From the IMG/VR virus record IMGVR_UViG_2778261162_000005: a DNA stretch of 36,774 bases, one strand, 5' to 3'. The stretch comes from a virus. Lineage: Duplodnaviria > Heunggongvirae > Uroviricota > Caudoviricetes. The notes beneath the pieces are model-generated. The model was not told the DNA's origin. It saw only the letters and a list, made by a program, of their open reading frames with translations, and ran no database searches. Shown one piece after another: positions 1 through 36,774 of the stretch (within the stretch, counting starts at the first letter, position 1; every line of letters starts with the position of its first letter). The position numbers and the translations under genes are program-made.

Positions 1-73
1 CGGCTGAACCCTGAACAATGCTACCGCCATACTGCGTCATGTCGCCCTGACGCGCCGCCGGTTTTCCGCTCAT
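1..73 (-). CDS. rhsC: Rhs family protein, N-terminal fragment (5' end only; continues beyond window start)
   Basis: Minus-strand ATG at 73-71 with AAGGA about 8 nt upstream; translation MSGKPAARQGDMTQYGGSIVQGSA is the conserved Rhs N-terminus as I recall it; adjacent to ybfA as in E. coli K-12 gene order (recalled). Confidence 0.5.
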   Translation of the reverse strand, partial: MSGKPAARQGDMTQYGGSIVQGSA

Positions 74-261
74 CTGCTCATCCTTGTTTTATCGGGTTAT
101 TTGTCTGCTGACAGGCGAAACCCTACAGATTTATAAGAAAGCCTTAAGTGAGATATCTGTCAGATAAGAACAATTAGGAAAATATTTATATATATTTCAT
201 GAATATATGTTTCGATTGGTATAACGATGTCTAAATATTCCTCTGAACATCTTCCTGATAC

Positions 262-294
262 AAAAAACCGCCAGCGTTTCCGCTGGCGGTTTTC
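262..294. terminator. Bidirectional rho-independent terminator 3' of ybfA
   Basis: AAAAAACCGCCAGCG-TTTC-CGCTGGCGGTTTT: perfect 9-bp GC-rich stem flanked by an A-run and a T-run. Confidence 0.6.
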
Positions 295-315
295 AATGTA
301 TTCAAAACTCAGCAA

Positions 316-522
316 TCAATAAAAATCACCAGTTGCCTTTTCGGCCTGATCCATCCACACCGGTTTATCGCTGGTTTTCGACCAGACGCGATGCAGGTAG
401 CTGTAAAAGCGGGCGCGGTCTTTCCAGAAAAGCATGAAAGGCAGCGCCAGAACGCCCGCTGCAACCGCATAAGTACGGCGTAAAAAGATAAGCCATGCAG
501 GATATTCTCTGTAGAGTTCCAT
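316..522 (-). CDS. ybfA: Small inner-membrane protein YbfA (DUF2517-like)
   Basis: 68-aa [19 protein letters not shown]... with one hydrophobic segment; sits divergently upstream of the kdp operon as in E. coli. Confidence 0.7.
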
Positions 523-699
523 ACTTTTCTCCCCCTTTTGTATCTACCCGGTGAATGGCACCGGAAAAATGAATTTGTTTATCTGATGAAAATAGTACCG
601 CCTTTTGTGTAATTTTACTACTCATCCGACCACTTATTTTTGCTTATTGATGGTTTATTTACATTCATCCTGTAATTAAGTTACACAAAAGTTAAATTA

Positions 700-834
700 A
701 TACTAAACATTAGTTAAATCATGGCTTTTGCCATTTTTATACTTTTTTTACACCCCGCCCGCAGATTTTTGCGAAATCTTTGCAGCCAGAATTCTACCCT
801 TCCGGTATCACTTTTAGGCCACTGGAGGTGCACT
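700..834 (+). promoter_or_regulatory. kdpFABC promoter region with putative KdpE operator
   Basis: AT-rich region directly upstream of kdpF containing T-rich direct repeats CATTTTTATACTTTTTTTTACACCCCGCCCG (about 733-765), which matches my recollection of the KdpE binding site. Confidence 0.45.
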
Positions 835-924
835 GTGAGTGCAGGCGTGATAACCGGCGTATTGCTGGTGTTTTTATTACTGGGTTATCTGGTTTATGCC
901 CTGATCAATGCGGAGGCGTTCTGA
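835..924 (+). CDS. kdpF: Potassium-transporting ATPase subunit F
   Basis: GTG start at 835; 29-aa hydrophobic peptide (M)[28 protein letters not shown]; stop overlaps kdpA start (TGATG). Confidence 0.8.
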
Positions 925-2132
925 TGGCTGCGCAAGGGTTCTTACTGATCGCCACGTTTTTACTGGTGTTAATGGTGCTGGCGCGTCCTTTAGGCAGCGG
1001 GCTGGCGCGGCTGATTAATGACATTCCTCTTCCCGGTACAACGGGCGTTGAGCGCGTACTTTTTCGCGCACTTGGCGTCTCTGACCGTGAGATGAACTGG
1101 AAGCAATATCTTTGTGCCATTCTCGGCCTGAACATGCTGGGGCTGGCGGTGCTGTTTTTTATGTTGCTCGGTCAGCACTATCTGCCGCTTAATCCACAGC
1201 AGTTGCCGGGGCTGTCGTGGGATCTGGCGCTGAATACCGCCGTCAGCTTTGTCACGAATACCAACTGGCAATCTTACAGCGGTGAAACCACGTTGAGCTA
1301 TTTCAGCCAGATGGCTGGCTTAACGGTGCAAAACTTTCTTTCTGCCGCCAGCGGGATTGCGGTGATTTTTGCCCTCATCCGTGCGTTTACCCGCCAGAGC
1401 ATGAGCACACTCGGGAATGCCTGGGTCGATCTGCTACGCATCACGTTATGGGTGCTCGTCCCTGTGGCGTTGTTGATCGCACTGTTTTTTATTCAACAAG
1501 GTGCGCTGCAAAACTTTCAGCCTTATCAGGCTGTGAATACCGTTGAAGGAGCGCAACAGCTGTTACCCATGGGGCCTGTAGCTTCTCAGGAAGCGATCAA
1601 GATGCTCGGTACTAACGGCGGTGGCTTCTTTAATGCCAACTCGTCGCATCCGTTTGAAAACCCAACCGCACTGACCAACTTCGTGCAGATGCTGGCGATC
1701 TTCTTGATCCCAACGGCGCTGTGCTTTGCCTTTGGTGAAGTGACGGGCGATCGCCGCCAGGGGCGCATGTTGCTGTGGGCGATGTCAGTGATTTTTGTCA
1801 TCTGCGTAGGCGTGGTGATGTGGGCAGAAGTTCAGGGTAATCCTCATCTGCTGGCGCTCGGCGCAGACAGCAGCATCAATATGGAAGGTAAAGAGAGCCG
1901 TTTCGGCGTGCTGGTCAGTAGCCTGTTTGCGGTCGTGACTACGGCGGCTTCCTGTGGCGCGGTGATTGCGATGCATGATTCGTTTACCGCTCTCGGTGGC
2001 ATGGTGCCGATGTGGCTGATGCAAATTGGTGAAGTGGTGTTCGGCGGTGTCGGTTCTGGTCTTTACGGCATGATGCTGTTTGTCCTGCTGGCGGTGTTTA
2101 TTGCCGGGCTGATGATTGGTCGTACACCGTGA
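924..2132 (+). pseudogene. kdpA: kdpA (potassium-transporting ATPase subunit A) truncated by prophage insertion; 402 codons retained
   Basis: ATG at 924 overlapping kdpF stop; multi-pass membrane protein [16 protein letters not shown]...MIGRTP then TGA at 2130. Intact KdpA is about 557 aa (recalled) and continues EYLGKK after GRTP; here non-kdp sequence follows. Confidence 0.85.
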
Positions 2133-2136
2133 TCAG

Positions 2137-2176
2137 ACATGAGATAAATGAAGGGGGATCTGTGAGATAAATAACG
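2137..2176. repeat. Terminal direct repeats, putative transposase-binding sites at prophage end
   Basis: ACATGAGATAAATGAAG (2137-2153) and TCTGTGAGATAAATAAC (2160-2176) share TGAGATAAAT.A, spaced 23 bp, beginning 8 nt inside an element end that starts TG. Confidence 0.5.
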
Positions 2177-2325
2177 AATTGGAGTGGGTTAACATGGGTT
2201 CTGGTGAACAGAACTGAAATTCTTTTCCGCTATACGATAGATAAGTCGGGCATTGAAATCATCCTTCCTGGCAACTTAGAATCGAGTTTGCTGAAACATG
2301 ACCCGCAACAAAAAGGATGATTCCA

Positions 2326-2487
2326 ATGACTACTCAAAACAATAAGCATGATAGCCTGGATTACTCAGAAAAGCCCAAAAGCAAGCACATCGTGACGTTC
2401 GAGCGCGATTCCGGTAGAAAAGGAGAATCGTCTTCCTCTGCCAATAAAACCACTATGCCGGCAGCCCCTGCCCCAGGGAAAAAATAA
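2326..2487 (+). CDS. Hypothetical small hydrophilic protein (53 aa)
   Basis: ATG at 2326 with AAGGA 7 nt upstream; MTTQNNKHDSLDYSEKPKSKHIVTFERDSGRKGESSSSANKTTMPAAPAPGKK; below the ORF-track length cutoff; low-complexity, so coding status uncertain. Confidence 0.25.
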   Translation: MTTQNNKHDSLDYSEKPKSKHIVTFERDSGRKGESSSSANKTTMPAAPAPGKK

Positions 2488-2490
2488 ACA

Positions 2491-3123
2491 TCATTCATCG
2501 TTCGTTGCACGAACGCGCCTGATCTCCACTCTGGCAATCTGATCTGCTGGAATATAGGTTGCCAGAGCTCCCCAGTACTTATCAACCACGCCTTTATACT
2601 CTTCCCATTCGTTACTGCCTGAAGGGCTGCTGTGCGTGACGTAAAGAACCATATCGCCTTTATTCCCCAGGGTAAACGGACCGTTAGGCCACTCTTCAAA
2701 GTTCCCTGGCAGCCGTGACATCATACCGGAACCATCGCGAAGAATCACTCTGACCTCGGTAACGCTGAAGCCTGTTTGATCAAACATTGCCTGCCATGCT
2801 GAGCTGGTATCGTCAGACCATGAAATATCATTATTCCACAGTAATCTGTACATCCATTTGCGACCGTACCTGCGCCACCACGCACCGCATGTAACGGCAC
2901 ACAGAAGTGCTGGTGGTGTTGCCAGCCAGGCATTCAGACCTGCCCACATAACAGCCTGGTAAGCCATCATTGCTGTCAGGCCAAAAATCAGCGAAGAAAA
3001 AGTCACCTCAATGGGCTTGTGGTGATCCTTCAGTCCCACATTCGCAATAAAATACCCAATATAGCCACTGGTCAGGGTCACCAGTGTTGCCCATGGCAGA
3101 TTTAACAACGAAACGTCAAACAT
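2491..3123 (-). CDS. Membrane protein with about 3 N-terminal TM helices and a soluble C-terminal domain; unknown function
   Basis: Start taken at internal ATG 3123 (MFDVSLLNLPWATL...) because GGAGA precedes it; hydrophobic N-terminal about 100 aa, soluble C-terminal about 110 aa; lies downstream of the early-operon terminator. Confidence 0.6.
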   Translation of the reverse strand: MFDVSLLNLPWATLVTLTSGYIGYFIANVGLKDHHKPIEVTFSSLIFGLTAMMAYQAVMWAGLNAWLATPPALLCAVTCGAWWRRYGRKWMYRLLWNNDISWSDDTSSAWQAMFDQTGFSVTEVRVILRDGSGMMSRLPGNFEEWPNGPFTLGNKGDMVLYVTHSSPSGSNEWEEYKGVVDKYWGALATYIPADQIARVEIRRVRATNDE

Positions 3124-3161
3124 ATTTTCTCCCTGCATCCTGAATACTAAAGAGAGAGCAT

Positions 3162-3198
3162 AAAAAAAGCACGGTAAGGGGTCTACCGTGCTTTTATA
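3162..3198 (-). terminator. Rho-independent terminator ending the early operon after mor
   Basis: Read on the minus strand: GCACGGTA-loop-TACCGTGC followed by TTTTTTTATG; plus-strand side has TTTTAT as well. Confidence 0.6.
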
Positions 3199-3237
3199 CA
3201 ATAAGGAGATTTTTGAAAGGACTTTAACAAGCAGGAA

Positions 3238-3636
3238 TTATCTGGATTTGTTAACGTCTTTCGTCTCCTCTGGCAGATCTTCATCAAACAACCTGCCCTG
3301 CATCCGATCCAGTTCTTCTTTTCTGACCCGCTTAACCACGCTGTAGACCCACTGAAGCGAAACACCAAACTTGCGGGCCAGTTCGTGGTGGTTGCGTCCG
3401 TTAAACTCCCTGAAGATTTCCCGGTCGCGCTGACTGACCTTCCATACCATGCCCATCGGGAAATAAACGTTTTGCCCGCCCCAGACCTGCATCATTCGGT
3501 TCGCGACGGCCTGACCAATCTGGTCGGCAATTGCGGGCTCAATATCAATAATCTCGCGAACGGTCTCAGAGGTATGCTGTGCCAGCTCCACCAGGAGTTC
3601 CGGCCCTTTACTTCGAAACTGATTCAGGTCGCTCAT
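3238..3636 (-). CDS. mor: Mor/C-family transcriptional activator
   Basis: 132 aa; block QNVYFPMG...RDREIFREFNGRNHHELARKFGVSLQWVYSVVKR matches the recalled Mor pattern (VYIP.G, FNGRN, ELA..YGVS, VY..I.R). Confidence 0.7.
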   Translation of the reverse strand: MSDLNQFRSKGPELLVELAQHTSETVREIIDIEPAIADQIGQAVANRMMQVWGGQNVYFPMGMVWKVSQRDREIFREFNGRNHHELARKFGVSLQWVYSVVKRVRKEELDRMQGRLFDEDLPEETKDVNKSR

Positions 3637-4060
3637 GTTTTACTCCCGCAGCTCTGTGCTGCCACTTCTTCAGTTTCTCAATAACACTGCTTGCCTGTTC
3701 AGTATTGAGCCAGCGCAGGGCGCTGATGCCCGTTTCCCGCTTGATCCACCGCGCTAATGCATTTTCTGAACGGTCACGAACAATGCCGGCAGCAGCCATT
3801 TCAAGCCATAGCGCACGGATTTTCCTGGACTGCGGATGGTTATCCAGCGGTAAACCGGAGCTGGCTTTTCCGGCAGGCTTAACGCGAAAGCCTTTCCTTT
3901 TCATGGATTCCAGCACGCAGTTTAGTTGTGTGGTATCCATTCCTTTGGTTGAGGCTTTACCGGTCAGCCCCTGTAACATCTGGCGGTAGGTGTCTTCATC
4001 CATACCCAGTTCATTACGGGCAATATGAATGAGCTGGATAAGACGTTGTTTAGTCATCAT
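3608..4060 (-). CDS. gemA: GemA-like protein (Mu gp16 / DUF1018 family)
   Basis: Start at ATG 4060 (MMTKQRL...) with AGGAG 5 nt upstream; LIQLIHIARNELGMDEDTYRQMLQGLTGKAS pattern typical of Mu gp16-like proteins; immediately upstream of mor as in Mu. Confidence 0.6.
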   Translation of the reverse strand: MMTKQRLIQLIHIARNELGMDEDTYRQMLQGLTGKASTKGMDTTQLNCVLESMKRKGFRVKPAGKASSGLPLDNHPQSRKIRALWLEMAAAGIVRDRSENALARWIKRETGISALRWLNTEQASSVIEKLKKWQHRAAGVKHERPESVSK

Positions 4061-4265
4061 CGTTGCTCCTTTTACCTGCGCCACCGATATAATCGACATA
4101 TAAAGGAAGCGCCACAGGCCAGCACAGGAACATCACCGACCAGCTAATCCAGTAGCCGGCACCACTGTAACGTGAATAAAACCCTGAACGGCGGTGCAGT
4201 TCAGCAGTACACCAACCGACAAAACAATACCAGAACAGGGCACATACAACAGATTCAGCAGTCAT
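4050..4265 (-). CDS. Small membrane protein (71 aa), hypothetical
   Basis: ATG 4265 preceded by GGGGGGA; MTAESVVCALFWYCFVGW...; two hydrophobic segments; overlaps neighbours by a few nt (translational coupling). Confidence 0.4.
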   Translation of the reverse strand: MTAESVVCALFWYCFVGWCTAELHRRSGFYSRYSGAGYWISWSVMFLCWPVALPLYVDYIGGAGKRSNDDD

Positions 4266-4485
4266 TCTGAATATCCCCCCAACTGATATGAATATTACGG
4301 GCAGCAATGACAGGGTCGTTATTCCACCATGCACCTGACATGTATTTTTCAACCTGTTCGCGTCCGGCAATAACACCAATTGTGATCCCCGGCCTGACGT
4401 TCTTAAAAAAGGCGCGGGCAAAAAGGTATCTGGCAGATATTCGGCAGGCTTTTAATTTCCGGCTGTTACCTGATAGCGTAATCAT
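4255..4485 (-). CDS. Hypothetical early protein (76 aa)
   Basis: ATG 4485 with GGAGG 5 nt upstream and ATGA overlap with the stop of the upstream gene. Confidence 0.45.
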   Translation of the reverse strand: MITLSGNSRKLKACRISARYLFARAFFKNVRPGITIGVIAGREQVEKYMSGAWWNNDPVIAARNIHISWGDIQNDC

Positions 4486-5165
4486 CTGGCCTCCAGTTTC
4501 TGTTGTTCCTGCCCACTGACCGGGCGGTGCAGTCTGACGTTCTGCCCTTCACGAAACCCCGCATAGCGCGAGGCGTCGCCATTGCGGCTTCTTCCCGGTT
4601 GACGCGCCCTGGTGGTTTGCGTTTGCGGGTATTTATGTTCCAGCCACTGTTGCATCAGTTCACGCTCATCATCGGTCAGGGCAAAGGACTGTATTTTACT
4701 GATAACGGCCAGTACCCAGCCTTCAGCAAACTGGTCTCCACGGCTGGTACGGGTGGCGTTTTTTATTCTTTTGTTCTGTGCGCTGATATACTGCTGACGC
4801 GCCTTTTTCAGCTGGCGGACCAGCACTTCCCAGGTGTACGCAGCCAGTGCCGCTCGTTCCCGGTTACCGTAGAACCCCACAGACGGATGCGTGCCGGGGT
4901 GAATGATGGAGTTAACACCAAATGCCTCGCGGATGATGTTCATCAGGCCCAGCATGTAGCGCGGTGGACGGAGACTGCCTGTCGGCCAGTAATGACTGAT
5001 GGTTTCATCAATATCACTCATAGCAATGTCGGAATGTGTGATGCCGTGAACATCCATCAGTTTACGGGCTCGGCGCAGTGCCAGAGCGGCCTCGTGCGGG
5101 TTGCCGGATGCGGCCAGCGCCAGCAACTTTTTCAGTTTCTCAATGTGTTTATTCTGGTCTGTCAT
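4482..5165 (-). CDS. Hypothetical early protein, DUF2786-like N-terminus
   Basis: Start at ATG 5165 (MTDQNKHIEKLKKLLALAASGNPHEAALALRRARKLM...) with GGAGA upstream; N-terminal motif resembles the DUF2786 family common in prophages (recalled). Confidence 0.45.
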   Translation of the reverse strand: MTDQNKHIEKLKKLLALAASGNPHEAALALRRARKLMDVHGITHSDIAMSDIDETISHYWPTGSLRPPRYMLGLMNIIREAFGVNSIIHPGTHPSVGFYGNRERAALAAYTWEVLVRQLKKARQQYISAQNKRIKNATRTSRGDQFAEGWVLAVISKIQSFALTDDERELMQQWLEHKYPQTQTTRARQPGRSRNGDASRYAGFREGQNVRLHRPVSGQEQQKLEAR

Positions 5166-5377
5166 TGTTCTGTATCTCCGGTATTTTTCTGCCGTTTCCA
5201 TGCCCGGACAGCGTCGGACAGCTCTTTCAGGCTGTATGCTGCTTTAAGCTTTTCCCATAACCACTGTGTTGTTATGTGCATCAGCAGGGCAGCCAGGGCT
5301 GCCCCCGCACTGAGGCATGTCGCCAGGCCAGTAAGAATCAGTATCCATGCGGTGATTTCCCTGAGTATGTCAGCCAT
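5162..5377 (-). CDS. Small membrane protein (71 aa), hypothetical
   Basis: ATG 5377 with GGGAGG upstream; one TM segment (WILILTGLATCLSAGAALAALLM). Confidence 0.45.
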   Translation of the reverse strand: MADILREITAWILILTGLATCLSAGAALAALLMHITTQWLWEKLKAAYSLKELSDAVRAWKRQKNTGDTEQ

Positions 5378-5391
5378 TGAATGCCTCCCGG

Positions 5392-5688
5392 TTACTCGTT
5401 CGTGTAAATCACGCCCAGTCGTGCAGCCAGACGTTCCAGTTTTTTCTGTTTGTGGAAGTCAATCAGCCGGTCCATCCCCTGAAGGCGCAATTGCTCTGTC
5501 ATGATTTCCACGTCTGCCAGCTCTGCCGCGAGGTCGCTTTCGCTGCCCTGTCTGTTCAGATTGCGGGCAGCACTGGCCGCCAGTTCAGCGGCCTCTTCTG
5601 TCAGTTTCAGGGCCTGTGCGTCCGGCCCGAAACGCTGCAGGGCCAGACGGTAGAGGGCGGTGCGGGTGAGTATGGTGTTCCGTGTCAT
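5392..5688 (-). CDS. MazG-like nucleotide pyrophosphohydrolase domain protein
   Basis: 98 aa with EEAAEL (E-E-x-x-E) followed 17 residues later by AELAD (E-x-x-D), the all-alpha NTP-PPase signature. Confidence 0.5.
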   Translation of the reverse strand: MTRNTILTRTALYRLALQRFGPDAQALKLTEEAAELAASAARNLNRQGSESDLAAELADVEIMTEQLRLQGMDRLIDFHKQKKLERLAARLGVIYTNE

Positions 5689-5697
5689 GCCGCGCCC

Positions 5698-5970
5698 TCA
5701 GTGCTTCCGGTCAACAATGATGTGCAGGTCGCCTTCTGCAGTGATTTCCATCCGGTACGGCACCTCGTGCTCTGCCGCGTGGGTGAGTGTGTTCACTAGT
5801 ATCTGCAGGGCGGCCTCCTTTCCGTTAGTCGCCACAATGGCCTGCGTGGCCATGCTGATTAACGCCGTCAGGGCGCACATGATATCGGTGAGGTCACGGC
5901 ATTCACACTCGTTGAGATACCGTTCAACAAGGGCGCGGGTGCGCTGATGTGCTTCCTGTGGGGTAATCAT
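5698..5970 (-). CDS. Hypothetical early protein (90 aa)
   Basis: ATG 5970 with GGGAGG upstream; ATGA overlap with the upstream gene stop. Confidence 0.4.
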   Translation of the reverse strand: MITPQEAHQRTRALVERYLNECECRDLTDIMCALTALISMATQAIVATNGKEAALQILVNTLTHAAEHEVPYRMEITAEGDLHIIVDRKH

Positions 5971-6161
5971 TGCGCTTCCTCCCTGTCAGGGCGGGAGAAT
6001 TCCATAACGGGCACATCTGCCGAAAAATGCTGACTGCAGTACGGACAGACCAGGGTGACGCGTACTGCAGGTACGTGGTATTTACCGGACATCACGGCGA
6101 TGGCGCTGTGAAAACGCAGGGCTGTTATATCCCTCTCGCACTGAATACATTTAAATATCAT
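5967..6161 (-). CDS. Small Cys-rich (zinc-ribbon-like) protein
   Basis: 64 aa with CIQC...CPYC pairs; GAGGAGAA upstream of ATG 6161. Confidence 0.45.
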   Translation of the reverse strand: MIFKCIQCERDITALRFHSAIAVMSGKYHVPAVRVTLVCPYCSQHFSADVPVMEFSRPDREEAQ

Positions 6162-6258
6162 AATTTAATTCTCCTCTGTTTCCGGCGTGCAGAAGCCCAC
6201 GGCGCTGACGCCGGAATAAAAAAGAAAATGTTTTTATTAAATAATTAACGTGGTGTGT

Positions 6259-6789
6259 TTACTGCACATCCTGCTCAAAAGGAATTATTGAAAAATCCTC
6301 AATATCACTTTTTATGGTAATGCCGGGAATATTTTTCACGGCCTCTTTTTCATTCAGAATGGCATCTTTATTTATTTCCTCTTTTACACGAATAAAGCGC
6401 TCAAGCCCCAGACGTCTCAGTAGTTCAATAACATTATCCGCTCCACGGATACTGACTGATGGCGGACGGTTTCGCCATTGCACCTCGCCGGTGGTGAGGT
6501 TAGCGAACTTCACCTTCCCGTTGCCGGTCAGTTCATCACGGTGTGCCTCACACCATGTCTGGATACCGGACTGCAGTTCTGACATGCGTTTTTTCAGGCT
6601 CTCGGTGAGCGGGGCATAACGTGCGGTGATATCGCCAATGGCGTCATTCATTTCTGTTTCAGCCCTGACCAGTTCACGTTGTGCGTCACCGAGCAGTCTG
6701 ATGCCCTCAATGACCTCTTCGCGTGTCCCCGGTACCCAGAGTGCCGCTGCGGACTTGATACGTTTTGCCCCTTTTGTACTTTTTGCCAT
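6259..6789 (-). CDS. gam: Host-nuclease inhibitor protein Gam (Mu Gam family)
   Basis: 176 aa; MAKSTKGAKRIKSAAALWVP...RPPSVSIRG...GITIKSDIEDFSIIPFEQ closely parallels Mu Gam as recalled. Confidence 0.85.
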   Translation of the reverse strand: MAKSTKGAKRIKSAAALWVPGTREEVIEGIRLLGDAQRELVRAETEMNDAIGDITARYAPLTESLKKRMSELQSGIQTWCEAHRDELTGNGKVKFANLTTGEVQWRNRPPSVSIRGADNVIELLRRLGLERFIRVKEEINKDAILNEKEAVKNIPGITIKSDIEDFSIIPFEQDVQ

Positions 6790-6816
6790 ATTTTATGATT
6801 TCTCCGGTTGTGCTGA

Positions 6817-7086
6817 TTACCACAAAGATTCCGGCCACACGACGCGACAGCCGTGCAGTTCGAAAACGCCCTGACGGAAATGTCCCCTGTGGTCATGACC
6901 GGTATACAGATAACTGGCTTTCCCCTGTTCAAGCATGCGCATGCAATGCGCACTCCGGGAAACGCGGATGACAGGTTTATTGCCCCTGATGGTGATGCTT
7001 TGTACATCCGTGTTCGTTGCCATAAGCGCCATAATGGCTGACTGCACTTTGCTGATTTGCTGGTTGATACCTGTGATGGATTTCAT
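6817..7086 (-). CDS. Hypothetical early protein (89 aa), same position as Mu kil
   Basis: ORF directly downstream of the B-like gene; no recognisable motif; positional analogy only. Confidence 0.35.
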   Translation of the reverse strand: MKSITGINQQISKVQSAIMALMATNTDVQSITIRGNKPVIRVSRSAHCMRMLEQGKASYLYTGHDHRGHFRQGVFELHGCRVVWPESLW

Positions 7087-7088
7087 TA

Positions 7089-8255
7089 TTAAACCCCTTT
7101 GACAACGTCAGCGTTGACCTGTGGAACCCCGATTTCAGCGGCCAGATTCATGGCGGCTATCACCAGGTTACTGACGGCCAGCGGATACAGCAGGCTGACC
7201 CTGTTTTTACGATGACTTCCCGGATTGCTCAGGCGGGCACGTATGGCATCCACTGCGCCGGCGTCCATAATGTCCGTCAGTTGTTTACCGGCCCGTTGCA
7301 GTTTGAACGTCAGAAACTCTTCAAGGTTATTGTCGAGAGGCAGAAGTTCGACCACCTCACAGCGCTGAACGACTTCACGGACTTCCATATTGCGTTCAGA
7401 CAGTTTTGTCGCCAGTTCCGGCTGGCCAATCAGCACGATGGACAGCAGTTTTTTGAAACCGGACTCCAGCTCAAAAAAGCGTTTGAGGTGTTTCAGTGTC
7501 GGAACGGGCAGACTGTGGGCTTCCTCAATCACCAGAACGTGGCTGAACCCCGCCTGGCGGCTGTCTTTCAGGACGCGATGCAGCTGGCGAAAGCGGGCGT
7601 CCTGACTGCGTCTGATGCTTTCCAGTGGTGCGATGGTACTGATAATGGCTTCGGCAATCGCTGCTGCCTTCAGGGTTTTCCCTTTCACATCGTTGTCTTC
7701 CATGGCGATGACGTATGGCTCGATAATAATTACCGGCGCATTCTCGCGGTTGATACGTTCAGTCAGGTCACGGCGCAGCGTGGATTTACCCGCACCGGAC
7801 TCACCGATGACAGCCATAAACCCGCCATGACGGGCTGTCTGGTACAGCGCCTCACGCACGTAGCGAATGTCCGGGGTGGTGAACACATCATCAGAACCCT
7901 GCATGGCTTCGTCGGCGAACGGGTCACGGAAAAGACCAAACGCTTTTTTGGTTGCTGGAAATAACACCTGTTTTTTGAGTAACATATTCTCTTCCTCACT
8001 GAGGCTCGTTTTATCTGTGGTACCCGCTGTACGGGGCGTGGCCGCGCCCTGTACAGCATCAAAACTCTTCGCTGTATCAATCCCCTGACTTTCCAGCCAG
8101 GACGCAAGACGCCGGCGCACTTCTCCGGGGCTGGTGCGGGGCCACGCGTTATGATTCACAATCTGGGCCAGCGTGGCCTCAGAAACATCGACAGCTCTCG
8201 CCACCACCGCCTGTGGAATACGGGCCTCTTTCAGTTGCTGCTTCAGTACCAGCAT
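7089..8255 (-). CDS. Transposition target-DNA activator, MuB-like AAA+ ATPase
   Basis: Start at ATG 8255 (MLVLKQQ...) with AAGGAGG upstream; Walker A GESGAGKST, Walker B-like HVLVIEEAH; immediately downstream of the transposase. Confidence 0.75.
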   Translation of the reverse strand: MLVLKQQLKEARIPQAVVARAVDVSEATLAQIVNHNAWPRTSPGEVRRRLASWLESQGIDTAKSFDAVQGAATPRTAGTTDKTSLSEEENMLLKKQVLFPATKKAFGLFRDPFADEAMQGSDDVFTTPDIRYVREALYQTARHGGFMAVIGESGAGKSTLRRDLTERINRENAPVIIIEPYVIAMEDNDVKGKTLKAAAIAEAIISTIAPLESIRRSQDARFRQLHRVLKDSRQAGFSHVLVIEEAHSLPVPTLKHLKRFFELESGFKKLLSIVLIGQPELATKLSERNMEVREVVQRCEVVELLPLDNNLEEFLTFKLQRAGKQLTDIMDAGAVDAIRARLSNPGSHRKNRVSLLYPLAVSNLVIAAMNLAAEIGVPQVNADVVKGV

Positions 8256-8265
8256 GTTTCCCTCC

Positions 8266-10035
8266 TTAGTTGCCGTTAACAATGCTGATAACGCTGCTGC
8301 GGGCCGGCGTGGTCAGCGTGGCCATGACTTCATCCAGTGCAGCTTCCGGTACGCCGTCCGGGTACTGTGCCGTTAACTGGCGGTAATGTTCCGGCGTCCA
8401 GGTAAGGCCGTTGGCGCTGAACTTCCCGCGCAGGGCTTTCGCGGCCTCCACATGAGTCATGGGACGCTGTTCAGTGCGCGGTCCGCGTACGTCAGAGGCC
8501 TGACCTCGCTTCGGCATATAGGCCGGAAGTGTGGCGTCATCAATATGTTTATACGGGTCAAGCCGCCCGCCGAACGGCAGCGCCTTCGCCTTGCGTGCGG
8601 CAGCTGCATCTGCGGCGTTGTCTGTACCGGTGACCAGCGCTTCGGTTTCTTTTGCCGCCGTCTGTGCCGGTGTTTCCGGCAGGGCTTTGTAACTTTCGCC
8701 AAATACCGCCGCGCCTTCAGCAAAGCCAAACTCGTTCTTTCTGACCTCTTCGACCAGGAAGAACGTCTCGTGGCCGTCCTCACCGGTCAGAACCACCTGT
8801 GCCACATCGCTGCGCCACGGGTTACGGGTAATCATCAGTTTTTCACCGACCAGTACGCCCGGTACCGTTGATACGTCAAATTCAGTGCCCCGGAACGAGA
8901 CACGAAGTTTTGGCGTGACTTTGCGGAGTTCTGGTGCCGCCACAGCCAGTTCACGGCATACCTCAACGGAAGGCGCTTTTTTCAGCTGCTCAGCAGTAAT
9001 CTTCAGCCAGATATCCGTGCGGGTTTTACCGTGGCGGCTGTGAACAGCCGTGGCGTTAAAGTGGCTGCGCCATTTCGCGGCCAGCGCGTTGAGTTCTTCC
9101 AGACTGTGAACCGGCCGGAACTTCAGACCCGGCTCCAGCTTGCGTTCGATAATGTCACGCGCCTTTTCCACCTGTCCGGTGGCGCGGGCGTTATGCGGCT
9201 TGTGCGCTATCAGGTCGATGCCCAGTGAGCGACACATGTTTTTCGTCATACCCGCGGTGTTTGCCGAGCCGGGGTCGAGATAGAGTATTTTCGGCACGCC
9301 GTGCAGCACGTCTGCGCCGCCACGCTCCTGCATGGCGTTGATAAGCACAGAACACAGGTTCTCACCGGATTCCGCCCCCGTCACATACTCAACGTAAATC
9401 CAGCCGCTGGCATGGTCGGTAATCTCGTAACTCCACACGCGGTCACTGGCGATACGGGCAAGGTTAGCGGGCTTGTTCTTGTAGAACTTCGCGCTGTCCA
9501 TCACCTGCAGCCCTTTATGTCCATTGCTCAGGTAGTAAAGCGTGCAGAGTGAGGCGTCAATCTGCCAGACATGATTGGGATGCAGACTGGCCACTTCGGT
9601 ATGTGGTGCAGGGGCATCCAGTTGTTCCGGGTGCAGGCCATAGTTACGCAGGGCACGGCTGATGGCATCTTCAGACAACGGGAAAAACTCACCGGTGGTT
9701 TCATCTGTTCTGCCTGCGGTGATAAAGCCGTTAGCCCGCAGGGTTTCCACTGCATCTGCGATGGAATAGAGACGCTTACCGTTCTTGCGGGTGGCCTCAC
9801 GCAGTGTGGCAGATATCAGCGCGGCTTCGTCGCGGGTCAGGGCGCTGCGCCCGGCATCGGCGCGTTTTTTGCGTTTATCAGTCACAGAGACCTCCTTCAG
9901 CCTGCGCAGCAGAGTGGCGCGGGACATGCCAAGTTCAGCACAGGCAGCGTCGTATACTGCACCGCGTTTACCATGCCCCGCGTCACGTGCCGCGCGGGCG
10001 ACATAAACCAGTCGTTCAGTCAGGGCAGCATTCAT
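8266..10035 (-). CDS. DDE transposase (Mu A-like, rve integrase core)
   Basis: 589 aa; N-terminal HTH region; catalytic-core candidates HVWQIDAS, YLDPGSANT and GQVEKA (D, D, E); GGAGG upstream of ATG 10035. Confidence 0.8.
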   Translation of the reverse strand: MNAALTERLVYVARAARDAGHGKRGAVYDAACAELGMSRATLLRRLKEVSVTDKRKKRADAGRSALTRDEAALISATLREATRKNGKRLYSIADAVETLRANGFITAGRTDETTGEFFPLSEDAISRALRNYGLHPEQLDAPAPHTEVASLHPNHVWQIDASLCTLYYLSNGHKGLQVMDSAKFYKNKPANLARIASDRVWSYEITDHASGWIYVEYVTGAESGENLCSVLINAMQERGGADVLHGVPKILYLDPGSANTAGMTKNMCRSLGIDLIAHKPHNARATGQVEKARDIIERKLEPGLKFRPVHSLEELNALAAKWRSHFNATAVHSRHGKTRTDIWLKITAEQLKKAPSVEVCRELAVAAPELRKVTPKLRVSFRGTEFDVSTVPGVLVGEKLMITRNPWRSDVAQVVLTGEDGHETFFLVEEVRKNEFGFAEGAAVFGESYKALPETPAQTAAKETEALVTGTDNAADAAAARKAKALPFGGRLDPYKHIDDATLPAYMPKRGQASDVRGPRTEQRPMTHVEAAKALRGKFSANGLTWTPEHYRQLTAQYPDGVPEAALDEVMATLTTPARSSVISIVNGN

Positions 10036-10038
10036 TGG

Positions 10039-10950
10039 TTATGCCTCCAGCCCGTTAATCTGTGGCGTCGGCTCAGTCAGCCATGAAGGCGCGACATCGC
10101 CTGTTGGCTCGTCCGGCAGGTCAAATGTGGAGCGCAGGCTACGCGCTGTGCTTTCCAGTTGACAGACCAGGCCTGCCATGAAGTCTCTGGGGGTATCAAT
10201 CATGTTTTCAGCACAATATGCGCACAGTGTCTCAAAAGCGCTGGACAGTCGAACGGCGATGGCAGATTCCGCCTCAACCGCTAATGCTGTCACTTCCGCC
10301 CGCAGCTTCTTAACCTCCTCATCAGGCTCAGGCGGCTGAATACGGGATTTCTTCTCCAGTCTGGTGGAGAGTGAGTCTATTTTTTCATTTTTGTCGGCGA
10401 GTACGCGCTGTTGTGCTGCGTTGGTTTCGCGCGCTTCGCGCAGGGCCTGACGCAATTCACGTACTGACATGCGATCAACATCGTCAAGCGTCAGTCCTGC
10501 GACTGTGCCGCCGTCGGCCAGTTCAGCAAGGTCGTCGTCATCTTCAGCAACAAGTTCAAATAATTTTGCCTTACCTAAAAGCGACAACGTTGTCGCTTTT
10601 GGCTCTAGTTTTGGTGAAAGGTATTTCAAAGATGCTTTCATCATTCGTTGTGCTGCGCGCACATGCAGACCAAGTTGTTCTTCTACAATTCCAACAAAGT
10701 CCCCGTGTGGTTCATTTTCTTTGAGAATAATAAGTCGTTTACCTGCTTCCAGCATGGCCTCAGCGCTCTGTGCCATATAAAACCGAGCCTCATGAACTAT
10801 GCGATCACGCTCATAGGGCTGACCATCGCCAAACTGCTGCATGATCTCCATGCGATGCTGTGTCATGGCGTTCAGACTGACATTGAGATCATCCGACAGC
10901 GGTACCTCGGCGTTCAGTTCAGTGTTAATCGGTGATTTGGTGCGTCCCAT
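10039..10950 (-). CDS. Hypothetical early protein (303 aa), acidic with coiled-coil-like middle
   Basis: AAGGAG upstream of ATG 10950; sits between the Ner-like gene and the transposase, a position empty in Mu. Confidence 0.5.
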   Translation of the reverse strand: MGRTKSPINTELNAEVPLSDDLNVSLNAMTQHRMEIMQQFGDGQPYERDRIVHEARFYMAQSAEAMLEAGKRLIILKENEPHGDFVGIVEEQLGLHVRAAQRMMKASLKYLSPKLEPKATTLSLLGKAKLFELVAEDDDDLAELADGGTVAGLTLDDVDRMSVRELRQALREARETNAAQQRVLADKNEKIDSLSTRLEKKSRIQPPEPDEEVKKLRAEVTALAVEAESAIAVRLSSAFETLCAYCAENMIDTPRDFMAGLVCQLESTARSLRSTFDLPDEPTGDVAPSWLTEPTPQINGLEA

Positions 10951-10960
10951 TTATTACTCC

Positions 10961-11269
10961 TTACAAACGACTACCTGAAATGACACGTTGGTTGATTTCG
11001 TTAATGCGATCCTGTGCACGTGCCATCTCGTTACTGTGGGCCATAGCGATCTGCAGTAACTGGATGCCCGGCGCGAAACGCCCGTTTTCCAGTTTCAGGG
11101 CCAACCCTTCTTCAATGAGGGTGTTGAGTGCCCGGTTGATGTTTGCCGGTGACTCGTGCAGTGCTGCCGCCAGTTCACCGTTGGAAATACCGTTCAGGGC
11201 ATGACCGCGCAGCGCTTTGAGTACCCGGAGGATGCGACTGCCGGAGCTTGAAACATTCGTCTTACTCAT
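10961..11269 (-). CDS. Winged-helix DNA-binding protein (IclR/MarR-like HTH)
   Basis: Start at ATG 11269 with AGAGG 8 nt upstream; ILRVLKALRGHALNGISNGELAAALHESPANINRALNTLIEEGLA resembles an IclR-type N-terminal HTH. Confidence 0.45.
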   Translation of the reverse strand: MSKTNVSSSGSRILRVLKALRGHALNGISNGELAAALHESPANINRALNTLIEEGLALKLENGRFAPGIQLLQIAMAHSNEMARAQDRINEINQRVISGSRL

Positions 11270-11321
11270 CTGCATACCTCTTTTGCGATATGTGATAACC
11301 TTTTACAAAGACTCAAAATCT

Positions 11322-11510
11322 TCAGGCTGCCTGAGCTGTTGATTTCAGCCCCAACTTCACGGCGATTTCATGGGATTTACCGTAACGGGCTTTGGTCTGC
11401 CCATTGAGAACGCGGTATACCTCATTGCGGTTGTAGCCGTTTTCTTCTGCCCAGCGGGTGAAAGTGATCCCGCGCTGGCGGAAGAGAGCTTTGACTTGTT
11501 CTGCAGTCAT
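11322..11510 (-). CDS. Ner/Cro-like small DNA-binding protein, first gene of the early operon
   Basis: 62 aa; AAGGAGA 6 nt upstream; divergent from the repressor gene, the position Ner occupies in Mu. Confidence 0.5.
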   Translation of the reverse strand: MTAEQVKALFRQRGITFTRWAEENGYNRNEVYRVLNGQTKARYGKSHEIAVKLGLKSTAQAA

Positions 11511-11610
11511 CGTTGTCTCCTTTGTTGATGCAATGATGTTTGCCTTATGTGTGATAGATTATGGTGCAGATTATCTCACCAGTCAACTTAAAGAGTGCAG
11601 AAAAACTCAC
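11511..11610. promoter_or_regulatory. Divergent early/repressor promoter-operator region
   Basis: 100-bp gap between divergent starts; contains direct repeats AGATTAT (x2) within TGATAGATTATGGTGCAGATTATCTCA. Confidence 0.45.
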
Positions 11611-11949
11611 ATGATCGGGTTACGTATTAAAGAAGAAAGAGAGCGTCTATCTCTTACACAGCAAGGGTTGGCTGATGCTATAGGTGTGGCAAAGAGAACT
11701 TTCATTGATTGGGAAAAAGATCGCACTTCTCCTACTGCAGTGCAGTTATCTGCACTATCAGAAATCGGTGTAGATATTTTGTATGTAGTTACTGGGGTGC
11801 GGAGTCAGCCTGTTGTTGCACCTTATGTGTCACAAGAAAAGAAAGAGTTAATGGATGCATTCGACGAAATGAGCCCCGAACAACGGAGGGCAATTCTTGA
11901 GGTCGGCAAAGTCTTCATTCAACCCAAACCAAGCAAACTCGCAGGCTGA
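11611..11949 (+). CDS. XRE-family HTH repressor (c-like)
   Basis: MIGLRIKEERERLSLTQQGLADAIGVAKRTFIDWEKDRTSP is a typical XRE HTH; divergent from the early operon. Confidence 0.6.
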   Translation: MIGLRIKEERERLSLTQQGLADAIGVAKRTFIDWEKDRTSPTAVQLSALSEIGVDILYVVTGVRSQPVVAPYVSQEKKELMDAFDEMSPEQRRAILEVGKVFIQPKPSKLAG

Positions 11950-12035
11950 TTTTGACCTGGACACAAAGGGCGCGTGGTTGATCTGGATGCTTTCAGAAAA
12001 CATCGCCAGTGACATAGTGGAAGTTGTTTGGTTTA

Positions 12036-12065
12036 CCGGAAAGCATTGTGCTTTCCGGTTTTGTT
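12036..12065 (+). terminator. Rho-independent terminator after the repressor gene
   Basis: CCGGAAAG-CATTGTG-CTTTCCGG followed by TTTTGTT, between convergent repressor and Dam genes. Confidence 0.55.
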
Positions 12066-12829
12066 CAGAAGTTGCAGATTACCAGTTCACGGCGTGGCGT
12101 GGGTTTCCCCGCCAGACTGTAGTTGATATTCACCGTCTGTATGTTCAGTTCAGTGAACACCCGACGCATCTGCGGAATGTCATTCACCGAGATAATCATC
12201 TTTCCTCTGATGCACCGTGCCAGTTCTGCGAGTAGTGTGTAGTTCTCTTCAGGAAAATCCACACCATAGCCTTCCGTCCCCAGATAGGGCGGATCACAGT
12301 AGAACAGCGTGTGCGGACGGTCATAACGCTTAATGCACTGGTGCCAGTCCATGTGTTCTATCACCGTTCTGGAAAGCCGCAGGTGTGCCGCTGACAGTTC
12401 TTCTTCAATCCGTAGCAGGTTGAAGCGTGGCGGGGAGGTGGTGGAGGTGCCGAAGCTGTGCTCTGCCACCTTGCCCCCAAACGCCTGCTTCTGGAGGTAG
12501 TAGAACCGTGCCGCACGCTGGATATCCGTCAGTGTTTCTTCCGGGGTGATCTGCAGCCATTTGTAGATCTGCCGGCTAACCAGCGCCCATTTGAATTGGC
12601 GGACAAATTCTTCCAGATGATGCTTTACTACCCGATACAGATTTACCAGTTCACCGTTGATATCGTTAATGACTTCGATCTTGCTGGGAGTCTTGAGAAA
12701 ATAAAGTGCTGCTGCGCCGCAGAATGGCTCCACATAGCAGGTATGGAGTGGGAACTGAGGCAGAATGTGTTTGGCCAGACGACGTTTTCCCCCAATCCAG
12801 GGGACGATGGGTAAAGATTGTTCTTTCAT
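12065..12829 (-). CDS. DNA N6-adenine methyltransferase, Dam-like (D12 class)
   Basis: Start at ATG 12829 (MKEQSLPIVPWIGGKRRL...); FCGAAAL AdoMet motif and DPPY catalytic motif. Confidence 0.8.
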   Translation of the reverse strand: MKEQSLPIVPWIGGKRRLAKHILPQFPLHTCYVEPFCGAAALYFLKTPSKIEVINDINGELVNLYRVVKHHLEEFVRQFKWALVSRQIYKWLQITPEETLTDIQRAARFYYLQKQAFGGKVAEHSFGTSTTSPPRFNLLRIEEELSAAHLRLSRTVIEHMDWHQCIKRYDRPHTLFYCDPPYLGTEGYGVDFPEENYTLLAELARCIRGKMIISVNDIPQMRRVFTELNIQTVNINYSLAGKPTPRRELVICNF

Positions 12830-12935
12830 TATCTGTAAGCCTTTTTCATTAGATGAAAATGCGATAGGCTTCCCTTGTTCTCGAGAACGGAAGAGCCTCG
12901 GTTGACTCACAGCTCATACCTGTAAGTTGATGACT
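12786..12935. repeat. Direct repeat copy 1 (Dam 5' end plus upstream region)
   Basis: Aligns by hand with 13419-13565; shared blocks CCAATCCA.GG.ACGATGGGTAA, TTTCAT.ATCTGTAA and CCTCGGT.G.CTCACAG..CAT.CCTGT. Confidence 0.6.
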
Positions 12936-12964
12936 CGCCTTGTGTTCGCTGCACAAGGTGAGTC
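12932..12964. promoter_or_regulatory. Imperfect palindrome upstream of P1 (hairpin or operator)
   Basis: GACTCGCCTTGTG-TTCGCTG-CACAAGGTGAGTC followed by GCTCTTTTC; GACTC/GAGTC motif occurs three times in 12903-12964. Confidence 0.4.
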
Positions 12965-13023
12965 GCTCTTTTCATGTTATTTGCATATTTCATGGGCGAC
13001 AATTAAAGGGAGTTACTAATACC

Positions 13024-13404
13024 ATGGCCCCAAAAAATATTGAGCGGTTTAATGAAATAGTTGGTGAGATATTTGGGAGACTCTACGAATCTTTCCCCGT
13101 CAAAATTGATATAAAGGCAGTTGATATCGTTAGACAGAATGAACTTACTTTTTTTCTTGATACCGTAGACTGGCTTAAAAACAGTGGCTATTTAATCGGG
13201 GCGCGTAGTTCTGGGGGGATCCACAACGCAGTGCTAACGGCTAAAGGTCTTGAGGTATTAAACGCTACGCCTGGAAGTCTGGAAAAACCGTTGGGGGCCA
13301 GAATATCTGACTCTATAAAAATTGAAGGGAAAGAAGCGTTGCGATCACTGGTTAGCCAGACTCTAGGAATAGGTCTGCAATATATGTCTCGTGGTCTTAT
13401 GTAA
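13024..13404 (+). CDS. Hypothetical protein P1 (126 aa), paralog of 13868-14272; unknown family
   Basis: ATG 13024 (MAPKNIERFNEIVGEIFGRL...); body visibly AT-rich; shares GxIFxRL, F(L/I)DTxxWL and VLTxKxLxxLNAxP motifs with P2. Confidence 0.6.
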   Translation: MAPKNIERFNEIVGEIFGRLYESFPVKIDIKAVDIVRQNELTFFLDTVDWLKNSGYLIGARSSGGIHNAVLTAKGLEVLNATPGSLEKPLGARISDSIKIEGKEALRSLVSQTLGIGLQYMSRGLM

Positions 13405-13464
13405 TATCGCAAGGCAGCGTTTGCCACCAATCCATGGAACGATGGGTAATGTCTGCGTTTTCAT
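13363..13464 (-). pseudogene. Truncated Dam 5' fragment (copy 2)
   Basis: Minus-strand ATG 13464: MKTQTLPIVPWIGGKR matches the Dam N-terminus, then the frame runs into the antisense of the P1 3' end and stops after 33 codons. Confidence 0.55.
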
Positions 13465-13565
13465 AATCTGTAAACATTTTACAATTATTAAAAATATGGC
13501 AGGCTAGTCTGGTCTCACGAGACTGACTGAACCTCGGTCGGCTCACAGTGCATTCCTGTGGGACG
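13419..13565. repeat. Direct repeat copy 2 (Dam 5' fragment plus upstream region)
   Basis: See copy 1; same orientation, immediately 3' of P1. Confidence 0.6.
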
Positions 13566-13609
13566 ATGGCCAGCCCGGCTTTCGGGTGCCGGGCTGGTCG
13601 TTCTTTCAT
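13562..13609 (-). pseudogene. Dam 5' fragment (copy 3) interrupted by a 28-bp palindrome
   Basis: Minus strand ATGAAAGAAC...CCATCGTCCC matches the Dam start, with CCAGCCCGG-CACCCGAAAG-CCGGGCTGG inserted between; on the plus strand the palindrome is followed by TCGTTCTTTC (terminator-like). Confidence 0.5.
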
Positions 13610-13653
13610 GATGCGGCAGGGATAGTGGGATTTCTGTTAATGCGGTTTAGGGA

Positions 13654-13869
13654 TTATCCGGGGTGATTTTCTGACCTTATCTGGTCCAGGGCGTAAGTGA
13701 GCCCTTCTGCAAAAACAGAAGTATCAAACTGCTTTTGTATTTCCTGAAAATGAACAGTGGCACGACAGATACTCAGTTCTCCGCGATGTAACCGGATAAT
13801 ATCTTCCAGAACATTGTTCACTGCTTCAGCACGGCGCTGATGTTCTGTTAACGTTAATCGGGGATTCAT
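13654..13869 (-). CDS. Hypothetical small protein (71 aa)
   Basis: ATG 13869 with AAGGAG 7 nt upstream; charged, helix-prone; its start overlaps the P2 start on the opposite strand. Confidence 0.35.
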   Translation of the reverse strand: MNPRLTLTEHQRRAEAVNNVLEDIIRLHRGELSICRATVHFQEIQKQFDTSVFAEGLTYALDQIRSENHPG

Positions 13870-14272
13870 GATGCACTCCTTAAATGATGATTTTTATGTA
13901 CTCACCGGCAAAATATTCTGCCGATTACTGAACACGCATCCGGTACCTCAGGTTTTGATTTATTCTGGTTTTTTCGATATCCCGGACCAGGTTGATCACG
14001 ACCAGAAAAAGTGCCGGTATTTTATTGATACGCTGATATGGCTTCGGGATAACAGCTATATTCGTTACTCTCAGTTGCTGGCTGTGGGAGCGGCTGATGT
14101 CGTCCTCACGGAAAAAACGCTCTGTCTGCTCAATGCCATGCCGACCTTTCTGCAGCCCCGGCCCGTGCCATTTAAAGAGTCGCTTCTGGATGCAGTAAAA
14201 ACCGGTGAAAATGCAGTCATCGCTGAATGCGTATCCCGGATTATGCGTTACGTGTTTAATGAACGTAAGTGA
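13868..14272 (+). CDS. Hypothetical protein P2 (134 aa), paralog of 13024-13404; unknown family
   Basis: N-termini of P1 and P2 align without gaps from the first Met (F9, G14, I16, F17), supporting this start. Confidence 0.55.
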   Translation: MMHSLNDDFYVLTGKIFCRLLNTHPVPQVLIYSGFFDIPDQVDHDQKKCRYFIDTLIWLRDNSYIRYSQLLAVGAADVVLTEKTLCLLNAMPTFLQPRPVPFKESLLDAVKTGENAVIAECVSRIMRYVFNERK

Positions 14273-14991
14273 GGTTTATCCGTTGTCTGCATAATCCCGA
14301 TAGCCAGTGCGAGGGGAAGCAATTCCGGGGAAACTTTTTCAAACAGCGATTCCCATTCTCCTCTCGCCATCACTCTGTCCAGCCCGCCCTCCAGCTGCAT
14401 TTCAGCAATCTTCCTGATTTCCCGGAACAACGCCGCTTTGATCTCTTCATGCTCAGCTTTATTTTCCGGTGTCAGAATGTATTCGTCGAAGAACCGGGGA
14501 GGCTGGTTAACGGGGATTGTGTTCACCGGGATGTGTTCCTGCTTCCCGTACTTCGGGGCCGAAAAACATTCTGTTGGCTGACCAGCGAGTTTACGTAACT
14601 CCTTCATGAGCAGCTCCTGATCGTAAACTGTCATCAGTGCCGCAATGGTGGCATGCAGTGCATCGGGCAGTATCCAGGGTTGCCGGCCCGTGGGGCATAT
14701 AACATCCAGCAGCTCATTCGTCCGACAGATACGCTCCTCGCCGTATGACAACAGGCCCTGTCCCGTGTATTCCTCCAGCCTGATCACTGTGCCAGCCCGT
14801 GGCTTCTGCCAGGTCGTCAGATCATCGCCACTCATACGGCGCTCATTCTCCACGTCAGCAGCATCGACAATGACGCTGTTTCCGAGTTCCTGTTTCACCA
14901 TCTCTTCTATCCGCGCCAGTACGTAACTTTTACCGCTGCCCACAGGACCGGACACAGTGACAGTGATGACCGGATTCAGTGTGTGCGTCAT
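14248..14991 (-). CDS. P-loop NTPase / kinase-like protein of unknown type
   Basis: 247 aa; Walker A GPVGSGKS at residues 15-22, Walker B-like VIVDAAD; C-terminal about 170 aa without recognisable motif. Confidence 0.6.
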   Translation of the reverse strand: MTHTLNPVITVTVSGPVGSGKSYVLARIEEMVKQELGNSVIVDAADVENERRMSGDDLTTWQKPRAGTVIRLEEYTGQGLLSYGEERICRTNELLDVICPTGRQPWILPDALHATIAALMTVYDQELLMKELRKLAGQPTECFSAPKYGKQEHIPVNTIPVNQPPRFFDEYILTPENKAEHEEIKAALFREIRKIAEMQLEGGLDRVMARGEWESLFEKVSPELLPLALAIGIMQTTDKPHLRSLNT

Positions 14992-15121
14992 ATCGTATTC
15001 TCCTCTGTGAATAATTCATCGTTTATCCTGCACACCCCGTATCCCCGGCTCTCTTAACGCGCTTTAAAATCCTTCGCGCCCTGTATTTGTGATGCTGTCT
15101 CCACCAGACAAGGAGACACAC

Positions 15122-15472
15122 ATGAAAAGCCTGAAAAAATTCATTCCCCCTGTTAAAAAACCTCGCCTCAGCGGCTGGCTGCTGACCTCAGTGCTGTTGC
15201 TGGGCACCATCGCTCTGGTCTCGCCACAGCAGTTGCCTGTTGTGATCTACAAGCTGGCACTCATCACGCTGGCAGCAGTGCTGGGTTACTGGCTTGACCG
15301 TTCGCTCTTCCCCAAAGCCCGTCCCGGTCAGTACCTGAAACATGACGACAGGCTGATGGCTGAAGGGCGTTTCCCTGTGCAGACCGGCCTTCACCTTGTG
15401 TTTGCTGCTGCGTTAATCCGCCGTGCACTGATTGTTGCAGCGATCTGTCTGGCTGTGGCAACAGGACTGTGA
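15122..15472 (+). CDS. Putative holin (3 predicted TM segments)
   Basis: 116 aa, GGAGA RBS; three hydrophobic helices; first gene of the lysis cassette. Confidence 0.5.
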   Translation: MKSLKKFIPPVKKPRLSGWLLTSVLLLGTIALVSPQQLPVVIYKLALITLAAVLGYWLDRSLFPKARPGQYLKHDDRLMAEGRFPVQTGLHLVFAAALIRRALIVAAICLAVATGL

Positions 15473-15474
15473 CC

Positions 15475-16200
15475 ATGAACTGGCCTCAAATCACCCTCAT
15501 TATTCTGTTCGCCTTTGGTCTGGGCGTAACCGCCATCAGACACGGAGAACCACGTAACGATAAATACAGCTTCTGGTGGCAACTTACTGGCAACCTGGTG
15601 ATTGTCTGGCTGCTCTGGTGTGGCGGCTTCTTCAGTCAGGCCCGCGCAGCGCAGCCTCCGCAGGCTGCGCTGCAGTATCGCGATGATGTGATCCGTAATG
15701 CCCGGCTTGAATGGGGACTGTCTGCGCCGGTGGCTGATTTCGCTGCGCAACTGCATCAGGAAAGCGGCTGGCGACCTGATGCGATCTCGCCGGCTGGCGC
15801 TCAGGGACTGGCGCAGTTTATGCCTGCCACTGCCGACTGGATAAGCCAGTTGATGCCGGCGCTGAGCAGTCGAGAGCCGTTTAATCCGGCATGGGCTATC
15901 CGGGCGCTGGTCAGTTATGACCGCTGGCTGTGGCAGCGCGTCAGCGCCGCCAACGACTGCGAGCGTATGGCCATGACACTGTCGGGCTATAACGGTGGTC
16001 TGGGCTGGGTACAGCGGGACAGGCAACTTGCATCACAGAAAGGGCTGGACCGTACCCGCTGGTTCGGACATGTCGCCACGGTGAATGCCGGACGCAATGC
16101 TGCCAGCTGGCGGGAGAACCGTCATTATCCCCAGCGCATCCTGTTCACGCTGGCCCCGCGTTATCTCTCATGGGGAGGGGCAAGCTGTGTGGGTACGTAA
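15475..16200 (+). CDS. Lytic transglycosylase endolysin (SLT domain) with two N-terminal TM segments
   Basis: ESGWRPDAISPAGAQGLAQFMP is the SLT catalytic signature; about 55 aa of two hydrophobic helices precede it. Confidence 0.7.
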   Translation: MNWPQITLIILFAFGLGVTAIRHGEPRNDKYSFWWQLTGNLVIVWLLWCGGFFSQARAAQPPQAALQYRDDVIRNARLEWGLSAPVADFAAQLHQESGWRPDAISPAGAQGLAQFMPATADWISQLMPALSSREPFNPAWAIRALVSYDRWLWQRVSAANDCERMAMTLSGYNGGLGWVQRDRQLASQKGLDRTRWFGHVATVNAGRNAASWRENRHYPQRILFTLAPRYLSWGGASCVGT

Positions 16201-16840
16201 GTTACGGTCGCTGCCGTGGCGGGTCATTATGCTGGCCATTCTCCTGAACACCTTCCTGCTGGCGATCTGGTGGCTGGGATACAGCACAGGCCACGACCGG
16301 GCCTCCGCTGACGGTCAGGCGGCGCTCAGCCGCCTGCAGGCGGATTTTGACGGATACCGGGCAGAACAGGCCCGGCGTGAGGTGGCGGCGTTGCGCGCAT
16401 GGTCTGAGCGTTATCAGGAGCAGGTAGCCGCCGGGCAACGGGCTGAAGCTGGTTATCTTGAGCAGATTGCTCAACTGGAGGACCAGAACAAACAACTACA
16501 GGGGCAAATTAACGATGTCACACAGCGCTGGATTGATGAAAAAGGTAAGAGCCATCCCATTGAGTGCGTGTTTACTCGCGGTTTCGTGCGCCAGTACAAC
16601 GCCGCACTCGGATACGACAACGCATCCGTCGACACCGGTCATTCAGACTCAGTTGCCGCCGCTGGCACCGGCACTGGCGCAGCGACCGGGCAACCTGAAA
16701 CCGCTGACGCCCGGTTACGCAATTCGGGTGTCTCCCAGCTTGACGTCCTTGCCAACATCATCGACAACGCAGGGCAATGTCGTCGCTGGCGAAACCAGAT
16801 AAACGCGCTACTGGATGAACGGGAAGGATTACAGAAATGA
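16187..16840 (+). CDS. i-spanin (Rz-like)
   Basis: GTG 16187 with GGGGAGGGG upstream; basic N-terminus, one TM (IMLAILLNTFLLAIWWLGY), then coiled-coil-like periplasmic domain. Confidence 0.6.
   Translation: MWVRKLRSLPWRVIMLAILLNTFLLAIWWLGYSTGHDRASADGQAALSRLQADFDGYRAEQARREVAALRAWSERYQEQVAAGQRAEAGYLEQIAQLEDQNKQLQGQINDVTQRWIDEKGKSHPIECVFTRGFVRQYNAALGYDNASVDTGHSDSVAAAGTGTGAATGQPETADARLRNSGVSQLDVLANIIDNAGQCRRWRNQINALLDEREGLQK
16536..16802 (+). CDS. o-spanin (Rz1-like lipoprotein) embedded in +1 frame within Rz
   Basis: MKKVRAIPLSACLLAVSC... signal with lipobox-like Cys, then proline-rich body; fully nested inside the Rz-like gene. Confidence 0.5.
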   Translation: MKKVRAIPLSACLLAVSCASTTPHSDTTTHPSTPVIQTQLPPLAPALAQRPGNLKPLTPGYAIRVSPSLTSLPTSSTTQGNVVAGETR

Positions 16841-17163
16841 CACTGCAGGTTGAATTCTGGACGGTGGTGAGTTTTTTGCTCACCTTCATGGGGTTTGTGG
16901 GAGGGCTCGCCAAATGGTTGTTCAGTAAAACAGAAGAACGCCAGGCGGCACGATTCGCCTCCCTTGAGCAGGCCCTGCAACAGTCCGCCTCCAACTGGGG
17001 CGAACTGGAAAAAGAATTTATGCGATTTAAAGCGGATTTACCGCTGAATTATGTCCGTCGCGAGGATTATATCCGTGGCCAGACAGTCATCGAGGCCAAA
17101 CTGGACGCGCTCTACAACAAACTGGAAGTGGTACAGCAGTACCGCAATACCGGAGGTCAATAA
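16837..17163 (+). CDS. Hypothetical membrane-anchored protein (108 aa)
   Basis: GGAAGG RBS, ATGA overlap with Rz stop; one N-terminal TM. Confidence 0.45.
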   Translation: MTLQVEFWTVVSFLLTFMGFVGGLAKWLFSKTEERQAARFASLEQALQQSASNWGELEKEFMRFKADLPLNYVRREDYIRGQTVIEAKLDALYNKLEVVQQYRNTGGQ

Positions 17164-17474
17164 TGGTCGATATTACCCGGGTACGCCGTGAATCCCTGCG
17201 CTGGAGTCTGCTGGTTGCCCTGAACAAAACCCGCCCTTATACCGCCAGCGAGACGCTGCTGCTGGAAGTGTCCCGCGCCATCTACCCGGACACCACGCAA
17301 CTGGAGCTGCGCCGTGAGCTTGATTACCTGGCAGATCGCAAGATGGTGGAACTGGAGAAGAGGCCTTCCGGTGACTGGTTTGCCGATCTGAGTCGCCTTG
17401 GTGTGGATATTGTGGAATACACCGTGGAATGCGGCCCCGGTATTGCCCGCCCGGAAAAATACTGGAGTGAGTGA
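17163..17474 (+). CDS. Hypothetical protein (103 aa)
   Basis: GGAGG RBS; precedes the terminase genes. Confidence 0.45.
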   Translation: MVDITRVRRESLRWSLLVALNKTRPYTASETLLLEVSRAIYPDTTQLELRRELDYLADRKMVELEKRPSGDWFADLSRLGVDIVEYTVECGPGIARPEKYWSE

Positions 17475-17476
17475 TT

Positions 17477-18019
17477 ATGGGACGTCGCAGCAGCATTGAT
17501 TCTCTGCCGAAGGAGGTCCGTCGCTGGCTTGAGCGGGCACTGACGGAGAATAATTTCACCGGCTATGCAGAGCTTGAAAGTCTGTTGAAGGAAAAGGGGT
17601 ACAGCATCACCCGCTCTTCCCTGCAGCGGTTTGGCTACAAAATGGAGCAGCAACTGGCCCGGGTGCGGGCGGCAACCGAGGCAGCGCGTCTGCTTGCCCG
17701 GGAGGCCGGAGACGATCCTGATGACCGTTCAGCCGGGCTGATAACCCTCGTCCAGACCGAAATGACGGATATCCTGATGCGCCTGCAGGAGTCGCGGGAA
17801 AACGACGATCCCTTCGCCCGGGCAAAACTGCTGGCAACGGCTTCAAAAAATATCGCCACACTGACCCGCGCCTCGGTCAACCTCAAGCGCTATCAGGCAG
17901 AAGTCAGAGAGAGGGTTGAACGTGCTGCCGCTGCCGCCGAGAAAATTGCCCGTAAGGGCGGGCTCTCTGCGGAAGCCGTACAGGCACTGCGCCGGGAAAT
18001 TCTGGGGGTGGTATCATGA
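17477..18019 (+). CDS. Terminase small subunit, Mu gp27-like (DUF3486-like)
   Basis: ATG 17477 after upstream stop; position directly 5' of the large terminase; family assignment recalled. Confidence 0.55.
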   Translation: MGRRSSIDSLPKEVRRWLERALTENNFTGYAELESLLKEKGYSITRSSLQRFGYKMEQQLARVRAATEAARLLAREAGDDPDDRSAGLITLVQTEMTDILMRLQESRENDDPFARAKLLATASKNIATLTRASVNLKRYQAEVRERVERAAAAAEKIARKGGLSAEAVQALRREILGVVS

Positions 18020-19539
18020 CGGAGCTGCCGCCGCACATTCCTGACACCGCGAGTTATAAGGCCCCTCCCGTTCTGTTGCCCTACCAGCAGCGCTGGGTGG
18101 CAGATGCCTCTCCGCTTAAGGTGATAGAAAAGAGCCGTCGTACCGGTATTACATGGGCTGAGGCATCCGATAACGTACTGACCGCCGCCTCTTCTGCGCC
18201 AGCAGGCGGGATGAATGTGTATTACATCGCTTATAACCAGGACATGACCGTCGAATACATTCAGGCGTGTGCGATGTGGGCACGGGCATTCAACTATGCG
18301 GCCAGTGAAATTGAAGAAGGATTCTGGGAAGAGGACGACGACGACAAACACATCAGGACTTACACCATCAAATTTCCTGACTCCGGCTTTCGTATTGTTG
18401 CGCTCTCCAGCCGCCCGTCTAACCTGCGTGGCCGTCAGGGTATTATTGTTATCGACGAAGCGGCGTTCCATGAGCAACTGGACGAACTGCTGAAAGCGGC
18501 GCTGGCGATGCTTATCTGGGGGGGAAAGGTACGCGTTATCTCCACCCATGACGGTGACGACAATCCGTTCAATACGCTTATCGGGGATATCCGTGCCGGA
18601 CGTCAGGGAGGCAGCGTACATCGCATCACTTTCCGGGAAGCCGTATCTGAGGGGCTGTTCCGGCGCGTTTGTCTGCGCACCGGGAAGGAATGGTCGGAGG
18701 CATCCGAGCAGGCCTGGATGGCGTCAGTGTACAAATTCTACGGTGCCGGTGCATCCGAAGAGCTTGACTGTATTCCGGCCAACGGTGGCGGTGCCTGGCT
18801 GTCCCGAGCCCTGATAGAGTCCCGCATGTCCGCTGATACGCCGGTATTGCGTCTGACCTGCAAGGAAGGTTATGAGCTGCTGTCTGATGAGGTTCGCTTC
18901 CGCGAGACGCAGGACTGGCTTGATGAGCATCTGAAACCCTTGCTGGAGGCGCTCCCCGCTGGTGCCCGCTCTTTTCTGGGGCGCGACTTTGGCCGTAGCG
19001 GTGATTTGTCGGTGGACTATCCCCTGCTGCAGGAGAAGAACCTGATACGACGCGTGCCATTCGTACTGGAGTTGCGTAACGTGCCGTTCAGGCAGCAGGA
19101 GCAAATCACCTGGTATCTGATGGATGGCCTGCCCGGTCTGCTGGGTGCTGCGTTTGATGCCCGTGGTAATGGTGCCTATCTGGCTGAATACGCCATGCAG
19201 CGCTACGGCTCCAGCCGGGTTCAGCAGGTGATGCCAACCGAAGGCTGGTACCGGGAGCATATGCCTCCGGTCAAAGCTGCACTGGAAGACGGTAACCTGG
19301 TGGACTTACCAAAGGATGAAGACACACTGGATGACCTGCGGGCCGTTCAGGTGGTGAACGGTGTCCCCCGCGTGCCGGAGCAACGCTCAAAAGCAAAGGC
19401 TGATGGTGGTAAACGCCACGGGGATTCAGCCATCGCACTGGCGCTGGCGTATTTCGCCAGCCGTGAAATTAACAAAGGGCCGGTGAAGGCAAGCTCACGC
19501 CGTCGTCGTCAGGCGGCCCGTATGCTGGAGGGATTCTGA
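18016..19539 (+). CDS. Terminase large subunit, Mu gp28-like
   Basis: 507 aa; ATPase region with acidic IVIDEAAF Walker B-like motif; start overlaps upstream stop. Confidence 0.75.
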   Translation: MTELPPHIPDTASYKAPPVLLPYQQRWVADASPLKVIEKSRRTGITWAEASDNVLTAASSAPAGGMNVYYIAYNQDMTVEYIQACAMWARAFNYAASEIEEGFWEEDDDDKHIRTYTIKFPDSGFRIVALSSRPSNLRGRQGIIVIDEAAFHEQLDELLKAALAMLIWGGKVRVISTHDGDDNPFNTLIGDIRAGRQGGSVHRITFREAVSEGLFRRVCLRTGKEWSEASEQAWMASVYKFYGAGASEELDCIPANGGGAWLSRALIESRMSADTPVLRLTCKEGYELLSDEVRFRETQDWLDEHLKPLLEALPAGARSFLGRDFGRSGDLSVDYPLLQEKNLIRRVPFVLELRNVPFRQQEQITWYLMDGLPGLLGAAFDARGNGAYLAEYAMQRYGSSRVQQVMPTEGWYREHMPPVKAALEDGNLVDLPKDEDTLDDLRAVQVVNGVPRVPEQRSKAKADGGKRHGDSAIALALAYFASREINKGPVKASSRRRRQAARMLEGF

Positions 19540-21032
19540 TGGCGAGGGGTATCTGGGTTTCACCCGATGAATTTGTTGCTTTTTCTGAGCCTCAGAAATC
19601 ACTGACCGCGCAGATTGCCTCCCGCAGCCGCGCGATCGACTTTTACGGACTGGGCATGTATCTGCCCAATCCTGATCCCATTCTCAAGGCTCAGGGACGG
19701 GATATCCGTATCTACCGCGAACTGCGCACCGACCCGCTGGTCGGGGGCTGTATCCGCAGACGTAAAGCAGCGCTCAAATCGCTGGAGCGTGGACTGGAGC
19801 GCGGTCACGCTTCTGCCCGGGTCTTCCGTTTCATCCGCGACATGCTCGACGATCTGGATCTGTCCCGCATCATCGGTGAGATGAGCGATGCCGTGCTCTA
19901 CGGGTATCAGCCCTGTGAAATCATGTGGGGCCGTTCGGTCAGGGCGTGGGCGGTGACGGATATTGTCGGCAAACCGCCTGAGTGGTTTCAGTTTGATACG
20001 GACAACTGCCTGCGCTTCCGGGCGCGTGATGCGGGTGTGGAGGGTGAGCTGCTGTCACCGTCAAAATTCGTGGTGCCGGCACAGGATGCCTCGTATGACA
20101 ATCCTTACGGTTTCCCTGACCTGTCCATGTGCTTCTGGCCGGTCGCCTTCAAGAAAGGCGGGATGAAATTCTGGCTCCGCTTTGCCGAAAAGTTTGGCTC
20201 CCCGTGGGTGATCGGTAAGCACCCGAGGGGTGCAAATGATGCAGAGATTGAAAAACTGCTGGACTCCATGGAGCAGATGGTGGAGGACGCGGTGGCCGCC
20301 ATCCCCGATGACAGCAGCATCGAACTCAAAGCCGCGGATGGTAAGGCGGACAGCAGCGAGGTATTCCGCGAGCTGATCACACTGTCACGCAGTGAGATCT
20401 CCATTGCATTACTTGGTCAGAATCAGACCACGGAAGCGAACAGTAACAAGGCCTCTGCACAGGCCGGGCTGGAGGTAACGGCTGATATCCGCGATGCGGA
20501 TGCGGACATCATTCAGGCAGCAGTGAATCAGGTTATCAGAACGGTGGTCACCCTGAACTTCGGCGATGTGCCGTGTCCGGTCTGGGCCATGTGGGAACAG
20601 GAGACCATTGATGACACCCGCGCCACCCGCGACGAAAAACTCACCCGCGCGGGACTGCGCCTGACCCCGCAGTACTTCATGCGGGAGTACCAGCTGCAGG
20701 AGGGGGATATTGACCTCTCTGATGCACCGGTTGCGGACGGGGCAGTGCCTGCGGAATTTGCCGAGGCGATAAGCGCCGATCATGATGCACAACAGCAGCT
20801 TGACGACGCGCTGGACATTCTGATGAACGGAGGTGTGTTAAATGGCACGCTGGAACCCGTCCTGGCACCTCTGTTTAAGCGGGTCGAAAATGGGGTTAAC
20901 CCGTCTGAGCTGCTGGGCGAACTGGCGGAGCTCTACCCTCAGATGAACACGGACGATCTGCAGGAACGGTTGGCCCGCATTCTCTTTGTGGCAAATATCT
21001 GGGGGCGTCTGCATGAGCGTGACAACGGCTGA
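19539..21032 (+). CDS. Portal protein, Mu gp29-like (DUF935)
   Basis: 497 aa directly after the terminase; order and size typical of Mu-type portals. Confidence 0.7.
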   Translation: MARGIWVSPDEFVAFSEPQKSLTAQIASRSRAIDFYGLGMYLPNPDPILKAQGRDIRIYRELRTDPLVGGCIRRRKAALKSLERGLERGHASARVFRFIRDMLDDLDLSRIIGEMSDAVLYGYQPCEIMWGRSVRAWAVTDIVGKPPEWFQFDTDNCLRFRARDAGVEGELLSPSKFVVPAQDASYDNPYGFPDLSMCFWPVAFKKGGMKFWLRFAEKFGSPWVIGKHPRGANDAEIEKLLDSMEQMVEDAVAAIPDDSSIELKAADGKADSSEVFRELITLSRSEISIALLGQNQTTEANSNKASAQAGLEVTADIRDADADIIQAAVNQVIRTVVTLNFGDVPCPVWAMWEQETIDDTRATRDEKLTRAGLRLTPQYFMREYQLQEGDIDLSDAPVADGAVPAEFAEAISADHDAQQQLDDALDILMNGGVLNGTLEPVLAPLFKRVENGVNPSELLGELAELYPQMNTDDLQERLARILFVANIWGRLHERDNG

Positions 21033-21834
21033 ACTGGCGTACTGCATGACGCTTCCCCCGAAGCGGGCAATCAGCTACCTGAAGTCCAAAGGGTATCAGA
21101 TTACCTGGGACTGGGAAGAAATGTGGCAGGAAGCCCATGCCCGCGCCTTTACCGTCGCTAAAGTGACCCGCCTGGATATCCTGGAAGATATTCGTGGGGC
21201 ACTGCAGCAGGCTGTCGATGAAGGAAAAACCGATCGCTGGTTCCGACAGGAGCTGGAGCCGGCGCTGAAGCGCAAGGGATGGTGGGGACCGCGTGACACG
21301 ACTGACCCGGTAACGGGTGAGCCGGTCACCATTCAGCAGGGCAGTCCGTGGCGGCTCGATACCATCTTTCGCACCAATATGTCCGTACTCTACAGCGCCG
21401 GTCGTTGGGCGGAACAGATGGAAAACGTCGACGACAGGCCGTACTGGATGTATACCGGCATCAACGACAGCCATACCCGCAGGAGCCATCTGGCGCTGCA
21501 TGGTCTGGTGCTGCGCTGGGATGACCCGTTCTGGCAGGCATTTTACCCGCCGAACGGCTGGCGCTGCCGCTGTAGTGTGATTGCCCTGAGTGCGGCGGAT
21601 GTCCGTGCCCGTGGCCTGAAGGTTATCAGCTCCGGCTCTGCCATGGGCCGGGAACTGAAACTGGTCTCAGAGAAAACCGGCGAAATGCGGAACGTGGCCA
21701 CCTTTAATACCGGCACCACGAAGGTGACCACCGACGTCGGCTGGTCTTATGCTCCGGGGGCAGCATACCGTCCCGACCTGGCCCGCTATCAGGGTACGCT
21801 TCAGCCACTGGCACAACAGGAACTGAGAGGATAA
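21013..21834 (+). CDS. Head morphogenesis protein, Mu F-like (gp30)
   Basis: Follows the portal; RRSHLALHGLV and WRCRCS region is typical of F-like minor head proteins (recalled). Confidence 0.65.
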   Translation: MSVTTAELAYCMTLPPKRAISYLKSKGYQITWDWEEMWQEAHARAFTVAKVTRLDILEDIRGALQQAVDEGKTDRWFRQELEPALKRKGWWGPRDTTDPVTGEPVTIQQGSPWRLDTIFRTNMSVLYSAGRWAEQMENVDDRPYWMYTGINDSHTRRSHLALHGLVLRWDDPFWQAFYPPNGWRCRCSVIALSAADVRARGLKVISSGSAMGRELKLVSEKTGEMRNVATFNTGTTKVTTDVGWSYAPGAAYRPDLARYQGTLQPLAQQELRG

Positions 21835-21836
21835 CA

Positions 21837-22295
21837 ATGGCTTCCGATAACCTGGTCAGTATCACCATTAACGATAAATCCCTGCGCCGGAGCCTCCGTG
21901 CGCTGGATCTTGCTGCCACAGACCTGGAGCCCGCGATGCGCAAAATCGCCGGAACCCTGCTGGCGGAAACACAGTTTAACTTTCTTGATGAGGGGCGTCC
22001 GGGGTGGATGCCCTCGCTGGCAGCGGAAGAACGTGACGGGCAGACACTGCAGGATACCGGGCGTCTGATGGGGTCAGTATCAACCGACCATGACGACCGG
22101 CAGGCTGTTGTGGGGACCAACGTTGTTTACGGTGCCATTCACCAGTTCGGGGGTAAAACGGGGCGTAATGAGTCTGTTGAACTTCCGGCCCGCCCGTTCC
22201 TGCCGGTGACGGGGGATGGAGAACTACAGCCTGAAGTGGTAATCCCCATCCTAGATACCATTGTCCGCCATCTTGAATCAGCGGCCCGTCGCTGA
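21837..22295 (+). CDS. Virion morphogenesis protein, Mu G-like (gp31)
   Basis: 152 aa after the F-like gene; GAGAGG RBS. Confidence 0.55.
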   Translation: MASDNLVSITINDKSLRRSLRALDLAATDLEPAMRKIAGTLLAETQFNFLDEGRPGWMPSLAAEERDGQTLQDTGRLMGSVSTDHDDRQAVVGTNVVYGAIHQFGGKTGRNESVELPARPFLPVTGDGELQPEVVIPILDTIVRHLESAARR

Positions 22296-22509
22296 GTTTT
22301 CTCTCTTCAGGCGGGTGATTTATCATTGCCAGCGAATGAGGGGCTGTATTACCTTTATAAAGGCTTTACAGCCTCTGTTTTATAACCGCCTCCGGTTCAC
22401 CGCATTGCTTTCCCTGTCCTTCTCCCCTGATGTTTTCTAAAGCAGATTAAAATCGCCGGGCCTGCATTTCTCACAAACTGTCTCCGACAACATAACGCGG
22501 GACAGCAAA

Positions 22510-23625
22510 ATGTCAGCCATTCACATTTTTAAAGCCGGTACTCATACCGATATGCACGGCAAAAAACTGCCGTTCACGCCAGACGATCTTGCCGCCTGCG
22601 TGAAAGCCTATGACCCGTCCGTCCATGAAGCACCACTCGTGATTGGTCATCCCAGAACGGAAGACCCGGCGTGGGGCTGGGTGAAAGCCCTGTCGCTCAG
22701 CGGCGTCGATCTGATGGCAGAGCCTGCCCAGCTGGACCCGCAGTTTGCTGAGATGGTCACCGACGGACGATTCAAAAAAGTGTCCGCCTCTTTCTACCTC
22801 CCGGATTCACCGTCCAATCCGAAGCCCGGCGTGCTCTACCTTCGCCATGTGGGCTTTCTCGGTGCACAGCCACCTTCCGTCAAGGGGCTGAAACAGGTGT
22901 CCTTCAGTGAGCAGGAAGAAGGTGTGGTGGAGTTCGCCGACTGGCAGGCCATCACGAATGCCTCCCTGTGGGGAAAGCTGCGCGATTTTCTGATCGCCCG
23001 CTTCAGTCTGGACGAAGCAGAAAAAGTCCTGCCGGAATGGCAGCTCAACAATCTGCGCGAAGAGGCGTACCGCGACACACCGTCGCAGGATGCAGCAGGT
23101 GCACAATTCAGTGAGACAGGCCAGGTGCCGTCTTCCGCAAGTAACGAGGAATCATCGATGACAAAAGAAGAGATTGAAGCCCTTCAGGAGGAGAACCGCC
23201 GCCTGAAGCAGCAGGCTGCTGATCGCGATGCGCGTGATGCACAGGCCAGACAGGAGCAACTGCATAAGGACAATGTGGCCTTTGCAGAAAAACTGGTCGC
23301 AGAGGGGCGTCTGGCTCCCCGCGCCTCCTCCGTGGTGGTTGCCCTGCTGGATGCCGTCGCCGGTGGCGACAAGCCGGTGGAGTTTGCTGAGGGGGAAAGC
23401 CGCACGCCGCTGGCCACCGCCTTCCGTTCATTGCTCTCCGACGGGGAGCCGGTGATGAATTTCGCCGAACAGGCCACAAAGGAGCGTGTCGGCGACACGG
23501 TGAAGGTGGATGTGGCGGAGTTTGCGGAAGCCGATCCTGAGCGTCTGGCCCTGCATCAGAAAGCAGTGGCCCTGTCCAAAAAAGAAGGCATCAGCTATGA
23601 GGCTGCTGTCGCACGCTGCCTGTAA
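22510..23625 (+). CDS. Head protease/scaffold, Mu I-like (gp32)
   Basis: 371 aa immediately upstream of the major capsid gene; N-terminal protease-like region, acidic and coiled C-terminus. Confidence 0.6.
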   Translation: MSAIHIFKAGTHTDMHGKKLPFTPDDLAACVKAYDPSVHEAPLVIGHPRTEDPAWGWVKALSLSGVDLMAEPAQLDPQFAEMVTDGRFKKVSASFYLPDSPSNPKPGVLYLRHVGFLGAQPPSVKGLKQVSFSEQEEGVVEFADWQAITNASLWGKLRDFLIARFSLDEAEKVLPEWQLNNLREEAYRDTPSQDAAGAQFSETGQVPSSASNEESSMTKEEIEALQEENRRLKQQAADRDARDAQARQEQLHKDNVAFAEKLVAEGRLAPRASSVVVALLDAVAGGDKPVEFAEGESRTPLATAFRSLLSDGEPVMNFAEQATKERVGDTVKVDVAEFAEADPERLALHQKAVALSKKEGISYEAAVARCL

Positions 23626-23639
23626 TTTAAGGAGAAATC

Positions 23640-24593
23640 ATGTCTGATTACTTAAAAGGTAAACGTGTCGTTGATCCGGTACTGACCAGTATCGCCCGAG
23701 GCTATAAAAATGCCGCATTCATTGGCGAACGTATTTTCCCCGTCGTGCTGACGGACAAGGAAGGCGTGCGTGTGCCGACCTTCGGGAAAACCGCCTTTGT
23801 GGAATATGACACTGAGCGTGCCGTCGGGGCGGACAGCAATGTTCTGGTCCGTGAGAAAACCGGCACGCTTGATCTGGTGCTGGGTGAGCACGATCTGGCT
23901 GCGCCGGTGGACTATCGCGAGCAGGCGGAGTCCATGTTTAACGAGGAGAGCAAGGCCATCCGTCGCGCCACGAATGGCGTGAATCTGCGCCGTGAACTTA
24001 TCGCCGCCCGTCTGGCTCAGGATGAAAAGGTCTACCGTACCGGGCACGTTAAAAAACTGACAGCCAGTGATCGCTGGGCCGGTGGTAAGGGGGACCCCAT
24101 CGGGGTGATTGAAGCCGGTATGGAAGCGGTCCGTACGGCCACGGGGCTGCGTCCTAACCTGATGACCATGGGTGCCAGCGTGATGGCGCTGCTGAAGTTC
24201 CACCCGGCGATTCAGGCTGCCATCGGAGCCAACGAACGCAAGCGCATCACTACGGAGATCCTGCAGGACCTCTTTCAGATCGAAGAGATCGTCATCGGTG
24301 CCCCTGTCTCCCTGCCATCCATGAAAGCGGCAATGGATAGGGACAGCGTGCCGGCGGATATCTGGGGAGACAACCTGATGCTGCACTACGTCGGCAAGCC
24401 GCAGCCGGGGGCGGACAGCGCGGACGAGAACGAGCCGTCCTTCGGCTACACCCTGCGCCGTAAGGGGATGCCTGTTGCAGACAAATACGACGGTGCCGGT
24501 GGCAAGGTGAAGTACTGCCGTTATACCGATATCTACAAAGTCGCCGTGGTTGGTGGCGATGCCGGGTATCTCATCACCGGTATCAGTAAATAA
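23640..24593 (+). CDS. Major capsid protein, Mu T-like
   Basis: 317 aa with strong AAGGAGA RBS; position after protease/scaffold. Confidence 0.7.
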   Translation: MSDYLKGKRVVDPVLTSIARGYKNAAFIGERIFPVVLTDKEGVRVPTFGKTAFVEYDTERAVGADSNVLVREKTGTLDLVLGEHDLAAPVDYREQAESMFNEESKAIRRATNGVNLRRELIAARLAQDEKVYRTGHVKKLTASDRWAGGKGDPIGVIEAGMEAVRTATGLRPNLMTMGASVMALLKFHPAIQAAIGANERKRITTEILQDLFQIEEIVIGAPVSLPSMKAAMDRDSVPADIWGDNLMLHYVGKPQPGADSADENEPSFGYTLRRKGMPVADKYDGAGGKVKYCRYTDIYKVAVVGGDAGYLITGISK

Positions 24594-24602
24594 GGAGGCG
24601 TT

Positions 24603-24941
24603 ATGGGAACCACTCAGCAGGTCATTCTGATTACAACCGTAACGGCAGGGGCAGAACTGGCACAGCAGCGTTTTGTCGGGGCAGATAATACCCCCTGTAA
24701 AGCCGGTGCCGCAGCGCTCGGGGTTGCCGAAGTGGATGCTGTTACCGGCGACAGCACGCCGGTGAGCGTTCTGGGCATTATTGCTGTTGAGGCCGGTGCT
24801 GCGGTCAGCCGTGGTGTGGCTGTTCAGTCAGATGCTCAGGCCAGAGCCGTGCCGCAGTCCGGCGACGGTAAATCCTGTGGTATTGCACTTGATGAAGCCG
24901 GGGGTGAAGGCGACGTCATTCGTATCCTGCGCGGGGTGTGA
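24603..24941 (+). CDS. Small Gly/Ala/Val-rich head protein (DUF2190-like)
   Basis: 112 aa, AAGGAGG RBS; composition typical of small capsid-associated proteins. Confidence 0.45.
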   Translation: MGTTQQVILITTVTAGAELAQQRFVGADNTPCKAGAAALGVAEVDAVTGDSTPVSVLGIIAVEAGAAVSRGVAVQSDAQARAVPQSGDGKSCGIALDEAGGEGDVIRILRGV

Positions 24942-24942
24942 C

Positions 24943-25389
24943 ATGTACTGCACCCTGGAGGATTTGCTTGAGCAGGTGCCGGAACGAACGCTGATCGAGC
25001 TCACCAGTGAAGAGATGGACTTCGACTCGCCTGCGACAGTGAATACCCGTGTGGTGGAGAGCTGTATCCGCTATGCCGACGAGCTGATTGATGCCCATCT
25101 GCGCGGACGCTATATCCTGCCGCTGGCGGAGATACCGACCGTTCTGCGGGACATTGCCATCACGCTGGTCCGTTACCGGCTCTACGCCCGCCGCCCGGAA
25201 GGTGACCTCCCGGATACGGTGAAGGATGACCACAAAGAAGCGCTGCGGCAACTGAAGGAGTTACGTGATAACAGGCTTACGCTGGGGCTGCCGTCCACTC
25301 AGAAAGATATGCCTGAGCCAGGAGAGTTTCGTGTACGCAGCCGCCCGGCCACTTTCGGCGGTCGTGACGGCTTACTGGAGAAATACTGA
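24943..25389 (+). CDS. Head-tail connector-region protein, Mu gp36-like
   Basis: ATG 24943 (MYCTLEDLLEQVPERTLIELT...); position; family recalled as DUF1320. Confidence 0.45.
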   Translation: MYCTLEDLLEQVPERTLIELTSEEMDFDSPATVNTRVVESCIRYADELIDAHLRGRYILPLAEIPTVLRDIAITLVRYRLYARRPEGDLPDTVKDDHKEALRQLKELRDNRLTLGLPSTQKDMPEPGEFRVRSRPATFGGRDGLLEKY

Positions 25390-25853
25390 TGAATGTTCTG
25401 CCCGTCCTTGATGCGGTGCTGGCCCGGTTGCGCGAGAAGCTGCCTCAGCTGCAGGTTGAGTACTTCCCGGAAAAGCCGTCCGAATACCGCCTCAATCATT
25501 CTGTCGGGGCGTTGCTGCTGAGCTATGCAGGATCGCGTTTCGACAGGCCGGATGATACCGGTGCGGTGATCCAGCCTCAGACTATCCAGCTCTGCGTCAC
25601 GGTGGTCTTCCGACAGCTCAACGGTAAAAAAGGGGCGATTAATGTCCTGGATGCTGTCCGCCGCATTCTTGGTGGCTACACCCCGCCCGGGTGCCGCCGC
25701 CGTATCTGGCTGACCCGCGAGGTGTTTATCGGTGAAGTCAGGGGGCTGTGGCAGTACGCCCTCGACTTCGCGACTGAAAGCGTCTTTATCGAAGACAGCG
25801 ATTTACCGTCCGGCCCGCTGTTAACTGAAGTGAACTATGAGGAAAGCGAGTGA
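25389..25853 (+). CDS. Head-tail connector-region protein, Mu gp37-like
   Basis: 154 aa; ATGA-coupled to neighbours. Confidence 0.45.
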   Translation: MNVLPVLDAVLARLREKLPQLQVEYFPEKPSEYRLNHSVGALLLSYAGSRFDRPDDTGAVIQPQTIQLCVTVVFRQLNGKKGAINVLDAVRRILGGYTPPGCRRRIWLTREVFIGEVRGLWQYALDFATESVFIEDSDLPSGPLLTEVNYEESE

Positions 25854-26104
25854 TGAAAGAATACCGCTATTCCGGCCCGGCCAGCGGCGTCACGCTGTCG
25901 GACGGAACCGAAATCCTGCTCTGGCCGGGGAAGACTGTTTCCCTGCCGGAGGAGCATGACTACGTGAAGGTACTGGTGGCGCTGAAGCATCTGACGCCGG
26001 TATCTGAAGAAATTAAACCCGCCGGCACACCGGCTGTGCAGTCACCAAAGCGCAGGAACGGCGGTGACAGCGAGGTGAAAACGGAGGACGCCCATGTCAG
26101 CTAA
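25853..26104 (+). CDS. Hypothetical structural-module protein (83 aa)
   Basis: ATGA overlap with upstream stop; precedes the sheath gene. Confidence 0.4.
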   Translation: MKEYRYSGPASGVTLSDGTEILLWPGKTVSLPEEHDYVKVLVALKHLTPVSEEIKPAGTPAVQSPKRRNGGDSEVKTEDAHVS

Positions 26105-27521
26105 CTATCTGCATGGTCCGGAAACCATTGAAGTGGAAAACGGTGCCCGCCCGGTTAAAACGGTGAAATCTGCCGTTATTGGCCTGATTGGTACCGCACC
26201 AATGGGGGATGTCAATACGCTGGTACAGTGCCTGTCTGAGAAAGACGCTGCGGCATTTGGCAGCCAGTTCACCGGCTTTACCATTCCACAGGCGCTGGAT
26301 GCGATTTATGACCATGGTGCAGGCACCGTTCTGGTCATTAACGTACTCGATCCGTCTGTGCATAAAACCGCTGTGGTCAGTGAGAATGTGTCGTTCGACA
26401 AGGCGACAGGCAGAGCCCGGCTGGCTAATCCGGTGGTCGCGCAGCTGGTACTGAAACCGGACAGCGACGGTCAGCCTTATGTTGAAGGTCAGGACTACTC
26501 GCTTGATGCACAGACCGGGGTGATTACTAACCTGGGTAAAAGCATTGCTGCAGATGCAACGGTGAAGGCCAGCTATAACTATGCTGATCCGACCAAAGTC
26601 ACCCCGGCTGATATCATCGGTACCGTTAACGCTGCAGGCAACCGTACCGGCATGAAGCTGCTTAACGACAGTTTTAACCTGTTTGGCTACTTCGCCAAAA
26701 TCCTGATTGCTCCGGTATTCTGCACCCAGAACAGCGTCTCGGTTGAGCTTATCGCCATGGCTGAGAAACTGGGAGCAGTAACCTATATTGATGCGCCGGT
26801 TGGTACCACTTTTGCGCAGGCTCTGGCGGGACGAGGCCCGGAAGGCACCATTAACTTTAATACCAGCTCTGACCGTGTCCGCCTGTGCTACCCGCATGTG
26901 AAGGTATATGACCCGGTGACGAACACGGAACGTCTGGAGCCACTGAGCCAGCGTGCGGCGGGCCTGCGTGCCAAAGTCGACCTGGACAAAGGGTACTGGT
27001 GGTCATCCTCCAATCAGGAAATTCTGGGGATCACCGGCGTGGAGCGCCAGCTGTCGGCAATGATTGACGATCCGCAGAGCGAGGTGAACCTGCTTAACGA
27101 ACAGGGGATCACCACGGTATTCAGCAGTTACGGCAGCGGCCTTCGTCTGTGGGGTAACCGGACGGCAGCATGGCCAACGGTCACCCATATGCGTAACTTT
27201 GAGAACGTTCGCCGCACCGGTGATGTGATCAATGAGTCCATTCGTTACTTCAGCCAGCAGTACATCGACATGCCGATTACTCAGGCGCTGATTGATGCAC
27301 TGACGGAGTCGGTCAACGCCTACGGTCGCAAAATGACTGGTGATGGCGCGGTACTGGGCTTCCGTTGCTGGTTTGATCCGGCCCGCAATCCGGAAACGGA
27401 GCTGGCCGCCGGGCACCTGTTGCTGAGCTACAAATATACGCCACCACCGCCGCTGGAGCGACTGACGTTTGAGACTGAGATCACCTCGGAATACCTGTTA
27501 ACCCTGAAAGGGGGCAACTGA
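26094..27521 (+). CDS. Tail sheath protein
   Basis: 475 aa immediately upstream of the tube gene; typical size for a contractile sheath. Confidence 0.75.
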   Translation: MSANYLHGPETIEVENGARPVKTVKSAVIGLIGTAPMGDVNTLVQCLSEKDAAAFGSQFTGFTIPQALDAIYDHGAGTVLVINVLDPSVHKTAVVSENVSFDKATGRARLANPVVAQLVLKPDSDGQPYVEGQDYSLDAQTGVITNLGKSIAADATVKASYNYADPTKVTPADIIGTVNAAGNRTGMKLLNDSFNLFGYFAKILIAPVFCTQNSVSVELIAMAEKLGAVTYIDAPVGTTFAQALAGRGPEGTINFNTSSDRVRLCYPHVKVYDPVTNTERLEPLSQRAAGLRAKVDLDKGYWWSSSNQEILGITGVERQLSAMIDDPQSEVNLLNEQGITTVFSSYGSGLRLWGNRTAAWPTVTHMRNFENVRRTGDVINESIRYFSQQYIDMPITQALIDALTESVNAYGRKMTGDGAVLGFRCWFDPARNPETELAAGHLLLSYKYTPPPPLERLTFETEITSEYLLTLKGGN

Positions 27522-28042
27522 TGTCAAAGATTGAGATAAACCGAATCACGAATGCCAACATCTATCTGGATGGTACTAACCTGCTGGGACGGGCTGAGGA
27601 GGTTAAACTCCCCGATGTCTCCATGATTATGCAGGAACACAAGGCACTGGGGATGGTGGGTAAGGTGGAACTCCCGGCTGGTTTTGACAAACTGGAAGGC
27701 GAAATCAAATGGAACAGCTTTTACCGCGATGCGATGCTGTCTGCCGCGAACCCGTACAAGTCGCTGGCGCTGCAGTGTCGCTCCAGCGTCCAGCGCTACA
27801 GCTCGCAGGGGCTGATCGACGAAATCCCGCTGGTCACCTTCCTGACAATTATGTTCAAGAAGAACCCGCTGGGGACGTTTAAACAGCACGAGAACGCCGA
27901 GTTCTCCAGTAGCTTCACCTGCACGTATATCAGACAGGTACTGGATGGTGAAGAGTTGCTGCAACTGGACTATCTGGCCAACATCTTCCGCGTCGGTGGC
28001 GTTGATCAACTGACTGACTATCGGATCAATATCGGGGGCTGA
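27521..28042 (+). CDS. Tail tube protein
   Basis: 173 aa following the sheath; ATG overlaps sheath stop. Confidence 0.7.
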   Translation: MSKIEINRITNANIYLDGTNLLGRAEEVKLPDVSMIMQEHKALGMVGKVELPAGFDKLEGEIKWNSFYRDAMLSAANPYKSLALQCRSSVQRYSSQGLIDEIPLVTFLTIMFKKNPLGTFKQHENAEFSSSFTCTYIRQVLDGEELLQLDYLANIFRVGGVDQLTDYRINIGG

Positions 28043-28044
28043 CG

Positions 28045-28326
28045 GTGAGTGTTGAACTGACTGACAAAGGAGGGCGATGTGCGTCACTGGGCATGTCAAA
28101 TGGTACGTGGTTTACCCTCCTTGATATTCCGGGGGTGGAAACCCTTTTTAATACCCGTAAAACCAATGACCCGATTGACTGCACACGTTCAAAGGCCCGC
28201 AAACTGGCCGATTTGATTGAAGCATGGGAGCCGCCCGACCACTGGTTCTCCGGCATCGGCAAATCTGAGGGAAAGGCGCTTCTCATCGCTTTCCTGCGTA
28301 ACTGCAAGGGTTTTCGCACTTGCTGA
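28045..28326 (+). CDS. Hypothetical protein (93 aa) between tube and chaperone genes
   Basis: GTG 28045 after GGGGG; no recognisable motif. Confidence 0.35.
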   Translation: MSVELTDKGGRCASLGMSNGTWFTLLDIPGVETLFNTRKTNDPIDCTRSKARKLADLIEAWEPPDHWFSGIGKSEGKALLIAFLRNCKGFRTC

Positions 28327-28423
28327 CATCACAGGGGCTCCGGCCCCTTCTTCTTAATCTCCTTTAATATCCGTCACGTCCACCGCCAGACATACTGCTC
28401 TGAATTTACAAAGGAGTATGATC

Positions 28424-28759
28424 ATGTCACAGACCCAGTCCGATACTTTTACGCTGTCTTATCCTTTCACCACTGCTGCAGGTACCAGAATTGAACAGAT
28501 TGAACTGAAACGCCTGACAGTAAAAGACCTGAAGCAGGTGCGCAAAATCAACAAAGACCCGGCAGACTGGGACGAACCACTGATTGCCCGTAGCACCGGT
28601 ATCCTCCCGGAAGACCTCGATAACATGGATCTTGCCGACTATATGGAGCTGCAGAAACGATTTCAGAAAATCACTGGGCTGGGCAAGAGCGACAAAAACA
28701 CTGATGCAGGCGCAGGGCCTGCTGGCGAGATGGTTCAGGTTTCAGCCGGGGGAGATTGA
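28424..28759 (+). CDS. Tail assembly chaperone (upstream frame)
   Basis: ATG 28424, 7 nt after AAGGAG; located just upstream of the tape measure gene. Confidence 0.6.
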   Translation: MSQTQSDTFTLSYPFTTAAGTRIEQIELKRLTVKDLKQVRKINKDPADWDEPLIARSTGILPEDLDNMDLADYMELQKRFQKITGLGKSDKNTDAGAGPAGEMVQVSAGGD

Positions 28760-28841
28760 TGCCCTCGATACTGACGATCTGGAGATGTGGCTGGAGCAGG
28801 CTGAAGAGCAAATCAAAAGCGAGTTCGGCGACAATCAGTAA
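28424..28841 (+). CDS. Frameshift-extended tail assembly chaperone (shift near 28748-28753)
   Basis: A second ORF open in the frame offset by +1 overlaps the 3' end and extends to 28841; G5 run GGGGG 5 nt before the in-frame UGA. Confidence 0.45.
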
Positions 28842-28933
28842 CAACGTATCACTTAACAGCCGCCAGTCGCGGCTGTTCTGCATGGGGTTCAGACACTTCC
28901 CTTCCGTTTTTTTGCTTTCAGAGGATAGCCACC

Positions 28934-31399
28934 GTGGCCAGTGAATTTTCAGTCGGCGTCATTATTGGCGGCATTGTCGGGAGCAGCTTCCGCTCAGCCG
29001 TCAGTGGCACCCGACGCGCCCTTGATTCCCTTGGTGATACCTCCCGCCGTCTGCAGGAACGCCAGAATGCCTTAACCCGGGCAACAGAACGTTATGGTCA
29101 ACTGGGTTCTTCCCGGATGCAGCATCTCAACAGCGAGTTGCTGCGGGTAAGCCGCACCATGGAGCAAATTGAACGTCAGCAGCGCCGTCTGTCAGCAGTA
29201 TCAGCCACCGGTGATGCGTTGAAGGCTAACCGCCTGGCGCTCTATGGTCAGGGTGCAGAAACCTATGCTATTGGCAGAACGCTGGGCGCACCGGTCATGG
29301 CCTCGGTTAAACAATATGCCTCGTTTGAATCACAGTTACGGGATATCAGTGTCACAGGAGACCTGGATGCAAAACAGGAACGTGCAATTGGCCTGGCTAT
29401 CAGACAGGCCTCGCTGAAGGTTAACCAACTGCAGGAGTCTCTGTTAGGGGGAGTCGGACAATTAGTTGCTGATGGTATGGCCCCCGAACGGGCAGCAACG
29501 TTTGCAGAGATGCTTGGAAAGACCGCTACAGCAACCAAAGCCGATATGACCGACCTTGCCAAAATGACTTATGCCTTCAGCGATGCACTCAGAATCACTG
29601 ATGCGAAAGAACTTGAACAGGCATTTGGTATTGCGGCAACAGGAGCCAAACTTGGGTCATTTGAGCTGAAGGATATGGCAAAAGCATTACCCGGTATGGC
29701 TAAAGCCTTCGCTGCCCGTGGCATTTATGGAAAAGATGCGATTACCCAGATTGTTGCCAGTCTGGAGGTCGGTAAAGGTAGTGGCTCTGCAGAGGAAGCG
29801 GTCACCAATATGTCCAACTGGCTGGCAGCAATGGGCCGCGGAGATACCATCCAGAAATATGCTAAAGCCGGGGTGGATTACCAGGGGTCAATGCAGAATT
29901 ACGTCGCTCAGGGTTTTTCGCAGTACGAAGCTTCACTGATGATTGCCAACCGTTTTATCGACAGTAAAGGCAAAGCGTTTTTGCAGCAATGGAAAGCTGC
30001 AGGAGCAAGAGGCGATCAGGAAGGTCAGCAGAAACTCATGGAGTCATTTGGTCTGGCTGAGGTCTTTACCGATATTCAGACTGTCAACCATTTACTGTCA
30101 ATGCGACAGGGCTGGGATAAATACCTTTCCAGTAAGCAGGAAATGAATGCTCCGGCTGCAATGTCTACCCTGGATAAGGATGCTGCAAAGCAGAATGATA
30201 CGCTTGAAGGTCGCTGGCGCAGAATGCAGATCGGCTTTAATGATTCTGCTATCAGCATCGGGCAATCCTTGCGTCCGGCTTTGCTCCAGTTGGGTGAAAC
30301 ATTTATTCCTTTAATGGACAGCGTCGGCAAATGGATAGCGGCAAATCCGCAGCTCGTCAGCAGCACCATAAAGGTTGTGGGCGCATTACTCGCTTTCAGG
30401 ATGGCCACTATCGGTCTCAAGCTTGGGCTGAATCTCCTTATTTCCCCCTTTGTAAGCGTCTGGAAAAATGCTGTTTTACTGCGGACCAACTGGCGTCGAC
30501 TGACTACCGCACTCGGAGAAGGTGGCAAATTACGCTGGCTTGTCACTGGATTCAGCCGGCTGGCCAGCGGAGGACTGAAACTCAGCAAAGTTCTGGCGGG
30601 CAGCCTCGTTCGCGGTTTTATGATTGCTGCACGTGCCCTTCTCTGGATTGGCCGGGCGCTGATGATGAATCCCATCGGTCTCGCTATCACCGCCGTCGCG
30701 GCAGCAGCTTACCTTATCTACCGCAACTGGGGCGCAGTCAGTAGCTGGTTTAAACAGCGCTGGGCTGACATTCAGGAAGCCTTTAACGGCGGCATCGCGG
30801 GAATTGGTAAACTGCTGGTTAACTGGTCTCCGGCGGGTCTGCTTTATAAAGCCTTTGCGGCTGCGCTGAAATATCTCGGCGTTGATTTGCCGGCGAAGTT
30901 CACCGACTTCGGTGGTCATCTTATCGACGGGCTGATAAATGGCATCAGAAACAAATGGGAGTCACTGAAAACCAGCATAACCGGAATGGGTGACAGCATC
31001 AGTGACTGGTTCAGCGAAAAGCTGGGCATCCATTCACCGAGTCGCGTGTTTATAGGCTTTGGTGACAATATCGCGCAGGGTGCCGCCATTGGCCTGCAAC
31101 GGACCACTCCGCTTGCTGCACTGGCCGGGCAGCGCCTGGCCGCTGAAATGACACCGGATGTTCCCCGTATCCCGTCGCCGGAAATCATGGCTGCCGGATA
31201 TTCAGGCCGTGGCGCAACTGCAACCGGCGGTGGAGCGTCTGGCGGTATCCAGGTCAGCTTTAATCCTCAGTTTTTCCTCAATGGTAAGGAAACCGCAGCG
31301 CCTGCCGGGCTGGCTGGTGCCCTGAATATGAGCCTGCATGAGCTGGAAAAAATGCTGGAGCGTCTGCTGGCTCAGAAACAACGTAAGGAGTACAGCTGA
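28934..31399 (+). CDS. Tail tape measure protein
   Basis: 821 aa, GTG 28934 after GAGGA; long helical N-terminal half, C-terminal TM-like segments. Confidence 0.8.
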   Translation: MASEFSVGVIIGGIVGSSFRSAVSGTRRALDSLGDTSRRLQERQNALTRATERYGQLGSSRMQHLNSELLRVSRTMEQIERQQRRLSAVSATGDALKANRLALYGQGAETYAIGRTLGAPVMASVKQYASFESQLRDISVTGDLDAKQERAIGLAIRQASLKVNQLQESLLGGVGQLVADGMAPERAATFAEMLGKTATATKADMTDLAKMTYAFSDALRITDAKELEQAFGIAATGAKLGSFELKDMAKALPGMAKAFAARGIYGKDAITQIVASLEVGKGSGSAEEAVTNMSNWLAAMGRGDTIQKYAKAGVDYQGSMQNYVAQGFSQYEASLMIANRFIDSKGKAFLQQWKAAGARGDQEGQQKLMESFGLAEVFTDIQTVNHLLSMRQGWDKYLSSKQEMNAPAAMSTLDKDAAKQNDTLEGRWRRMQIGFNDSAISIGQSLRPALLQLGETFIPLMDSVGKWIAANPQLVSSTIKVVGALLAFRMATIGLKLGLNLLISPFVSVWKNAVLLRTNWRRLTTALGEGGKLRWLVTGFSRLASGGLKLSKVLAGSLVRGFMIAARALLWIGRALMMNPIGLAITAVAAAAYLIYRNWGAVSSWFKQRWADIQEAFNGGIAGIGKLLVNWSPAGLLYKAFAAALKYLGVDLPAKFTDFGGHLIDGLINGIRNKWESLKTSITGMGDSISDWFSEKLGIHSPSRVFIGFGDNIAQGAAIGLQRTTPLAALAGQRLAAEMTPDVPRIPSPEIMAAGYSGRGATATGGGASGGIQVSFNPQFFLNGKETAAPAGLAGALNMSLHELEKMLERLLAQKQRKEYS

Positions 31400-32283
31400 T
31401 GTTTGCCGTACTGGGTGATATTGAGTTTGAACTGATTACCTACTGGGACGGCTTCGAGGCCACGTTTGGCGTCGATTATGCGGAGCATGCCCGCATCGAG
31501 GGTAAACCCGGCCTGCAGTTTGTCGGCGACAGGCTGGACGAAATCCAGATAAGCCTGGTCTTCCATCAGCATTATTGTGTGCCCGACGTGGAGCTGGCGA
31601 GAGTGCGAACAGCCATGAAGGCCCATCAGGCACTGGCGCTGGTCTTCGGCAACGGTGACTATCGCGGCTGGTTCGTGATTACCGATGTGACCGCAACCAG
31701 CGAGCAGACAGACAGCACCGGTAACGTGCTGGCTGTCAGTGCCACCGTGTCTCTCCGGGAATACACCGGTGACCCGAAAAATCCTCTGCAACCGCCGGCA
31801 ATACGCAGGCAGGTTCCCGGTGCCGGAGCTGTATCGGGTGCTGTTCCATCGCCTTCCGGGGTGGCGCAGTTCGTCCGTAACGGCGTCAACTATGCGAAAC
31901 AGGCGCAGTCTGTACTCCAGACCACTATCAGTGCCGTTCGGGTGGCGCAGAAAATGAAGGGTAACCCCGTTGTCGCGCTGACCCGTGTGCCGGGACTGAT
32001 GAGCGGACTGGGTAATATATCCGGCGCTCTGGGGAAAAGTATTCCGGCGTTTAATGCACTCTCTGAATCCATGCCCGATGCCATCAGTCTGGCCAGAACA
32101 GCCAGTGAGGCAGCCACGTATGTACAGCAGGCGCAGTCGGCGCTGAGTGGTGTGGACAAAAGAAATATTGCAGGTGCTCTGGATACCGTTTCCGGGCAGC
32201 TTAACGCCGCCGGCACAGCATTCAACCGCATGTCTCCGGGATTAAGTGCAATGGCCGCCAGAATACTGACGAGGAGTGTGTGA
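31399..32283 (+). CDS. Tail protein, P2 gpU-like / Mu N-like
   Basis: N-terminus MFAVLGDIEFELITYWDG...GKPGLQFVGDRLDEIQISLVF resembles the gpU pattern (recalled). Confidence 0.55.
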   Translation: MFAVLGDIEFELITYWDGFEATFGVDYAEHARIEGKPGLQFVGDRLDEIQISLVFHQHYCVPDVELARVRTAMKAHQALALVFGNGDYRGWFVITDVTATSEQTDSTGNVLAVSATVSLREYTGDPKNPLQPPAIRRQVPGAGAVSGAVPSPSGVAQFVRNGVNYAKQAQSVLQTTISAVRVAQKMKGNPVVALTRVPGLMSGLGNISGALGKSIPAFNALSESMPDAISLARTASEAATYVQQAQSALSGVDKRNIAGALDTVSGQLNAAGTAFNRMSPGLSAMAARILTRSV

Positions 32284-32495
32284 TGTTTCTTGAACATATT
32301 ACCCGTGACGGAGAGCGCTGGGATTCGCTGGCATGGCAGTACTACGGTGACCCGCTGGGCTATCCCCGGATTATTGCAGCCAATCCGCACGTGGCCATTA
32401 CGCCGGTGCTGCCCTCCGGGTTGTTGTTACTGATCCCGGTTATTGAGGCTGAAGATGCCCGTACAGAAGAGGATATTGCCCCATGGCTGAGATAA
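32283..32495 (+). CDS. Tail protein X-like (LysM-like)
   Basis: 70 aa; RWDSLAWQYYGDPLGYPRIIAANPHVAI...LPSGLLLLIP matches the P2 gpX pattern (recalled). Confidence 0.6.
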   Translation: MFLEHITRDGERWDSLAWQYYGDPLGYPRIIAANPHVAITPVLPSGLLLLIPVIEAEDARTEEDIAPWLR

Positions 32496-33637
32496 ACAGT
32501 ACTGCGCAAGCCACATCAGCGTTAACCGGCGTCAGCGATGTGCTGACGCCGGTATTCACTCTGTGGTATCTGCAGAAAAACATCACCTCTGATATCGCGC
32601 CTTATGTCACCCGTGTGGTCTGGAGCGATAACATCAAAAATGAGTCCGATACCATTGAGGTGGAGCTGGACGACACCGATGGCCGCTGGCTGGATAAGTG
32701 GTATCCGGGCAAGGGTGACACGCTGACGCTGAAAATGGGTTATCAGGGCGAGAAACTGCTGTCCTGCGGTACATTCTCAATAGACGAGATCGAAGTGAGT
32801 TCGCCCGCGTCCGTTGTCGCTATCCGTGGGGTGGCCACCTCGGTTAACAGTGCTCTGCGGACTAAATCCAGCCGTGGTTTTGAGAACACCACGCTGGCAG
32901 CTGTTGCGGGGCGGATTGCCAGAAAGCACCGGCTGAAACTGGTGGGCAGCATTGAGTCCATCAGAATCGACCGGGTGACCCAGTATGCTGAAACCGACGT
33001 GGGTTTTCTGCGCCGGCTGGCCAGCGAGTATGGTTATGCAGTGAAAGTGGTCAGTGACCAGTTGATTTTTTCTCATCTGGCCACACTGCGCAGTCAGGAG
33101 CCGGTCAGGCAGTTAAAACCGCAGGATGTGGCCTGCTTTTCCCTGCGTGACACCATCAACCGGGTCTATAAATCTGCAAAGGTAAAACACCAGAAAAGCA
33201 GCAGTAAAAAACTGATCGTCTACGAAGCTGATGGTGGTACCCGTGAAAGCGACAAAAAGCTCAAAGGCGGTAAGGTTACCAGCGCTGACTCACTTAAAGT
33301 TAACAGCCGCGTCAGCGACCCGGACAGTGCCCGGATTAAAGCGGATTCAGCACTGGCCAGACATAACGAATACCAGCAGAACGGCTCCCTGACGCTGACG
33401 GGAACGCCTCAACTGACAGCAGGCAACAAAATTGAACTGGTGGGCTTTGGACAGTTATCCGGTCCATGGCTGATAATCACTGCCCGCCATGCGTTTGAGC
33501 GTAACAGCGGCTACACCACAGAGCTGGAAGTGGCACGGGGGCCAGTCACAAGAGGGAAAAAACAAAAAACTCAGAAACTCACGGTTTATCACCCGGATGG
33601 CAGTACATCGACGGTGATTAAGGAGAAGAAAAAATGA
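32483..33637 (+). CDS. Baseplate hub / late control D-like tail protein
   Basis: 384 aa following the X-like gene. Confidence 0.65.
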   Translation: MAEINSTAQATSALTGVSDVLTPVFTLWYLQKNITSDIAPYVTRVVWSDNIKNESDTIEVELDDTDGRWLDKWYPGKGDTLTLKMGYQGEKLLSCGTFSIDEIEVSSPASVVAIRGVATSVNSALRTKSSRGFENTTLAAVAGRIARKHRLKLVGSIESIRIDRVTQYAETDVGFLRRLASEYGYAVKVVSDQLIFSHLATLRSQEPVRQLKPQDVACFSLRDTINRVYKSAKVKHQKSSSKKLIVYEADGGTRESDKKLKGGKVTSADSLKVNSRVSDPDSARIKADSALARHNEYQQNGSLTLTGTPQLTAGNKIELVGFGQLSGPWLIITARHAFERNSGYTTELEVARGPVTRGKKQKTQKLTVYHPDGSTSTVIKEKKK

Positions 33638-34161
33638 CTGGTGTCACCCGTCAGATCGGTACGGTCAGTGCCGTTGATGCCGACAGGGTTCAGGCCCGCG
33701 TTCGTCTGCCTGAATGCGATAATCTGCGCACAAACTGGCTTAACGTGCTACAGCGCAATACCCAGGATAACAAGGATTACTGGCTCCCTGACGTGGGGGA
33801 GCAGGTTGAGGTGCTGCTCGATGCCAACGGCGAGGATGGTGTTATTCTGGGCGCGGTGTACTCAGACGTCGATAAACCGCCGTTCAGTGATAAAAACGTC
33901 CGGGGTACGAAATACGCTGATGGCGCGGAGTTCAGTTATAACCGCGCGACCCATACGCTGACGGTCAGAGGAGGTATTGAGCGTATCGTGGTGGAGGTTG
34001 CCGCTGATATCTCTCTCAAAGGGAAAAACCTCGACCTCACGGGAGTTACCACGATCAACGGCCCCGCGACACTCAATGGTGATCTGGAAATCAACGGAAG
34101 CGCCCATGCAACGGGTAACATATTTGCTGATGGTCAGAACTCTAATCACCATTCCCATTGA
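33634..34161 (+). CDS. Baseplate spike protein, gpV-like
   Basis: 175 aa with OB-fold-like N-terminus and Gly-rich repeat C-terminus. Confidence 0.65.
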   Translation: MTGVTRQIGTVSAVDADRVQARVRLPECDNLRTNWLNVLQRNTQDNKDYWLPDVGEQVEVLLDANGEDGVILGAVYSDVDKPPFSDKNVRGTKYADGAEFSYNRATHTLTVRGGIERIVVEVAADISLKGKNLDLTGVTTINGPATLNGDLEINGSAHATGNIFADGQNSNHHSH

Positions 34162-34217
34162 ACCTTCTTAAACGCCTTTAATATCGGCGCTTACTTCCCG
34201 GGGGCAATACTGCCTCC

Positions 34218-34565
34218 ATGAAAACGACCTCAGTATTCTGGCAACCAGCTCTGCAGGCTCCCGGCGAAATCGTCCGGGGGCTGGATGATATCCGGCAGTC
34301 CATCCAGATCATCCTGCGGACTCCCCGCGGCAGCGACCCGCATCGCCCGGAGTTCGGCAGCAATCTGCACCTTTATATCGACTGGCCTGTCGACCGGGCC
34401 ATTCCGCATGTGGTTCGCGAATCCGTCGATGCCATCAGGCGCTGGGAACCCCGCTGCCAGCTTATGTCGGTTAAACCCGCCGTCGACGGCGAACATCTTA
34501 CGCTCCGGGTGAGCTGGAAAGGCTCAGACGGACAACCCCGTACTCAGGAACTGCTATGGCGCTGA
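34218..34565 (+). CDS. Baseplate protein, gpW / gp25-like
   Basis: 115 aa in the canonical position between V-like and J-like genes. Confidence 0.65.
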   Translation: MKTTSVFWQPALQAPGEIVRGLDDIRQSIQIILRTPRGSDPHRPEFGSNLHLYIDWPVDRAIPHVVRESVDAIRRWEPRCQLMSVKPAVDGEHLTLRVSWKGSDGQPRTQELLWR

Positions 34566-35659
34566 CAGAACCCGATTTTATTGAACGCGATGCCGATAAA
34601 ATCACGGCAGAAATGATTGCGAAGTATGAAGAGGATACCGGAAAAACGCTGTACCCGGCACAGGCTGAACGTCTGCTGATTGACCTGTGGGCCTATCGCG
34701 AAATGCTGGTCAGGGTGGCAGTACAGGAGGCGGCGAAGCAGAATCTGGTCGCTTTTTCCCGTGAGCCGATGATTGATTACCTCGGTGAACTGGTCGGTGT
34801 ATACCGCCTTGCTGCGCAGCCTGCCACCACCACACTTCAGTTCTCTGTGGATGAGGCACTGGCCATTGATGTGCTGATCCCGGCAGGCACCCGCGTCAGC
34901 GCTTCCGACAGTATTATTTTTGCCACCGATACAGATGTGGTGCTGAAGGCCGGATTGCTGCTGGTCAATGTCACGGCCACCTGTACCGAGCCGGGTACCG
35001 CTGGCAACGGCTGGCAACCGGCGCAGGTCAGTCAGTTACTCGATGAGATTGATAACATTGACCTGCTGGTGACCAATCTGACGGCCAGCTCTGGCGGTTC
35101 AGAGCAGGAAGACGATGACCGGCTCCGGGAGCGTATCAGGCTGGCCCCGGAGTCATTCACCAATGCCGGAAGCCGTGGTGCATACCGTTTTCATGCTATG
35201 GGGGCGCATCCCGGCATTGTCGACGTTGCTGTTCTTTCTCCCGCTCCCGGCACTGTCGAGCTGTATCCGCTGCTCAGCACTGGTCTGCCGGACAGCAGTA
35301 TCCTCACTCTGGTAGAGAGTTTCTGTTCTGACGAAAAAGTCAGACCACTCACTGATACCGTGCGGGCTAAAACACCTGTTCAGGTGGATTACACCATTGA
35401 AGCCAGGATTACGATCTATCGTGATCAGGATGCAAGGTTGGTAAAGGACAACGCTAACAGCGCCATACAGAACTGGGTGGCATCCCGTACCGCCACGCTG
35501 GGGCGCGATATTGTTCCCAGCCAGATTATCAGCGTGTTGTCCGTTTCCGGGGTGTACCAGGTCGAACTGGTGACACCGGCACTGAGGGTGGTGGCAGAAA
35601 ACGAATGGGCAAACTGTACGGCGATCACTCTTAACATGACCGGGGTGTCCGATGGCTGA
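34556..35659 (+). CDS. Baseplate wedge protein, gpJ-like
   Basis: 367 aa following the W-like gene. Confidence 0.7.
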   Translation: MALTEPDFIERDADKITAEMIAKYEEDTGKTLYPAQAERLLIDLWAYREMLVRVAVQEAAKQNLVAFSREPMIDYLGELVGVYRLAAQPATTTLQFSVDEALAIDVLIPAGTRVSASDSIIFATDTDVVLKAGLLLVNVTATCTEPGTAGNGWQPAQVSQLLDEIDNIDLLVTNLTASSGGSEQEDDDRLRERIRLAPESFTNAGSRGAYRFHAMGAHPGIVDVAVLSPAPGTVELYPLLSTGLPDSSILTLVESFCSDEKVRPLTDTVRAKTPVQVDYTIEARITIYRDQDARLVKDNANSAIQNWVASRTATLGRDIVPSQIISVLSVSGVYQVELVTPALRVVAENEWANCTAITLNMTGVSDG

Positions 35660-36230
35660 GGTGCTACAACTCCCGCCACCGCTTGAGGGTGATATCAGTC
35701 TCAGAACGCTGGGAAGACTGGCCGGACGGCTGGATAACATCGACCTGAGCGTACTGATGGTCGGTCTCGTCGATATTGTCGACAGTTCCGCGCTGCCATG
35801 GCTTGGCGAGCAGTTCTCGCTGTTCGGCGATGGCTGGGAACTGGCGGAATCGGACGATGTACGCCGCATGCTTATCAAATCCGCTATCGAGCTACACCGC
35901 TATAAAGGAACACCGTGGTCAATCCGGGAAATTATCCGCCGTTTTGGCTTCGGCGAAGTGGATCTGATTGAAGGTACGGGGCAGATTGGCTATGACGGCA
36001 GACACACGTACAACGGGCTTTTCGTCCATGGTGATGCACAAGCCTGGGCAGTCTATCGCGTCATCCTTCAACAACCCATCACTAACGATCAGGCGGCGCT
36101 GTTACGTCAGACGCTTGCTGCCTTTGCTCCGGCTCGCTGTCATCTGGCAAGTCTGGAATATCAGTCTGTCGCCATTCGATACAACAGTACTACCCGTTAT
36201 GACGGTAGTTACAACCACGGGAGCAGTTAA
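35652..36230 (+). CDS. Baseplate/tail protein, gpI-like
   Basis: 192 aa between the J-like and fibre genes. Confidence 0.6.
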   Translation: MAEVLQLPPPLEGDISLRTLGRLAGRLDNIDLSVLMVGLVDIVDSSALPWLGEQFSLFGDGWELAESDDVRRMLIKSAIELHRYKGTPWSIREIIRRFGFGEVDLIEGTGQIGYDGRHTYNGLFVHGDAQAWAVYRVILQQPITNDQAALLRQTLAAFAPARCHLASLEYQSVAIRYNSTTRYDGSYNHGSS

Positions 36231-36232
36231 TT

Positions 36233-36774
36233 ATGGCAAATCTACCCGAAACCCCGCAGTGGGAAAGCGGCATATACCAGATTGAGGTCTCTGACCCCGT
36301 TCTGGGCGGACCTGACGGAATTTCTAACCGCCAGGCTAAACAACTGGCCAGCCGAACGTCATACCTCAAACAGAAGGTCGAAAAAAGCGGAACAGACCTG
36401 GCTGCACATATCGCGGCAGTTGACCCGCATACCCAGTACGCGACGAAAGCCAGTCCGACATTCACCGGCACACCAACAGCACCTACACCTGCAAATGGTG
36501 ATAACAGCAAAAAGCTGGCGACGACGGAGTTTGTGGCCAAAGCACTTGCGGCACTTGCAGGCAGCGCCCCTGAGACACTGGATACGCTTAAAGAGCTGGC
36601 TGACGCTCTCGGTAATGATCCAAACTTTGCGACTACGGTACTGAACAAGCTGGCGGAAAAGCTGGCTAAAGACCAGAACGGCGCAGATATTCCTGAGCCT
36701 GCGCTGTTTGTCAAAAACCTTGGTTTGGGGGAAGGCTCTGCACTACCTGTTGGTGTGCCTGTTCCATGGCCGTC
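36233..36774 (+). CDS. Tail fibre protein, N-terminal part (3' end beyond window)
   Basis: ATG 36233; MANLPETPQWESGIYQIEVSDPVLGGPDGISNRQAKQLASRTSYLK is the conserved tail-fibre N-terminal domain (recalled); ORF still open at 36774. Confidence 0.65.
   Translation, partial: MANLPETPQWESGIYQIEVSDPVLGGPDGISNRQAKQLASRTSYLKQKVEKSGTDLAAHIAAVDPHTQYATKASPTFTGTPTAPTPANGDNSKKLATTEFVAKALAALAGSAPETLDTLKELADALGNDPNFATTVLNKLAEKLAKDQNGADIPEPALFVKNLGLGEGSALPVGVPVPWP

Follow-up and report, generated by a model that had tools for sequence, protein, structure and literature searches.

The Dam methylases of phages shield phage DNA against restriction, and they can interfere with mismatch repair and gene regulation in the host. 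To our knowledge, how these enzymes are controlled is largely unknown outside the mom operon of Mu. Antisense RNAs encoded in cis are familiar from phages and plasmids, such as lambda oop, P22 sar, P1/P7 c4, CopA and FinP, and a palindromic hairpin that mediates RNA dimerisation is found in the DIS of HIV-1. At Pmom of Mu, in the absence of the activator C, RNA polymerase occupies a divergent, overlapping promoter, momP2, which competes with the weak mom promoter (PMC3378877, PMC4287176). Here we describe a palindrome beside a phage dam gene that is very probably an arm of a structured and conserved RNA, which is encoded on the opposite strand and points away from that gene.

The window, by which we mean the whole 36,774-nt stretch analysed, is a BcepMu-like transposable E. 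coli prophage related to Escherichia phage PhiKM, and it is 100% identical to E. coli M-17 over the 801 bases compared (12700-13500). Between its divergent dam and P1 genes lies a 13-nt inverted repeat, to which an earlier note had drawn attention and which proved to be just as described there: the arms GACTCGCCTTGTG (12932-12944) and CACAAGGTGAGTC (12952-12964) are spaced by 7 nt, form 12 Watson-Crick pairs and, on the + strand, one G.T pair, and are followed by GCTCTTTTC (12965-12973) as the tail of the hairpin. As + strand RNA the palindrome folds with -26 kcal/mol (z = -5.9, equalled by none of 200 shuffles), compared with -19.3 kcal/mol for the - strand, and this hairpin, which we term hairpin D, is more than a chance feature. 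The sequence of its arms recurs nowhere else in the window beyond chance expectation, even with up to three mismatches allowed.

The GACTC-containing repeats reported from the same interval fared differently. The three GACTC/GAGTC sites are present (12904-12908, 12932-12936 and 12960-12964), but they are no more than chance would give; two of them are the arms of a single hairpin and the third falls in the 5' arm of hairpin C; nor are they kept in relatives, which have GACCA, GGCCA, GGCCT or GGCTC at these positions. We accordingly rejected GACTC as a functional motif, given that it is unconserved among relatives and depleted in the window as a whole (37 GACTC/GAGTC sites versus 61.7 +/- 7.7 expected, with 100 of 100 shuffles having at least as many). 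One possible cause of this depletion is counter-selection of a type IIS restriction site.

Table 1. Coordinates of the features of the dam-P1 region in the window (positions are those of the whole stretch).
Feature	Position	Strand	Evidence or remark
Canonical intrinsic terminator	12035..12059	+	11-bp perfect stem ACCGGAAAGCA/TGCTTTCCGGT, then TTTTGTT
dam, D12-class N6-adenine DNA methyltransferase	12065..12829	-	Pfam PF02086, E = 1e-27; PGAP in E. coli M-17; divergent from copy 1
RNA element, copy 1	12864..12974	+	Covariance model 83.3 bits, E = 1.6e-19
-10-like hexamer TAGGCT	12865..12870	+	NANNNT in 69/70 unique relatives; predicted promoter
Hairpin B, GTTCTCGAGAAC	12877..12888	+	Perfect palindrome, unique in window; predicted RNA 5' end
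Helix P1, 5' strand, GGAAGAGC	12889..12896	+	Pairs with 12965-12972
Conserved junction CUYGG	12897..12901	+	C, G, G columns nearly invariant (alignments A2 and A3; covariance-model consensus)
Hairpin C	12902..12930	+	Holds first GACTC; 11 pairs, 10 with double changes, 86% paired
Hairpin D (the palindrome)	12932-12964	+	13/13 pairs compensatory; 92.6% of cells paired, 76 distinct sequences
Helix P1, 3' strand, and U-rich tail, GCUCUUUUC	12965..12973	+	Scored as terminator tail; predicted RNA 3' end
Gene P1, cargo	13024..13404	+	phrog_2266; 50 nt after RNA
Remnant (first ~18 codons) of second PhiKM-type dam	13409..13464	-	95% identity to 5' end of PhiKM dam
RNA element, copy 2 (PhiKM type)	13499..13609	+	Covariance model 95.1 bits, E = 1.7e-22

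We are highly confident that the palindrome belongs, as one of its arms, to a conserved structured RNA element of the + strand. The element was first seen as a ~110-bp block upstream of dam or of com-dam operons in IMG/VR loci, in a sample of 80 Dam-anchored loci in which Dam identity goes down to 61%. The RNA itself would be ~97 nt long (about 12877-12973) and points away from dam, and the element shows a set order of parts: the -10-like hexamer, hairpin B, the 5' strand of helix P1, the junction CUYGG, hairpin C, hairpin D and the U/C-rich tail (Table 1). Helix P1 closes a three-way junction that bears hairpins C and D, which makes four helices in total. The minimum free energy fold of 12877-12973 is this consensus architecture (-42.3 kcal/mol, z = -4.5), with one C.A mismatch in hairpin C of the window copy; RNAalifold recovered the long-range helix P1 unprompted, and the same architecture emerged in most of 58 sequences folded singly.

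The structure is kept by covariation. In a MAFFT alignment of 32 diverse sequences (A3), 88.4% of the cells are paired versus 72.2% upon shuffling and 38-48% with the 3' partner slid, and double changes occur in 25 of the 32 pairs; not one of 500 shuffles reaches any of these measures. Aligning 76 distinct sequences to the covariance model (A4) gave 89.3% paired cells versus 70.8% shuffled and compensatory pairs at 30 of 32 positions, figures to be read in the knowledge that a model-fitted alignment leans towards the model structure and that kinship among the sequences makes shuffle statistics overstate significance. In helix P1, 7 of 8 pairs are compensatory, with one position showing AU 29 times, GC 33 times and UA six times. 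For hairpin D, the alignment with Klebsiella phage KP12, two other E. coli prophages and PhiKM again shows pairing kept by compensatory changes; its apex, GUG-loop-CAC, is retained among relatives, and the loop ranges from 4 to 8 nt.

The strand on which this selection has acted can be read from the departures from Watson-Crick pairing, which on the + strand comprise 136 G.U cells versus 20 A.C cells, and which among the internal mismatches of hairpin B comprise 15 G.T versus two A.C. Likewise, with the covariance model the window copies reach 83 and 95 bits in the forward direction but no more than 13 bits in reverse (no more than 10 bits for copy 1). The excess of G.U over A.C and the forward-only model scores together indicate that the selected structure is that of a + strand RNA, antisense to dam. 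A strand-specific structure kept via covariation, as expected of a small RNA gene, is thus what we observe.

Two copies of the element are found in the window with the covariance model, and among 86 Dam-anchored or related loci there are 75 with a single copy, placed opposite dam or the com-dam operon. Approached from the side of the RNA, a pattern search with hairpin C yielded 80 viral loci, 72 of which have a divergent Dam within 600 nt, with three of the other eight being cut by the locus edge and five being without Dam; in species-representative genomes a divergent Dam adjoins the RNA in 40 of 45 model-confirmed loci. These RNA-side searches put about 90% of the confirmed copies in linkage with a divergent Dam. 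In linked loci from phage types that are unrelated to one another, the RNA always stands opposite and adjacent to dam or com, and the short distance between them is fixed. The exceptional loci include two with a Com-family zinc-ribbon gene (PF10122) in place of Dam (L111 and L254, the latter continuing with an ATPase-GNAT fusion), one in which dam is split by an insertion sequence (L239), one with only a start-codon remnant (L132), one with the copy between two tailspike genes (L128), and another that is also away from any dam or com gene (L214). A com gene (PF10122) stands between the RNA and dam in many relatives (L049, L053, L055, L060, L065, L073, L079, L080 and others). The com-type loci, including L254, indicate that the RNA goes with com-led DNA-modification operons in general.

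The hosts span Enterobacterales, Burkholderiales, Nitrosomonadales, Methylophaga, a Francisella MAG, and Geomonas and other Desulfuromonadales, and the carriers include both Mu-like and lambda-like phages. The copy-2 type occurs in 556 of 5426 complete E. coli genomes (about 10%), ST131 included, and the copy-1 type in six complete E. coli genomes. Copies with identical scores are found on at least seven scaffolds of Methylophaga thiooxydans DMS010 (L220, L221, L228, L247, L262, L272, L281), which suggests either a single transposable prophage present many times over or an artefact of assembly. In the lambda-like Burkholderia siphoviruses phiE125, phi1026b and KS9 the element lies between Rz and dam, directed against the late operon; this placement of the RNA-dam module in phiE125 and KS9 implies that it travels with dam and not with the lysis operon. 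Mu itself, including com-mom, has no copy of the RNA (best model score 7.5 bits), and BcepMu has no dam in the corresponding slot. Searches with Rfam 15 gave no match at the gathering threshold in the whole window, and within 12500-14000 they gave nothing of relevance up to E = 10; in 16 related loci they gave only a tRNA, with the c4 antisense RNA, riboswitches and phage motifs unmatched. The element, the copy-2 type included, is unannotated in RefSeq, and a literature search for a described RNA of this kind found nothing relevant. The family is, therefore, apparently uncatalogued.

The 5' flank of the element bears promoter-like signals. A NANNNT hexamer lies 2-8 nt before palindrome B in 69 of 70 unique sequences (T1 in 53, A2 in 69 and T6 in 69), and TG is present at -15/-14 in 33 of 69, against an expectation of about 6%; no -35 element was seen upstream. 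The hexamer and the TG fit an extended -10 promoter with a predicted transcription start at the base of hairpin B, and so, on motif evidence, the element would have what a small RNA gene should have, namely its own promoter at a fixed distance.

At the other end, hairpin D, with 13-15 pairs of which 7 are G-C, is a stable GC-rich stem-loop of the type found in intrinsic terminators, and a simple scan for terminator-like sites picked out the palindrome on the + strand, with a stem of 15 pairs and CTCTTTTCAT as the tail. The last 12 nt of the relatives average 5.9 T and 10 pyrimidines versus 2.5 T expected. The U tract is interrupted, reading GCUCUUUUC in the window and GCCCUGUUUC in GC-rich relatives, and a GC-rich strand of helix P1 separates it from hairpin D, features that leave the efficiency of termination uncertain. 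Since the partner of the U tract is the 5' strand of helix P1, which is rich in purines, the effective terminator would be the whole Y-shaped domain formed by helix P1 and hairpins C and D, with D as its main stem. Judging from these motifs, we think that the element probably does terminate transcription. A plain terminator needs neither hairpins B and C nor a conserved junction, and hence the RNA probably has a further role. We also considered the element as the terminator of the repressor operon and rejected this, as the canonical intrinsic terminator in Table 1 already stands there: it lies (12035-12066 with its tail) between the repressor-side operon and the stop codon of dam, abutting the end of dam, and hairpin D is thus not needed to stop transcripts of that operon.

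Hairpin B is peculiar in being palindromic through its centre. Zero-loop palindromes with arms of at least 6 are present in 48 of 51 unique hairpin B variants versus 12% of shuffles, and 46 of 49 hairpins B have a self-complementary tetranucleotide as their 'loop' (CGCG, TCGA, GTAC, ACGT, CCGG, GGCC, TGCA, AGCT or GATC). A hairpin loop has no need of such symmetry, yet the mismatch bias shows selection at work on the RNA. Candidate explanations are homodimerisation of the RNA, a symmetric head-to-head pair of promoters, or a DNA dyad for a dimeric protein.

Gene P1, the cargo gene that follows copy 1, has neither a Pfam nor a PADLOC match and no recognisable DNA-binding domain. No promoter-like site was seen between 12974 and 13024, and accordingly P1 may depend on read-through from the RNA. 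Its paralog P2 (13868-14272; 28% identity, E = 4e-12) is likewise assigned to phrog_2266 and without Pfam or PADLOC match. Along with genes for proteins of 71 aa (phrog_4490) and 247 aa (phrog_3787), both occupy a hotspot for cargo genes that extends from the dam-RNA module to the holin. Among relatives the cargo differs straight after the RNA tail, with DUF2441 in KP12 and strain C31 and nothing before the holin in Ecol_542. The dam remnant downstream of P1 is divergent from RNA copy 2, which is complete, and many of its E. coli matches are named 'DNA adenine methylase'; gene P1 is flanked by two dam-RNA control regions, and the duplicated control region looks like a trace of recombination between two phage variants.

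Further sites in the neighborhood deserve mention. The motif TTAAYGYNNTTTA occurs five times in the window versus 1.04 expected (13637-13649 and 15054-15066; at 17017 and 28354 with one mismatch): the occurrence at 13637 follows RNA copy 2 and that at 15054 stands 56 nt before the start codon of the holin. Many enteric relatives have likewise conserved the motif behind the RNA, and we regard it as a candidate for a late promoter element that depends on Mor. A lysis or late-operon leader on the model of lambda PR'-6S-tR' was rejected in view of the orientation in phiE125 and KS9 and the separate late-promoter-like motif. In the KP12-type clade (L003, L005, L012, L014, L019), a direct repeat of 9-12 nt, (C)GTTCTTTCATT, of which one copy is at the start codon of dam and the other at the RNA 3' end, flanks the control region of ~150 bp; it is weak in the window (12820-12829 and 12965-12975). 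This clade-specific repeat could be a recombination junction or could allow the RNA tail to pair with the dam start. Such pairing was rejected for the element at large, as the identity, GTTCTTTCAT(T), of 9-12 nt is confined to the KP12-type clade, the mean over all loci being 5.4 versus 5.0 shuffled. Two - strand candidates were also discarded: a small upstream ORF or type I toxin, because its frames are unconserved and without a ribosome-binding site, and a sigma-54 promoter, because the GG-N10-GC spacing fits only GC-rich relatives and not the enteric ones.

Taking these observations together, we consider it reasonably likely, on the strength of comparative sequence data, that the palindrome is helix D of a + strand RNA of ~97 nt with its own promoter and terminator that would hold back dam. 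Host sigma-70 RNA polymerase would start at the base of hairpin B, and the Y-shaped domain of helix P1 and hairpins C and D would act as an intrinsic terminator, with the transcript ending at about 12970-12973; except for read-through, this would shield what lies beyond, namely gene P1 and the lysis and late genes in the window, and in the siphoviruses the end of the late operon that converges on the element. The DNA-modification gene might be held back in one or both of two ways: the promoter of the RNA could compete with that of dam or com, in the manner of momP2 at Mu Pmom, and the RNA could act in cis as an antisense partner of dam leader transcripts running across the element. That the element controls dam at all is a tentative proposition, which we would put at somewhat short of an even chance. 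Three observations speak for such antisense pairing: some com-type loci have no more than 9-12 nt between the start codon of com and the hexamer, genes upstream of the element in the siphoviruses are read through it in the direction of dam, and a stretch of at least 5 bp complementary to the -10 region is found at the dam ribosome-binding site in 65% of 101 unique loci versus 22% of shuffles. The com spacing and this complementarity suggest that the dam or com leaders may overlap the RNA gene. No dam promoter was identified, so that an overlap of the dam transcript with the RNA is conjectural. AGCCT (12838-12843), AGGCT (12865-12870) and AGCCT (12893-12898) alternate over the dam ribosome-binding site, the -10 hexamer and the helix P1/junction region; in a - strand dam leader the middle AGGCT could pair with either neighbor, a possible switch for hiding or exposing the ribosome-binding site. 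More speculatively, and with a good deal more doubt than belief, we posit a new regulatory RNA class for phage DNA-modification modules (dam, com-dam and com-GNAT): a self-terminating antisense RNA in which the perfect palindrome at the 5' terminus would join two molecules by pairing, or would join the RNA to the same hairpin carried by a head-to-head dam leader. Such an RNA would be an on/off gate, with the methylase silent in lysogens and released late in infection.

Other readings of the same element were weighed. It might be a stand-alone trans-acting or protein-binding small RNA (a decoy, a scaffold or of the ProQ/Hfq type), with hairpin D as its terminator stem and the adjacency to dam as a mere consequence of cassette co-inheritance. 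The compact conserved fold, with a junction and an apex of D that exceed what termination needs, the rare copies without dam and the wide distribution all speak for this; but there is almost no conserved single-stranded seed beyond CUYGG, the loops vary freely among close relatives, as expected of cis-encoded RNAs, and the linkage of about 90% of the copies to a divergent dam or com at a fixed short distance, across phage types and phyla, is hard to square with a function in trans, which we therefore regard as unlikely. Another reading is a leader or attenuator, i.e. a regulated terminator, for the + strand genes downstream. The earlier note had raised this for gene P1, and it was right in so far as a terminator-like + strand structure does stand 50 nt before P1 with no promoter-like site between, and cargo, be it P1 or DUF2441, always comes directly after the element. 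The structure belongs, however, to a dam-linked module and not to P1: what lies downstream changes from phage to phage (P1, DUF2441, the holin, or a convergent Rz or tail gene with its 3' end towards the element), the late-promoter-like motif before the holin is distinct from the element, and no conserved alternative antiterminator pairing was found, all of which makes regulated attenuation distinctly improbable.

Two readings place the function elsewhere than in a + strand RNA. If the conserved object were the 5' untranslated leader of dam on the - strand, with riboswitch-like or Com-type translational control, its position upstream of dam, the fold of that strand (-35.5 kcal/mol, z = -3.6) and the complementarity of the ribosome-binding site to the -10 region would be accounted for; but the 136 + strand G.U pairs would become A.C mismatches on the - strand, the reverse-strand model scores are near zero, and there is no conserved - strand promoter candidate upstream because the cargo differs straight after the tail, and we hold this reading to be very improbable. 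The same strand bias (G.T 136 versus A.C 20 among departures from symmetry) tells against a palindromic operator bound by a dimeric regulator, P1 or another, as first proposed for this site. A near-perfect dyad in a divergent intergenic region would suit an operator well, and the through-centre symmetry of the neighboring palindrome B is a DNA-like property; yet the half-sites of hairpin D vary with compensation while the pairing is kept, the spacer varies from 4 to 8 nt, and the window has no second copy of a half-site. As for P1 in particular, it shows no DNA-binding domain and is absent from most of the loci with the hairpin, which is kept in hundreds of prophages without gene P1. The operator, and with it the role suggested for P1, is the reading to which we attach the least credence, and we have abandoned it.

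Should the self-terminating RNA that we favor be borne out, a conserved RNA beside phage dam would be a handle on methylase control, with carriers including phages of Klebsiella, Burkholderia and environmental proteobacteria, and the element would add a well-supported family to the RNA catalogues. It also marks the left border of an accessory-gene hotspot (P1, P2), the cargo of which may depend on read-through for expression.

In terms of known systems, the kind of molecule is familiar, namely a small, self-terminated and probably antisense regulatory RNA, whereas Rfam 15 has no counterpart of the family, of its branched terminator or of its 5' palindrome. Like intrinsic terminators, the element has a GC-rich stem followed by a U-rich tract, and its A/G-rich GGAAGAGC pairs with the U tract as in extended stems; unlike them, its stem is branched by a three-way junction bearing C and D, its U tract is interrupted, and both the junction and the apex of D are conserved. 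With the cis-encoded antisense RNAs of phages and plasmids it shares a length of ~100 nt, several stem-loops with freely varying loops, what would be its own promoter and terminator, and a location opposite the 5' side of a gene for which timing is important, but it differs from them in its three-way junction and the perfect palindrome at its 5' terminus, and it has no Rfam match, c4 included. Hairpin B resembles the HIV-1 DIS in its self-complementary loops, including those with GUGCAC-type centres, although its loops are only about 4 nt, its context is bacterial and its dimerisation is hypothetical. The closest parallel in arrangement is with momP2 of Mu: in both cases a divergent promoter, predicted at our locus, stands directly upstream of a late, potentially harmful DNA-modification operon, and in many relatives a Com zinc-ribbon gene comes first in that operon; in contrast to Mu, the divergent transcript is here predicted to be a conserved structured RNA, and its partner is usually a D12-class Dam rather than Mom.

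Follow-up and report, generated by a model that had tools for sequence, protein, structure and literature searches.

P1 and P2 of a BcepMu-like Escherichia coli prophage, members of a widespread accessory family with a start-sharing partner gene

Morons are extra, independently transcribed phage genes that lie between conserved genes; lambda bor, for example, runs against late transcription. The genes described here, P1 and P2, share with morons their presence or absence among syntenic phages, low GC content, insertion between packed late genes and opposite orientation. P2 and its partner gene orf71 differ from morons in that they make up a unit of two genes whose start codons overlap and whose ribosome-binding sites are each embedded in the other gene. 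The window, i.e., the whole stretch of 36,774 nucleotides that was analyzed, is a BcepMu-like prophage of E. coli M-17.

Several other described systems invite comparison. DUF2513 (PF10711) and Bacillus subtilis YjcQ (PDB 2hgc) are phage-associated winged-helix proteins of unknown function. The dimeric regulators Rrf2/CymR, MarR and MntR/DtxR, like P1, consist of a winged-helix domain plus C-terminal helices and are of similar size, but there is no significant sequence or structure match to them (Foldseek E ≥ 0.03, TM about 0.35), and the P1/P2 family differs in its acidic or neutral recognition surface and in a helix 2 that is absent or variable. Mor and C of phage Mu are likewise paralogues, each about 130 aa long and encoded by a Mu-like phage, with one of the two genes immediately upstream of the lysis genes. 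The idea that P1 and P2 are activators of this type was rejected: neither matches PF08765, the true Mor homologue of the prophage lies at 3241-3636 (E = 1.1e-43), and related phages can dispense with P1 and P2. Finally, the gpA-gpQ region of P2-like phages is a defence hotspot, with old, tin, PARIS and other systems (Rousset et al., PMC9122126). In the P2-like phages Midge and ST147-VIM1phi7.1 a gene or cassette of the family described here occupies that same locus; the cassette differs from the hotspot systems in having no similarity to PADLOC entries and in sitting elsewhere inside structural operons.

Homology and modeled fold of P1 and P2

P1 (13024-13404, + strand, 126 aa) is defined by the ORF call, an alignment, its phrog_2266 match and an AlphaFold model; P2 (13868-14272, + strand, 134 aa) is a partnered member of the same family. 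A sequence-only reading of this DNA had placed both genes correctly, had described them as a paralogous pair, and had called for a pairwise alignment. In a single BLASTP comparison the two proteins are 28% identical, with 48% positives, over 120 aa (E = 4e-12); the two are thus homologous, with a similarity well in excess of chance. Both also match the profile of phrog_2266, namely P1 with E = 9.6e-36 (residues 3-122 on profile positions 2-143 of 144) and P2 with E = 8.1e-45 (residues 2-133 on positions 1-142 of 144). The three motifs quoted in that reading are all present, i.e., GEIFGRL in P1 and GKIFCRL in P2, FLDTVDWL and FIDTLIWL, and VLTAKGLEVLNATP and VLTEKTLCLLNAMP, and they coincide with those columns of the family alignment that are best conserved. 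P1 and P2 thus both belong to phrog_2266, a prophage accessory family of wide distribution, within which they diverged long ago.

With clusters drawn at 50% identity, the phrog_2266-type family comprises 1,882 cluster representatives if matches up to E = 1e-3 are counted, and 1,122 under the stricter limit of E ≤ 1e-10. Its hosts are mainly Proteobacteria prophages, many Pseudomonas prophages included. The cluster of a homologue 98% identical to P2 has 460 members in E. coli; in the PhiKM record P2 is left without annotation. The public names that we encountered for family members were 'hypothetical' throughout, and phrog_2266, phrog_4490 and phrog_3787, the PHROG entries that concern this locus, carry no function. 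Literature searches on DUF2513, the PHROG identifiers, the RefSeq protein identifiers and BcepMu morons returned nothing concerning these proteins, and no published description was found that links the three PHROG entries.

The confident AlphaFold model of P1 (pLDDT 91.6) combines a degenerate winged-helix domain with a helical hairpin at the C-terminus. Its topology is H1-strand-(H2)-H3-hairpin wing, and it has structural matches to known winged-helix domains. The typical family protein, 125-155 aa long and acidic, has this same architecture; P1 lacks an acidic insert of ~20 aa and the helix 2 that most relatives carry, and across the family the helix 2 region of the helix-turn-helix is length-variable or hypervariable. 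The segment VLTxKGLEVLN, which the sequence-only reading had offered as a possible recognition element, turns out to lie elsewhere in the model: VLT forms the final strand of the wing and KGLEVLN the helix that comes after it, while the equivalent of the recognition helix is FFLDTVDWLKNSGY.

Beyond the fold itself, database searches yielded little. Foldseek searches of the P1 model against PDB and BFVD gave no match at E ≤ 1e-3, i.e., no specific solved or viral structure; a profile search of PDB sequences returned only the AspA winged-helix, at E = 0.19; and P1, P2 and orf71 gave nothing significant when scanned against Pfam, NCBIfam and PADLOC, with no match to any PADLOC-DB v2 model. YjcQ ranks near the top of the Foldseek results, with a probability of 0.84 and 31% identity across 78 columns, but its E value is 0.09, and the match leaves out the C-terminal hairpin of P1. 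Some homologues are labeled DUF2513 in UniRef. With membership defined as a score above the Pfam gathering threshold, assignment of P1 and P2 to PF10711 was rejected, as neither matches it at E ≤ 1; two of 22 relatives get to E = 0.043, which falls well short of the cut-off, and P0012, P0015 and P0022, which UniRef labels 'DUF2513 domain-containing', show no match at E ≤ 10 with current Pfam. A likeness to T7 gp5.5 and gp5.7, mentioned in an HHpred note by the annotators of Midge, was also discarded: the hhalign probabilities are 0.1% and 0.3%, and only a generic 'LTxxG' post-wing motif is aligned.

This fold raises the question of whether P1 and P2 are classical transcription factors, i.e., dimeric winged-helix repressors or activators acting at their own divergent promoter regions, with P2 controlling orf71-dam and itself and P1 controlling dam. 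MarR- and LysR-type regulators are often encoded divergently from the genes that they control. The C-terminal hairpin of the P1 model could dimerize, the best full-length Foldseek matches, although non-significant, are the dimeric DNA-binding proteins CymR/Rrf2, MntR and MarR, and the Midge annotators named their homologue a putative transcriptional regulator. Immediately before the P2 start, at 13848-13857, there is also a perfect 10-bp palindrome, TTAACGTTAA, although it is short and no promoter was identified; scans for sigma-70-like promoters with at least 9/12 matches found none upstream of P1, P2 or orf71. The proteins of the family, however, do not look like DNA-binding proteins. Their median pI is 5.0 and their median net charge -5; among 247 family sequences, basic residues make up 0-28% and acidic residues up to 59% of the recognition-helix and wing columns, so that the basic or polar DNA-contact residues of MarR- or Rrf2-like proteins are not seen there. 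Most residues exposed on the recognition helix are acidic or neutral, and those basic residues that are conserved come after the wing. The scarcity of basic residues in the recognition helix and wing, the acidity of the family and the lack of helix 2 in P1 therefore disfavor a classical DNA-binding regulator, and with it the paired regulators that the sequence-only reading had put forward. In addition, the prophage already has regulators elsewhere, namely its own repressor and Ner-like, IclR-like and Mor proteins. We thus consider transcription factors a doubtful explanation, and two further observations against it are given below.

The P2/orf71 cassette and its surroundings

orf71 (13654-13869, - strand) encodes the 71-aa partner of P2, which matches phrog_4490 (E = 4.8e-50) and is predicted to be a three-helix protein (AlphaFold pLDDT 77.5, from a shallow alignment). 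The two genes overlap by two bases in the sequence CATG at 13867-13870, which holds the orf71 start (CAT on the + strand) and the ATG of P2. As read from the sequence, the Shine-Dalgarno AAGGAG of orf71 (13876-13881, - strand) lies within P2 codons 3-5, and a Shine-Dalgarno-like GGGGA of P2 (13860-13864, + strand) within orf71 codons 2-4. Because the start codons overlap and each ribosome-binding site is inside the first codons of the other gene, the 5' ends of the P2 and orf71 mRNAs are complementary. Leaderless transcription was rejected, since both genes have good Shine-Dalgarno sequences. An Rfam scan of 11000-15600 gave no match.

This arrangement recurs across the family. In a set of viral loci plus added genome loci, 66 of 124 family genes (123 loci) have the CATG start overlap with a partner of 58-91 aa that belongs to the family of orf71; for the genes of the viral loci, overlapping ATGs with a partner ORF were found in 59 of 84. 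In 52 distinct loci, both the CTCC at +8 to +11 and the GGAG at about -13 to -9 are conserved. Codon-position entropy in related loci is 0.65/0.39/1.44, with the variation at the third position; the partner frame is under coding constraint. The match of orf71 to the partner profile (E = 1.4e-21) is partly circular, in that the profile holds the 89%-identical PhiKM orthologue and the orf71 copy from IMG/VR locus L005, which is 100% identical to the window at P1. Independent support for its membership comes from BLASTP, which connects 57 partners, orf71 included, in one cluster. We conclude that P2 and orf71 form a genuine conserved head-to-head cassette. No description of this back-to-back arrangement with shared start codons was found, and searches of PDB and Pfam gave no relatives of the partner family. 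The partners of P2-like phages (phrog_2454, 63-64 aa) have the same arrangement, but their homology to orf71 could not be demonstrated: the hhalign probability is only 1.4%, and their match to the partner profile is circular, as those sequences were part of it.

A second partner-type domain lies on the other side of P2. The 247-aa gene (phrog_3787; 14248-14991, - strand) is convergent with P2, overlaps its 3' end by 25 nt, and encodes an N-terminal Walker A P-loop motif; against PADLOC its product gives P-loop noise only (E ≥ 0.015). Its C-terminal domain (residues about 182-243; 14263-14448, - strand) matches the partner profile (hmmsearch E = 9.4e-8; hhalign probability 94.7%, E = 5.7e-8), and the partner-family motif Q..G.(M/L)D..RAR..W...L is found both here and in orf71. 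The N-terminal 158 aa are a separate gene in other prophages, and a stand-alone 89-aa equivalent of the C-terminal domain, in Serratia phages, also matches the partner profile. Enterobacterial BcepMu-like phages have such a second domain flanking the winged-helix gene opposite the partner.

Within a lytic operon the winged-helix gene is usually the sole antisense gene, and its partner is oriented like the operon. The settings range from terminase to portal, from tail tube to chaperone and, here, from the 247-aa gene through orf71 to dam; the flanking genes identified from their sequences are terminase/gpW/portal and sheath/tube/tape-measure. The gene that follows the winged-helix gene is convergent with it in 63 of 72 distinct contexts and not in the remaining 9, and the gene beyond the partner is co-directional with the partner in 26 of 39. 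An exception to the antisense rule is seen at the Serratia loci L122/L123, where a P1-like gene is co-directional with its neighbors. Partner-less forms sit between terminase and gpW, with no obvious target; these, and the presence of the cassette in many unrelated operons, also speak against transcription factors. Among complete E. coli genomes, 634 of 5,426 (12%) carry the region, 456 of them (8%) in a PhiKM-type arrangement, which lacks P1; KP12 and CE10 lack both P1 and P2. The GC content of the accessory genes is 42-46%, compared with 55% for the prophage (42.3% versus 54.8% in the case of P1). Patchy presence among syntenic phages and atypical base composition, i.e., the marks of a moron, are thus both found.

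Small acidic phage proteins with no enzymatic motif, patchy in their distribution and low in GC, might also be anti-defence proteins; that is, P1 and P2 could be inhibitors of host immunity, e.g., nucleic-acid mimics or sponges, whose expression is regulated by orf71. Anti-CRISPR loci, too, are inserted at unexpected positions within structural operons in Mu-like phages. However, the gene faces against the lytic operons in most contexts, which is a poor fit to a product of early infection, and P1 and P2 are themselves not acidic, with pI values of 8.0 and 6.8, near neutral and unlike the family median. The gpA-gpQ location of the cassette in P2-like phages also weighs against this explanation, given a large survey of P2-like prophages that found defence systems in about half of them and anti-defence systems in only 28 (PMC13586616). 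We regard an anti-defence role of this kind as improbable.

A toxin-antitoxin or abortive-infection pair, in which one protein of the cassette is toxic and the other its antidote, seems to us no less improbable. The cassette is a self-contained, mobile two-gene unit, its two families are of opposite charge (median pI 5.0 for the winged-helix proteins, 8.0 for the partners), and in P2-like phages it is located in a defence hotspot. Type II toxin-antitoxin systems are co-directional bicistronic operons with a toxin or antitoxin domain; here the genes are divergent and not co-transcribed, their starts overlap, and there are neither Pfam nor toxin domains, nor PADLOC matches. Entire clades carry the winged-helix gene alone, and a Salmonella locus described below has lost P2 and orf71 together.

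P1, dam and the origin of the pair

The dam gene (12065-12829, - strand, with the PGAP start) encodes a D12-class adenine methyltransferase (PF02086, E = 1.1e-27). It is flanked on its 5' side by a leader (12830-13023) with a 15-bp hairpin at 12931-12965 and then a T-run on the + strand, which also holds the ribosome-binding region of P1. After P1, a direct repeat and the alignment with PhiKM reveal a second dam 5' end remnant (about 13409-13475) and a second copy of the dam leader, together spanning 13409-13653. This copy contains a hairpin at ~13565-13600; on the + strand, a hairpin with a T-run lies 160 nt after P1. The direct repeat itself, 12774-12870 versus 13409-13505, is 72% identical. 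The dam allele of the window (allele B) is 86% identical to that of PhiKM, whereas the P2 side is 95% identical. The same dam 5' end remnant follows P1 at the Salmonella locus L119, where P1 is kept. P1 DNA is found in six of the 5,426 complete E. coli genomes, and a second copy of the family gene occurs in just one of 84 viral loci, namely the locus identical to the window. Within the family, P1 is placed in a partner-less clade. Its clade and that of P2 are distinct and deep, and the genes of other phages are much closer to either protein than P1 and P2 are to one another.

These alignments and repeats identify 13409-13653 as the footprint of the recombination that introduced P1, and P1 as a naturally partner-less variant that arrived by recombination at the dam 5' end. 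The window therefore carries two alternative 'alleles' of one variable slot. The sequence-only reading had each gene transcribed divergently from a minus-strand partner. Physically this holds for both, but the two are not equivalent: P2/orf71 is a conserved unit, and P1/dam a junction that recombination produced. The pairing of P1 with Dam is thus an accident, and the adjacency should not be taken as a functional link; it lends no weight to P1 as a regulator of dam.

Diversifying selection on the pair, also suggested at the outset, finds no support either: the 28% identity reflects the old divergence of two subfamilies that recombination joined, and P2 is under purifying selection, with two synonymous and two non-synonymous changes relative to its PhiKM orthologue (dN/dS 0.29). 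Local tandem duplication followed by diversifying selection, for which one could cite two homologues ~460 bp apart on the same strand and the one synonymous and six non-synonymous changes (very small counts) between P1 and its Salmonella orthologue, is contradicted by the separate clades, the flanking dam repeat with its unequal similarity to PhiKM, the single two-copy locus and the selection on P2, and is very improbable.

A possible role for the cassette

Our best guess, drawn from sequence and genomic arrangement, is that the winged-helix protein is a moron-type accessory effector and that its partner is a lytic-phase product. The effector or anti-defence alternative of the sequence-only reading comes close to this, as far as an accessory effector is concerned. 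The antisense orientation suggests that the winged-helix gene has its own promoter and is probably expressed in the lysogen. Its product would act via protein contacts and not as a sequence-specific repressor. The partner would be produced when the surrounding lytic operon is transcribed, and that transcription, together with RNA pairing over both ribosome-binding sites, would turn the winged-helix gene off; the two products would therefore be expressed in opposite phases. The partner may then modulate or antagonize the winged-helix protein. Taken as a whole, the explanation, i.e., an accessory family with a start-sharing P2/orf71 cassette and a partner-less P1, in which a moron-type effector is opposed in phase by a lytic partner, is tentative, and we give it a little less than an even chance.

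The weakest step concerns what the effector does. Most likely it would serve in competition with other phages, by exclusion or defence, with relief for the prophage's own lytic growth. As there is no match to PADLOC, a defence role is a prior from location only. A bolder version, which we hold to be rather unlikely, is that the winged-helix gene, its start-sharing partner and, in BcepMu-like phages, the P-loop-fused partner-type domain constitute an undescribed and widespread inter-phage conflict system. Convergent transcription and mRNA pairing across both ribosome-binding sites would set its switch, so that the lysogen would produce the effector, and the antagonist would appear only on activation of the prophage's own lytic operon.

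The family is large, with about 1,900 cluster representatives at 50% identity, and in E. coli the region is present in 12% of complete genomes. What was an anonymous pair of ORFs is now a defined cassette, with a common CATG, reciprocal embedded ribosome-binding sites, antisense placement in lytic operons and natural partner-less variants. If the proposed expression logic is true, the cassette would be a compact means of coupling a prophage accessory function to the state of the life cycle; if phage exclusion is true, it would be a new system, spread across P2-like, Mu-like and lambdoid prophages.

P1 and P2 are homologous members of one family

Over the region searched (12000-15000), the window is 100% identical to the chromosome of E. 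coli M-17. It carries a BcepMu-like transposable prophage at kdpA, a KdpA match lying at 783-2129 (profile positions 2-394 of 548), and the nearest phage record is that of Escherichia phage PhiKM, genus Bcepmuvirus. The minus-strand early genes include Ner-like, IclR-like and transposase genes, Gam (6262-6789), GemA (3611-4099) and a true Mor activator (3241-3636, minus strand); the early region, which also holds genes for a DUF7168/DUF2786 protein (4485-5201) and a DUF3102 protein (10042-10950), spans 2300-11300. The repressor gene (about 11536-11949, plus strand) is followed by dam (12065-12829, minus), the adenine methyltransferase gene; P1 (13024-13404, plus); a remnant of the dam 5' end and a duplicate of the dam leader (13409-13653); orf71 (13654-13869, minus); P2 (13868-14272, plus); and the gene of a 247-residue P-loop protein (14248-14991, minus), the last before the lysis and late genes, which start at about 15089 (plus). 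P1 and P2 are the sole plus-strand genes between the repressor and the lysis genes. The GC content of P1, orf71 and P2 is 42-46%, versus 55% for the prophage.

The paralogy of P1 and P2, proposed from three shared motifs, is real. The two proteins are 28% identical over 120 aligned residues (pairwise E 4e-12), each gives a full-length match to phrog_2266 (E 9.6e-36 and 8.1e-45), and all three motifs are present, on the best conserved columns of the family. An exhaustive profile search returned 1,882 cluster representatives at E<=1e-3, of which 1,122 reach E<=1e-10; the best 150 matches listed are mainly stand-alone proteins of 125-160 residues. Relatives were found by word-index search in Escherichia, Salmonella, Serratia, Brenneria, Limnobaculum and Pseudomonas; the genome loci are chiefly Pseudomonas prophages, with others in Enterobacterales, Aeromonas, Bilophila, Desulfobacteraceae and a Phycisphaerae bin. 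Their public names are all 'hypothetical' apart from a few 'DUF2513 domain-containing', a label that current Pfam does not bear out. Scans of NCBIfam and PADLOC gave no match, and a literature search found nothing on phrog_2266, which is catalogued but uncharacterised.

A start-codon-sharing cassette and its partner genes

P2 and orf71 form one unit. The complement of the orf71 start codon (13867-13869) overlaps the P2 ATG (13868-13870) in the tetranucleotide CATG; AAGGAG of orf71 lies inside P2 codons 3-5, and GGGGA of P2 inside orf71 codons 2-4. The same head-to-head geometry is seen in the P2-like phages Midge and ST147-VIM1phi7.1 and in most of the 80 IMG/VR loci retrieved. At these loci, a minus-strand ORF begins at or beside the ATG of 59 of the 84 family genes, and 57 of these ORFs fall into a single BLASTP cluster with orf71. 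When genome and assembly loci were added, giving 124 family genes, the exact CATG overlap was found in 66, an 8-nt overlap in 8 and other close arrangements in 4, while 46 had no partner-family ORF.

In a DNA profile of 52 distinct loci, CATG is flanked by GGAG at about -13 to -9 and by CTCC at +8 to +11. Each ribosome-binding site thus lies within the opposite gene, and the Shine-Dalgarno sequence of the partner accounts for the frequent Ser at family position 4. Because both genes have proper ribosome-binding sites, each mRNA would extend into the other gene, and the two 5' ends would thus be complementary across both sites. The partner frame, with codon-position entropies of 0.65/0.39/1.44 in 22 Pseudomonas loci, is truly coding, and its product is predicted to be three-helical (pLDDT 77.5). 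We found no relatives of the partner family in Pfam or the PDB, and no description of the cassette architecture in the literature. The phrog_2454 partners of P2-like phages (63-64 residues) share the arrangement; their homology to orf71-type partners is not supported.

Several further features of the cassette were observed. A perfect 10-bp palindrome, TTAACGTTAA (13848-13857), which could be chance or an operator, lies in the first codons of orf71, 11 bp upstream of the P2 start. Many partners located between tail tube and chaperone genes carry Cys-rich tails that could bind metal, such as CRCxxCCRH or CECCCRARCSLSC (L026, L039, L040, L052, L058, L062, L065 and others); orf71 has no such tail. 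In PhiKM, the P2 orthologue (7236-7640, 98.5% identical) is unannotated in the GenBank record, which shows two minus-strand genes with an apparent gap of 380 bp at this place.

The 247-residue protein is matched by the partner profile too, at residues about 182-243 (E 9.4e-8), and an independent alignment gave an hhalign probability of 94.7% (E 5.7e-8). The gene looks like a fusion of a P-loop part with a partner-family domain. In BcepMu-like phages of Serratia, a stand-alone partner-family protein of 89 residues is encoded convergently with the P2-like gene; the P-loop part occurs alone, as a 158-residue gene, in E. coli CE10 and in a Salmonella locus (L119). Given the partner domain of the 247-residue protein and the Serratia gene, we conclude that in enterobacterial BcepMu-like phages the winged-helix gene is sandwiched between two opposite-strand partner-type genes, one of which, in E. 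coli, is fused to a P-loop protein. In the 247-residue protein, the Walker A motif GPVGSGKS is within the first roughly 155 residues, and the partner-family domain is the last roughly 65. The stand-alone P-loop gene lies beside the holin gene in other BcepMu-like prophages (L125, 3490-3966; L119, 5624-6100), and PGAP names it 'ABC transporter ATPase'.

Placement and predicted fold

The cassette has many unrelated locations. Pseudomonas lambdoid prophages have it between the large terminase and gpW/portal genes, P2-like phages in the gpA-gpQ region and BcepMu-like phages between dam and the lysis genes; elsewhere it is found between tail tube and chaperone/tape-measure genes or near the Q/holin region. 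Some flanking-gene identities were read from the sequences. By crude gene calls, the winged-helix gene is followed by a convergent gene in 63 of 72 distinct contexts, the two stop codons often abutting or overlapping, and the gene beyond the partner is co-directional with the partner in 26 of 39. Typically, then, the winged-helix gene is a lone antisense gene in a lytic operon. Its partner is read as part of this operon, which around P2 runs from the 247-residue gene through orf71 to dam. For P2-like phages, the gpA-gpQ region is on record as a hotspot of anti-phage systems (PMC9122126), and in the related P4 satellite hotspots many genes of unknown role proved defensive on testing (PMC13586616). 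In Klebsiella phage KP12, an unrelated 188-residue plus-strand gene of phrog_5663 (4956-5522) sits beside dam, which confirms that this position is a variable accessory slot.

P1 was modelled with AlphaFold2 on a 22-sequence alignment. The model is confident (pLDDT 91.6, pTM 0.87) and comprises helix 5-23, strand 28-31, helix 38-53, hairpin strands 57-62/65-71 and helices 73-79, 90-100 and 103-125. From this order of elements, the suggested winged helix is correct as a fold, but VLTxKGLEVLN, which the sequence-only reading took for a possible recognition element, forms the last wing strand and the next helix rather than the recognition helix.

The main competing explanation is that P1 and P2 are a true pair of DNA-binding regulators, as the fold, weak matches to Rrf2/MarR/MntR and the divergent gene layout would suggest. 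Against it stand the many unrelated insertion sites and an acidic domain without helix 2. Among 247 family members, the recognition-helix and wing columns contain few Lys/Arg and many Asp/Glu, the helix 2 position is a variable acidic insert that P1 lacks, and the median pI is 5.0 with a net charge of -5 (P1 and P2, at pI 8.0 and 6.8, are near neutral). These three properties of the family argue against a classical DNA-binding repressor, and we regard a regulator pair as unlikely. The best conserved surface consists of the N-terminal NIE(R/K)F(D/N)E, LTAKGLEVL(K/N)AxPxSL, and LGE...K...G in the C-terminal helices.

Recombination history and possible function

P1 and dam, noted as a divergent pair like P2 and orf71, do not form a unit; their adjacency is a product of recombination. 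Relative to PhiKM, 13409-15495 is 95% identical whereas 11835-12934, with dam, is only 86% identical, and 163 bp of PhiKM are covered by both matches. This overlap corresponds to the repeat (12774-12870 versus 13409-13505, 72% identity), which consists of the dam 5' end and leader. On account of this split and the repeated dam 5' end, P1 must have arrived with another dam allele, by a recombination event at the 5' end of dam that left about 66 nt behind as a remnant. P1 DNA is present in 6 of 5,426 complete E. coli genomes, and the PhiKM-type region in 456. In a distance tree, the P1 clade (ten distinct sequences, all partner-less) is nested among partnered clades, and the P2 clade is partnered; the closest relatives of P1 lie between terminase and gpW or immediately upstream of holin. 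P1 and P2 are alternative occupants of one variable slot, joined by recombination. They are not the outcome of a local duplication under diversifying selection; between P2 and its PhiKM orthologue dN/dS is 0.29, on just 2 synonymous and 2 non-synonymous changes.

Salmonella prophages that keep the dam-P1-remnant block and lack 13666-14525 (orf71, P2 and the 3' part of the 247-residue gene) look like deletion derivatives. This loss suggests that P1 can stand in for the P2 cassette, or that a prophage with P1 no longer needs the cassette. In L119 (5001-5642, against window 13024-14525), orf71, P2 and the partner-like end were lost in a single deletion, and P1 and the remnant were kept.

The two dam leaders (minus-strand RNA, 12830-12978 and 13470-13612) have a matching three-hairpin architecture (fold z -3.9 and -3.8) at only about 72% identity, the first stem being entirely different in sequence; neither copy has an Rfam match. 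On the plus strand, this stem (12931-12965 and about 13565-13600; -26 and -36.5 kcal/mol, z about -5.9) precedes a T-run and resembles a strong one-way terminator. The structure could control dam translation, or shield the cassette from plus-strand read-through. A scan for sigma-70 matches upstream of P1, P2 and orf71 identified no promoter. The plus-strand hairpin and T-run at 13565-13610 would confine the P2 promoter to 13611-13860, in which case the P2 leader is antisense to orf71. Pseudomonas loci (L013-L022 and related) carry a semi-conserved GTGATATAAAA on the strand of the winged-helix gene, in the intergenic stretch that separates gpW from the stop codon of the partner, at about 250 bp from the family ATG on its upstream side. 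It is similar to an extended -10 element; were it the promoter, the entire partner gene would lie antisense within the winged-helix mRNA leader.

The P1/P2 finding is real; compared with the sequence-only reading, it has gained in interest through the conserved cassette with its shared start codons and the second domain of partner type, and lost in interest as to Dam pairing and diversifying selection. What the analysis shows is the homology of P1 and P2, the winged-helix fold, the geometry of the cassette, its antisense placement, the accessory status of the genes and their history of recombination. The winged-helix protein would be an accessory effector of the moron type, with a promoter of its own and expression probably in the lysogen, and would act through protein contacts; the partner-less clades show that it is able to work alone. 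Transcription of the surrounding lytic operon would produce the partner and would also silence the winged-helix gene, by collision and by RNA pairing over both ribosome-binding sites, and the partner may then modulate or antagonise the winged-helix protein. We favour this picture tentatively, as somewhat short of an even chance; within it, a role in inter-phage competition is conceivable, if rather doubtful.

Follow-up and report, generated by a model that had tools for sequence, protein, structure and literature searches.

Two divergent genes overlap at their start codons in an E. coli prophage

The window, by which we mean the whole stretch of 36,774 nucleotides that was analyzed (IMG/VR record IMGVR_UViG_2778261162_000005), is identical in sequence to positions 1958280-1995053 of E. 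coli M-17 (NZ_CP068394.1). Two of its genes lie on opposite strands and begin within the same four nucleotides. The small partner, orf71 (13654..13869, minus strand; 71 codons; phrog_4490), encodes a 71-aa protein with a predicted three-helix bundle. The large partner, P2 (13868..14272, plus strand; 134 codons; phrog_2266), encodes a 134-aa protein with a probable winged-helix core. PGAP annotates both genes in E. coli M-17 (WP_001069608.1 and WP_000972296.1, respectively) at exactly the same coordinates. To simplify the nomenclature, P2 and P1 refer here to genes of the window, and "P2-like phages" refers to the phage group.

The junction between the two genes is a CATG tetranucleotide (13867..13870), the central AT of which is common to both start codons. 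The minus-strand ATG of orf71 reads as CAT at 13867-13869 and the ATG of P2 occupies 13868-13870, an overlap of 2 nt; if P2 starts instead at a second in-frame ATG (13871-13873), there is a 1-nt gap. The SD sequence of orf71, AAGGAG (plus-strand CTCCTT, 13876..13881, minus strand), lies 6 nt before its ATG and within codons 3-5 of P2, and an SD-like GGGGA for P2 (13860..13864, plus strand) lies within codons 2-4 of orf71 (Pro-Arg codons). A first-pass annotation had placed the start of orf71 at 13869-13867, with AAGGAG inside the first codons of P2, and the start of P2 at 13868 or 13871, overlapping that of orf71. Direct reading of the sequence confirmed both placements.

The prophage that carries this pair is BcepMu-like and transposable, and is inserted in the trehalose-6-phosphate synthase gene, beside flhDC and uspC. 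Its early genes (Mor, Gam, transposase, and Ner-like) are on the minus strand, and its c/ner immunity region (an HTH repressor and Ner-like pair) spans 11322..11949, with the HTH repressor at 11491..11949 on the plus strand. The accessory stretch runs in the order dam (minus), P1 (plus), orf71 (minus), P2 (plus), and a 247-aa gene (minus), followed by plus-strand lysis and structural genes; a dam remnant and dam, both on the minus strand, lie beyond orf71 in the window. In BcepMu, the corresponding slot is filled by other genes, all on the plus strand, which is why we regard the accessory stretch as variable cargo. The region is present in 540 of 5426 complete E. coli genomes (~10%).

Both open reading frames are conserved as genes

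A syntenic prophage of Serratia marcescens has the order dam (minus), a 73-aa gene (minus), a P2 homolog (plus), an 89-aa gene (minus), and holin (plus). Its proteins are 36% identical to orf71 and 53% identical to P2. The Serratia junction reads CATGATG, with the GGAGG of the minus gene within codons 3-4 of the plus gene and an SD-like AAGGGA of the plus gene within the first codons of the minus gene. Conservation of orf71 in homologous loci, which the first-pass annotation had named as a check, is therefore seen in Serratia, where the ortholog has the same frame, length, and position. By codon position, identity between E. coli and Serratia is 0.47/0.69/0.27 for orf71 and 0.64/0.76/0.43 for P2, a pattern that points to protein-coding constraint with saturated synonymous sites.

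Judged by such comparisons, orf71 and P2 are both real genes that belong to conserved families under purifying selection. The match of orf71 to phrog_4490 covers 71 of 71 positions (E 5e-50), that of P2 to phrog_2266 covers profile positions 1-142 of 144 (E 8e-45), and the AF2 model of orf71 is a confident three-helix bundle (pLDDT 89). The PHROG families, the PGAP annotation, purifying selection, and this model together refute the option, raised in the first-pass annotation, that one of the two ORFs is spurious.

Four observations had lent that option some weight. Among 5.8 billion proteins, orf71 has direct relatives only in E. coli and Serratia marcescens; its polymorphisms within E. coli show a weak codon-position bias (7/4/8); its within-E. 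coli dN/dS is 0.2-0.7, on very few changes; and P2 was left unannotated by the depositors of the phage PhiKM record. The within-E. coli dN/dS and codon-position counts are underpowered, comprising 5-12 substitutions. Against these observations stand the Serratia ortholog of orf71, in which third-position identity is at the random level while second-position identity is high, and the relationship of orf71 to a wider small-partner family (hhalign 95%) whose dN/dS is 0.04-0.25. In addition, variants that have lost P2 still carry an intact orf71, and the P2 family comprises hundreds of cluster representatives (see below).

The head-to-head junction is a trait of the gene family

We searched exhaustively with HMMER and a P2/P1 profile at a cut-off of E<=1e-3. 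The search for phrog_2266-type proteins yielded 926 cluster representatives, all single-domain and ~125-155 aa long, with a conserved N-terminus, M-x(1-4)-S-N-I-E-x-F-[DN]. A tblastn search against isolated phages found ~32%-identical homologs in three members of the P2-like group (Salmonella FSL SP-004, Escherichia phage Midge, and Klebsiella ST147-VIM1phi7.1). Each of the three deposited annotations includes a 63-64-aa gene on the opposite strand that overlaps the start of the family gene (gp39 in FSL SP-004) by 2 nt, and the authors of phage Midge had placed each RBS inside the opposite gene.

Two scans extended these observations. In the P2-like subgroup, scanned in IMG/VR, the CATG junction is present in 52 of 52 loci. 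A second scan, of another family branch, covered 80 loci at 34-54% identity; a CATG-linked ORF of 58-106 codons was found on the opposite strand in 51 of the 77 assessable loci, and about a dozen further loci have a head-to-head partner at most 4 nt away. The same CATG arrangement was found for 39 of 353 control ORFs from these loci (11%). Because the junction is kept in Serratia at 36% and 53% protein identity, and family-wide at a frequency far from the 11% of controls, its conservation is greater than expected by chance. Within E. coli, the junction lies in a 70-nt invariant stretch that is marginally unusual (P about 0.04-0.09). As far as the compared loci tell, the head-to-head CATG pair is a trait of the gene family, seen at more than 100 loci, and not a local oddity; because these loci are related by descent, fewer independent observations underlie the counts than the numbers suggest. 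[quoted passage not shown]

Anchored on the junction, the sequences give the consensus GGAG-N8-CATG-N7/8-CTCC, with a GGAG-type motif before 44 of 49 small genes and 39 of 49 large genes. The serine codon that precedes N-I-E in the large protein is TCC in 45 of the 49 loci with a CATG partner vs 12 of 28 without one. We suggest that this bias towards TCC, the complement of GGA, is a dual-coding signature. Both partners evolve under constraint: dN/dS is 0.22 for the small and 0.09 for the large gene in P2-like phages, and 0.25 and 0.04 (small) and 0.09-0.15 (large) in two further clades. Synonymous sites are saturated (pS 0.5-0.75), while the head-to-head layout persists. The exact CATG overlap is missing at about one third of family loci, some of which have instead spacers of 0-4 nt, offsets of -1/+1, or no partner at all; partnerless large genes include P1 of the window and those of Campylobacterota phages. 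Coupling of the orf71/P2 type is not obligatory, since these loci do without the overlap or the partner.

Small partners belong to several families and flank P2 on both sides

The small partners of the second scan belong to phrog_25421. A profile of this type matched orf71 over its full length (hmmsearch, 20.5 bits), and none of 353 six-frame decoys from the window scored besides the frames of orf71 and the 247-aa gene. With hhalign, the 95% match of orf71 to the small-partner profile has an E value of 4e-8. The 247-aa gene (14248..14991, minus strand; phrog_3787) overlaps the 3' end of P2 by 25 nt, and its product combines a weak P-loop-like N-terminus with a C-terminal small-partner-like domain (residues 181-238; 14278..14451, minus strand) that is a paralog of orf71 (hmmsearch, 28 bits; hhalign 93%, E 3e-7). 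The Serratia 89-aa protein also matches the small-partner profile (hhalign 96%), and it and the C-terminus of the 247-aa protein are mutually homologous. Given two paralogous small-partner domains, P2 is flanked on the opposite strand by orf71 head-to-head and by the 247-aa domain tail-to-tail.

At other loci, partners match phrog_25421 or phrog_2454, the latter being the partner in P2-like phages. We considered phrog_2454 as a relative of orf71 or of the other small families and rejected it, as no relationship was detectable. PHROGs lists phrog_2266, phrog_4490, phrog_25421, and phrog_2454 as "unknown function" and holds no record of their pairing or overlap.

Searches for known families gave little. 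Pfam, NCBIfam, and PADLOC returned no meaningful match for orf71, P2, P1, or their homologs, and there was no significant fold match for proteins of the orf71/P2 family. An Rfam scan of 12800-15200 found nothing real, profile scans of genome contigs found no locus, and a metagenome scan recovered close E. coli-type relatives only.

Natural variants keep one partner without the other

P1 (13024..13404, plus strand) is a second phrog_2266 gene of the window (E 1e-35), 28% identical to P2. Its small partner is reduced to a remnant of 11 codons (12990..13025, minus strand; MVLVTPFNCRP followed by a stop codon), the N-terminus of which resembles the MSLTP start of phrog_25421 members. P1 keeps both a GGGAG SD and the CATG, here within CCATGG (13022-13027).

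The reverse situation also occurs. Alignment of the deletion variants L024 and L025 with the window shows that they lack a 325-nt segment of P2 (13922..14246), a deletion also present in at least 8 complete E. coli genomes; one prophage with P2 deleted is that of NZ_CP029741.1. It spares the first 54 nt of P2, which hold the RBS and leader of orf71, as well as the 3' end that overlaps the 247-aa gene. In these variants, orf71 is intact and lies 53 nt downstream of the 247-aa gene. In an independent lineage, at 11 P2-like-phage loci, the large gene is cut to 19 codons beside an intact small gene. Deletions in two lineages thus spare the beginning of the large gene, ~55 nt that the small gene evidently requires. 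The existence of both small-only and large-only remnants argues against a strict toxin/antidote dependence; neither protein strictly needs the other to persist.

The large gene typically lies antisense within a putative lytic or late transcription unit

At 42 of 47 loci, the large gene is followed on its right by an opposite-strand gene, which often abuts it. The window has the nested order that characterizes a noncontiguous operon, with P2 (plus) between the 247-aa gene (minus) and orf71 (minus), and so does the Serratia prophage. Elsewhere, the pair occurs as TerL (minus), large (plus), small (minus), and portal (minus), or has tail sheath, gpD, holin, or CII genes as neighbors. In P2-like phages, the small gene points the same way as replication gene A, and the pair occupies the cos-proximal gpA-gpQ hotspot, which houses old, tin, and many defense systems (PMC9122126). 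From this gene order, the small gene would typically belong to a lytic or late transcription unit in which the large gene is the lone antisense gene.

Just upstream of the orf71 stop, in the plus sense, is a structured element that ends in a hairpin and a T-run and resembles a terminator (13490..13608, plus strand). Its fold z is -4.5 in E. coli and -4.4 in Serratia, where there is likewise a terminator-like match, and among 12 E. coli-type sequences the stems are kept while the loops vary. As predicted, this element would keep rightward transcription out of orf71 and P2. The promoter of P2 is likely to lie within orf71, since the plus-strand terminator-like hairpin precedes the orf71 stop in both E. 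coli and Serratia. The first-pass annotation had held that both promoters would have to sit within the other gene. This part stands as likely for P2 and falls for orf71, for which a transcript from upstream of the 247-aa gene suffices. No minus-strand terminator or sigma-70 promoter was predicted between the 247-aa gene and orf71, and consensus promoter scans in E. coli and Serratia gave nothing convincing for orf71 or P2. Promoters picked by eye, such as TTGCCG from conserved Gly-Lys codons, were rejected: they would start transcription too near the ATG to include the SD.

Discussion

We lean towards the view that orf71 and P2 form a conserved mobile cassette, the layout of which would give either/or expression of an immunity factor and its antagonist, these two roles being assigned by analogy. 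The cassette pairs a phrog_2266 protein of ~135-150 aa, probably with a winged-helix core, with a helical partner of ~60-105 aa (phrog_4490/phrog_25421), and the two genes are inherited together. The argument starts from the geometry. The genes have no DNA between them, and each SD is found 6-12 nt within the partner; an mRNA that is functional for one gene would thus be complementary to the SD and AUG of the other, and a promoter of either gene would have to be situated in the opposite gene or past it. Collision of polymerases and pairing of the two RNAs, as in a divergent excludon set inside a noncontiguous operon, would then make expression either/or. The small gene would be read from the surrounding lytic or late operon transcript, antisense through the large gene; in the window, the 247-aa gene is the candidate first gene of a minus-strand transcript that would include orf71 and possibly dam. 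The large gene would be driven by a separate promoter, located within the small gene or past it. By analogy, the large protein may be an accessory or immunity factor expressed in lysogeny, and the small protein may be its antagonist in the lytic cycle. The first-pass annotation had spoken of a mutually exclusive, switch-like arrangement. Its anatomical part holds, with embedded initiation regions at more than 100 loci and antisense nesting, and exclusive expression itself is read from the geometry.

The arrangement could instead serve a protein switch. P2 would be a winged-helix repressor or autoregulator that acts at the junction and controls the small gene and the minus-strand operon including dam; the small protein would be an anti-repressor or Cro-like, and the start overlap would only set an operator over both initiation regions. 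The probable winged-helix core of P2 belongs here, as does the quality of the prediction: the P2 model has a moderate pLDDT of 66, and the fold matches on which winged-helix membership was assessed are weak and mixed with unrelated helical proteins. Moreover, there is no Pfam HTH match among 69 members, and, apart from CATG and the two SDs, the junction shows no evident conserved inverted repeat. A position between terminase and portal, or beside sheath, gpD, or holin, would be odd for a dedicated regulator, and the prophage already has its c/ner immunity region at 11322-11949. We consider a protein switch unlikely, though the foremost of the alternatives. A switch of the CI/Cro type in particular was rejected, as there is no intergenic region, a repressor/Ner-like pair already exists at 11322..11949, and the cassette occupies many non-immunity positions.

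A second alternative denies the overlap any regulatory role. Phage genomes are compact, and the CATG overlap may be a frozen accident of compaction, kept since indels would damage a start codon or RBS. The members with 0-4 nt spacers or -1/+1 offsets imply that the exact 2-nt overlap is dispensable, and within E. coli the junction is invariant to a degree that is only marginally unusual. However, the zero-gap head-to-head layout has outlasted the saturation of synonymous sites and is kept while the cassette moves among unrelated genomic positions, and divergent overlaps are otherwise extremely rare, as the K-12 figures attest. Furthermore, zero-gap divergent genes force overlapping transcription, whatever their origin. 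We rate a frozen accident as somewhat less probable than a protein switch.

A third possibility is a toxin-antitoxin-like or abortive-infection pair, in which both proteins are made together and the small one neutralizes a toxic large one. Such a pair would fit a two-gene cassette of a small helical protein and a larger partner, its place in the defense hotspot gpA-gpQ of P2-like phages (PMC9122126), and the finding that small-only remnants are commoner than large-only ones. Classical type II toxin-antitoxin genes, however, are co-directional and co-transcribed, whereas orf71 and P2 are divergent. The pair has no match to a toxin-antitoxin or defense family in Pfam, NCBIfam, or PADLOC, on which grounds, together with the divergent genes, a type II module is ruled out. 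Large-only copies also exist, namely P1, with its 11-codon partner, and the partnerless loci. A looser pair of this kind is improbable. Last, the idea that one ORF, most likely orf71, is a chance frame or an annotation artifact, P2 alone being a gene, is scarcely credible in view of the family memberships and codon-position pattern given above.

The preferred either/or cassette has precedents in temperate phages. The noncontiguous operon is a concept of Saenz-Lahoya et al. 2019, as cited in PMC12288877. In excludons and noncontiguous operons, interference and RNase III-sensitive duplexes lead to mutually exclusive expression (PMC12288877). Phage 80alpha of S. aureus carries a noncontiguous operon with Tha-1 and Ith-1, an immunity gene and its inhibitor (PMC11087260), and phi80 of E. 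coli carries TaiEcA and AtiEcA, again an immunity gene and inhibitor in a noncontiguous operon (PMC11364771). In both units, the immunity gene is on in lysogeny and the small inhibitor in the lytic cycle (PMC11087260, PMC11364771). Either/or expression has been shown experimentally in other phages (PMC11087260, PMC11364771, PMC12288877). In phi80, the 204-aa tai and 76-aa ati genes are annotated head-to-head as orf63 (minus) and orf64 (plus), with a 20-nt 5' overlap.

Our cassette resembles the Tha/Ith and Tai/Ati units in several respects. An opposite-strand gene is nested in an operon that holds an adjacent, opposed small partner; the small gene has the orientation of lytic or late genes; and the site is an accessory or hotspot site in prophages. 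As in Tai/Ati, the large gene is opposed to a small gene that is co-oriented with the surrounding genes. Homology to Tai/Ati was rejected, with hhalign giving a probability of 0.6% for PHI80_63 vs the large profile and 0.1% for PHI80_64 vs the small profile, and, unlike Tai/Ati, the orf71/P2 family is without HEPN or any other known domain. The exact 2-nt sharing of start codons with reciprocal SDs, family-wide, also sets the cassette apart from the units in the Tha/Ith and Tai/Ati papers. Divergent excludons are neighboring divergent genes whose transcripts overlap in their 5' UTRs (PMC12288877). By their geometry, orf71 and P2 would necessarily overlap in this way if each mRNA carries its SD, with interference and RNase III-sensitive duplexes as the predicted outcome. 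The known excludons include an intergenic region and long UTRs, and in E. coli K-12 no more than 16 of the divergent type have been mapped (PMC12288877). By contrast, orf71 and P2 have no intergenic region, their overlap spans both starts and RBSs, and the arrangement is a feature of the family.

The layout also differs from the classical immunity switches. Pe/Pc of phage P2 and pR/pL of phage 186 are face-to-face promoters of opposed units, with 5'-overlapping, interfering transcripts; they converge across an intergenic gap without coding overlap and form the central immunity switch, with known repressors. Unlike Pe/Pc and pR/pL, the cassette described here lacks an intergenic region and is an accessory module that occupies many different genomic positions. 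The literature searched did not describe the cassette, a conserved CATG overlap of start codons, or divergent phage genes that overlap in this manner. The excludon/noncontiguous-operon principle is known in temperate phages; what appears to be new is the family, together with its exact reciprocal-RBS geometry and the breadth of that geometry.

Bacterial genomes contain hardly any divergent genes with overlapping starts, and the cases that are annotated are as a rule suspected of being mistakes. In the orf71/P2 family, the layout is real and marks a conserved two-gene cassette that occurs in temperate phages of the Mu-like, P2-like, and lambda-like-head types. This cassette may serve as a compact, sequence-recognizable example of the excludon/noncontiguous-operon principle, by which phages prevent an immunity function and its antidote from acting at the same time. 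It also supplies a search rule, a CATG-linked head-to-head pair with reciprocal SDs, and the natural one-partner variants are usable for tests. Two uncharacterized protein families become candidates for an immunity/antidote pair. Tentatively, and with less confidence than for the cassette itself, we raise the possibility that phrog_2266 and its small partner are a widespread pair of immunity protein and self-antidote, the logic of which is hard-wired in the DNA through the CATG common to both start codons and through RBSs that are each complementary to codons 3-5 of the opposite gene. If so, the lysogen would make the large protein from a promoter of its own, and the lytic or late transcript would silence it, through collision and duplex formation, while supplying the small inhibitor. 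Such a cassette would amount to a minimal toggle at the RNA level, carried along to any site at which the cassette inserts.

Loss of the large gene beside an intact small gene

In 11 loci of P2-like phages (L079-L089, IMG/VR, position 2001-2060), the gene of the large-partner family, phrog_2266, is cut to its first 19 codons (MSKNLELFNQQTAEVFATL*), and the small gene beside this remnant is both intact and diverged. Because the adjoining small gene has these two properties, we infer from the sequences that the truncated state of phrog_2266 is old and maintained. In a single E. coli-type viral contig (L018, 3001-3405), gene P2, the large partner, is interrupted and retains only a C-terminal open ORF of 65 aa, with orf71, the small partner, intact. 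This interruption may be a sequencing error.

Elaborations of the small-partner domain

Many phrog_25421 small partners of the "MSLTP" clade (L090-L137) end in a cysteine-rich C-terminal tail, for example, PRGRCCRCC or CRCRGCPQC; orf71 and the other small-partner clades have no such tail. The small-partner domain also recurs in the 247-aa protein (phrog_3787; 14248-14991, minus strand), which, judged by its sequence, looks like a fusion of two parts. Its C-terminal domain is homologous to the small-partner family, its N-terminus has a weak P-loop/AAA-like similarity (Pfam E 0.005-0.2, below threshold), and its Serratia counterpart consists of the small-partner-like domain only, at 89 aa. A 130-nt spacer separates the 247-aa gene from the holin gene, and here one would expect the minus-strand unit and the lysis operon to have their divergent promoters. 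Within this spacer lies a perfect palindrome, TGAATAATTCA, at 15008-15018, which is not conserved at the corresponding place in Serratia.

Organization of the flanking region

Most E. coli carriers have a single dam directly after orf71. The window instead holds a tandem cassette (12065-13464) made up of a full dam (12065..12829, minus strand), P1, a second phrog_2266 gene (13024..13404, plus strand), and what is left of another dam, its N-terminal part (13363..13464, minus strand; begins MKTQTLPIVPWIGGKR...). Just 6 of 5426 complete genomes carry this dam+P1 version, which looks like the product of recombination inside dam between two related prophages.

Another head-to-head overlap, of 20 nt, is annotated by PGAP at 11322-11949, between a Ner-like gene (11322..11510, minus strand) and an HTH repressor (11491..11949, plus strand). 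It may reflect an over-extended start, since in the related prophage L003 a shorter repressor is annotated, leaving a 92-nt gap (2547..2735 and 2828..3175).

The plus strand of the dam-orf71 spacer (13490-13608; second copy at about 12893-12975; 4655-4782 in locus L006) folds into two or three hairpins, the last a GC-rich stem with a T-run, with fold z-scores of -4.5 in E. coli and -4.4 in Serratia. Across 12 E. coli-type sequences, stems are preserved and loops vary, and the top of the terminator stem shows a C-G to T-A exchange. A search for an Rfam match to this element found none. A promoter-like TTTTCA-16-TACAAT lies at 13458-13485. The element may act as an insulating terminator or specify a small RNA on the plus strand.

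Follow-up and report, generated by a model that had tools for sequence, protein, structure and literature searches.

The open reading frame (ORF) at positions 14248..14991 (minus strand) of the analysed window, by which we mean the whole 36,774-nucleotide stretch of viral DNA, belongs to an enterobacterial transposable prophage of the BcepMu-like type and encodes a single-gene accessory protein, which is cytoplasmic. Residues 1-76 of this protein combine three predicted strands and two helices with a kinase-type Walker A motif, an acidic end of the second strand, a glutamate (E50), a W61-x-x-P64 motif and an hhhhE segment. This N-domain corresponds to the stretch from Walker A to Walker B in P-loop NTPases and lacks the remaining core. 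It is followed by helical C-terminal modules (M, a Pro-rich linker and a D-type module), which are exchanged combinatorially among relatives. Two features of the protein are unusual: its P-loop domain is truncated, and its architecture is combinatorial. A constant domain joined to swapped modules is a pattern typical of phage-host conflict genes, and this evolutionary pattern leads us to the tentative reading that the product may well be a nucleotide-binding factor of phage-host or phage-phage conflict, with the modules setting its target. The same pattern suggests that its role lies outside replication, lysis and morphogenesis.

The gene is a complete coding sequence of 247 amino acids (aa) in the order N-domain, M module, linker and D-type module. 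Its ATG start codon is preceded by a Shine-Dalgarno sequence, GAGGAG (15000-15005), located 8 nt 5′ of the ATG. The CDS is identical to that of RefSeq entry WP_000149907.1, a hypothetical protein of E. coli M-17. Across its whole length the product aligns with PHROG 3787, whose function is unknown (E 2.4e-164; residues 1-247 aligned to positions 1-242 of the 242-position profile), and it is a member of a catalogued but never studied, uncharacterised family, on which no literature was found. The PHROG 3787 profile represents the N-M-D architecture of E. coli only and not the wider modular family; relatives from Salmonella, those of the jumbo-phage type and the free-standing ones match it via the N-domain only.

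A transposable prophage of the BcepMu-like kind (genus Bcepmuvirus) makes up the window, and Escherichia phage PhiKM is 95% identical to it over the region of the gene. A leftward early operon that includes the transposase (8266-10035) is followed in the local gene order by genes encoding a Ner-like regulator, an HTH repressor (11458-11949, plus strand) and a Dam methylase (12065-12910, minus strand), an ORF of PHROG 2266 (12940-13404, plus strand), a 71-aa ORF (13654-13869, minus strand) and a second PHROG 2266 ORF (13868-14272, plus strand). Beyond ORF 14248..14991 lie the rightward late genes, with the holin first, together with an SLT endolysin and spanins. This order, with the repressor on one side and the holin cassette on the other, places the gene at the edge of the variable cargo that separates the immunity region from the lysis cassette. 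The overlap of about 25 nt with an opposite-strand ORF, given in the preliminary description of this DNA, is exactly 25 nt long (14248..14272) and joins the 3′ ends of the gene and the second PHROG 2266 ORF. A toxin-antitoxin pair composed of these two ORFs was considered and set aside, given their convergent orientation and the absence of this arrangement from Salmonella, Citrobacter and E. coli CE10.

Homologs from Salmonella and Citrobacter braakii are found at the corresponding position, where they diverge from the holin/SLT cassette of BcepMu-like prophages. In these loci Dam is encoded farther downstream on the same strand and the small ORFs in between vary, while in L003 the Dam methylase gene lies immediately downstream of the homolog, again on the same strand. 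The cargo genes between the homolog and the repressor vary among relatives. Klebsiella phage KP12, which is also BcepMu-like, has the same lysis cassette and Dam and lacks this gene, and E. coli CE10 carries a truncated copy with wholly different cargo and no Dam. Since KP12 lacks the gene and the cargo toward the repressor differs between relatives, the gene is an accessory and not a core component of the prophage.

The N-domain, a mini P-loop domain, is encoded at 14764..14991 (minus strand); it is supported by HMMER coverage, AF2 models, conservation and dN/dS. The sequence pattern gives a layout of a strand (residues 8-14), the P-loop (15-22), a helix (21-39), a second strand (40-44), a second helix (45-54), a loop with W61 and P64, and a third strand (67-73). 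The Walker A motif GPVGSGKS, which had been reported to begin at residue 15, occupies residues 15-22 (14926..14949, minus strand) and is supported by conservation and by P-loop profile matches. In a comparison of 144 distinct N-domains, G20 and K21 are present in all 144, G15 in 142 and the full GxxxxGK[ST] in 139; S22 is found in 140 and is otherwise replaced by N (three domains) or T (one). A bare GxxxxGK[ST] would be expected by chance somewhere in the six-frame translation of 37 kb. The Walker A motif described here is beyond chance and the P-loop is real, because the GK pair is invariant, the hydrophobic strand before and the helix after GPVGSGKS fit P-loop profiles, and the domain is under purifying selection (see below).

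The segment VIVDAAD (residues 40-46; 14854..14874, minus strand), initially regarded as Walker B-like, is indeed present. It starts just 18 residues past the end of Walker A and constitutes the second strand with its acidic end, position 43 being D or E in 133 of the 144 N-domains and I, V, G or T in the distant group. The third strand, VIRLEE (residues 69-74; 14770..14787, minus strand), ends in a glutamate that is found at column 73 or 74 in 141 of the 144 domains; the three exceptions are truncated fragments or result from a trimmed alignment. In P-loop NTPases Walker B is located on strand 3. For this reason, and because the acidic residue of VIVD is lost in distant members, the VIRLEE glutamate appears to be the better candidate for a Walker-B-like (hhhhE) residue, VIVD being strand 2. 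Neither candidate segment was aligned by any known family. Other conserved positions include E50 on the second helix (14842..14844, minus strand; 139/144), the W61-x-x-P64 loop motif (14800..14811, minus strand; W in 142 and P in 140 domains), I28 (141/144) and D57 (134/144). A base-stacking or structural role may be attributed to W61 and P64.

In the AF2 model of the full protein only residues ~8-72 are confident, and the remainder (pLDDT 27-65) is predicted to be helical; the N-domain modelled alone reached a pLDDT of 89.6 and a pTM of 0.77. Secondary-structure assignment of both models gave two helices (21-39 and 45-54, with helix predicted from K21 onward) and no beta-strand. A Foldseek search against the PDB returned no match, no P-loop NTPase was matched structurally in the fold searches, and fold comparison did not reveal the full alpha/beta core, with five or more strands, in the N-domain. 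The sole real neighbour in BFVD, an 82-aa uncharacterised viral protein (TM 0.69, 32% identity), is another free-standing copy of the N-domain.

The PDB profile search gave cytidylate kinase 1Q3T as the best match (E 7.5e-4), followed by PilT ATPases, ABC proteins and the designed "phosphate-loop protein" 6C2U (E 0.024). All of these alignments span the strand, the P-loop and the helix only, and at times the second strand too. Comparisons by hhalign with PilT (92.6% probability over 24 columns, residues 10-33) and with adenylate kinase (16% probability over 34 columns) serve as leads and not as curated tests. Other than the P-loop, no part of a P-loop NTPase core is present or detectable in the N-domain. 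The check by remote homology and fold prediction that had been proposed for this protein gave profile matches largely confined to the P-loop stretch and no match to the fold of a P-loop NTPase. Overall, the preliminary observation is confirmed, while the interpretation attached to it is partly supported.

The gene was detected in 583 of 5426 complete E. coli genomes (approximately 1 in 9), including those of ST131-type strains, and its location is always chromosomal. A word-index homology search with the protein retrieved only E. coli proteins, among which the modularity was already visible. A second homology search, performed with a Salmonella-type alignment, yielded 253 clusters at 90% identity, all annotated as "hypothetical"; nearly all are from Salmonella enterica and one is from Klebsiella oxytoca. 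When 1.84 billion representative proteins were searched exhaustively with HMMER, 54 matches were obtained, two of which are repeat-driven false positives. Beyond the close E. coli relatives these matches are restricted to residues 1-76 (33-57% identity), and the proteins carry unrelated C-termini or none at all (free-standing proteins of 73-90 aa). Residues 1-76 are an autonomous mini-domain, and the initial impression of an unusually minimal nucleotide-binding core is borne out by the length of the conserved unit (75 aa). Some of the distant N-domain proteins are encoded in phage contigs of 116-243 kb, and others among small early-type phage ORFs beside nucleotide-metabolism genes. Within a set of 50,697 phage records, a detectable homolog was found in one only, PhiKM.

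About 170 aa of the C-terminal part had been described as devoid of any recognisable motif. This region, unknown to every library, resolves into two recurrent family modules and a linker. The M module (residues 82-137; 14581..14748, minus strand), mapped by BLAST and jackhmmer, has the pattern ..WxLPDAxHAxxAALxxxYDQxLxxxELRK. It is the commonest C-terminal "head" in Salmonella relatives and is internal in ORF 14248..14991. The Pro-rich linker (residues 138-172; 14476..14580, minus strand) is disordered in the AF2 model (pLDDT ~30) and contains a 15-nt indel (PVNTI) that separates the 247-aa and 242-aa alleles. The D-type module (residues 173-238; 14278..14475, minus strand), for which three helices are predicted, carries the motif QLxGxxDxVxxRxxWxxxL...LL, belongs to the same module superfamily as D and D2 of Salmonella, and shows a weak match to PHROG 25421. 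Neither M nor D has a relative in the PDB (profile searches), in Pfam or in other sequenced phages.

Architectures were mapped by jackhmmer over approximately 190 family proteins, mostly from Salmonella. At least 25 arrangements were distinguished, in which the N-domain always comes first and the order is combinatorial thereafter. These include N-C-B-M (23 proteins), N-A-B-M (22), N-B-M (20), N-B (17), N-C-B-D-D2 (13), N-B-D-D2 (12), N-M (11), the query type N-M-Dq (9) and N-Dq (2); rarer heads were designated E, F and G. Among E. coli alleles, 182-aa variants lack residues 52-124, and variants of 141 and 158 aa lack everything past residue ~135.

In the reading that we favour, that of a conflict factor, the N-domain would bind a phosphate-bearing ligand (a nucleotide or a nucleotide-derived molecule) and would probably assemble into a homo-oligomer in which the sheet is completed. 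Docking onto variable partner proteins, and hence partner specificity, would be the task of the exchangeable modules. As to the direction of the conflict, we lean slightly toward host takeover or counter-defence, since the N-domain also occurs in large phage contigs and among small early-type phage ORFs. Its constant domain and exchangeable modules make the gene, which has hundreds of variants in Salmonella, a candidate new player in phage-host conflict.

The N-domain shares with P-loop NTPases the hydrophobic strand, the GxxxxGKS loop and the helix that follows it, and its hhhhE segment on the third strand is a candidate at the usual place of Walker B; among these proteins it comes closest in sequence to NMP kinases (1Q3T) and to the secretion ATPases PilT/T2SSE. 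In contrast to them, it ends after the third strand (75 aa), without strands 4-5, and has no LID or NMP-binding domain, Asp/His boxes, sensor or arginine finger. To our knowledge, it is about half as large as any P-loop enzyme described.

Another parallel may be found in the P-loop prototypes, i.e. designed or ancestral beta-(P-loop)-alpha polypeptides (PDB 6C2U/6C2V), constructs of which bind NTPs and polynucleotides as oligomers (bioRxiv 10.1101/2020.07.30.228619; PMC10119929; PMC7758060). Like them, the N-domain is a very small P-loop unit, far under the size of natural NTPase domains, and oligomeric binding is proposed for it here. However, the prototypes are laboratory constructs, whereas the N-domain is natural and selected, with the additional conserved residues E50, W61, P64 and E74.

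A bolder version of the conflict reading, which we hold to be rather improbable, is that the N-domain is a natural, free-standing half P-loop whose working site for phosphate or nucleotide is formed only by oligomerising and which serves as the constant handle of a combinatorial arms-race protein. It would carry Walker A and a Walker-B-like glutamate on just three strands and might, for example, be a sponge or a kinase whose targets are immune signals of nucleotide type or a defence protein of the host. If this were true, the domain would be the natural equivalent of the minimal beta-(P-loop)-alpha ancestors, which have so far been known from protein design only. A 75-residue domain, if nucleotide-binding, would be the smallest natural P-loop unit known and would bear on the origins of P-loop enzymes.

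The conflict might also be directed against other phages. Under such a defence or superinfection-exclusion function of the prophage, the P-loop domain would be a nucleotide-dependent switch or effector, and the C-terminal modules would sense proteins of invading phages. We consider this unlikely, although it is consistent with the location of the gene in a variable cargo region adjoining the immunity region of a temperate phage, with the combinatorial diversity of the C-termini and with the wide carriage in E. coli (583/5426 genomes). CapRel-type fused toxin-antitoxin defence proteins unite in a single chain a constant portion with enzymatic activity and a variable portion for recognition. The protein analysed here may be seen as analogous to them in its constant N-terminal domain, rapidly exchanged C-terminal parts and prophage cargo location, but there is no sequence or fold relation between the two. 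Against a defence function, models of PADLOC-DB 2.0 match the P-loop stretch only (best SngB, E 0.015, residues 13-56), and the gene faces away from the repressor operon and diverges from the operon of late lysis genes. The N-domain is also free-standing, or followed by other tails, in large phage contigs and early-type clusters, a context more typical of takeover or counter-defence.

Between the gene and the holin/lysis operon (holin ATG at 15122) there is a common divergent intergenic region of 130 bp (14992..15121), conserved across three genera (E. coli, Salmonella and Citrobacter). The preliminary description regarded it as a shared divergent promoter region; its coordinates and the divergence of the flanking genes hold, but a consensus scan of 14992-15121 found no sigma-70-like promoter. 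The region contains a near-palindrome, TTAAAGCGCGTTAA (15054-15067), which is kept in E. coli, Salmonella and Citrobacter, and an inverted repeat over the holin Shine-Dalgarno sequence (15096-15118; hairpin z -1.5). No RNA family was found by Rfam over 12800-15600.

The fixed place of the gene beside this conserved control region with its near-palindrome favours a nucleic-acid-binding or regulatory role, in which the P-loop would bind the phosphate of a polynucleotide and the targets of the protein would be the adjacent late/lysis control region or the Dam operon downstream. In E. coli, Salmonella and Citrobacter a Dam gene indeed follows on the strand of the gene (immediately so in L003), and the prototypes represented by 6C2U, which was matched in the PDB profile search, bind ssDNA and RNA (bioRxiv 10.1101/2020.07.30.228619). 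Nevertheless, KP12 has the lysis cassette and Dam without the gene, CE10 has the gene without Dam, the distant homologs occur in unrelated contexts, and scans of domain libraries detected no DNA-binding motif. A regulatory role seems rather unlikely to us and, like the two readings that follow (a remnant and a canonical kinase or toxin), less likely than a conflict factor.

Frequent truncated or frameshifted alleles and low AF2 confidence over the C-terminal two thirds could point to a functionless remnant, i.e. the N-terminal piece of a former ATPase gene that is retained only owing to its place beside a recombination hot spot and is extended by read-through tails. Comparison of the window allele with the LS4/PhiKM allele makes this very unlikely. 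The N-domain has a dN/dS of 0.21 at a dS of 0.23, whereas over residues 74-137 the two alleles are identical at the DNA level (dS 0), which shows that the N-domain is under purifying selection and that the gene is a recombinational mosaic. The N-domain is, moreover, kept at 35-40% identity across unrelated phage backgrounds, and the modules are kept as protein units across different architectures.

The product had also been considered as a possible nucleotide kinase, Zeta-toxin-like kinase or defence ATPase, and all three assignments fail. Pfam, NCBIfam, PHROGs and PADLOC were scanned with the protein, 49 family members and the products of neighbouring genes, which yielded nothing but P-loop matches under threshold and PHROGs without known function. 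For the protein, Pfam, NCBIfam and PADLOC gave only sub-threshold matches to many P-loop families, all within residues ~4-56. The Zeta toxin profile (PF06414) scored 11.9 bits against a cut-off of 22.3 (residues 11-47 only), and no co-directional epsilon-type antitoxin gene is adjacent, the neighbours being the convergent PHROG 2266 ORF and the divergent holin gene. The NCBIfam uridine and guanylate kinase models reached 11-12 bits against cut-offs of 180-263 (residues 7-38), and the thymidylate kinase phrog_761 an E of 0.16. The ABC transporter ATPase (PF00005; 12.5 bits against 25, residues 4-49), KAP family NTPase (PF07693; 14.3 against 20) and PilT/T2SSE (PF00437; 12.2 against 24.9) profiles were likewise rejected; an LSGGQ-like motif is absent from the sequence, and the hhalign alignment with PilT ends after 24 columns, short of a PilT-like plan of Walker A, Asp box and Walker B. 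Hence the protein has no claim to membership among NMP kinases, Zeta toxins, ABC, KAP or PilT ATPases or the defence proteins of PADLOC.

A canonical small P-loop enzyme, that is a nucleotide/dNMP kinase or a Zeta-toxin-like kinase, is highly improbable. In favour of it, the Walker A motif belongs to the GPxGSGKS class usual in NMP kinases, a cytidylate kinase is the top match in the PDB, and weak Zeta_toxin and thymidylate-kinase matches exist. Against it, these matches are limited to residues ~5-54 and fall under curated cut-offs, no NMP-binding or LID region and no fold match were found, the conserved domain of 75 aa also stands alone at 73-90 aa, and the gene has no co-directional antitoxin-like partner and is not universal in related phages. 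The Walker A motif is the sole likeness to Zeta toxin and to phage dNMP/thymidylate kinases, from which the protein differs in having no partner antitoxin and no substrate-binding regions and in being the product of a non-core gene. Neither homology to a conserved dNMP kinase nor universal presence, which the preliminary description had named as evidence against its own reading, was observed, given that KP12 lacks the gene and a homolog was found in 1 of the 50,697 records. In RefSeq, the 141-aa and 158-aa alleles are labelled "ABC transporter ATPase" and short fragments "KAP family NTPase"; these labels on truncated alleles are based on Walker A alone and are misleading.

The interval between the repressor gene and the lysis cassette of BcepMu-like prophages, at the edge of which the mini P-loop gene (14248-14991, minus strand) is located, looks like a cargo hot spot. 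The corresponding segments of E. coli CE10 (L009 3294-4952), the related Klebsiella phage KP12 (L010 2532-4693) and Citrobacter braakii (L012 6870-8903) each have a different content of uncharacterised genes; examples from this interval across the relatives include a small lipoprotein, a DUF2441 protein, and PHROG 10002 together with PHROG 12025.

Two plus-strand ORFs of the window (12940-13404 and 13868-14272) are paralogues within PHROG 2266, a family of unknown function, and share 28% identity (E 9e-12). Neither matched any entry in Pfam, NCBIfam or PADLOC. The first copy is missing from Escherichia phage PhiKM and E. coli LS4, and therefore behaves as an indel in the cargo region. The second overlaps the 3′ end of the P-loop gene. 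This second copy is also divergent from a minus-strand ORF of 71 aa (PHROG 4490; 13654-13869): the two start codons share 2 nt, leaving no intergenic DNA as promoter space. Both members of this divergent pair are annotated in RefSeq.

The P-loop gene itself occurs as several alleles. The 247-aa form differs from the commoner 242-aa form, carried by LS4 and PhiKM, by a 15-nt indel (PVNTI) located at a short direct repeat within the Pro-rich linker (window 14500-14540, residues about 152-164). The C-terminus of the E. coli C51 allele is frameshifted, and the CE10 allele is truncated past the M module. Truncated alleles in E. coli genomes are named "ABC transporter ATPase" or "KAP family NTPase" in RefSeq; no model above threshold backs either name, and both look like annotation artefacts.

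The middle of the divergent region separating the P-loop and holin genes contains a near-palindrome, TTAAAGCGCGTTAA (15054-15067), which Salmonella and Citrobacter keep as TTAAAG-GG-CTTTAA. This element is a candidate site for binding of the late activator or another regulator. The Shine-Dalgarno sequence of the holin gene is covered by an inverted repeat, TGTCTCC-N9-GGAGACA (15096-15118), that is conserved between genera. The RNA hairpin predicted at this position (-15 kcal/mol; not exceptional against shuffled sequences, z -1.5) may affect holin translation.

The mini P-loop domain was also found in proteins of about 200 aa encoded by phage contigs of 116-243 kb (L004-L007, L013 and L014). 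These proteins have their own conserved C-terminal domain, with the motif FVLEDVG.SGTLFA, and their genes have numerous DUF7941 paralogs as well as a ResIII helicase gene in the vicinity. One of them is named "EcfA2" by JGI, a label resting on the P-loop alone.

Follow-up and report, generated by a model that had tools for sequence, protein, structure and literature searches.

The closest described counterpart of the locus studied here is the gene cluster gp21-gp25 of Burkholderia phage BcepMu, whose products are labelled in GenBank as holin, endolysin, Rz, embedded Rz1, and inner-membrane protein, and which is followed by gp26 and gp27 (small terminase). This lysis cassette is reportedly described in Summer et al. 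2004 (J Mol Biol 340:49). Homologous genes for a holin, an SLT lytic transglycosylase, and an Rz with embedded Rz1 are found in phage B3 (ORF24-ORF28) and in the JBD25/H71/Fc02 group (Beetrevirus). In lambda, Rz is an inner-membrane protein of type II whose periplasmic domain is helical, and the gene for the proline-rich outer-membrane lipoprotein Rz1 lies wholly inside the Rz gene, in the +1 frame. Two further systems concern the way in which the endolysin reaches the murein. Endolysins of the Lys44 type are exported by Sec and have a cleavable A-x-A site, the task of the holin being presumably limited to dissipating the membrane potential. Lys44 itself, from Oenococcus phage fOg44, is presented as a signal-peptide endolysin in PMC2628397. 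In phage Mu, the late operon has the endolysin followed by the embedded spanins, then a small protein with a membrane helix, and then gp26 and gp27; its endolysin is a muramidase that is exported by a hydrophobic signal at its N-terminus (a single SAR helix of weak hydrophobicity) and not through a hole made by a holin. Mu has no holin, and it carries a DUF2730 releasin (PMC9239132).

We analysed a stretch of caudoviricete DNA of 36,774 nucleotides (the window) and found, at positions 15122-16840, four co-oriented, overlapping genes, all on the + strand, which encode a PF13272 putative holin, an SLT endolysin, an Rz-type i-spanin, and an embedded Rz1. A lysis cassette with exactly these components had been proposed in the sequence-only reading of this DNA, and profile matches and synteny confirm all of them in place. 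Together with the next gene, they are syntenic orthologues of BcepMu gp21-gp25 (NC_005882; 53%, 61%, 30%, 39%, and 53% identity, respectively), share their order and overlaps, and are likewise followed by gp26 and gp27, a layout which is also that of the Mu late operon. This segment is almost certainly the lysis cassette of a BcepMu-like (Mu-type) transposable E. coli prophage. The same cassette is present in 638 of the 5426 complete E. coli genomes (around one in eight) and is thus ordinary as a cassette: its arrangement is the BcepMu one, and the new detail is the N-terminus of the endolysin, a gene fusion. A scan of positions 14200-18100 found no sigma-70 promoter, and no terminator was found inside the cassette. 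Since the genes are tightly packed or overlapping and contain neither signal, they are most likely transcribed as a single unit, together with the downstream packaging genes. The cassette probably reaches one gene further, to position 17163.

The first gene (15122-15472, 116 aa), orthologous to BcepMu gp21, starts at the ATG at 15122, with a strong Shine-Dalgarno sequence (AAGGAGA) 5 nt upstream. Its product matches PF13272 (Holin_2-3; E 1.9e-40, 137.8 bits for a cut-off of 27) over residues 16-116 and profile positions 1-106 of 106, and phrog_1528 ('holin') over residues 1-116 of 116 (E 7.6e-54). It is 42% identical to the JBD25 holin, and hydropathy reveals three hydrophobic segments (around residues 17-35, 39-58, and 99-116). 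We call it a putative holin by family name only, the Pfam name itself reading 'putative'. A dual-start holin was considered and rejected, the in-frame upstream GTG (15089) and ATG (15092) having no Shine-Dalgarno sequence. The stop codon lies 2 nt ahead of the endolysin ATG.

The endolysin precursor (15475-16200, 241 aa, 27.1 kDa) combines a two-helix membrane module with an SLT lytic transglycosylase. It starts at the ATG at 15475; for the alternative GTG at 15469, the spacing of the Shine-Dalgarno sequence is poor. The catalytic domain (15751-16041) matches PF01464 over residues 93-189 (E 1e-14, 54.6 bits for a cut-off of 21.3), and the protein matches phrog_669 (E 1.2e-68). More than 100 clusters of homologues of ~240 aa occur in Enterobacterales, the identity to BcepMu gp22 extends over residues 65-234, and the catalytic domains of the Beetrevirus enzymes are 59-60% identical to that of the window. 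In a phmmer alignment with E. coli Slt70 (1sly/1qsa), E96 (nt 15760-15762), which lies in the motif HQES, pairs with the catalytic E478. This residue is invariant in 39-41 homologues; S97 and Y172-N173-G174-G175 are also invariant or nearly so, and the motifs GLAQFMP and GYNGG are conserved. Hence, the SLT signature noticed in the sequence-only reading is borne out. We rejected an internal start that would give a soluble SLT enzyme: no ATG occurs in frame ahead of residue 116, nor does any GTG with a Shine-Dalgarno sequence in front of it.

Two hydrophobic helices had been read ahead of the SLT domain in the same ORF, and both hydropathy and an AlphaFold2 model support them (helices 3-24 and 31-49 in the model, whose low confidence, with a mean pLDDT of 58, makes it too poor for a fold search). 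This N-terminal module (residues 1-58, 15475-15648) consists of an uncharged N-tail (MNWPQ), helix 1 (4-21), a basic loop (RHGEPRNDKYS), helix 2 (33-53), which ends in a conserved LLWCGGFF, and a c-region (SQARA). Over 76 distinct N-termini, the net charge is close to 0 for the N-tail and about +1.3 for the inter-helix loop. On the Wimley-White octanol scale, the best 19-mers of helices 1 and 2 reach -9.5 and -14.4 kcal/mol, compared with +5.1 for the SAR domain of Mu gp22. Residues 1-54 are matched by phrog_5479, a family of free-standing 53-aa proteins (E 6.6e-14), and a phmmer search retrieved relatives in 489 representative clusters, almost all of 53-62 aa. In an alignment with JBD25 gp0025, Mica gp63, BcepB1A gp72, and FoX5 gp66, residues P4, Q5, G24, G50, G51, and F52 are invariant, and all the marks of the phrog_5479 type are present, i.e., W-P-Q near the N-terminus, the K-H-G-x-P loop, and the G-G-F-F end of helix 2. 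These marks place the module in a large family of uncharacterised phage membrane proteins of ~55 aa. We found neither the two-helix gene nor its fusion described in the literature that we searched.

Comparison with the Pseudomonas phages reveals how such a module came to precede an SLT domain. In at least 48 records of B3-like Pseudomonas phages (JBD25 type), a separate two-helix gene of 52 aa lies between the holin gene and an SLT gene whose product brings its own signal peptide, containing a lipobox-like LSAC; this type also differs from the window by an extra small gene between SLT and Rz. B3 has the JBD25 arrangement minus 53 nt, and this gap removes both the stop codon and, from the signal peptide, the n- and h-regions, so that the two-helix gene and the SLT gene are fused in ORF25. 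An A-x-A motif (AKA↓DE, where ↓ marks the predicted cut) still stands behind helix 2 in B3, its JBD25 counterpart being AFA↓TD. The E. coli endolysin has the same fused layout as B3. In BcepMu and Brenneria, the module is absent and an SLT enzyme with a plain signal peptide directly follows the holin; BcepMu gp22 has 203 aa and a 20-residue signal peptide (MRVLIAFVVALLGAAAPVAA↓QVP), whereas the enzyme of the window has the 58-residue two-helix module. We conclude from these alignments that the endolysin N-terminus is a gene fusion. The divergent N-terminus of PhiKM was examined as a possible frameshift; the DNA alignment instead revealed a mosaic replacement between conserved ends, and the frameshift origin was rejected.

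The junction between module and enzyme is itself conserved. A site resembling that of signal peptidase, A-x-A↓A-[QE]-P-P, closes every N-terminal variant of the enzyme, and in the window it corresponds to the predicted signal peptidase I site A56-R57-A58↓A59 (15640-15651). Among 101 distinct N-termini, position -3 is A/S/V in 99, position -1 is A/S in all 101, and position +1 is A in all 101, while position -2 is hypervariable, with nine different residues. The A/S/V-x-A↓A pattern is kept behind the GGFF hairpin, behind a different hairpin, behind a collapsed single helix, and behind a classical signal peptide; the last of these, with its one helix, is found in BcepMu gp22 and in the 215-aa orthologues from Brenneria/Pectobacterium. 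Topology and cleavage site were called by hand rules. By these rules, an h-region is followed by a c-region with the (-3,-1) pattern, as in a Sec signal peptide, but the candidate signal is not at the extreme N-terminus: it is helix 2, behind helix 1, and its basic 'n-region' is the inter-helix loop. Our best reading is that the endolysin would be exported by Sec and then cleaved by signal peptidase. Helix 2 may thus be an internal cleavable signal peptide, an option absent from the sequence-only reading, and the predicted products are a membrane peptide of 58 aa (6.7 kDa) and a periplasmic enzyme of 183 aa (20.4 kDa). Sec export and a cleavable A-x-A site, here predicted, are shared with Lys44; the differences are that the signal of the window is internal, after a first helix and a cytoplasmic loop, and that its host is Gram-negative.

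In the pathway that we infer, the SLT endolysin would not wait in the cytoplasm. The two-helix module would insert in the inner membrane with its N-terminus out, its loop in, and its C-terminus out, thereby placing the catalytic domain in the periplasm by a Sec/YidC route; as in Mu, export would depend on an N-terminal hydrophobic signal and not on a holin hole. With helix 2 acting as an internal signal sequence, the host signal peptidase I would most likely cut after A56-R57-A58, releasing the soluble 183-aa transglycosylase and leaving in the membrane the 58-aa hairpin peptide, which might have a separate function. Meanwhile, the PF13272 holin would build up in the inner membrane, and its triggering would collapse the membrane potential, which would license the already exported enzyme to degrade murein. 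The Rz/Rz1 spanin complex would then fuse the inner and outer membranes. We consider it about evenly balanced whether lysis follows this whole course, cleavage included. The Mu system is different: its muramidase with a single, weakly hydrophobic SAR helix, the absence of a holin, and its DUF2730 releasin contrast with the SLT enzyme of the window, its pair of strongly hydrophobic helices, its holin, and the failure to detect any DUF2730.

Some observations speak against cleavage. The A-A-Q-P-P stretch could be conserved as part of the mature domain instead, and if the transglycosylase is secreted freely, one has to ask how lysis is kept from starting too early. Moreover, helix 2, with its ~21 residues, is longer than typical cleavable h-regions and has the length of a signal anchor. 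We therefore weighed the possibility, which we hold to be somewhat unlikely, that the endolysin is permanently tethered, the two helices forming an uncleaved anchor that would keep the SLT domain, active or restrained, at the outer face of the inner membrane, as in a signal-anchored murein hydrolase, with depolarisation by the holin activating it without release. The strong hydrophobicity of both helices, far from that of the Mu gp22 SAR domain, fits an anchor, as does the almost invariant LLWCGGFF, which suggests a lasting role for the helix. However, just ~10 residues separate helix 2 from the conserved domain, giving a short reach to the murein, and the BcepMu and Brenneria orthologues, with their short cleavable-looking signal peptides, keep the A-x-A↓AQPP junction. 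Work on P1 Lyz reportedly found SAR endolysins to be inactive when locked to a normal transmembrane helix, which also counts against tethering. Far less probable is a SAR-type endolysin, the N-terminal hydrophobic region of which would leave the bilayer on holin depolarisation, thus freeing and activating the enzyme. The SLT endolysins of related Pseudomonas Mu-like siphophages have been classed as SAR, not cleaved (Chamblee et al. 2022, PMC9239132), and helix 2 contains Gly, Asn, Thr, Cys, and Ser. Yet in place of a single weakly hydrophobic helix rich in Gly/Ala/Ser/Thr, there are here two helices, and both, together with a loop carrying five charged residues, would have to cross or leave the membrane; the helices are far more hydrophobic than the SAR domain of Mu gp22, and no DUF2730 releasin is detectable in the cassette. 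Two such strongly hydrophobic helices with a charged loop in between do not support release of the SAR type.

Whether cleaved or tethered, the module could itself be a lysis regulator (a holin partner, an antiholin, or a pinholin-like peptide), its fusion fixing a 1:1 stoichiometry with the enzyme, a role compatible with either fate that we regard as distinctly unlikely. It is suggested by the strong conservation of the family (W-P-Q, K-H-G-x-P, G-G-F-F), by the position of the separate gene exactly between holin and endolysin in the JBD25-type records, and by the labels 'holin' or 'phage lysis protein' that some depositors give to the free-standing gene. Against it, most of the free-standing relatives in phages and prophages of Burkholderia, Xanthomonas, and Rhizobium belong to modules for replication or recombination and are distant from the lysis genes; phage Mica has its lysis cassette ~1.6 kb further downstream, past an annotated terminator. 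The free-standing module of Xanthomonas phage FoX5 was considered as a lysis-cassette gene and rejected: the upstream gp64, which resembles the gene upstream of BcepB1A gp72, matched both 'endolysin' and dATP/dGTP pyrophosphohydrolase PHROGs. In addition, among E. coli prophages the middle of the module varies by free replacement, and the module is absent from the BcepMu and Brenneria cassettes and hence dispensable for this kind of lysis. The two options first raised for the N-terminus, a tethered or SAR-like signal or a fusion with a small holin or antiholin, therefore fare differently: the fusion stands, as the partner is free-standing in the JBD25 type and fused in B3, while SAR-like behaviour is not supported, nor is the identity of the partner as a holin or antiholin established, its free-standing relatives being mostly in replication modules. 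To return to export and cleavage, our preferred reading, an extended form of it is a tentative and rather unlikely proposal: the 241-aa ORF would be a small 'polyprotein', in which a single deletion of the 53-nt type fused the gene of a free-standing 55-aa membrane protein to that of a secreted endolysin while sparing the signal-peptidase site; the LepB of the host would regenerate both ancestral products, the hairpin peptide of 58 aa and the soluble periplasmic transglycosylase, and the peptide would time lysis.

The i-spanin gene (16187-16840, 217 aa) was expected to start at a GTG over the endolysin stop, and it does so: this GTG (16187), with GGGGAGGGG 6 nt upstream and a 14-nt overlap with the endolysin stop, is conserved in phages KP12 and PhiKM along with its Shine-Dalgarno sequence. 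The PGAP start, ATG 16229, is not conserved, KP12 having a Leu there. The product matches phrog_1403 ('Rz-like spanin') over its full length (E 5.2e-88) and is homologous to BcepMu gp23 (E 4e-10); a search with Pfam PF03245 (lambda Rz) gave no match. It has a basic tail (VWVRKLRSLPWR), a transmembrane helix around residues 12-32, and a long helical periplasmic domain with a conserved CVFTRGFVR, and its position after the endolysin completes the architecture of an i-spanin. Wholly inside it, in the +1 frame, lies the precursor of the Rz1-type o-spanin (16536-16802, alternative start 16515), a layout also shared with lambda, although both proteins of the window are longer (217 aa for Rz; ~70 aa for mature Rz1). 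The signal and lipobox of Rz1 read MKKVRAIPLSACLLAVS↓C (lipobox LAVS-C, Cys18 at nt 16587-16589), with Ala at position -3 and not the usual Leu/Val/Ile; the Ala at +2, which is non-Asp, predicts outer-membrane sorting. The protein has 14% proline and a conserved LTPGY motif. The mature form lacks the Cys that makes the intermolecular disulfide in lambda and the second, periplasmic Cys of BcepMu. Searches of Rz1 against Pfam, PHROG, and NCBIfam models gave no match, and the length of the ORF alone is not significant, since 648 of 5000 synonymous shuffles (13%) gave an equal or longer +1 ORF. Divergence at Rz third positions between the window and KP12 is, on the other hand, 47/116 outside the overlap and only 12/89 inside (Fisher p = 2e-5). 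A lipobox ORF occurs at the same place and in the same frame in BcepMu, vB_E274, and B3, Rz1 is also conserved in KP12 and PhiKM, BLASTP matches it to BcepMu gp24 (1e-5), and its lipobox aligns with those of gp24 (LSAC) and B3 (AAGC). The suppression of third-position changes, the conserved lipobox ORF, and the gp24 match together show that the Rz1 ORF is under selection, and the proline-rich lipoprotein ORF (LAVS-C-A) suspected inside Rz is upheld. In the RefSeq copies of this very common E. coli prophage, Rz1 is missing and Rz is truncated and labelled hypothetical; some phage records mislabel Rz as 'putative lipoprotein'.

The next gene (16837-17163, 108 aa, + strand; phrog_462), whose ATG overlaps the Rz stop (ATGA), is a probable fifth member of the cassette. 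Its product, in which an N-terminal transmembrane helix is joined to a helical domain on the cytoplasmic side, is an orthologue of BcepMu gp25 and of B3 ORF28 (hhalign 1.3e-35). It occupies the slot filled by a DUF2730 'releasin' in Mu and by a true PF10805 protein in JBD25, and its layout is releasin-like, with an N-terminal helix, ~100 aa, and a place within five genes downstream of the endolysin. We nevertheless rejected it as a DUF2730 releasin on BLASTP, Pfam, and hhalign, and keep it as a positional analogue only: PF10805 gave no match even at E 10 for this protein, BcepMu gp25, or B3 ORF28, its profile matched none of 28 homologues, and hhalign gave probabilities of 0.6% for Mu gp25 and 1.7% for the PF10805 protein of JBD25. 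UniRef names two of its homologues 'DUF2730'. Position and architecture are what suggest a role in lysis.

This cassette shows where the RefSeq annotation of a very common E. coli prophage falls short. With its relatives, it also forms a natural series of export-signal swaps of an endolysin, i.e., a plain signal peptide, a separate two-helix gene plus a signal peptide, and a two-helix fusion, with viable phages for each form (BcepMu, JBD25, and B3, respectively). A large unnamed family of membrane proteins of ~55 aa is thereby tied to a lysis context, where its function could be tested; if the 'polyprotein' with its lysis-timing peptide is true, this would be the first function for a family of at least 489 clusters. 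If cleavage is confirmed, the endolysin would be a rare bacterial case of an internal signal peptide making two products from one ORF.

The sequence of the window is that of a transposable, Mu-type prophage in the BcepMu group (Bcepmuvirus). The region 15000-17500 is found with 100% identity in four complete E. coli chromosomes, e.g., strain M-17 (NZ_CP068394), and of 5426 complete E. coli genomes, 633 cover at least 80% of it; among deposited phages, Escherichia phage PhiKM (91%, a Bcepmuvirus by classification), Klebsiella phage KP12 (87.5%) and Phi06_2974 B come closest. The flanking genes agree with a Mu-like element, i.e., upstream, a Mu Gam homologue, an rve-type transposase, an AAA+ MuB-like protein and a D12 methylase; and directly downstream, a Mu gp27-type small terminase (PF11985, E 8e-51). 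A plus-strand ORF (780-2132) aligns to positions 2-394 of the 548 of the KdpA profile and ends abruptly at 2132. Since the match is cut off there, the prophage was apparently inserted within host kdpA, and its left end appears to lie directly past this point (about 2133-2200). Adjoining the cassette upstream, two genes for conserved proteins with no function assigned overlap convergently by 25 nt (14248-14272): one of 247 aa (14248-14991, minus strand; phrog_3787, E 2e-164, with a weak P-loop/AAA signature), divergent from the cassette, and one of 134 aa (13868-14272, plus strand; phrog_2266), which shares its strand.

The sequence-only reading had proposed a holin, an SLT transglycosylase preceded in the same ORF by two hydrophobic helices, and an Rz gene starting over the endolysin stop and containing a proline-rich lipoprotein ORF in the +1 frame. 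We recovered each of these elements as four plus-strand genes arranged head to tail. The holin (15122-15472, 116 aa, three hydrophobic segments) matches PF13272 Holin_2-3 (1.9e-40) and phrog_1528 (7.6e-54). The endolysin (15475-16200, 241 aa) carries its helices at residues 4-21 and 33-53 and a PF01464 SLT domain at residues 93-189, whose E96 is invariant in homologues and aligns with the catalytic E478 of E. coli Slt70. The Rz-type i-spanin (GTG 16187 to 16840, 217 aa; phrog_1403, 5.2e-88) wholly contains, in its +1 frame, the Rz1-type o-spanin with its lipobox (16536, or 16515, to 16802). A gp25 orthologue of 108 aa (16837-17163, plus strand), joined to the Rz stop by an ATGA overlap, is probably also part of the lysis cassette. 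The BcepMu record (NC_005882) names gp21 a holin, gp22 an endolysin (putative soluble lytic transglycosylase), gp23 Rz, gp24 "Rz1, out of frame, embedded proline-rich protein" and gp25 a putative inner-membrane protein, followed by gp26 and gp27 (TerS); the order of gp21-gp25 is kept in the window, with identities of 53%, 61% (catalytic domain), 30%, 39% and 53%, respectively. The cassette is of a known kind, a common and widespread BcepMu-type lysis module, and only the endolysin N-terminus differs from the BcepMu prototype.

The Rz GTG, with its Shine-Dalgarno GGGGAGGGG and its 14-nt overlap with the endolysin stop, is kept in KP12 and PhiKM, whereas ATG 16229, the RefSeq start, is not conserved. 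The Rz1 product, with 14% proline, has a signal and lipobox MKKVRAIPLSACLLAVS/C-A (here and below, a slash marks the predicted cut). As 648 of 5000 synonymous shuffles matched its length, a +1 ORF of this size is by itself not rare. The ORF is supported by the suppressed third-position divergence of Rz between the window and KP12 (12/89 inside the overlap versus 47/116 outside, p = 2e-5), by lipobox ORFs in matching position and frame in BcepMu, vB_E274 and B3, and by its match to BcepMu gp24 at 1e-5. On the identical E. coli NZ_CP068394, RefSeq/PGAP has no Rz1 CDS and names Rz, taken from ATG 16229, "hypothetical protein"; the KP12 and PhiKM records name it "putative lipoprotein". In mature Rz1 (16587-16802), the lipidated Cys is the sole one, unlike BcepMu gp24 and B3 Rz1, which each have a second (MVCPRP and APVCPP). 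Rz retains a conserved Cys within its CVFTRGFVR motif; a covalent spanin linkage, if there is one, would therefore have to lie on the Rz side.

Mu has no holin and requires gp25, a DUF2730 "releasin", to free its signal-anchor-release (SAR) muramidase; in JBD25, H71, Fc02 and relatives, a DUF2730 protein is paired with an SLT endolysin regarded as SAR-type (Chamblee et al. 2022, PMC9239132). The catalytic domains of these SLTs are 59-60% identical to that of the window. The JBD25 SLT (2408-3037 of the JBD25 sequence used) has a signal, MKRLLTLGLLGLLSAC-QPAFA, that holds a canonical lipobox LSAC, and SLTs of this type could instead be lipoproteins or be cut after AFA. The 16837-17163 product, homologous to BcepMu25 and B3ORF28, has an N-terminal transmembrane helix, a helical cytoplasmic domain and an invariant motif YVRREDYIRGQTVIEAKLDA. 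It shares slot and architecture with the Mu and JBD25 releasins, but a search for DUF2730 similarity detected none, and it is a positional analogue only. Two UniRef homologues (59-60% identity) are nevertheless named "DUF2730".

BcepMu gp22 (203 aa) has an ordinary signal peptide (MRVLIAFVVALLGAAAPVAA/QVP), in contrast to the two-helix N-terminus of the window endolysin. Among the best 120 homologues of the window protein, most of those from Enterobacterales are about 240 aa long and share one layout: an uncharged N-tail with W-P-Q at its end leads into helix 1, and a basic loop connects this to helix 2, which closes in a nearly invariant LLWCGGFFSQA-x-A/A-[QE]-P-P. A 215-aa form from Pectobacterium and Brenneria has a classical one-helix signal; further forms carry a collapsed single helix (207-211 aa) or an unrelated hairpin. 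The middle of the module is freely exchanged between its two conserved ends, forming a small mosaic joint within the coding region. Among E. coli prophages, as seen when window 15484-15633 is set against PhiKM (2073-2250 of the sequence used), an unrelated middle lies between MNWPQIT and LLWCGGFFSQA; a frameshift as the origin of the PhiKM N-terminus was rejected, the change there being a mosaic replacement.

Residues 1-54 match phrog_5479, whose members are free-standing proteins of 53 aa. Free-standing copies ending in GGFFG-stop are present in Burkholderia phages Mica and BcepB1A, the Xanthomonas phages FoX, M29 and Murka, and one Rhizobium phage. With residues 1-58 as query, an exhaustive phmmer search gave 489 representative clusters, nearly all of 53-62 aa, which no Pfam family covers. 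Metagenomic tandem duplications of 103-123 aa with four predicted helices also occur (P0244, P0246, P0248, P0257 and others), and P0285 (277 aa) joins two copies to a third helix and a coiled-coil tail. The free-standing relatives are mostly located away from lysis genes, next to genes for DnaB, DNA methylase, RecA-dependent nuclease, Rep-O, RecU-like and DnaN proteins. In the B3-like Pseudomonas phage JBD25, a 98-aa holin is followed by a separate 52-aa ORF (MGAPQIIWIVLAAVVLVTSYACDGLTNVISFKQRVFDVIAMTALVWWGGFFG-stop), found in at least 48 phage records at 92-100% identity, and then by a 209-aa SLT with its own signal (MKRLLTLGLLGLLSACQPAFA/TDRIP). In B3, the module and the SLT are fused into one reading frame; the SLT domain is nearly identical to that of JBD25, and the 52-aa ORF shares 45% identity with the N-terminus of B3 ORF25. 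At the DNA level, B3 equals JBD25 minus 53 nt, a gap that deletes the stop codon along with the n- and h-regions of the signal; an A-x-A motif is still present behind helix 2 (AKA/DE; AFA/TD in JBD25). BcepMu and a Brenneria prophage lack a two-helix gene, and in them an SLT with a signal peptide comes straight after the holin. There are thus three natural architectures, and that of the window is the fused one. Of the earlier suggestion of a fusion with a small holin or antiholin, the fusion event stands, but we found no support for a partner of that nature. In the literature covered, we found no description of the two-helix gene, its endolysin fusion or the conserved cleavage motif.

Across 76 distinct hairpin N-termini, net charge is about 0 in the N-tail and about +1.3 in the inter-helix stretch; by the positive-inside rule, the loop is thus most likely cytoplasmic and the N-tail and SLT domain periplasmic, where the enzyme has to be to reach its substrate. 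The sequence-only reading had seen the endolysin as possibly SAR-like. Such release is unlikely because the helices are far more hydrophobic than the Mu gp22 SAR domain (best 19-mers on the Wimley-White octanol scale: -9.5 and -14.4 versus +5.1 kcal/mol) and because a loop with five charges would have to cross the membrane. We also tallied the three residues ahead of an invariant +1 Ala in 101 distinct N-termini. Position -3 is A88/S7/V4/Q2 and position -1 is A99/S2, while nine residue types, R, H, N and D among them, occur at position -2. These preferences follow the von Heijne (-3,-1) pattern, which is kept behind all kinds of N-terminus, classical signal peptides included. We therefore favour a reading in which helix 2 serves as an internal signal and is cleaved after A58. 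The main rival is a permanently tethered endolysin, consistent with a helix 2 that is long for a cleavable signal. A combined reading, in which LepB processing of the ORF yields two products and the smaller one regulates lysis, we consider rather improbable.

Under the favoured cleavage, signal peptidase I would cut after A58 and yield a hairpin peptide of 6.7 kDa and a soluble transglycosylase of 20.4 kDa. Processing, licensing and any role for the peptide left behind are inferred: the holin would act solely by depolarising the membrane, licensing an enzyme already exported, and Rz/Rz1 would finish the disruption of the envelope.

Follow-up and report, generated by a model that had tools for sequence, protein, structure and literature searches.

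[quoted passage not shown] The motif lies ~90 bases upstream of the G-run that the first-pass annotation had proposed as the slip site. While most ribosomes would stay in the 0 frame and make a 111-aa chaperone, a minority would slip +1 at the motif and make a longer protein with an additional C-terminal domain. The site, the direction and the product are predicted wholly from comparative sequence evidence.

The window, meaning the whole stretch of 36,774 nucleotides that was analyzed, represents a transposable E. coli prophage of the BcepMu-like kind, and its contractile tail is of P2 type. This identification follows from its nearest phages (Klebsiella phage KP12, Escherichia phage Phi06_2974 B, and Escherichia phage PhiKM, a Bcepmuvirus), from chromosomal copies in E. 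coli, and from Pfam matches in the tail module. The segment is 100% identical to the chromosome of E. coli 503025, and related copies of the module are found in 641 of 5,426 complete E. coli genomes. By its genes (TAC_7, gpU, gpD), the tail module is of the P2 and not of the Mu type: a sheath gene (26094-27521) and a tail tube gene of the P2 FII family (27521..28042; Pfam Phage_tube, E=2e-53) are followed by a 93-aa DUF7739 ORF (28045-28326), the chaperone, a tape measure gene with a GTG start (28934..31399; Pfam PhageMin_Tail, E=2e-15, and annotated as tape measure in relatives), gpU (31399-32283), and gpD (32483-33637).

The chaperone ORF (frame 2) runs from ATG 28418 or 28424 to a TGA at 28757-59. 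A Shine-Dalgarno-like AAGGAG (28411..28416) stands 7 nt upstream of ATG 28424; this is the likelier start, because ATG 28418 is just 1 nt from AAGGAG. Translation from 28424 (28424..28759) gives a gpE-like protein of 111 aa, presumed to be the major product, whose residues 8-82 match PF10109 (Phage_TAC_7) at E=1.4e-22 and 79.9 bits (cutoff 25). The first-pass annotation had called this gene a tail chaperone whose reading frame ends in SAGGD before a TGA at 28757, and both statements stand: the Pfam match and the position between the tube and tape measure genes support the identity, and the sequence and its translation confirm the C-terminus (...VSAGGD). Equally well founded was its placement of a downstream ORF, extending to 28841, in the +1/-2 frame, as the ORFs themselves and the offset conserved in relatives confirm. 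This second ORF (frame 0) is open up to a TAA at 28839-41, and the two frames overlap over 173 nt. Two overlapping ORFs between the tube and tape measure genes are the arrangement seen in lambda G/GT-type systems.

The frame offset itself is conserved. In tblastn searches of 78 IMG/VR loci and three phages (KP12, PhiKM, and BcepMu), with the chaperone and the downstream peptide as queries, the +1 offset was kept in 76 of the 78 IMG/VR relatives and in all three phages; the two exceptions carry 1-nt deletions. The same offset is present in 14 Burkholderia loci of the BcepMu group, in 29 of 31 genome loci from Enterobacterales, Burkholderia, Neisseria, and Kingella, in one Ralstonia phage, and in one Salmonella prophage. 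Overall, the +1/-2 offset spans ~120 related loci (Enterobacterales, Burkholderia including BcepMu, Ralstonia, and Neisseria/Kingella), a conservation far beyond chance, which supports the earlier claim that a shift of +1 or -2 is required instead of the usual -1. Because the offset is conserved so widely, a sequencing indel, the artefact against which that claim had been set, is excluded: more than 100 independent sequences agree. In one Apirhabdus locus, a single nucleotide is naturally deleted 14 nt upstream of TTT, which joins both parts in frame.

Per-codon entropy over 58 distinct sequences from close relatives indicates where the coding constraint changes frame. Up to 28657, variation falls at third positions of the 0 frame, while from 28679 to the end it falls at 0-frame first positions, which are the third positions of the +1 frame; codon-position variability moves from one frame to the other between 28667 and 28679, just after the invariant CGA_TTT_CAG (28658-66). 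A tryptophan codon in the +1 frame (28680-82, W86) is present in 58 of 58 sequences, and the +1 peptide is conserved from there onward (LLARWFRFQPGEID..., LLARWFRFQPGEIDALD...). The 0-frame tail varies non-synonymously, and its stop shifts among 28694, 28736, and 28757.

If the +1 ORF were a separate small gene with a start of its own, no recoding would be needed. PGAP does call such a gene in E. coli GON1437, and the window has an ATG in the +1 frame at 28704-06. This codon is replaced by ACG, ATT, or AAA in 25 of the 58 relatives, however, and has no Shine-Dalgarno sequence, and conservation of the +1 frame already begins upstream of it, with the tryptophan codon found in every relative. In addition, P2 E' is known solely as the E+E' fusion (AF063097 annotation), and the Neisseria and Kingella overlaps measure only ~50 nt and are centered on TTT_C. 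Independent initiation at ATG 28704 was therefore rejected for lack of conservation of that codon, and we regard a separate gene as very improbable. In line with lambda G/GT-type systems, the frame offset is conserved and a separate start for the downstream ORF is not.

Stop codons in relatives narrow the region in which a +1 shift at UUU_C, or anywhere else, could take place. On the upstream side, 8 close relatives have a +1-frame stop at the equivalent of window positions 28632-34, and the +1-frame stop ends 14 nt upstream of TTT in a Symbiopectobacterium locus and 8 nt upstream of it in Ralstonia phage YO107_2. On the downstream side, a 0-frame stop begins 22 nt after TTT in a Kingella locus, in which the entire overlap amounts to 50 nt. 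As read from these relatives, the stop codons bound the shift to between -8 and +22 nt of TTT_C, and the sole element common to all lineages within those bounds is a 0-frame TTT followed by C.

Conservation of the motif is strict among the distinct close relatives: CGA, TTT, and the following C each occur in 58 of 58 sequences, and the full CAG in 56 of 58. Only five of the 52 conserved degenerate 0-frame codons between 28424 and 28666 lack synonymous variation, and three of those five are the consecutive codons AAA_CGA_TTT. CGA is the rarest arginine codon of the late genes (11/260), and TTT and TTC are used about equally there (73 versus 69). Some of the motif's conservation stems from the protein and not from the RNA, because the phenylalanine is conserved at the protein level: even in distant chaperones with 29-33% identity to that of the window, Phe is invariant in the protein alignment and is encoded as TTT_C. 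TTT_C is found at the aligned Phe in every lineage with the +1 configuration, including Burkholderia, Neisseria/Kingella, Ralstonia, Salmonella, Pantoea, and Arsenophonus. The flanking codons differ: CGA_TTT_CAG/CAA/CAT/CTG in Enterobacterales, Salmonella, and Ralstonia; CAC_TTT_CGY in Pantoea persica, the Plautia symbiont, and Arsenophonus; [T/G]CC_TTT_CGC and TCT_TTT_CGT in Burkholderia, including BcepMu (positions 2819-27 of its locus, L004); and TGG_TTT_CGT and ACC_TTT_CGC in Neisseria and Kingella.

Among the 58 relatives, no other re-pairing option is conserved between 28653 and 28680. The +1 candidate AAA_A (28667-70) occurs in only 9 of the 58 and the A5 run in GAC_AAA_AAC (28694-98) is not conserved, with GAA/CAG at the latter and CAA/CTC at the former in relatives; both were rejected. 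By inspection, no codon between 28653 and 28680 has a matching triplet 2 nt upstream, so -2 re-pairing was rejected for this segment as well. A -2 slip at UUU_C itself would land on GAU, CCU, or similar, leaving +1 as the sole re-pairing at the conserved motif. The T3 run is far too short for transcriptional slippage, which requires much longer homopolymers.

The first-pass annotation had instead placed the slip at the G5 run (28748..28752), which it described as the only obvious slippery element; the conserved UUU_C at 28661-64 also lies in the 173-nt overlap. The run stands in GCC_GGG_GGA_GAT_TGA, 5 nt ahead of the 0-frame stop. A shift there could be -2, with the glycyl-tRNA on GGA re-pairing on GGG as in Mu, or +1, in which the tRNA moves from one GGG to the next while the rarer GGA occupies the A site, and the product would read ...VSAGG(E)IDALD... 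(MVQVSAGGEIDALDTDDLEMWLEQAEEQIK for -2, ...SAGEIDALD... for +1). Either re-pairing makes chemical sense, GGA is used less than any other glycine codon in the late genes (42/340), and the verified -2 site of Mu is likewise a G5 run, CGG_GGG_CGA. Nonetheless, the relatives speak so strongly against a slip at the run that we give it very little credence. In 31 of the 58 distinct close relatives, a 0-frame TAG stop at the equivalent of 28736..28738 (CAG in the window) precedes the run by 10 nt, and these relatives retain the same +1-frame peptide. The variants at this position (TAG, CCG, CAG, and TCG) all give synonymous Phe-Arg combinations in the +1 frame, so that the 0-frame tail is unconstrained there.

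The G-run also behaves as coding sequence of the +1 frame, in which it reads CCG_GGG_GAG (Pro-Gly-Glu). Several relatives break it to CCT_GGG_GAG or CCA_GGG_GAG, which is synonymous in the +1 frame, and Brenneria-type relatives lack it altogether, with CCG_AGT_GAG in its place (CCGAGTGAG); its changes are thus synonymous or conservative in that frame. Among the loci compared, a G-run is missing from the overlaps of BcepMu, the Neisseria loci, and others. Protein-level selection on the +1 frame already extends over the ~70 nt that precede the run (W86, LLARWFRFQP), and the proposed GGA-to-GGG re-pairing would take place within +1-frame coding, past the frame switch at ~28679. The codons of the run correspond to P108-G109-E110 of the fusion, which align with W-P-P-S-E-L of P2 and fall within a weak Pfam GpE match (residues 100-132), and a slip at the run would remove part of this GpE-like domain because its codons sit within it. 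The run was consequently rejected as the slip site. An adventitious shift at the run could occur in this particular phage and would yield a truncated domain, which is not what is conserved. As a general caution, the slippery-looking run closest to a stop is not necessarily the slip site, and comparative codon-phase analysis can locate the real one.

For the favored +1 shift at CGA_UUU_C, we infer a re-pairing mechanism from the motif. The P-site peptidyl-tRNA-Phe (anticodon GAA) on UUU (28661-63) would re-pair on UUC (28662-64), its better-matched codon, and translation in the +1 frame would resume at AGA (28665), a rare codon, and end at the TAA at 28839-41. [quoted passage not shown] The invariance of the rare CGA in the enterobacterial and Ralstonia lineages fits this mechanism, as do data from yeast, in which inhibitory codon pairs containing CGA lead to decoding-incompatible A-site mRNA conformations and stalling (bioRxiv 10.1101/755652) and CGA-CGA pairs permit +1 frameshifting (PMC6301793). 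However, other lineages retain TTT_C with different 5' codons (NCC, CAC, or TGG) and the precedent is eukaryotic, and we consider A-site decoding improbable, though less so than a slip at the G-run or a separate gene. The peptide would be identical, so sequence data do not separate this mechanism from P-site slippage. By analogy with yeast, an effect of the 5' CGA context is plausible in bacteria, and as a speculation, the invariant rare CGA 5' of UUU may act as a stimulator.

The search for a stimulator found none. An SD-like GGAG (28645-48, 12 nt from UUU) is lost in relatives, and no conserved upstream SD-like element was found. Downstream, the minimum free energy of 28655-28745 is like that of shuffled sequences (z=-0.24), and the RNAalifold consensus is weak, with a flanking helix that lacks covariation. 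CAG, the 0-frame A-site codon in the window, is common in the phage (156 CAG versus 22 CAA) and does not fit the slow A site of the influenza A PA-X class; distant relatives carry CGC or CGT after TTT. The efficiency of the shift may be very low; the rates of Mu (~2%) and lambda (1 in 30) would suggest ~1-5%.

The fusion predicted from a +1 shift at UUU_C, join(28424..28663,28665..28841), has 138 aa (...ELQKRF|RKSLGWARATKTLMQAQGLLARWFRFQPGEID...GDNQ). Its 58-aa extension (28665..28841), which would be translated solely within the fusion, would form an E'-like/GpE-like domain. Joining the frames at UUU_C raises the TAC_7 score from 79.9 bits to 85.1 bits, and a GpE match appears: residues 100-132 match PF06528 (Phage_P2_GpE) weakly, with E=0.003 and 17.5 bits where the gathering score is 23. 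The QP[GS]E...W motif of the extension aligns with P2, and PGAP names the homologous ORF in E. coli GON1437 'GpE family phage tail protein'. NCBIfam returned no match for the fusion or the extension. If the two proteins act like lambda G/GT and P2 E/E+E' (PMC5009743), their common N-terminal domain would bind to the tape measure protein and the extension would bring in the tube protein, and both proteins would be required in a fixed ratio. A junction at UUU_C would be visible as the Glu-C peptide LQKRFRKSLGWARATKTLMQAQGLLARWFRFQPGE.

In every record examined, the fusion gene is absent or wrongly annotated. The KP12, PhiKM, and RefSeq E. coli records show the chaperone alone or two separate genes, and the 'slippage' annotation of BcepMu gp42/gp43 appears to join the wrong ORFs. 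For the window, we advise annotation of the feature as join(28424..28663,28665..28841). Programmed frameshifting of tail chaperones, including +1 and -2 versions, is already well known: Xu, Hendrix, and Duda reportedly described a general, conserved tail-chaperone frameshift in 2004. Shifts of -1, -2, and +1 are all recognized in tailed phages (PMC5009743), and the SEA-PHAGES training set holds 350 forward cases (PMC10885494). What our comparison would add is the assignment of a putative UUU_C +1 site to the BcepMu-like/P2-type clade, adjoining the -1 position of P2. Within the incomplete literature coverage of our search, we found no paper on a +1 UUU_C shift in BcepMu-like chaperones.

Lambda gpG/gpGT resembles the window in gene order, in the pair of overlapping ORFs that precedes the tape measure gene, and in the recoded fusion, which in the window is a prediction. 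The slip motif differs, and no sequence similarity to lambda G/T was found.

The closest parallel to the motif itself is influenza A PA-X, for which a +1 shift at UCC_UUU_CGU is proven, with mass spectrometry showing the +1 product, and for which the rationale is that tRNA-Phe prefers UUC with higher affinity (PMC3498833). The same class includes amalgaviruses, fijiviruses, and chronic bee paralysis virus. PA-X and the window share a 0-frame UUU followed by C and, putatively in the window, tRNA-Phe re-pairing on UUC. As expected for this class, UUU then C is synonymously conserved, in 58 of 58 distinct relatives and in all distant +1 lineages. As in PA-X, UUU_CGY is the form in most non-enterobacterial relatives, and the BcepMu sequence reads UCC_UUU_CGC. 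In contrast to PA-X, where the next codon is the rare CGU, the window has CAG, preceded by a 5' CGA, and the setting is bacterial ribosomes and an unrelated gene. It is possible, though we hold the idea only tentatively and think it somewhat doubtful, that a broad P2-type tail clade relies on a bacterial equivalent of the UUU_C(GN) +1 signal of eukaryotic viruses, assisted by CGA (I:A wobble) in enterobacteria. The clade in this reading comprises BcepMu-like phages and prophages of Enterobacterales, Burkholderia, Ralstonia, and Neisseria/Kingella, and the signal would need neither a stop nor a hungry codon in the A site. If true, bacterial +1 signals would have a new class, with the shift direction switched at an almost fixed position within one family. 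The UUU_C site also offers a simple bacterial test bed for +1 slippage and the 5' CGA effect.

The -2 event in Mu that the first-pass annotation had mentioned is real: gp41/gp41-42 is produced by a verified -2 frameshift of ~2.2% (AF083977 annotation citing PMID 15469818; PMC5009743; PMC3498833), which takes place on the G5 run CGG_GGG_CGA. Mu and the window are both transposable phages whose tail chaperones have a downstream frame in the +1/-2 position, and both have a G5 run. The proteins differ: Mu gp41 belongs to PF23746 (9e-35) and is marginal to TAC_7, whereas the chaperone of the window matches PF10109 only (E<=0.01). The Mu site allows perfect -2 re-pairing near the end of the gene, whereas UUU_C in the window allows none. 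A Mu-type site would be a conserved G-run inside the functional overlap, and the run in the window is not conserved and lies within +1 coding sequence.

P2 gpE/E+E' is the nearest system by homology, with the same Phage_TAC_7 family and the same slot, after the tube gene (FII) and before the tape measure gene (T); in P2 this is the FETUD tail operon. In both phages, a GpE-like extension lies in an alternative frame and the fusions are of similar length (142 aa in P2 versus 138 aa in the window), though the GpE match is far stronger in P2 (76.3 bits versus the sub-threshold 17.5 bits of the window). The -1 site of P2 has been experimentally mapped to G_TTT_TTG, encoding F84-L85 (AF063097 misc_feature). 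F84 falls at about position 77 of the 79-position TAC_7 profile, and F80 of the window and F74 of BcepMu fall at about position 74; the predicted +1 site therefore lies where the TAC_7 domain ends on its C-terminal side, and the P2 site is no more than ~3 residues away. P2 shifts -1 on the heptamer T_TTT_TTG, whereas the window would shift +1 on the tetranucleotide UUU_C, and CGA_TTT_CAG contains no X_XXY_YYZ heptamer of the kind that a P2-type -1 shift uses. A Pasteurella phage homologue also has -1 geometry, with A_AAG_GGA. The TAC_7 family would thus combine -1 shifts (P2 and the Pasteurella phage) and +1 shifts (BcepMu-like phages) near the same residue, with the distant chaperone of Mu shifting -2, which makes it a good system in which to study the evolution of frameshift direction.

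Two related IMG/VR loci carry a stop in the chaperone frame that comes even earlier than in other relatives: in both L049 and L050 a CAG codon has become TAG, placing a 0-frame stop at the equivalent of window positions 28694-96 and cutting about 20 more residues off the unconstrained tail of the chaperone. These stops fit a model in which the shift occurs upstream of 28694. In other relatives the relation between the two frames is itself altered. The Apirhabdus apintestini locus (CP138906; L099, ~1415-1440) has lost one nucleotide 14 nt ahead of the TTT in the proposed +1 shift site, CTGGAGCTGCAG becoming CTGGGCTGCAG, which yields a natural in-frame fusion of the chaperone with the E' extension, while L078 and L082 have 1-nt deletions within the C-C-G5 stretch (CAG-CGGGGG and GCC-GGGG). 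Errors in sequencing, prophage decay or genuine "pre-shifted" variants may account for these deletions. At the Erwinia tracheiphila locus (JBHMFM010000001; L100, ~1440-1615), the C-terminal part of E' shares the frame of the chaperone, probably through an indel downstream of TTT_C; pseudogenes are abundant in this species.

The direction of frameshifting also varies between chaperone homologues, since in Pasteurella phage AFS-2018a (MH238466, ~520-545) the E'-like domain of a homologous chaperone lies in the -1 frame, and a canonical X_XXY_YYZ heptamer (A_AAG_GGA) immediately precedes the stop. In BcepMu (AY539836; coordinates of locus L004), homology identifies gp41 (2603-2932) as the TAC_7 chaperone and gp42 (2859-3062) as its +1-frame E'-like extension, with the gp42 ORF predicted on the same grounds to be entered from gp41 at TCC_TTT_CGC (2819-27). 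The GenBank annotation of this region (2603-3364) instead places slippage between gp42 and gp43 (2978-3364). The "gp43" region looks non-coding on the annotated strand, and the opposite strand (~3065-3310) holds a hydrophobic, membrane-protein-like ORF (...IAIAGVVLAVWLFIELPWWSVPIVFGIVAFFGFAFLGPAVVAGSYLIAAAIKAIVWL...).

The chaperone gene of the window is flanked by a hairpin on each side. Downstream, in the gap separating the E' stop codon from the start of the tape measure gene, lies a 9-bp GC-rich hairpin (AACAGCCGC-CAGTC-GCGGCTGTT; 28855-28877) that is kept in relatives, with varying loops and, in some, a shifted stem. Its T tail is too weak for a canonical terminator, and the hairpin may serve as an attenuator or as an mRNA-stability element. 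Upstream, a hairpin resembling a terminator (AGGGGCTCCGGCCCCT, then TCTTCTTAAT; 28333-28348) sits ~75 nt before the chaperone start, directly after a 93-aa ORF (28045-28326) that separates the tube and chaperone genes. This ORF has a weak, below-threshold Pfam match to DUF7739 (E=1.7e-5) and is kept in Klebsiella phage KP12, Escherichia phage PhiKM and E. coli prophages, whereas P2 has no gene in the corresponding tube-chaperone interval.
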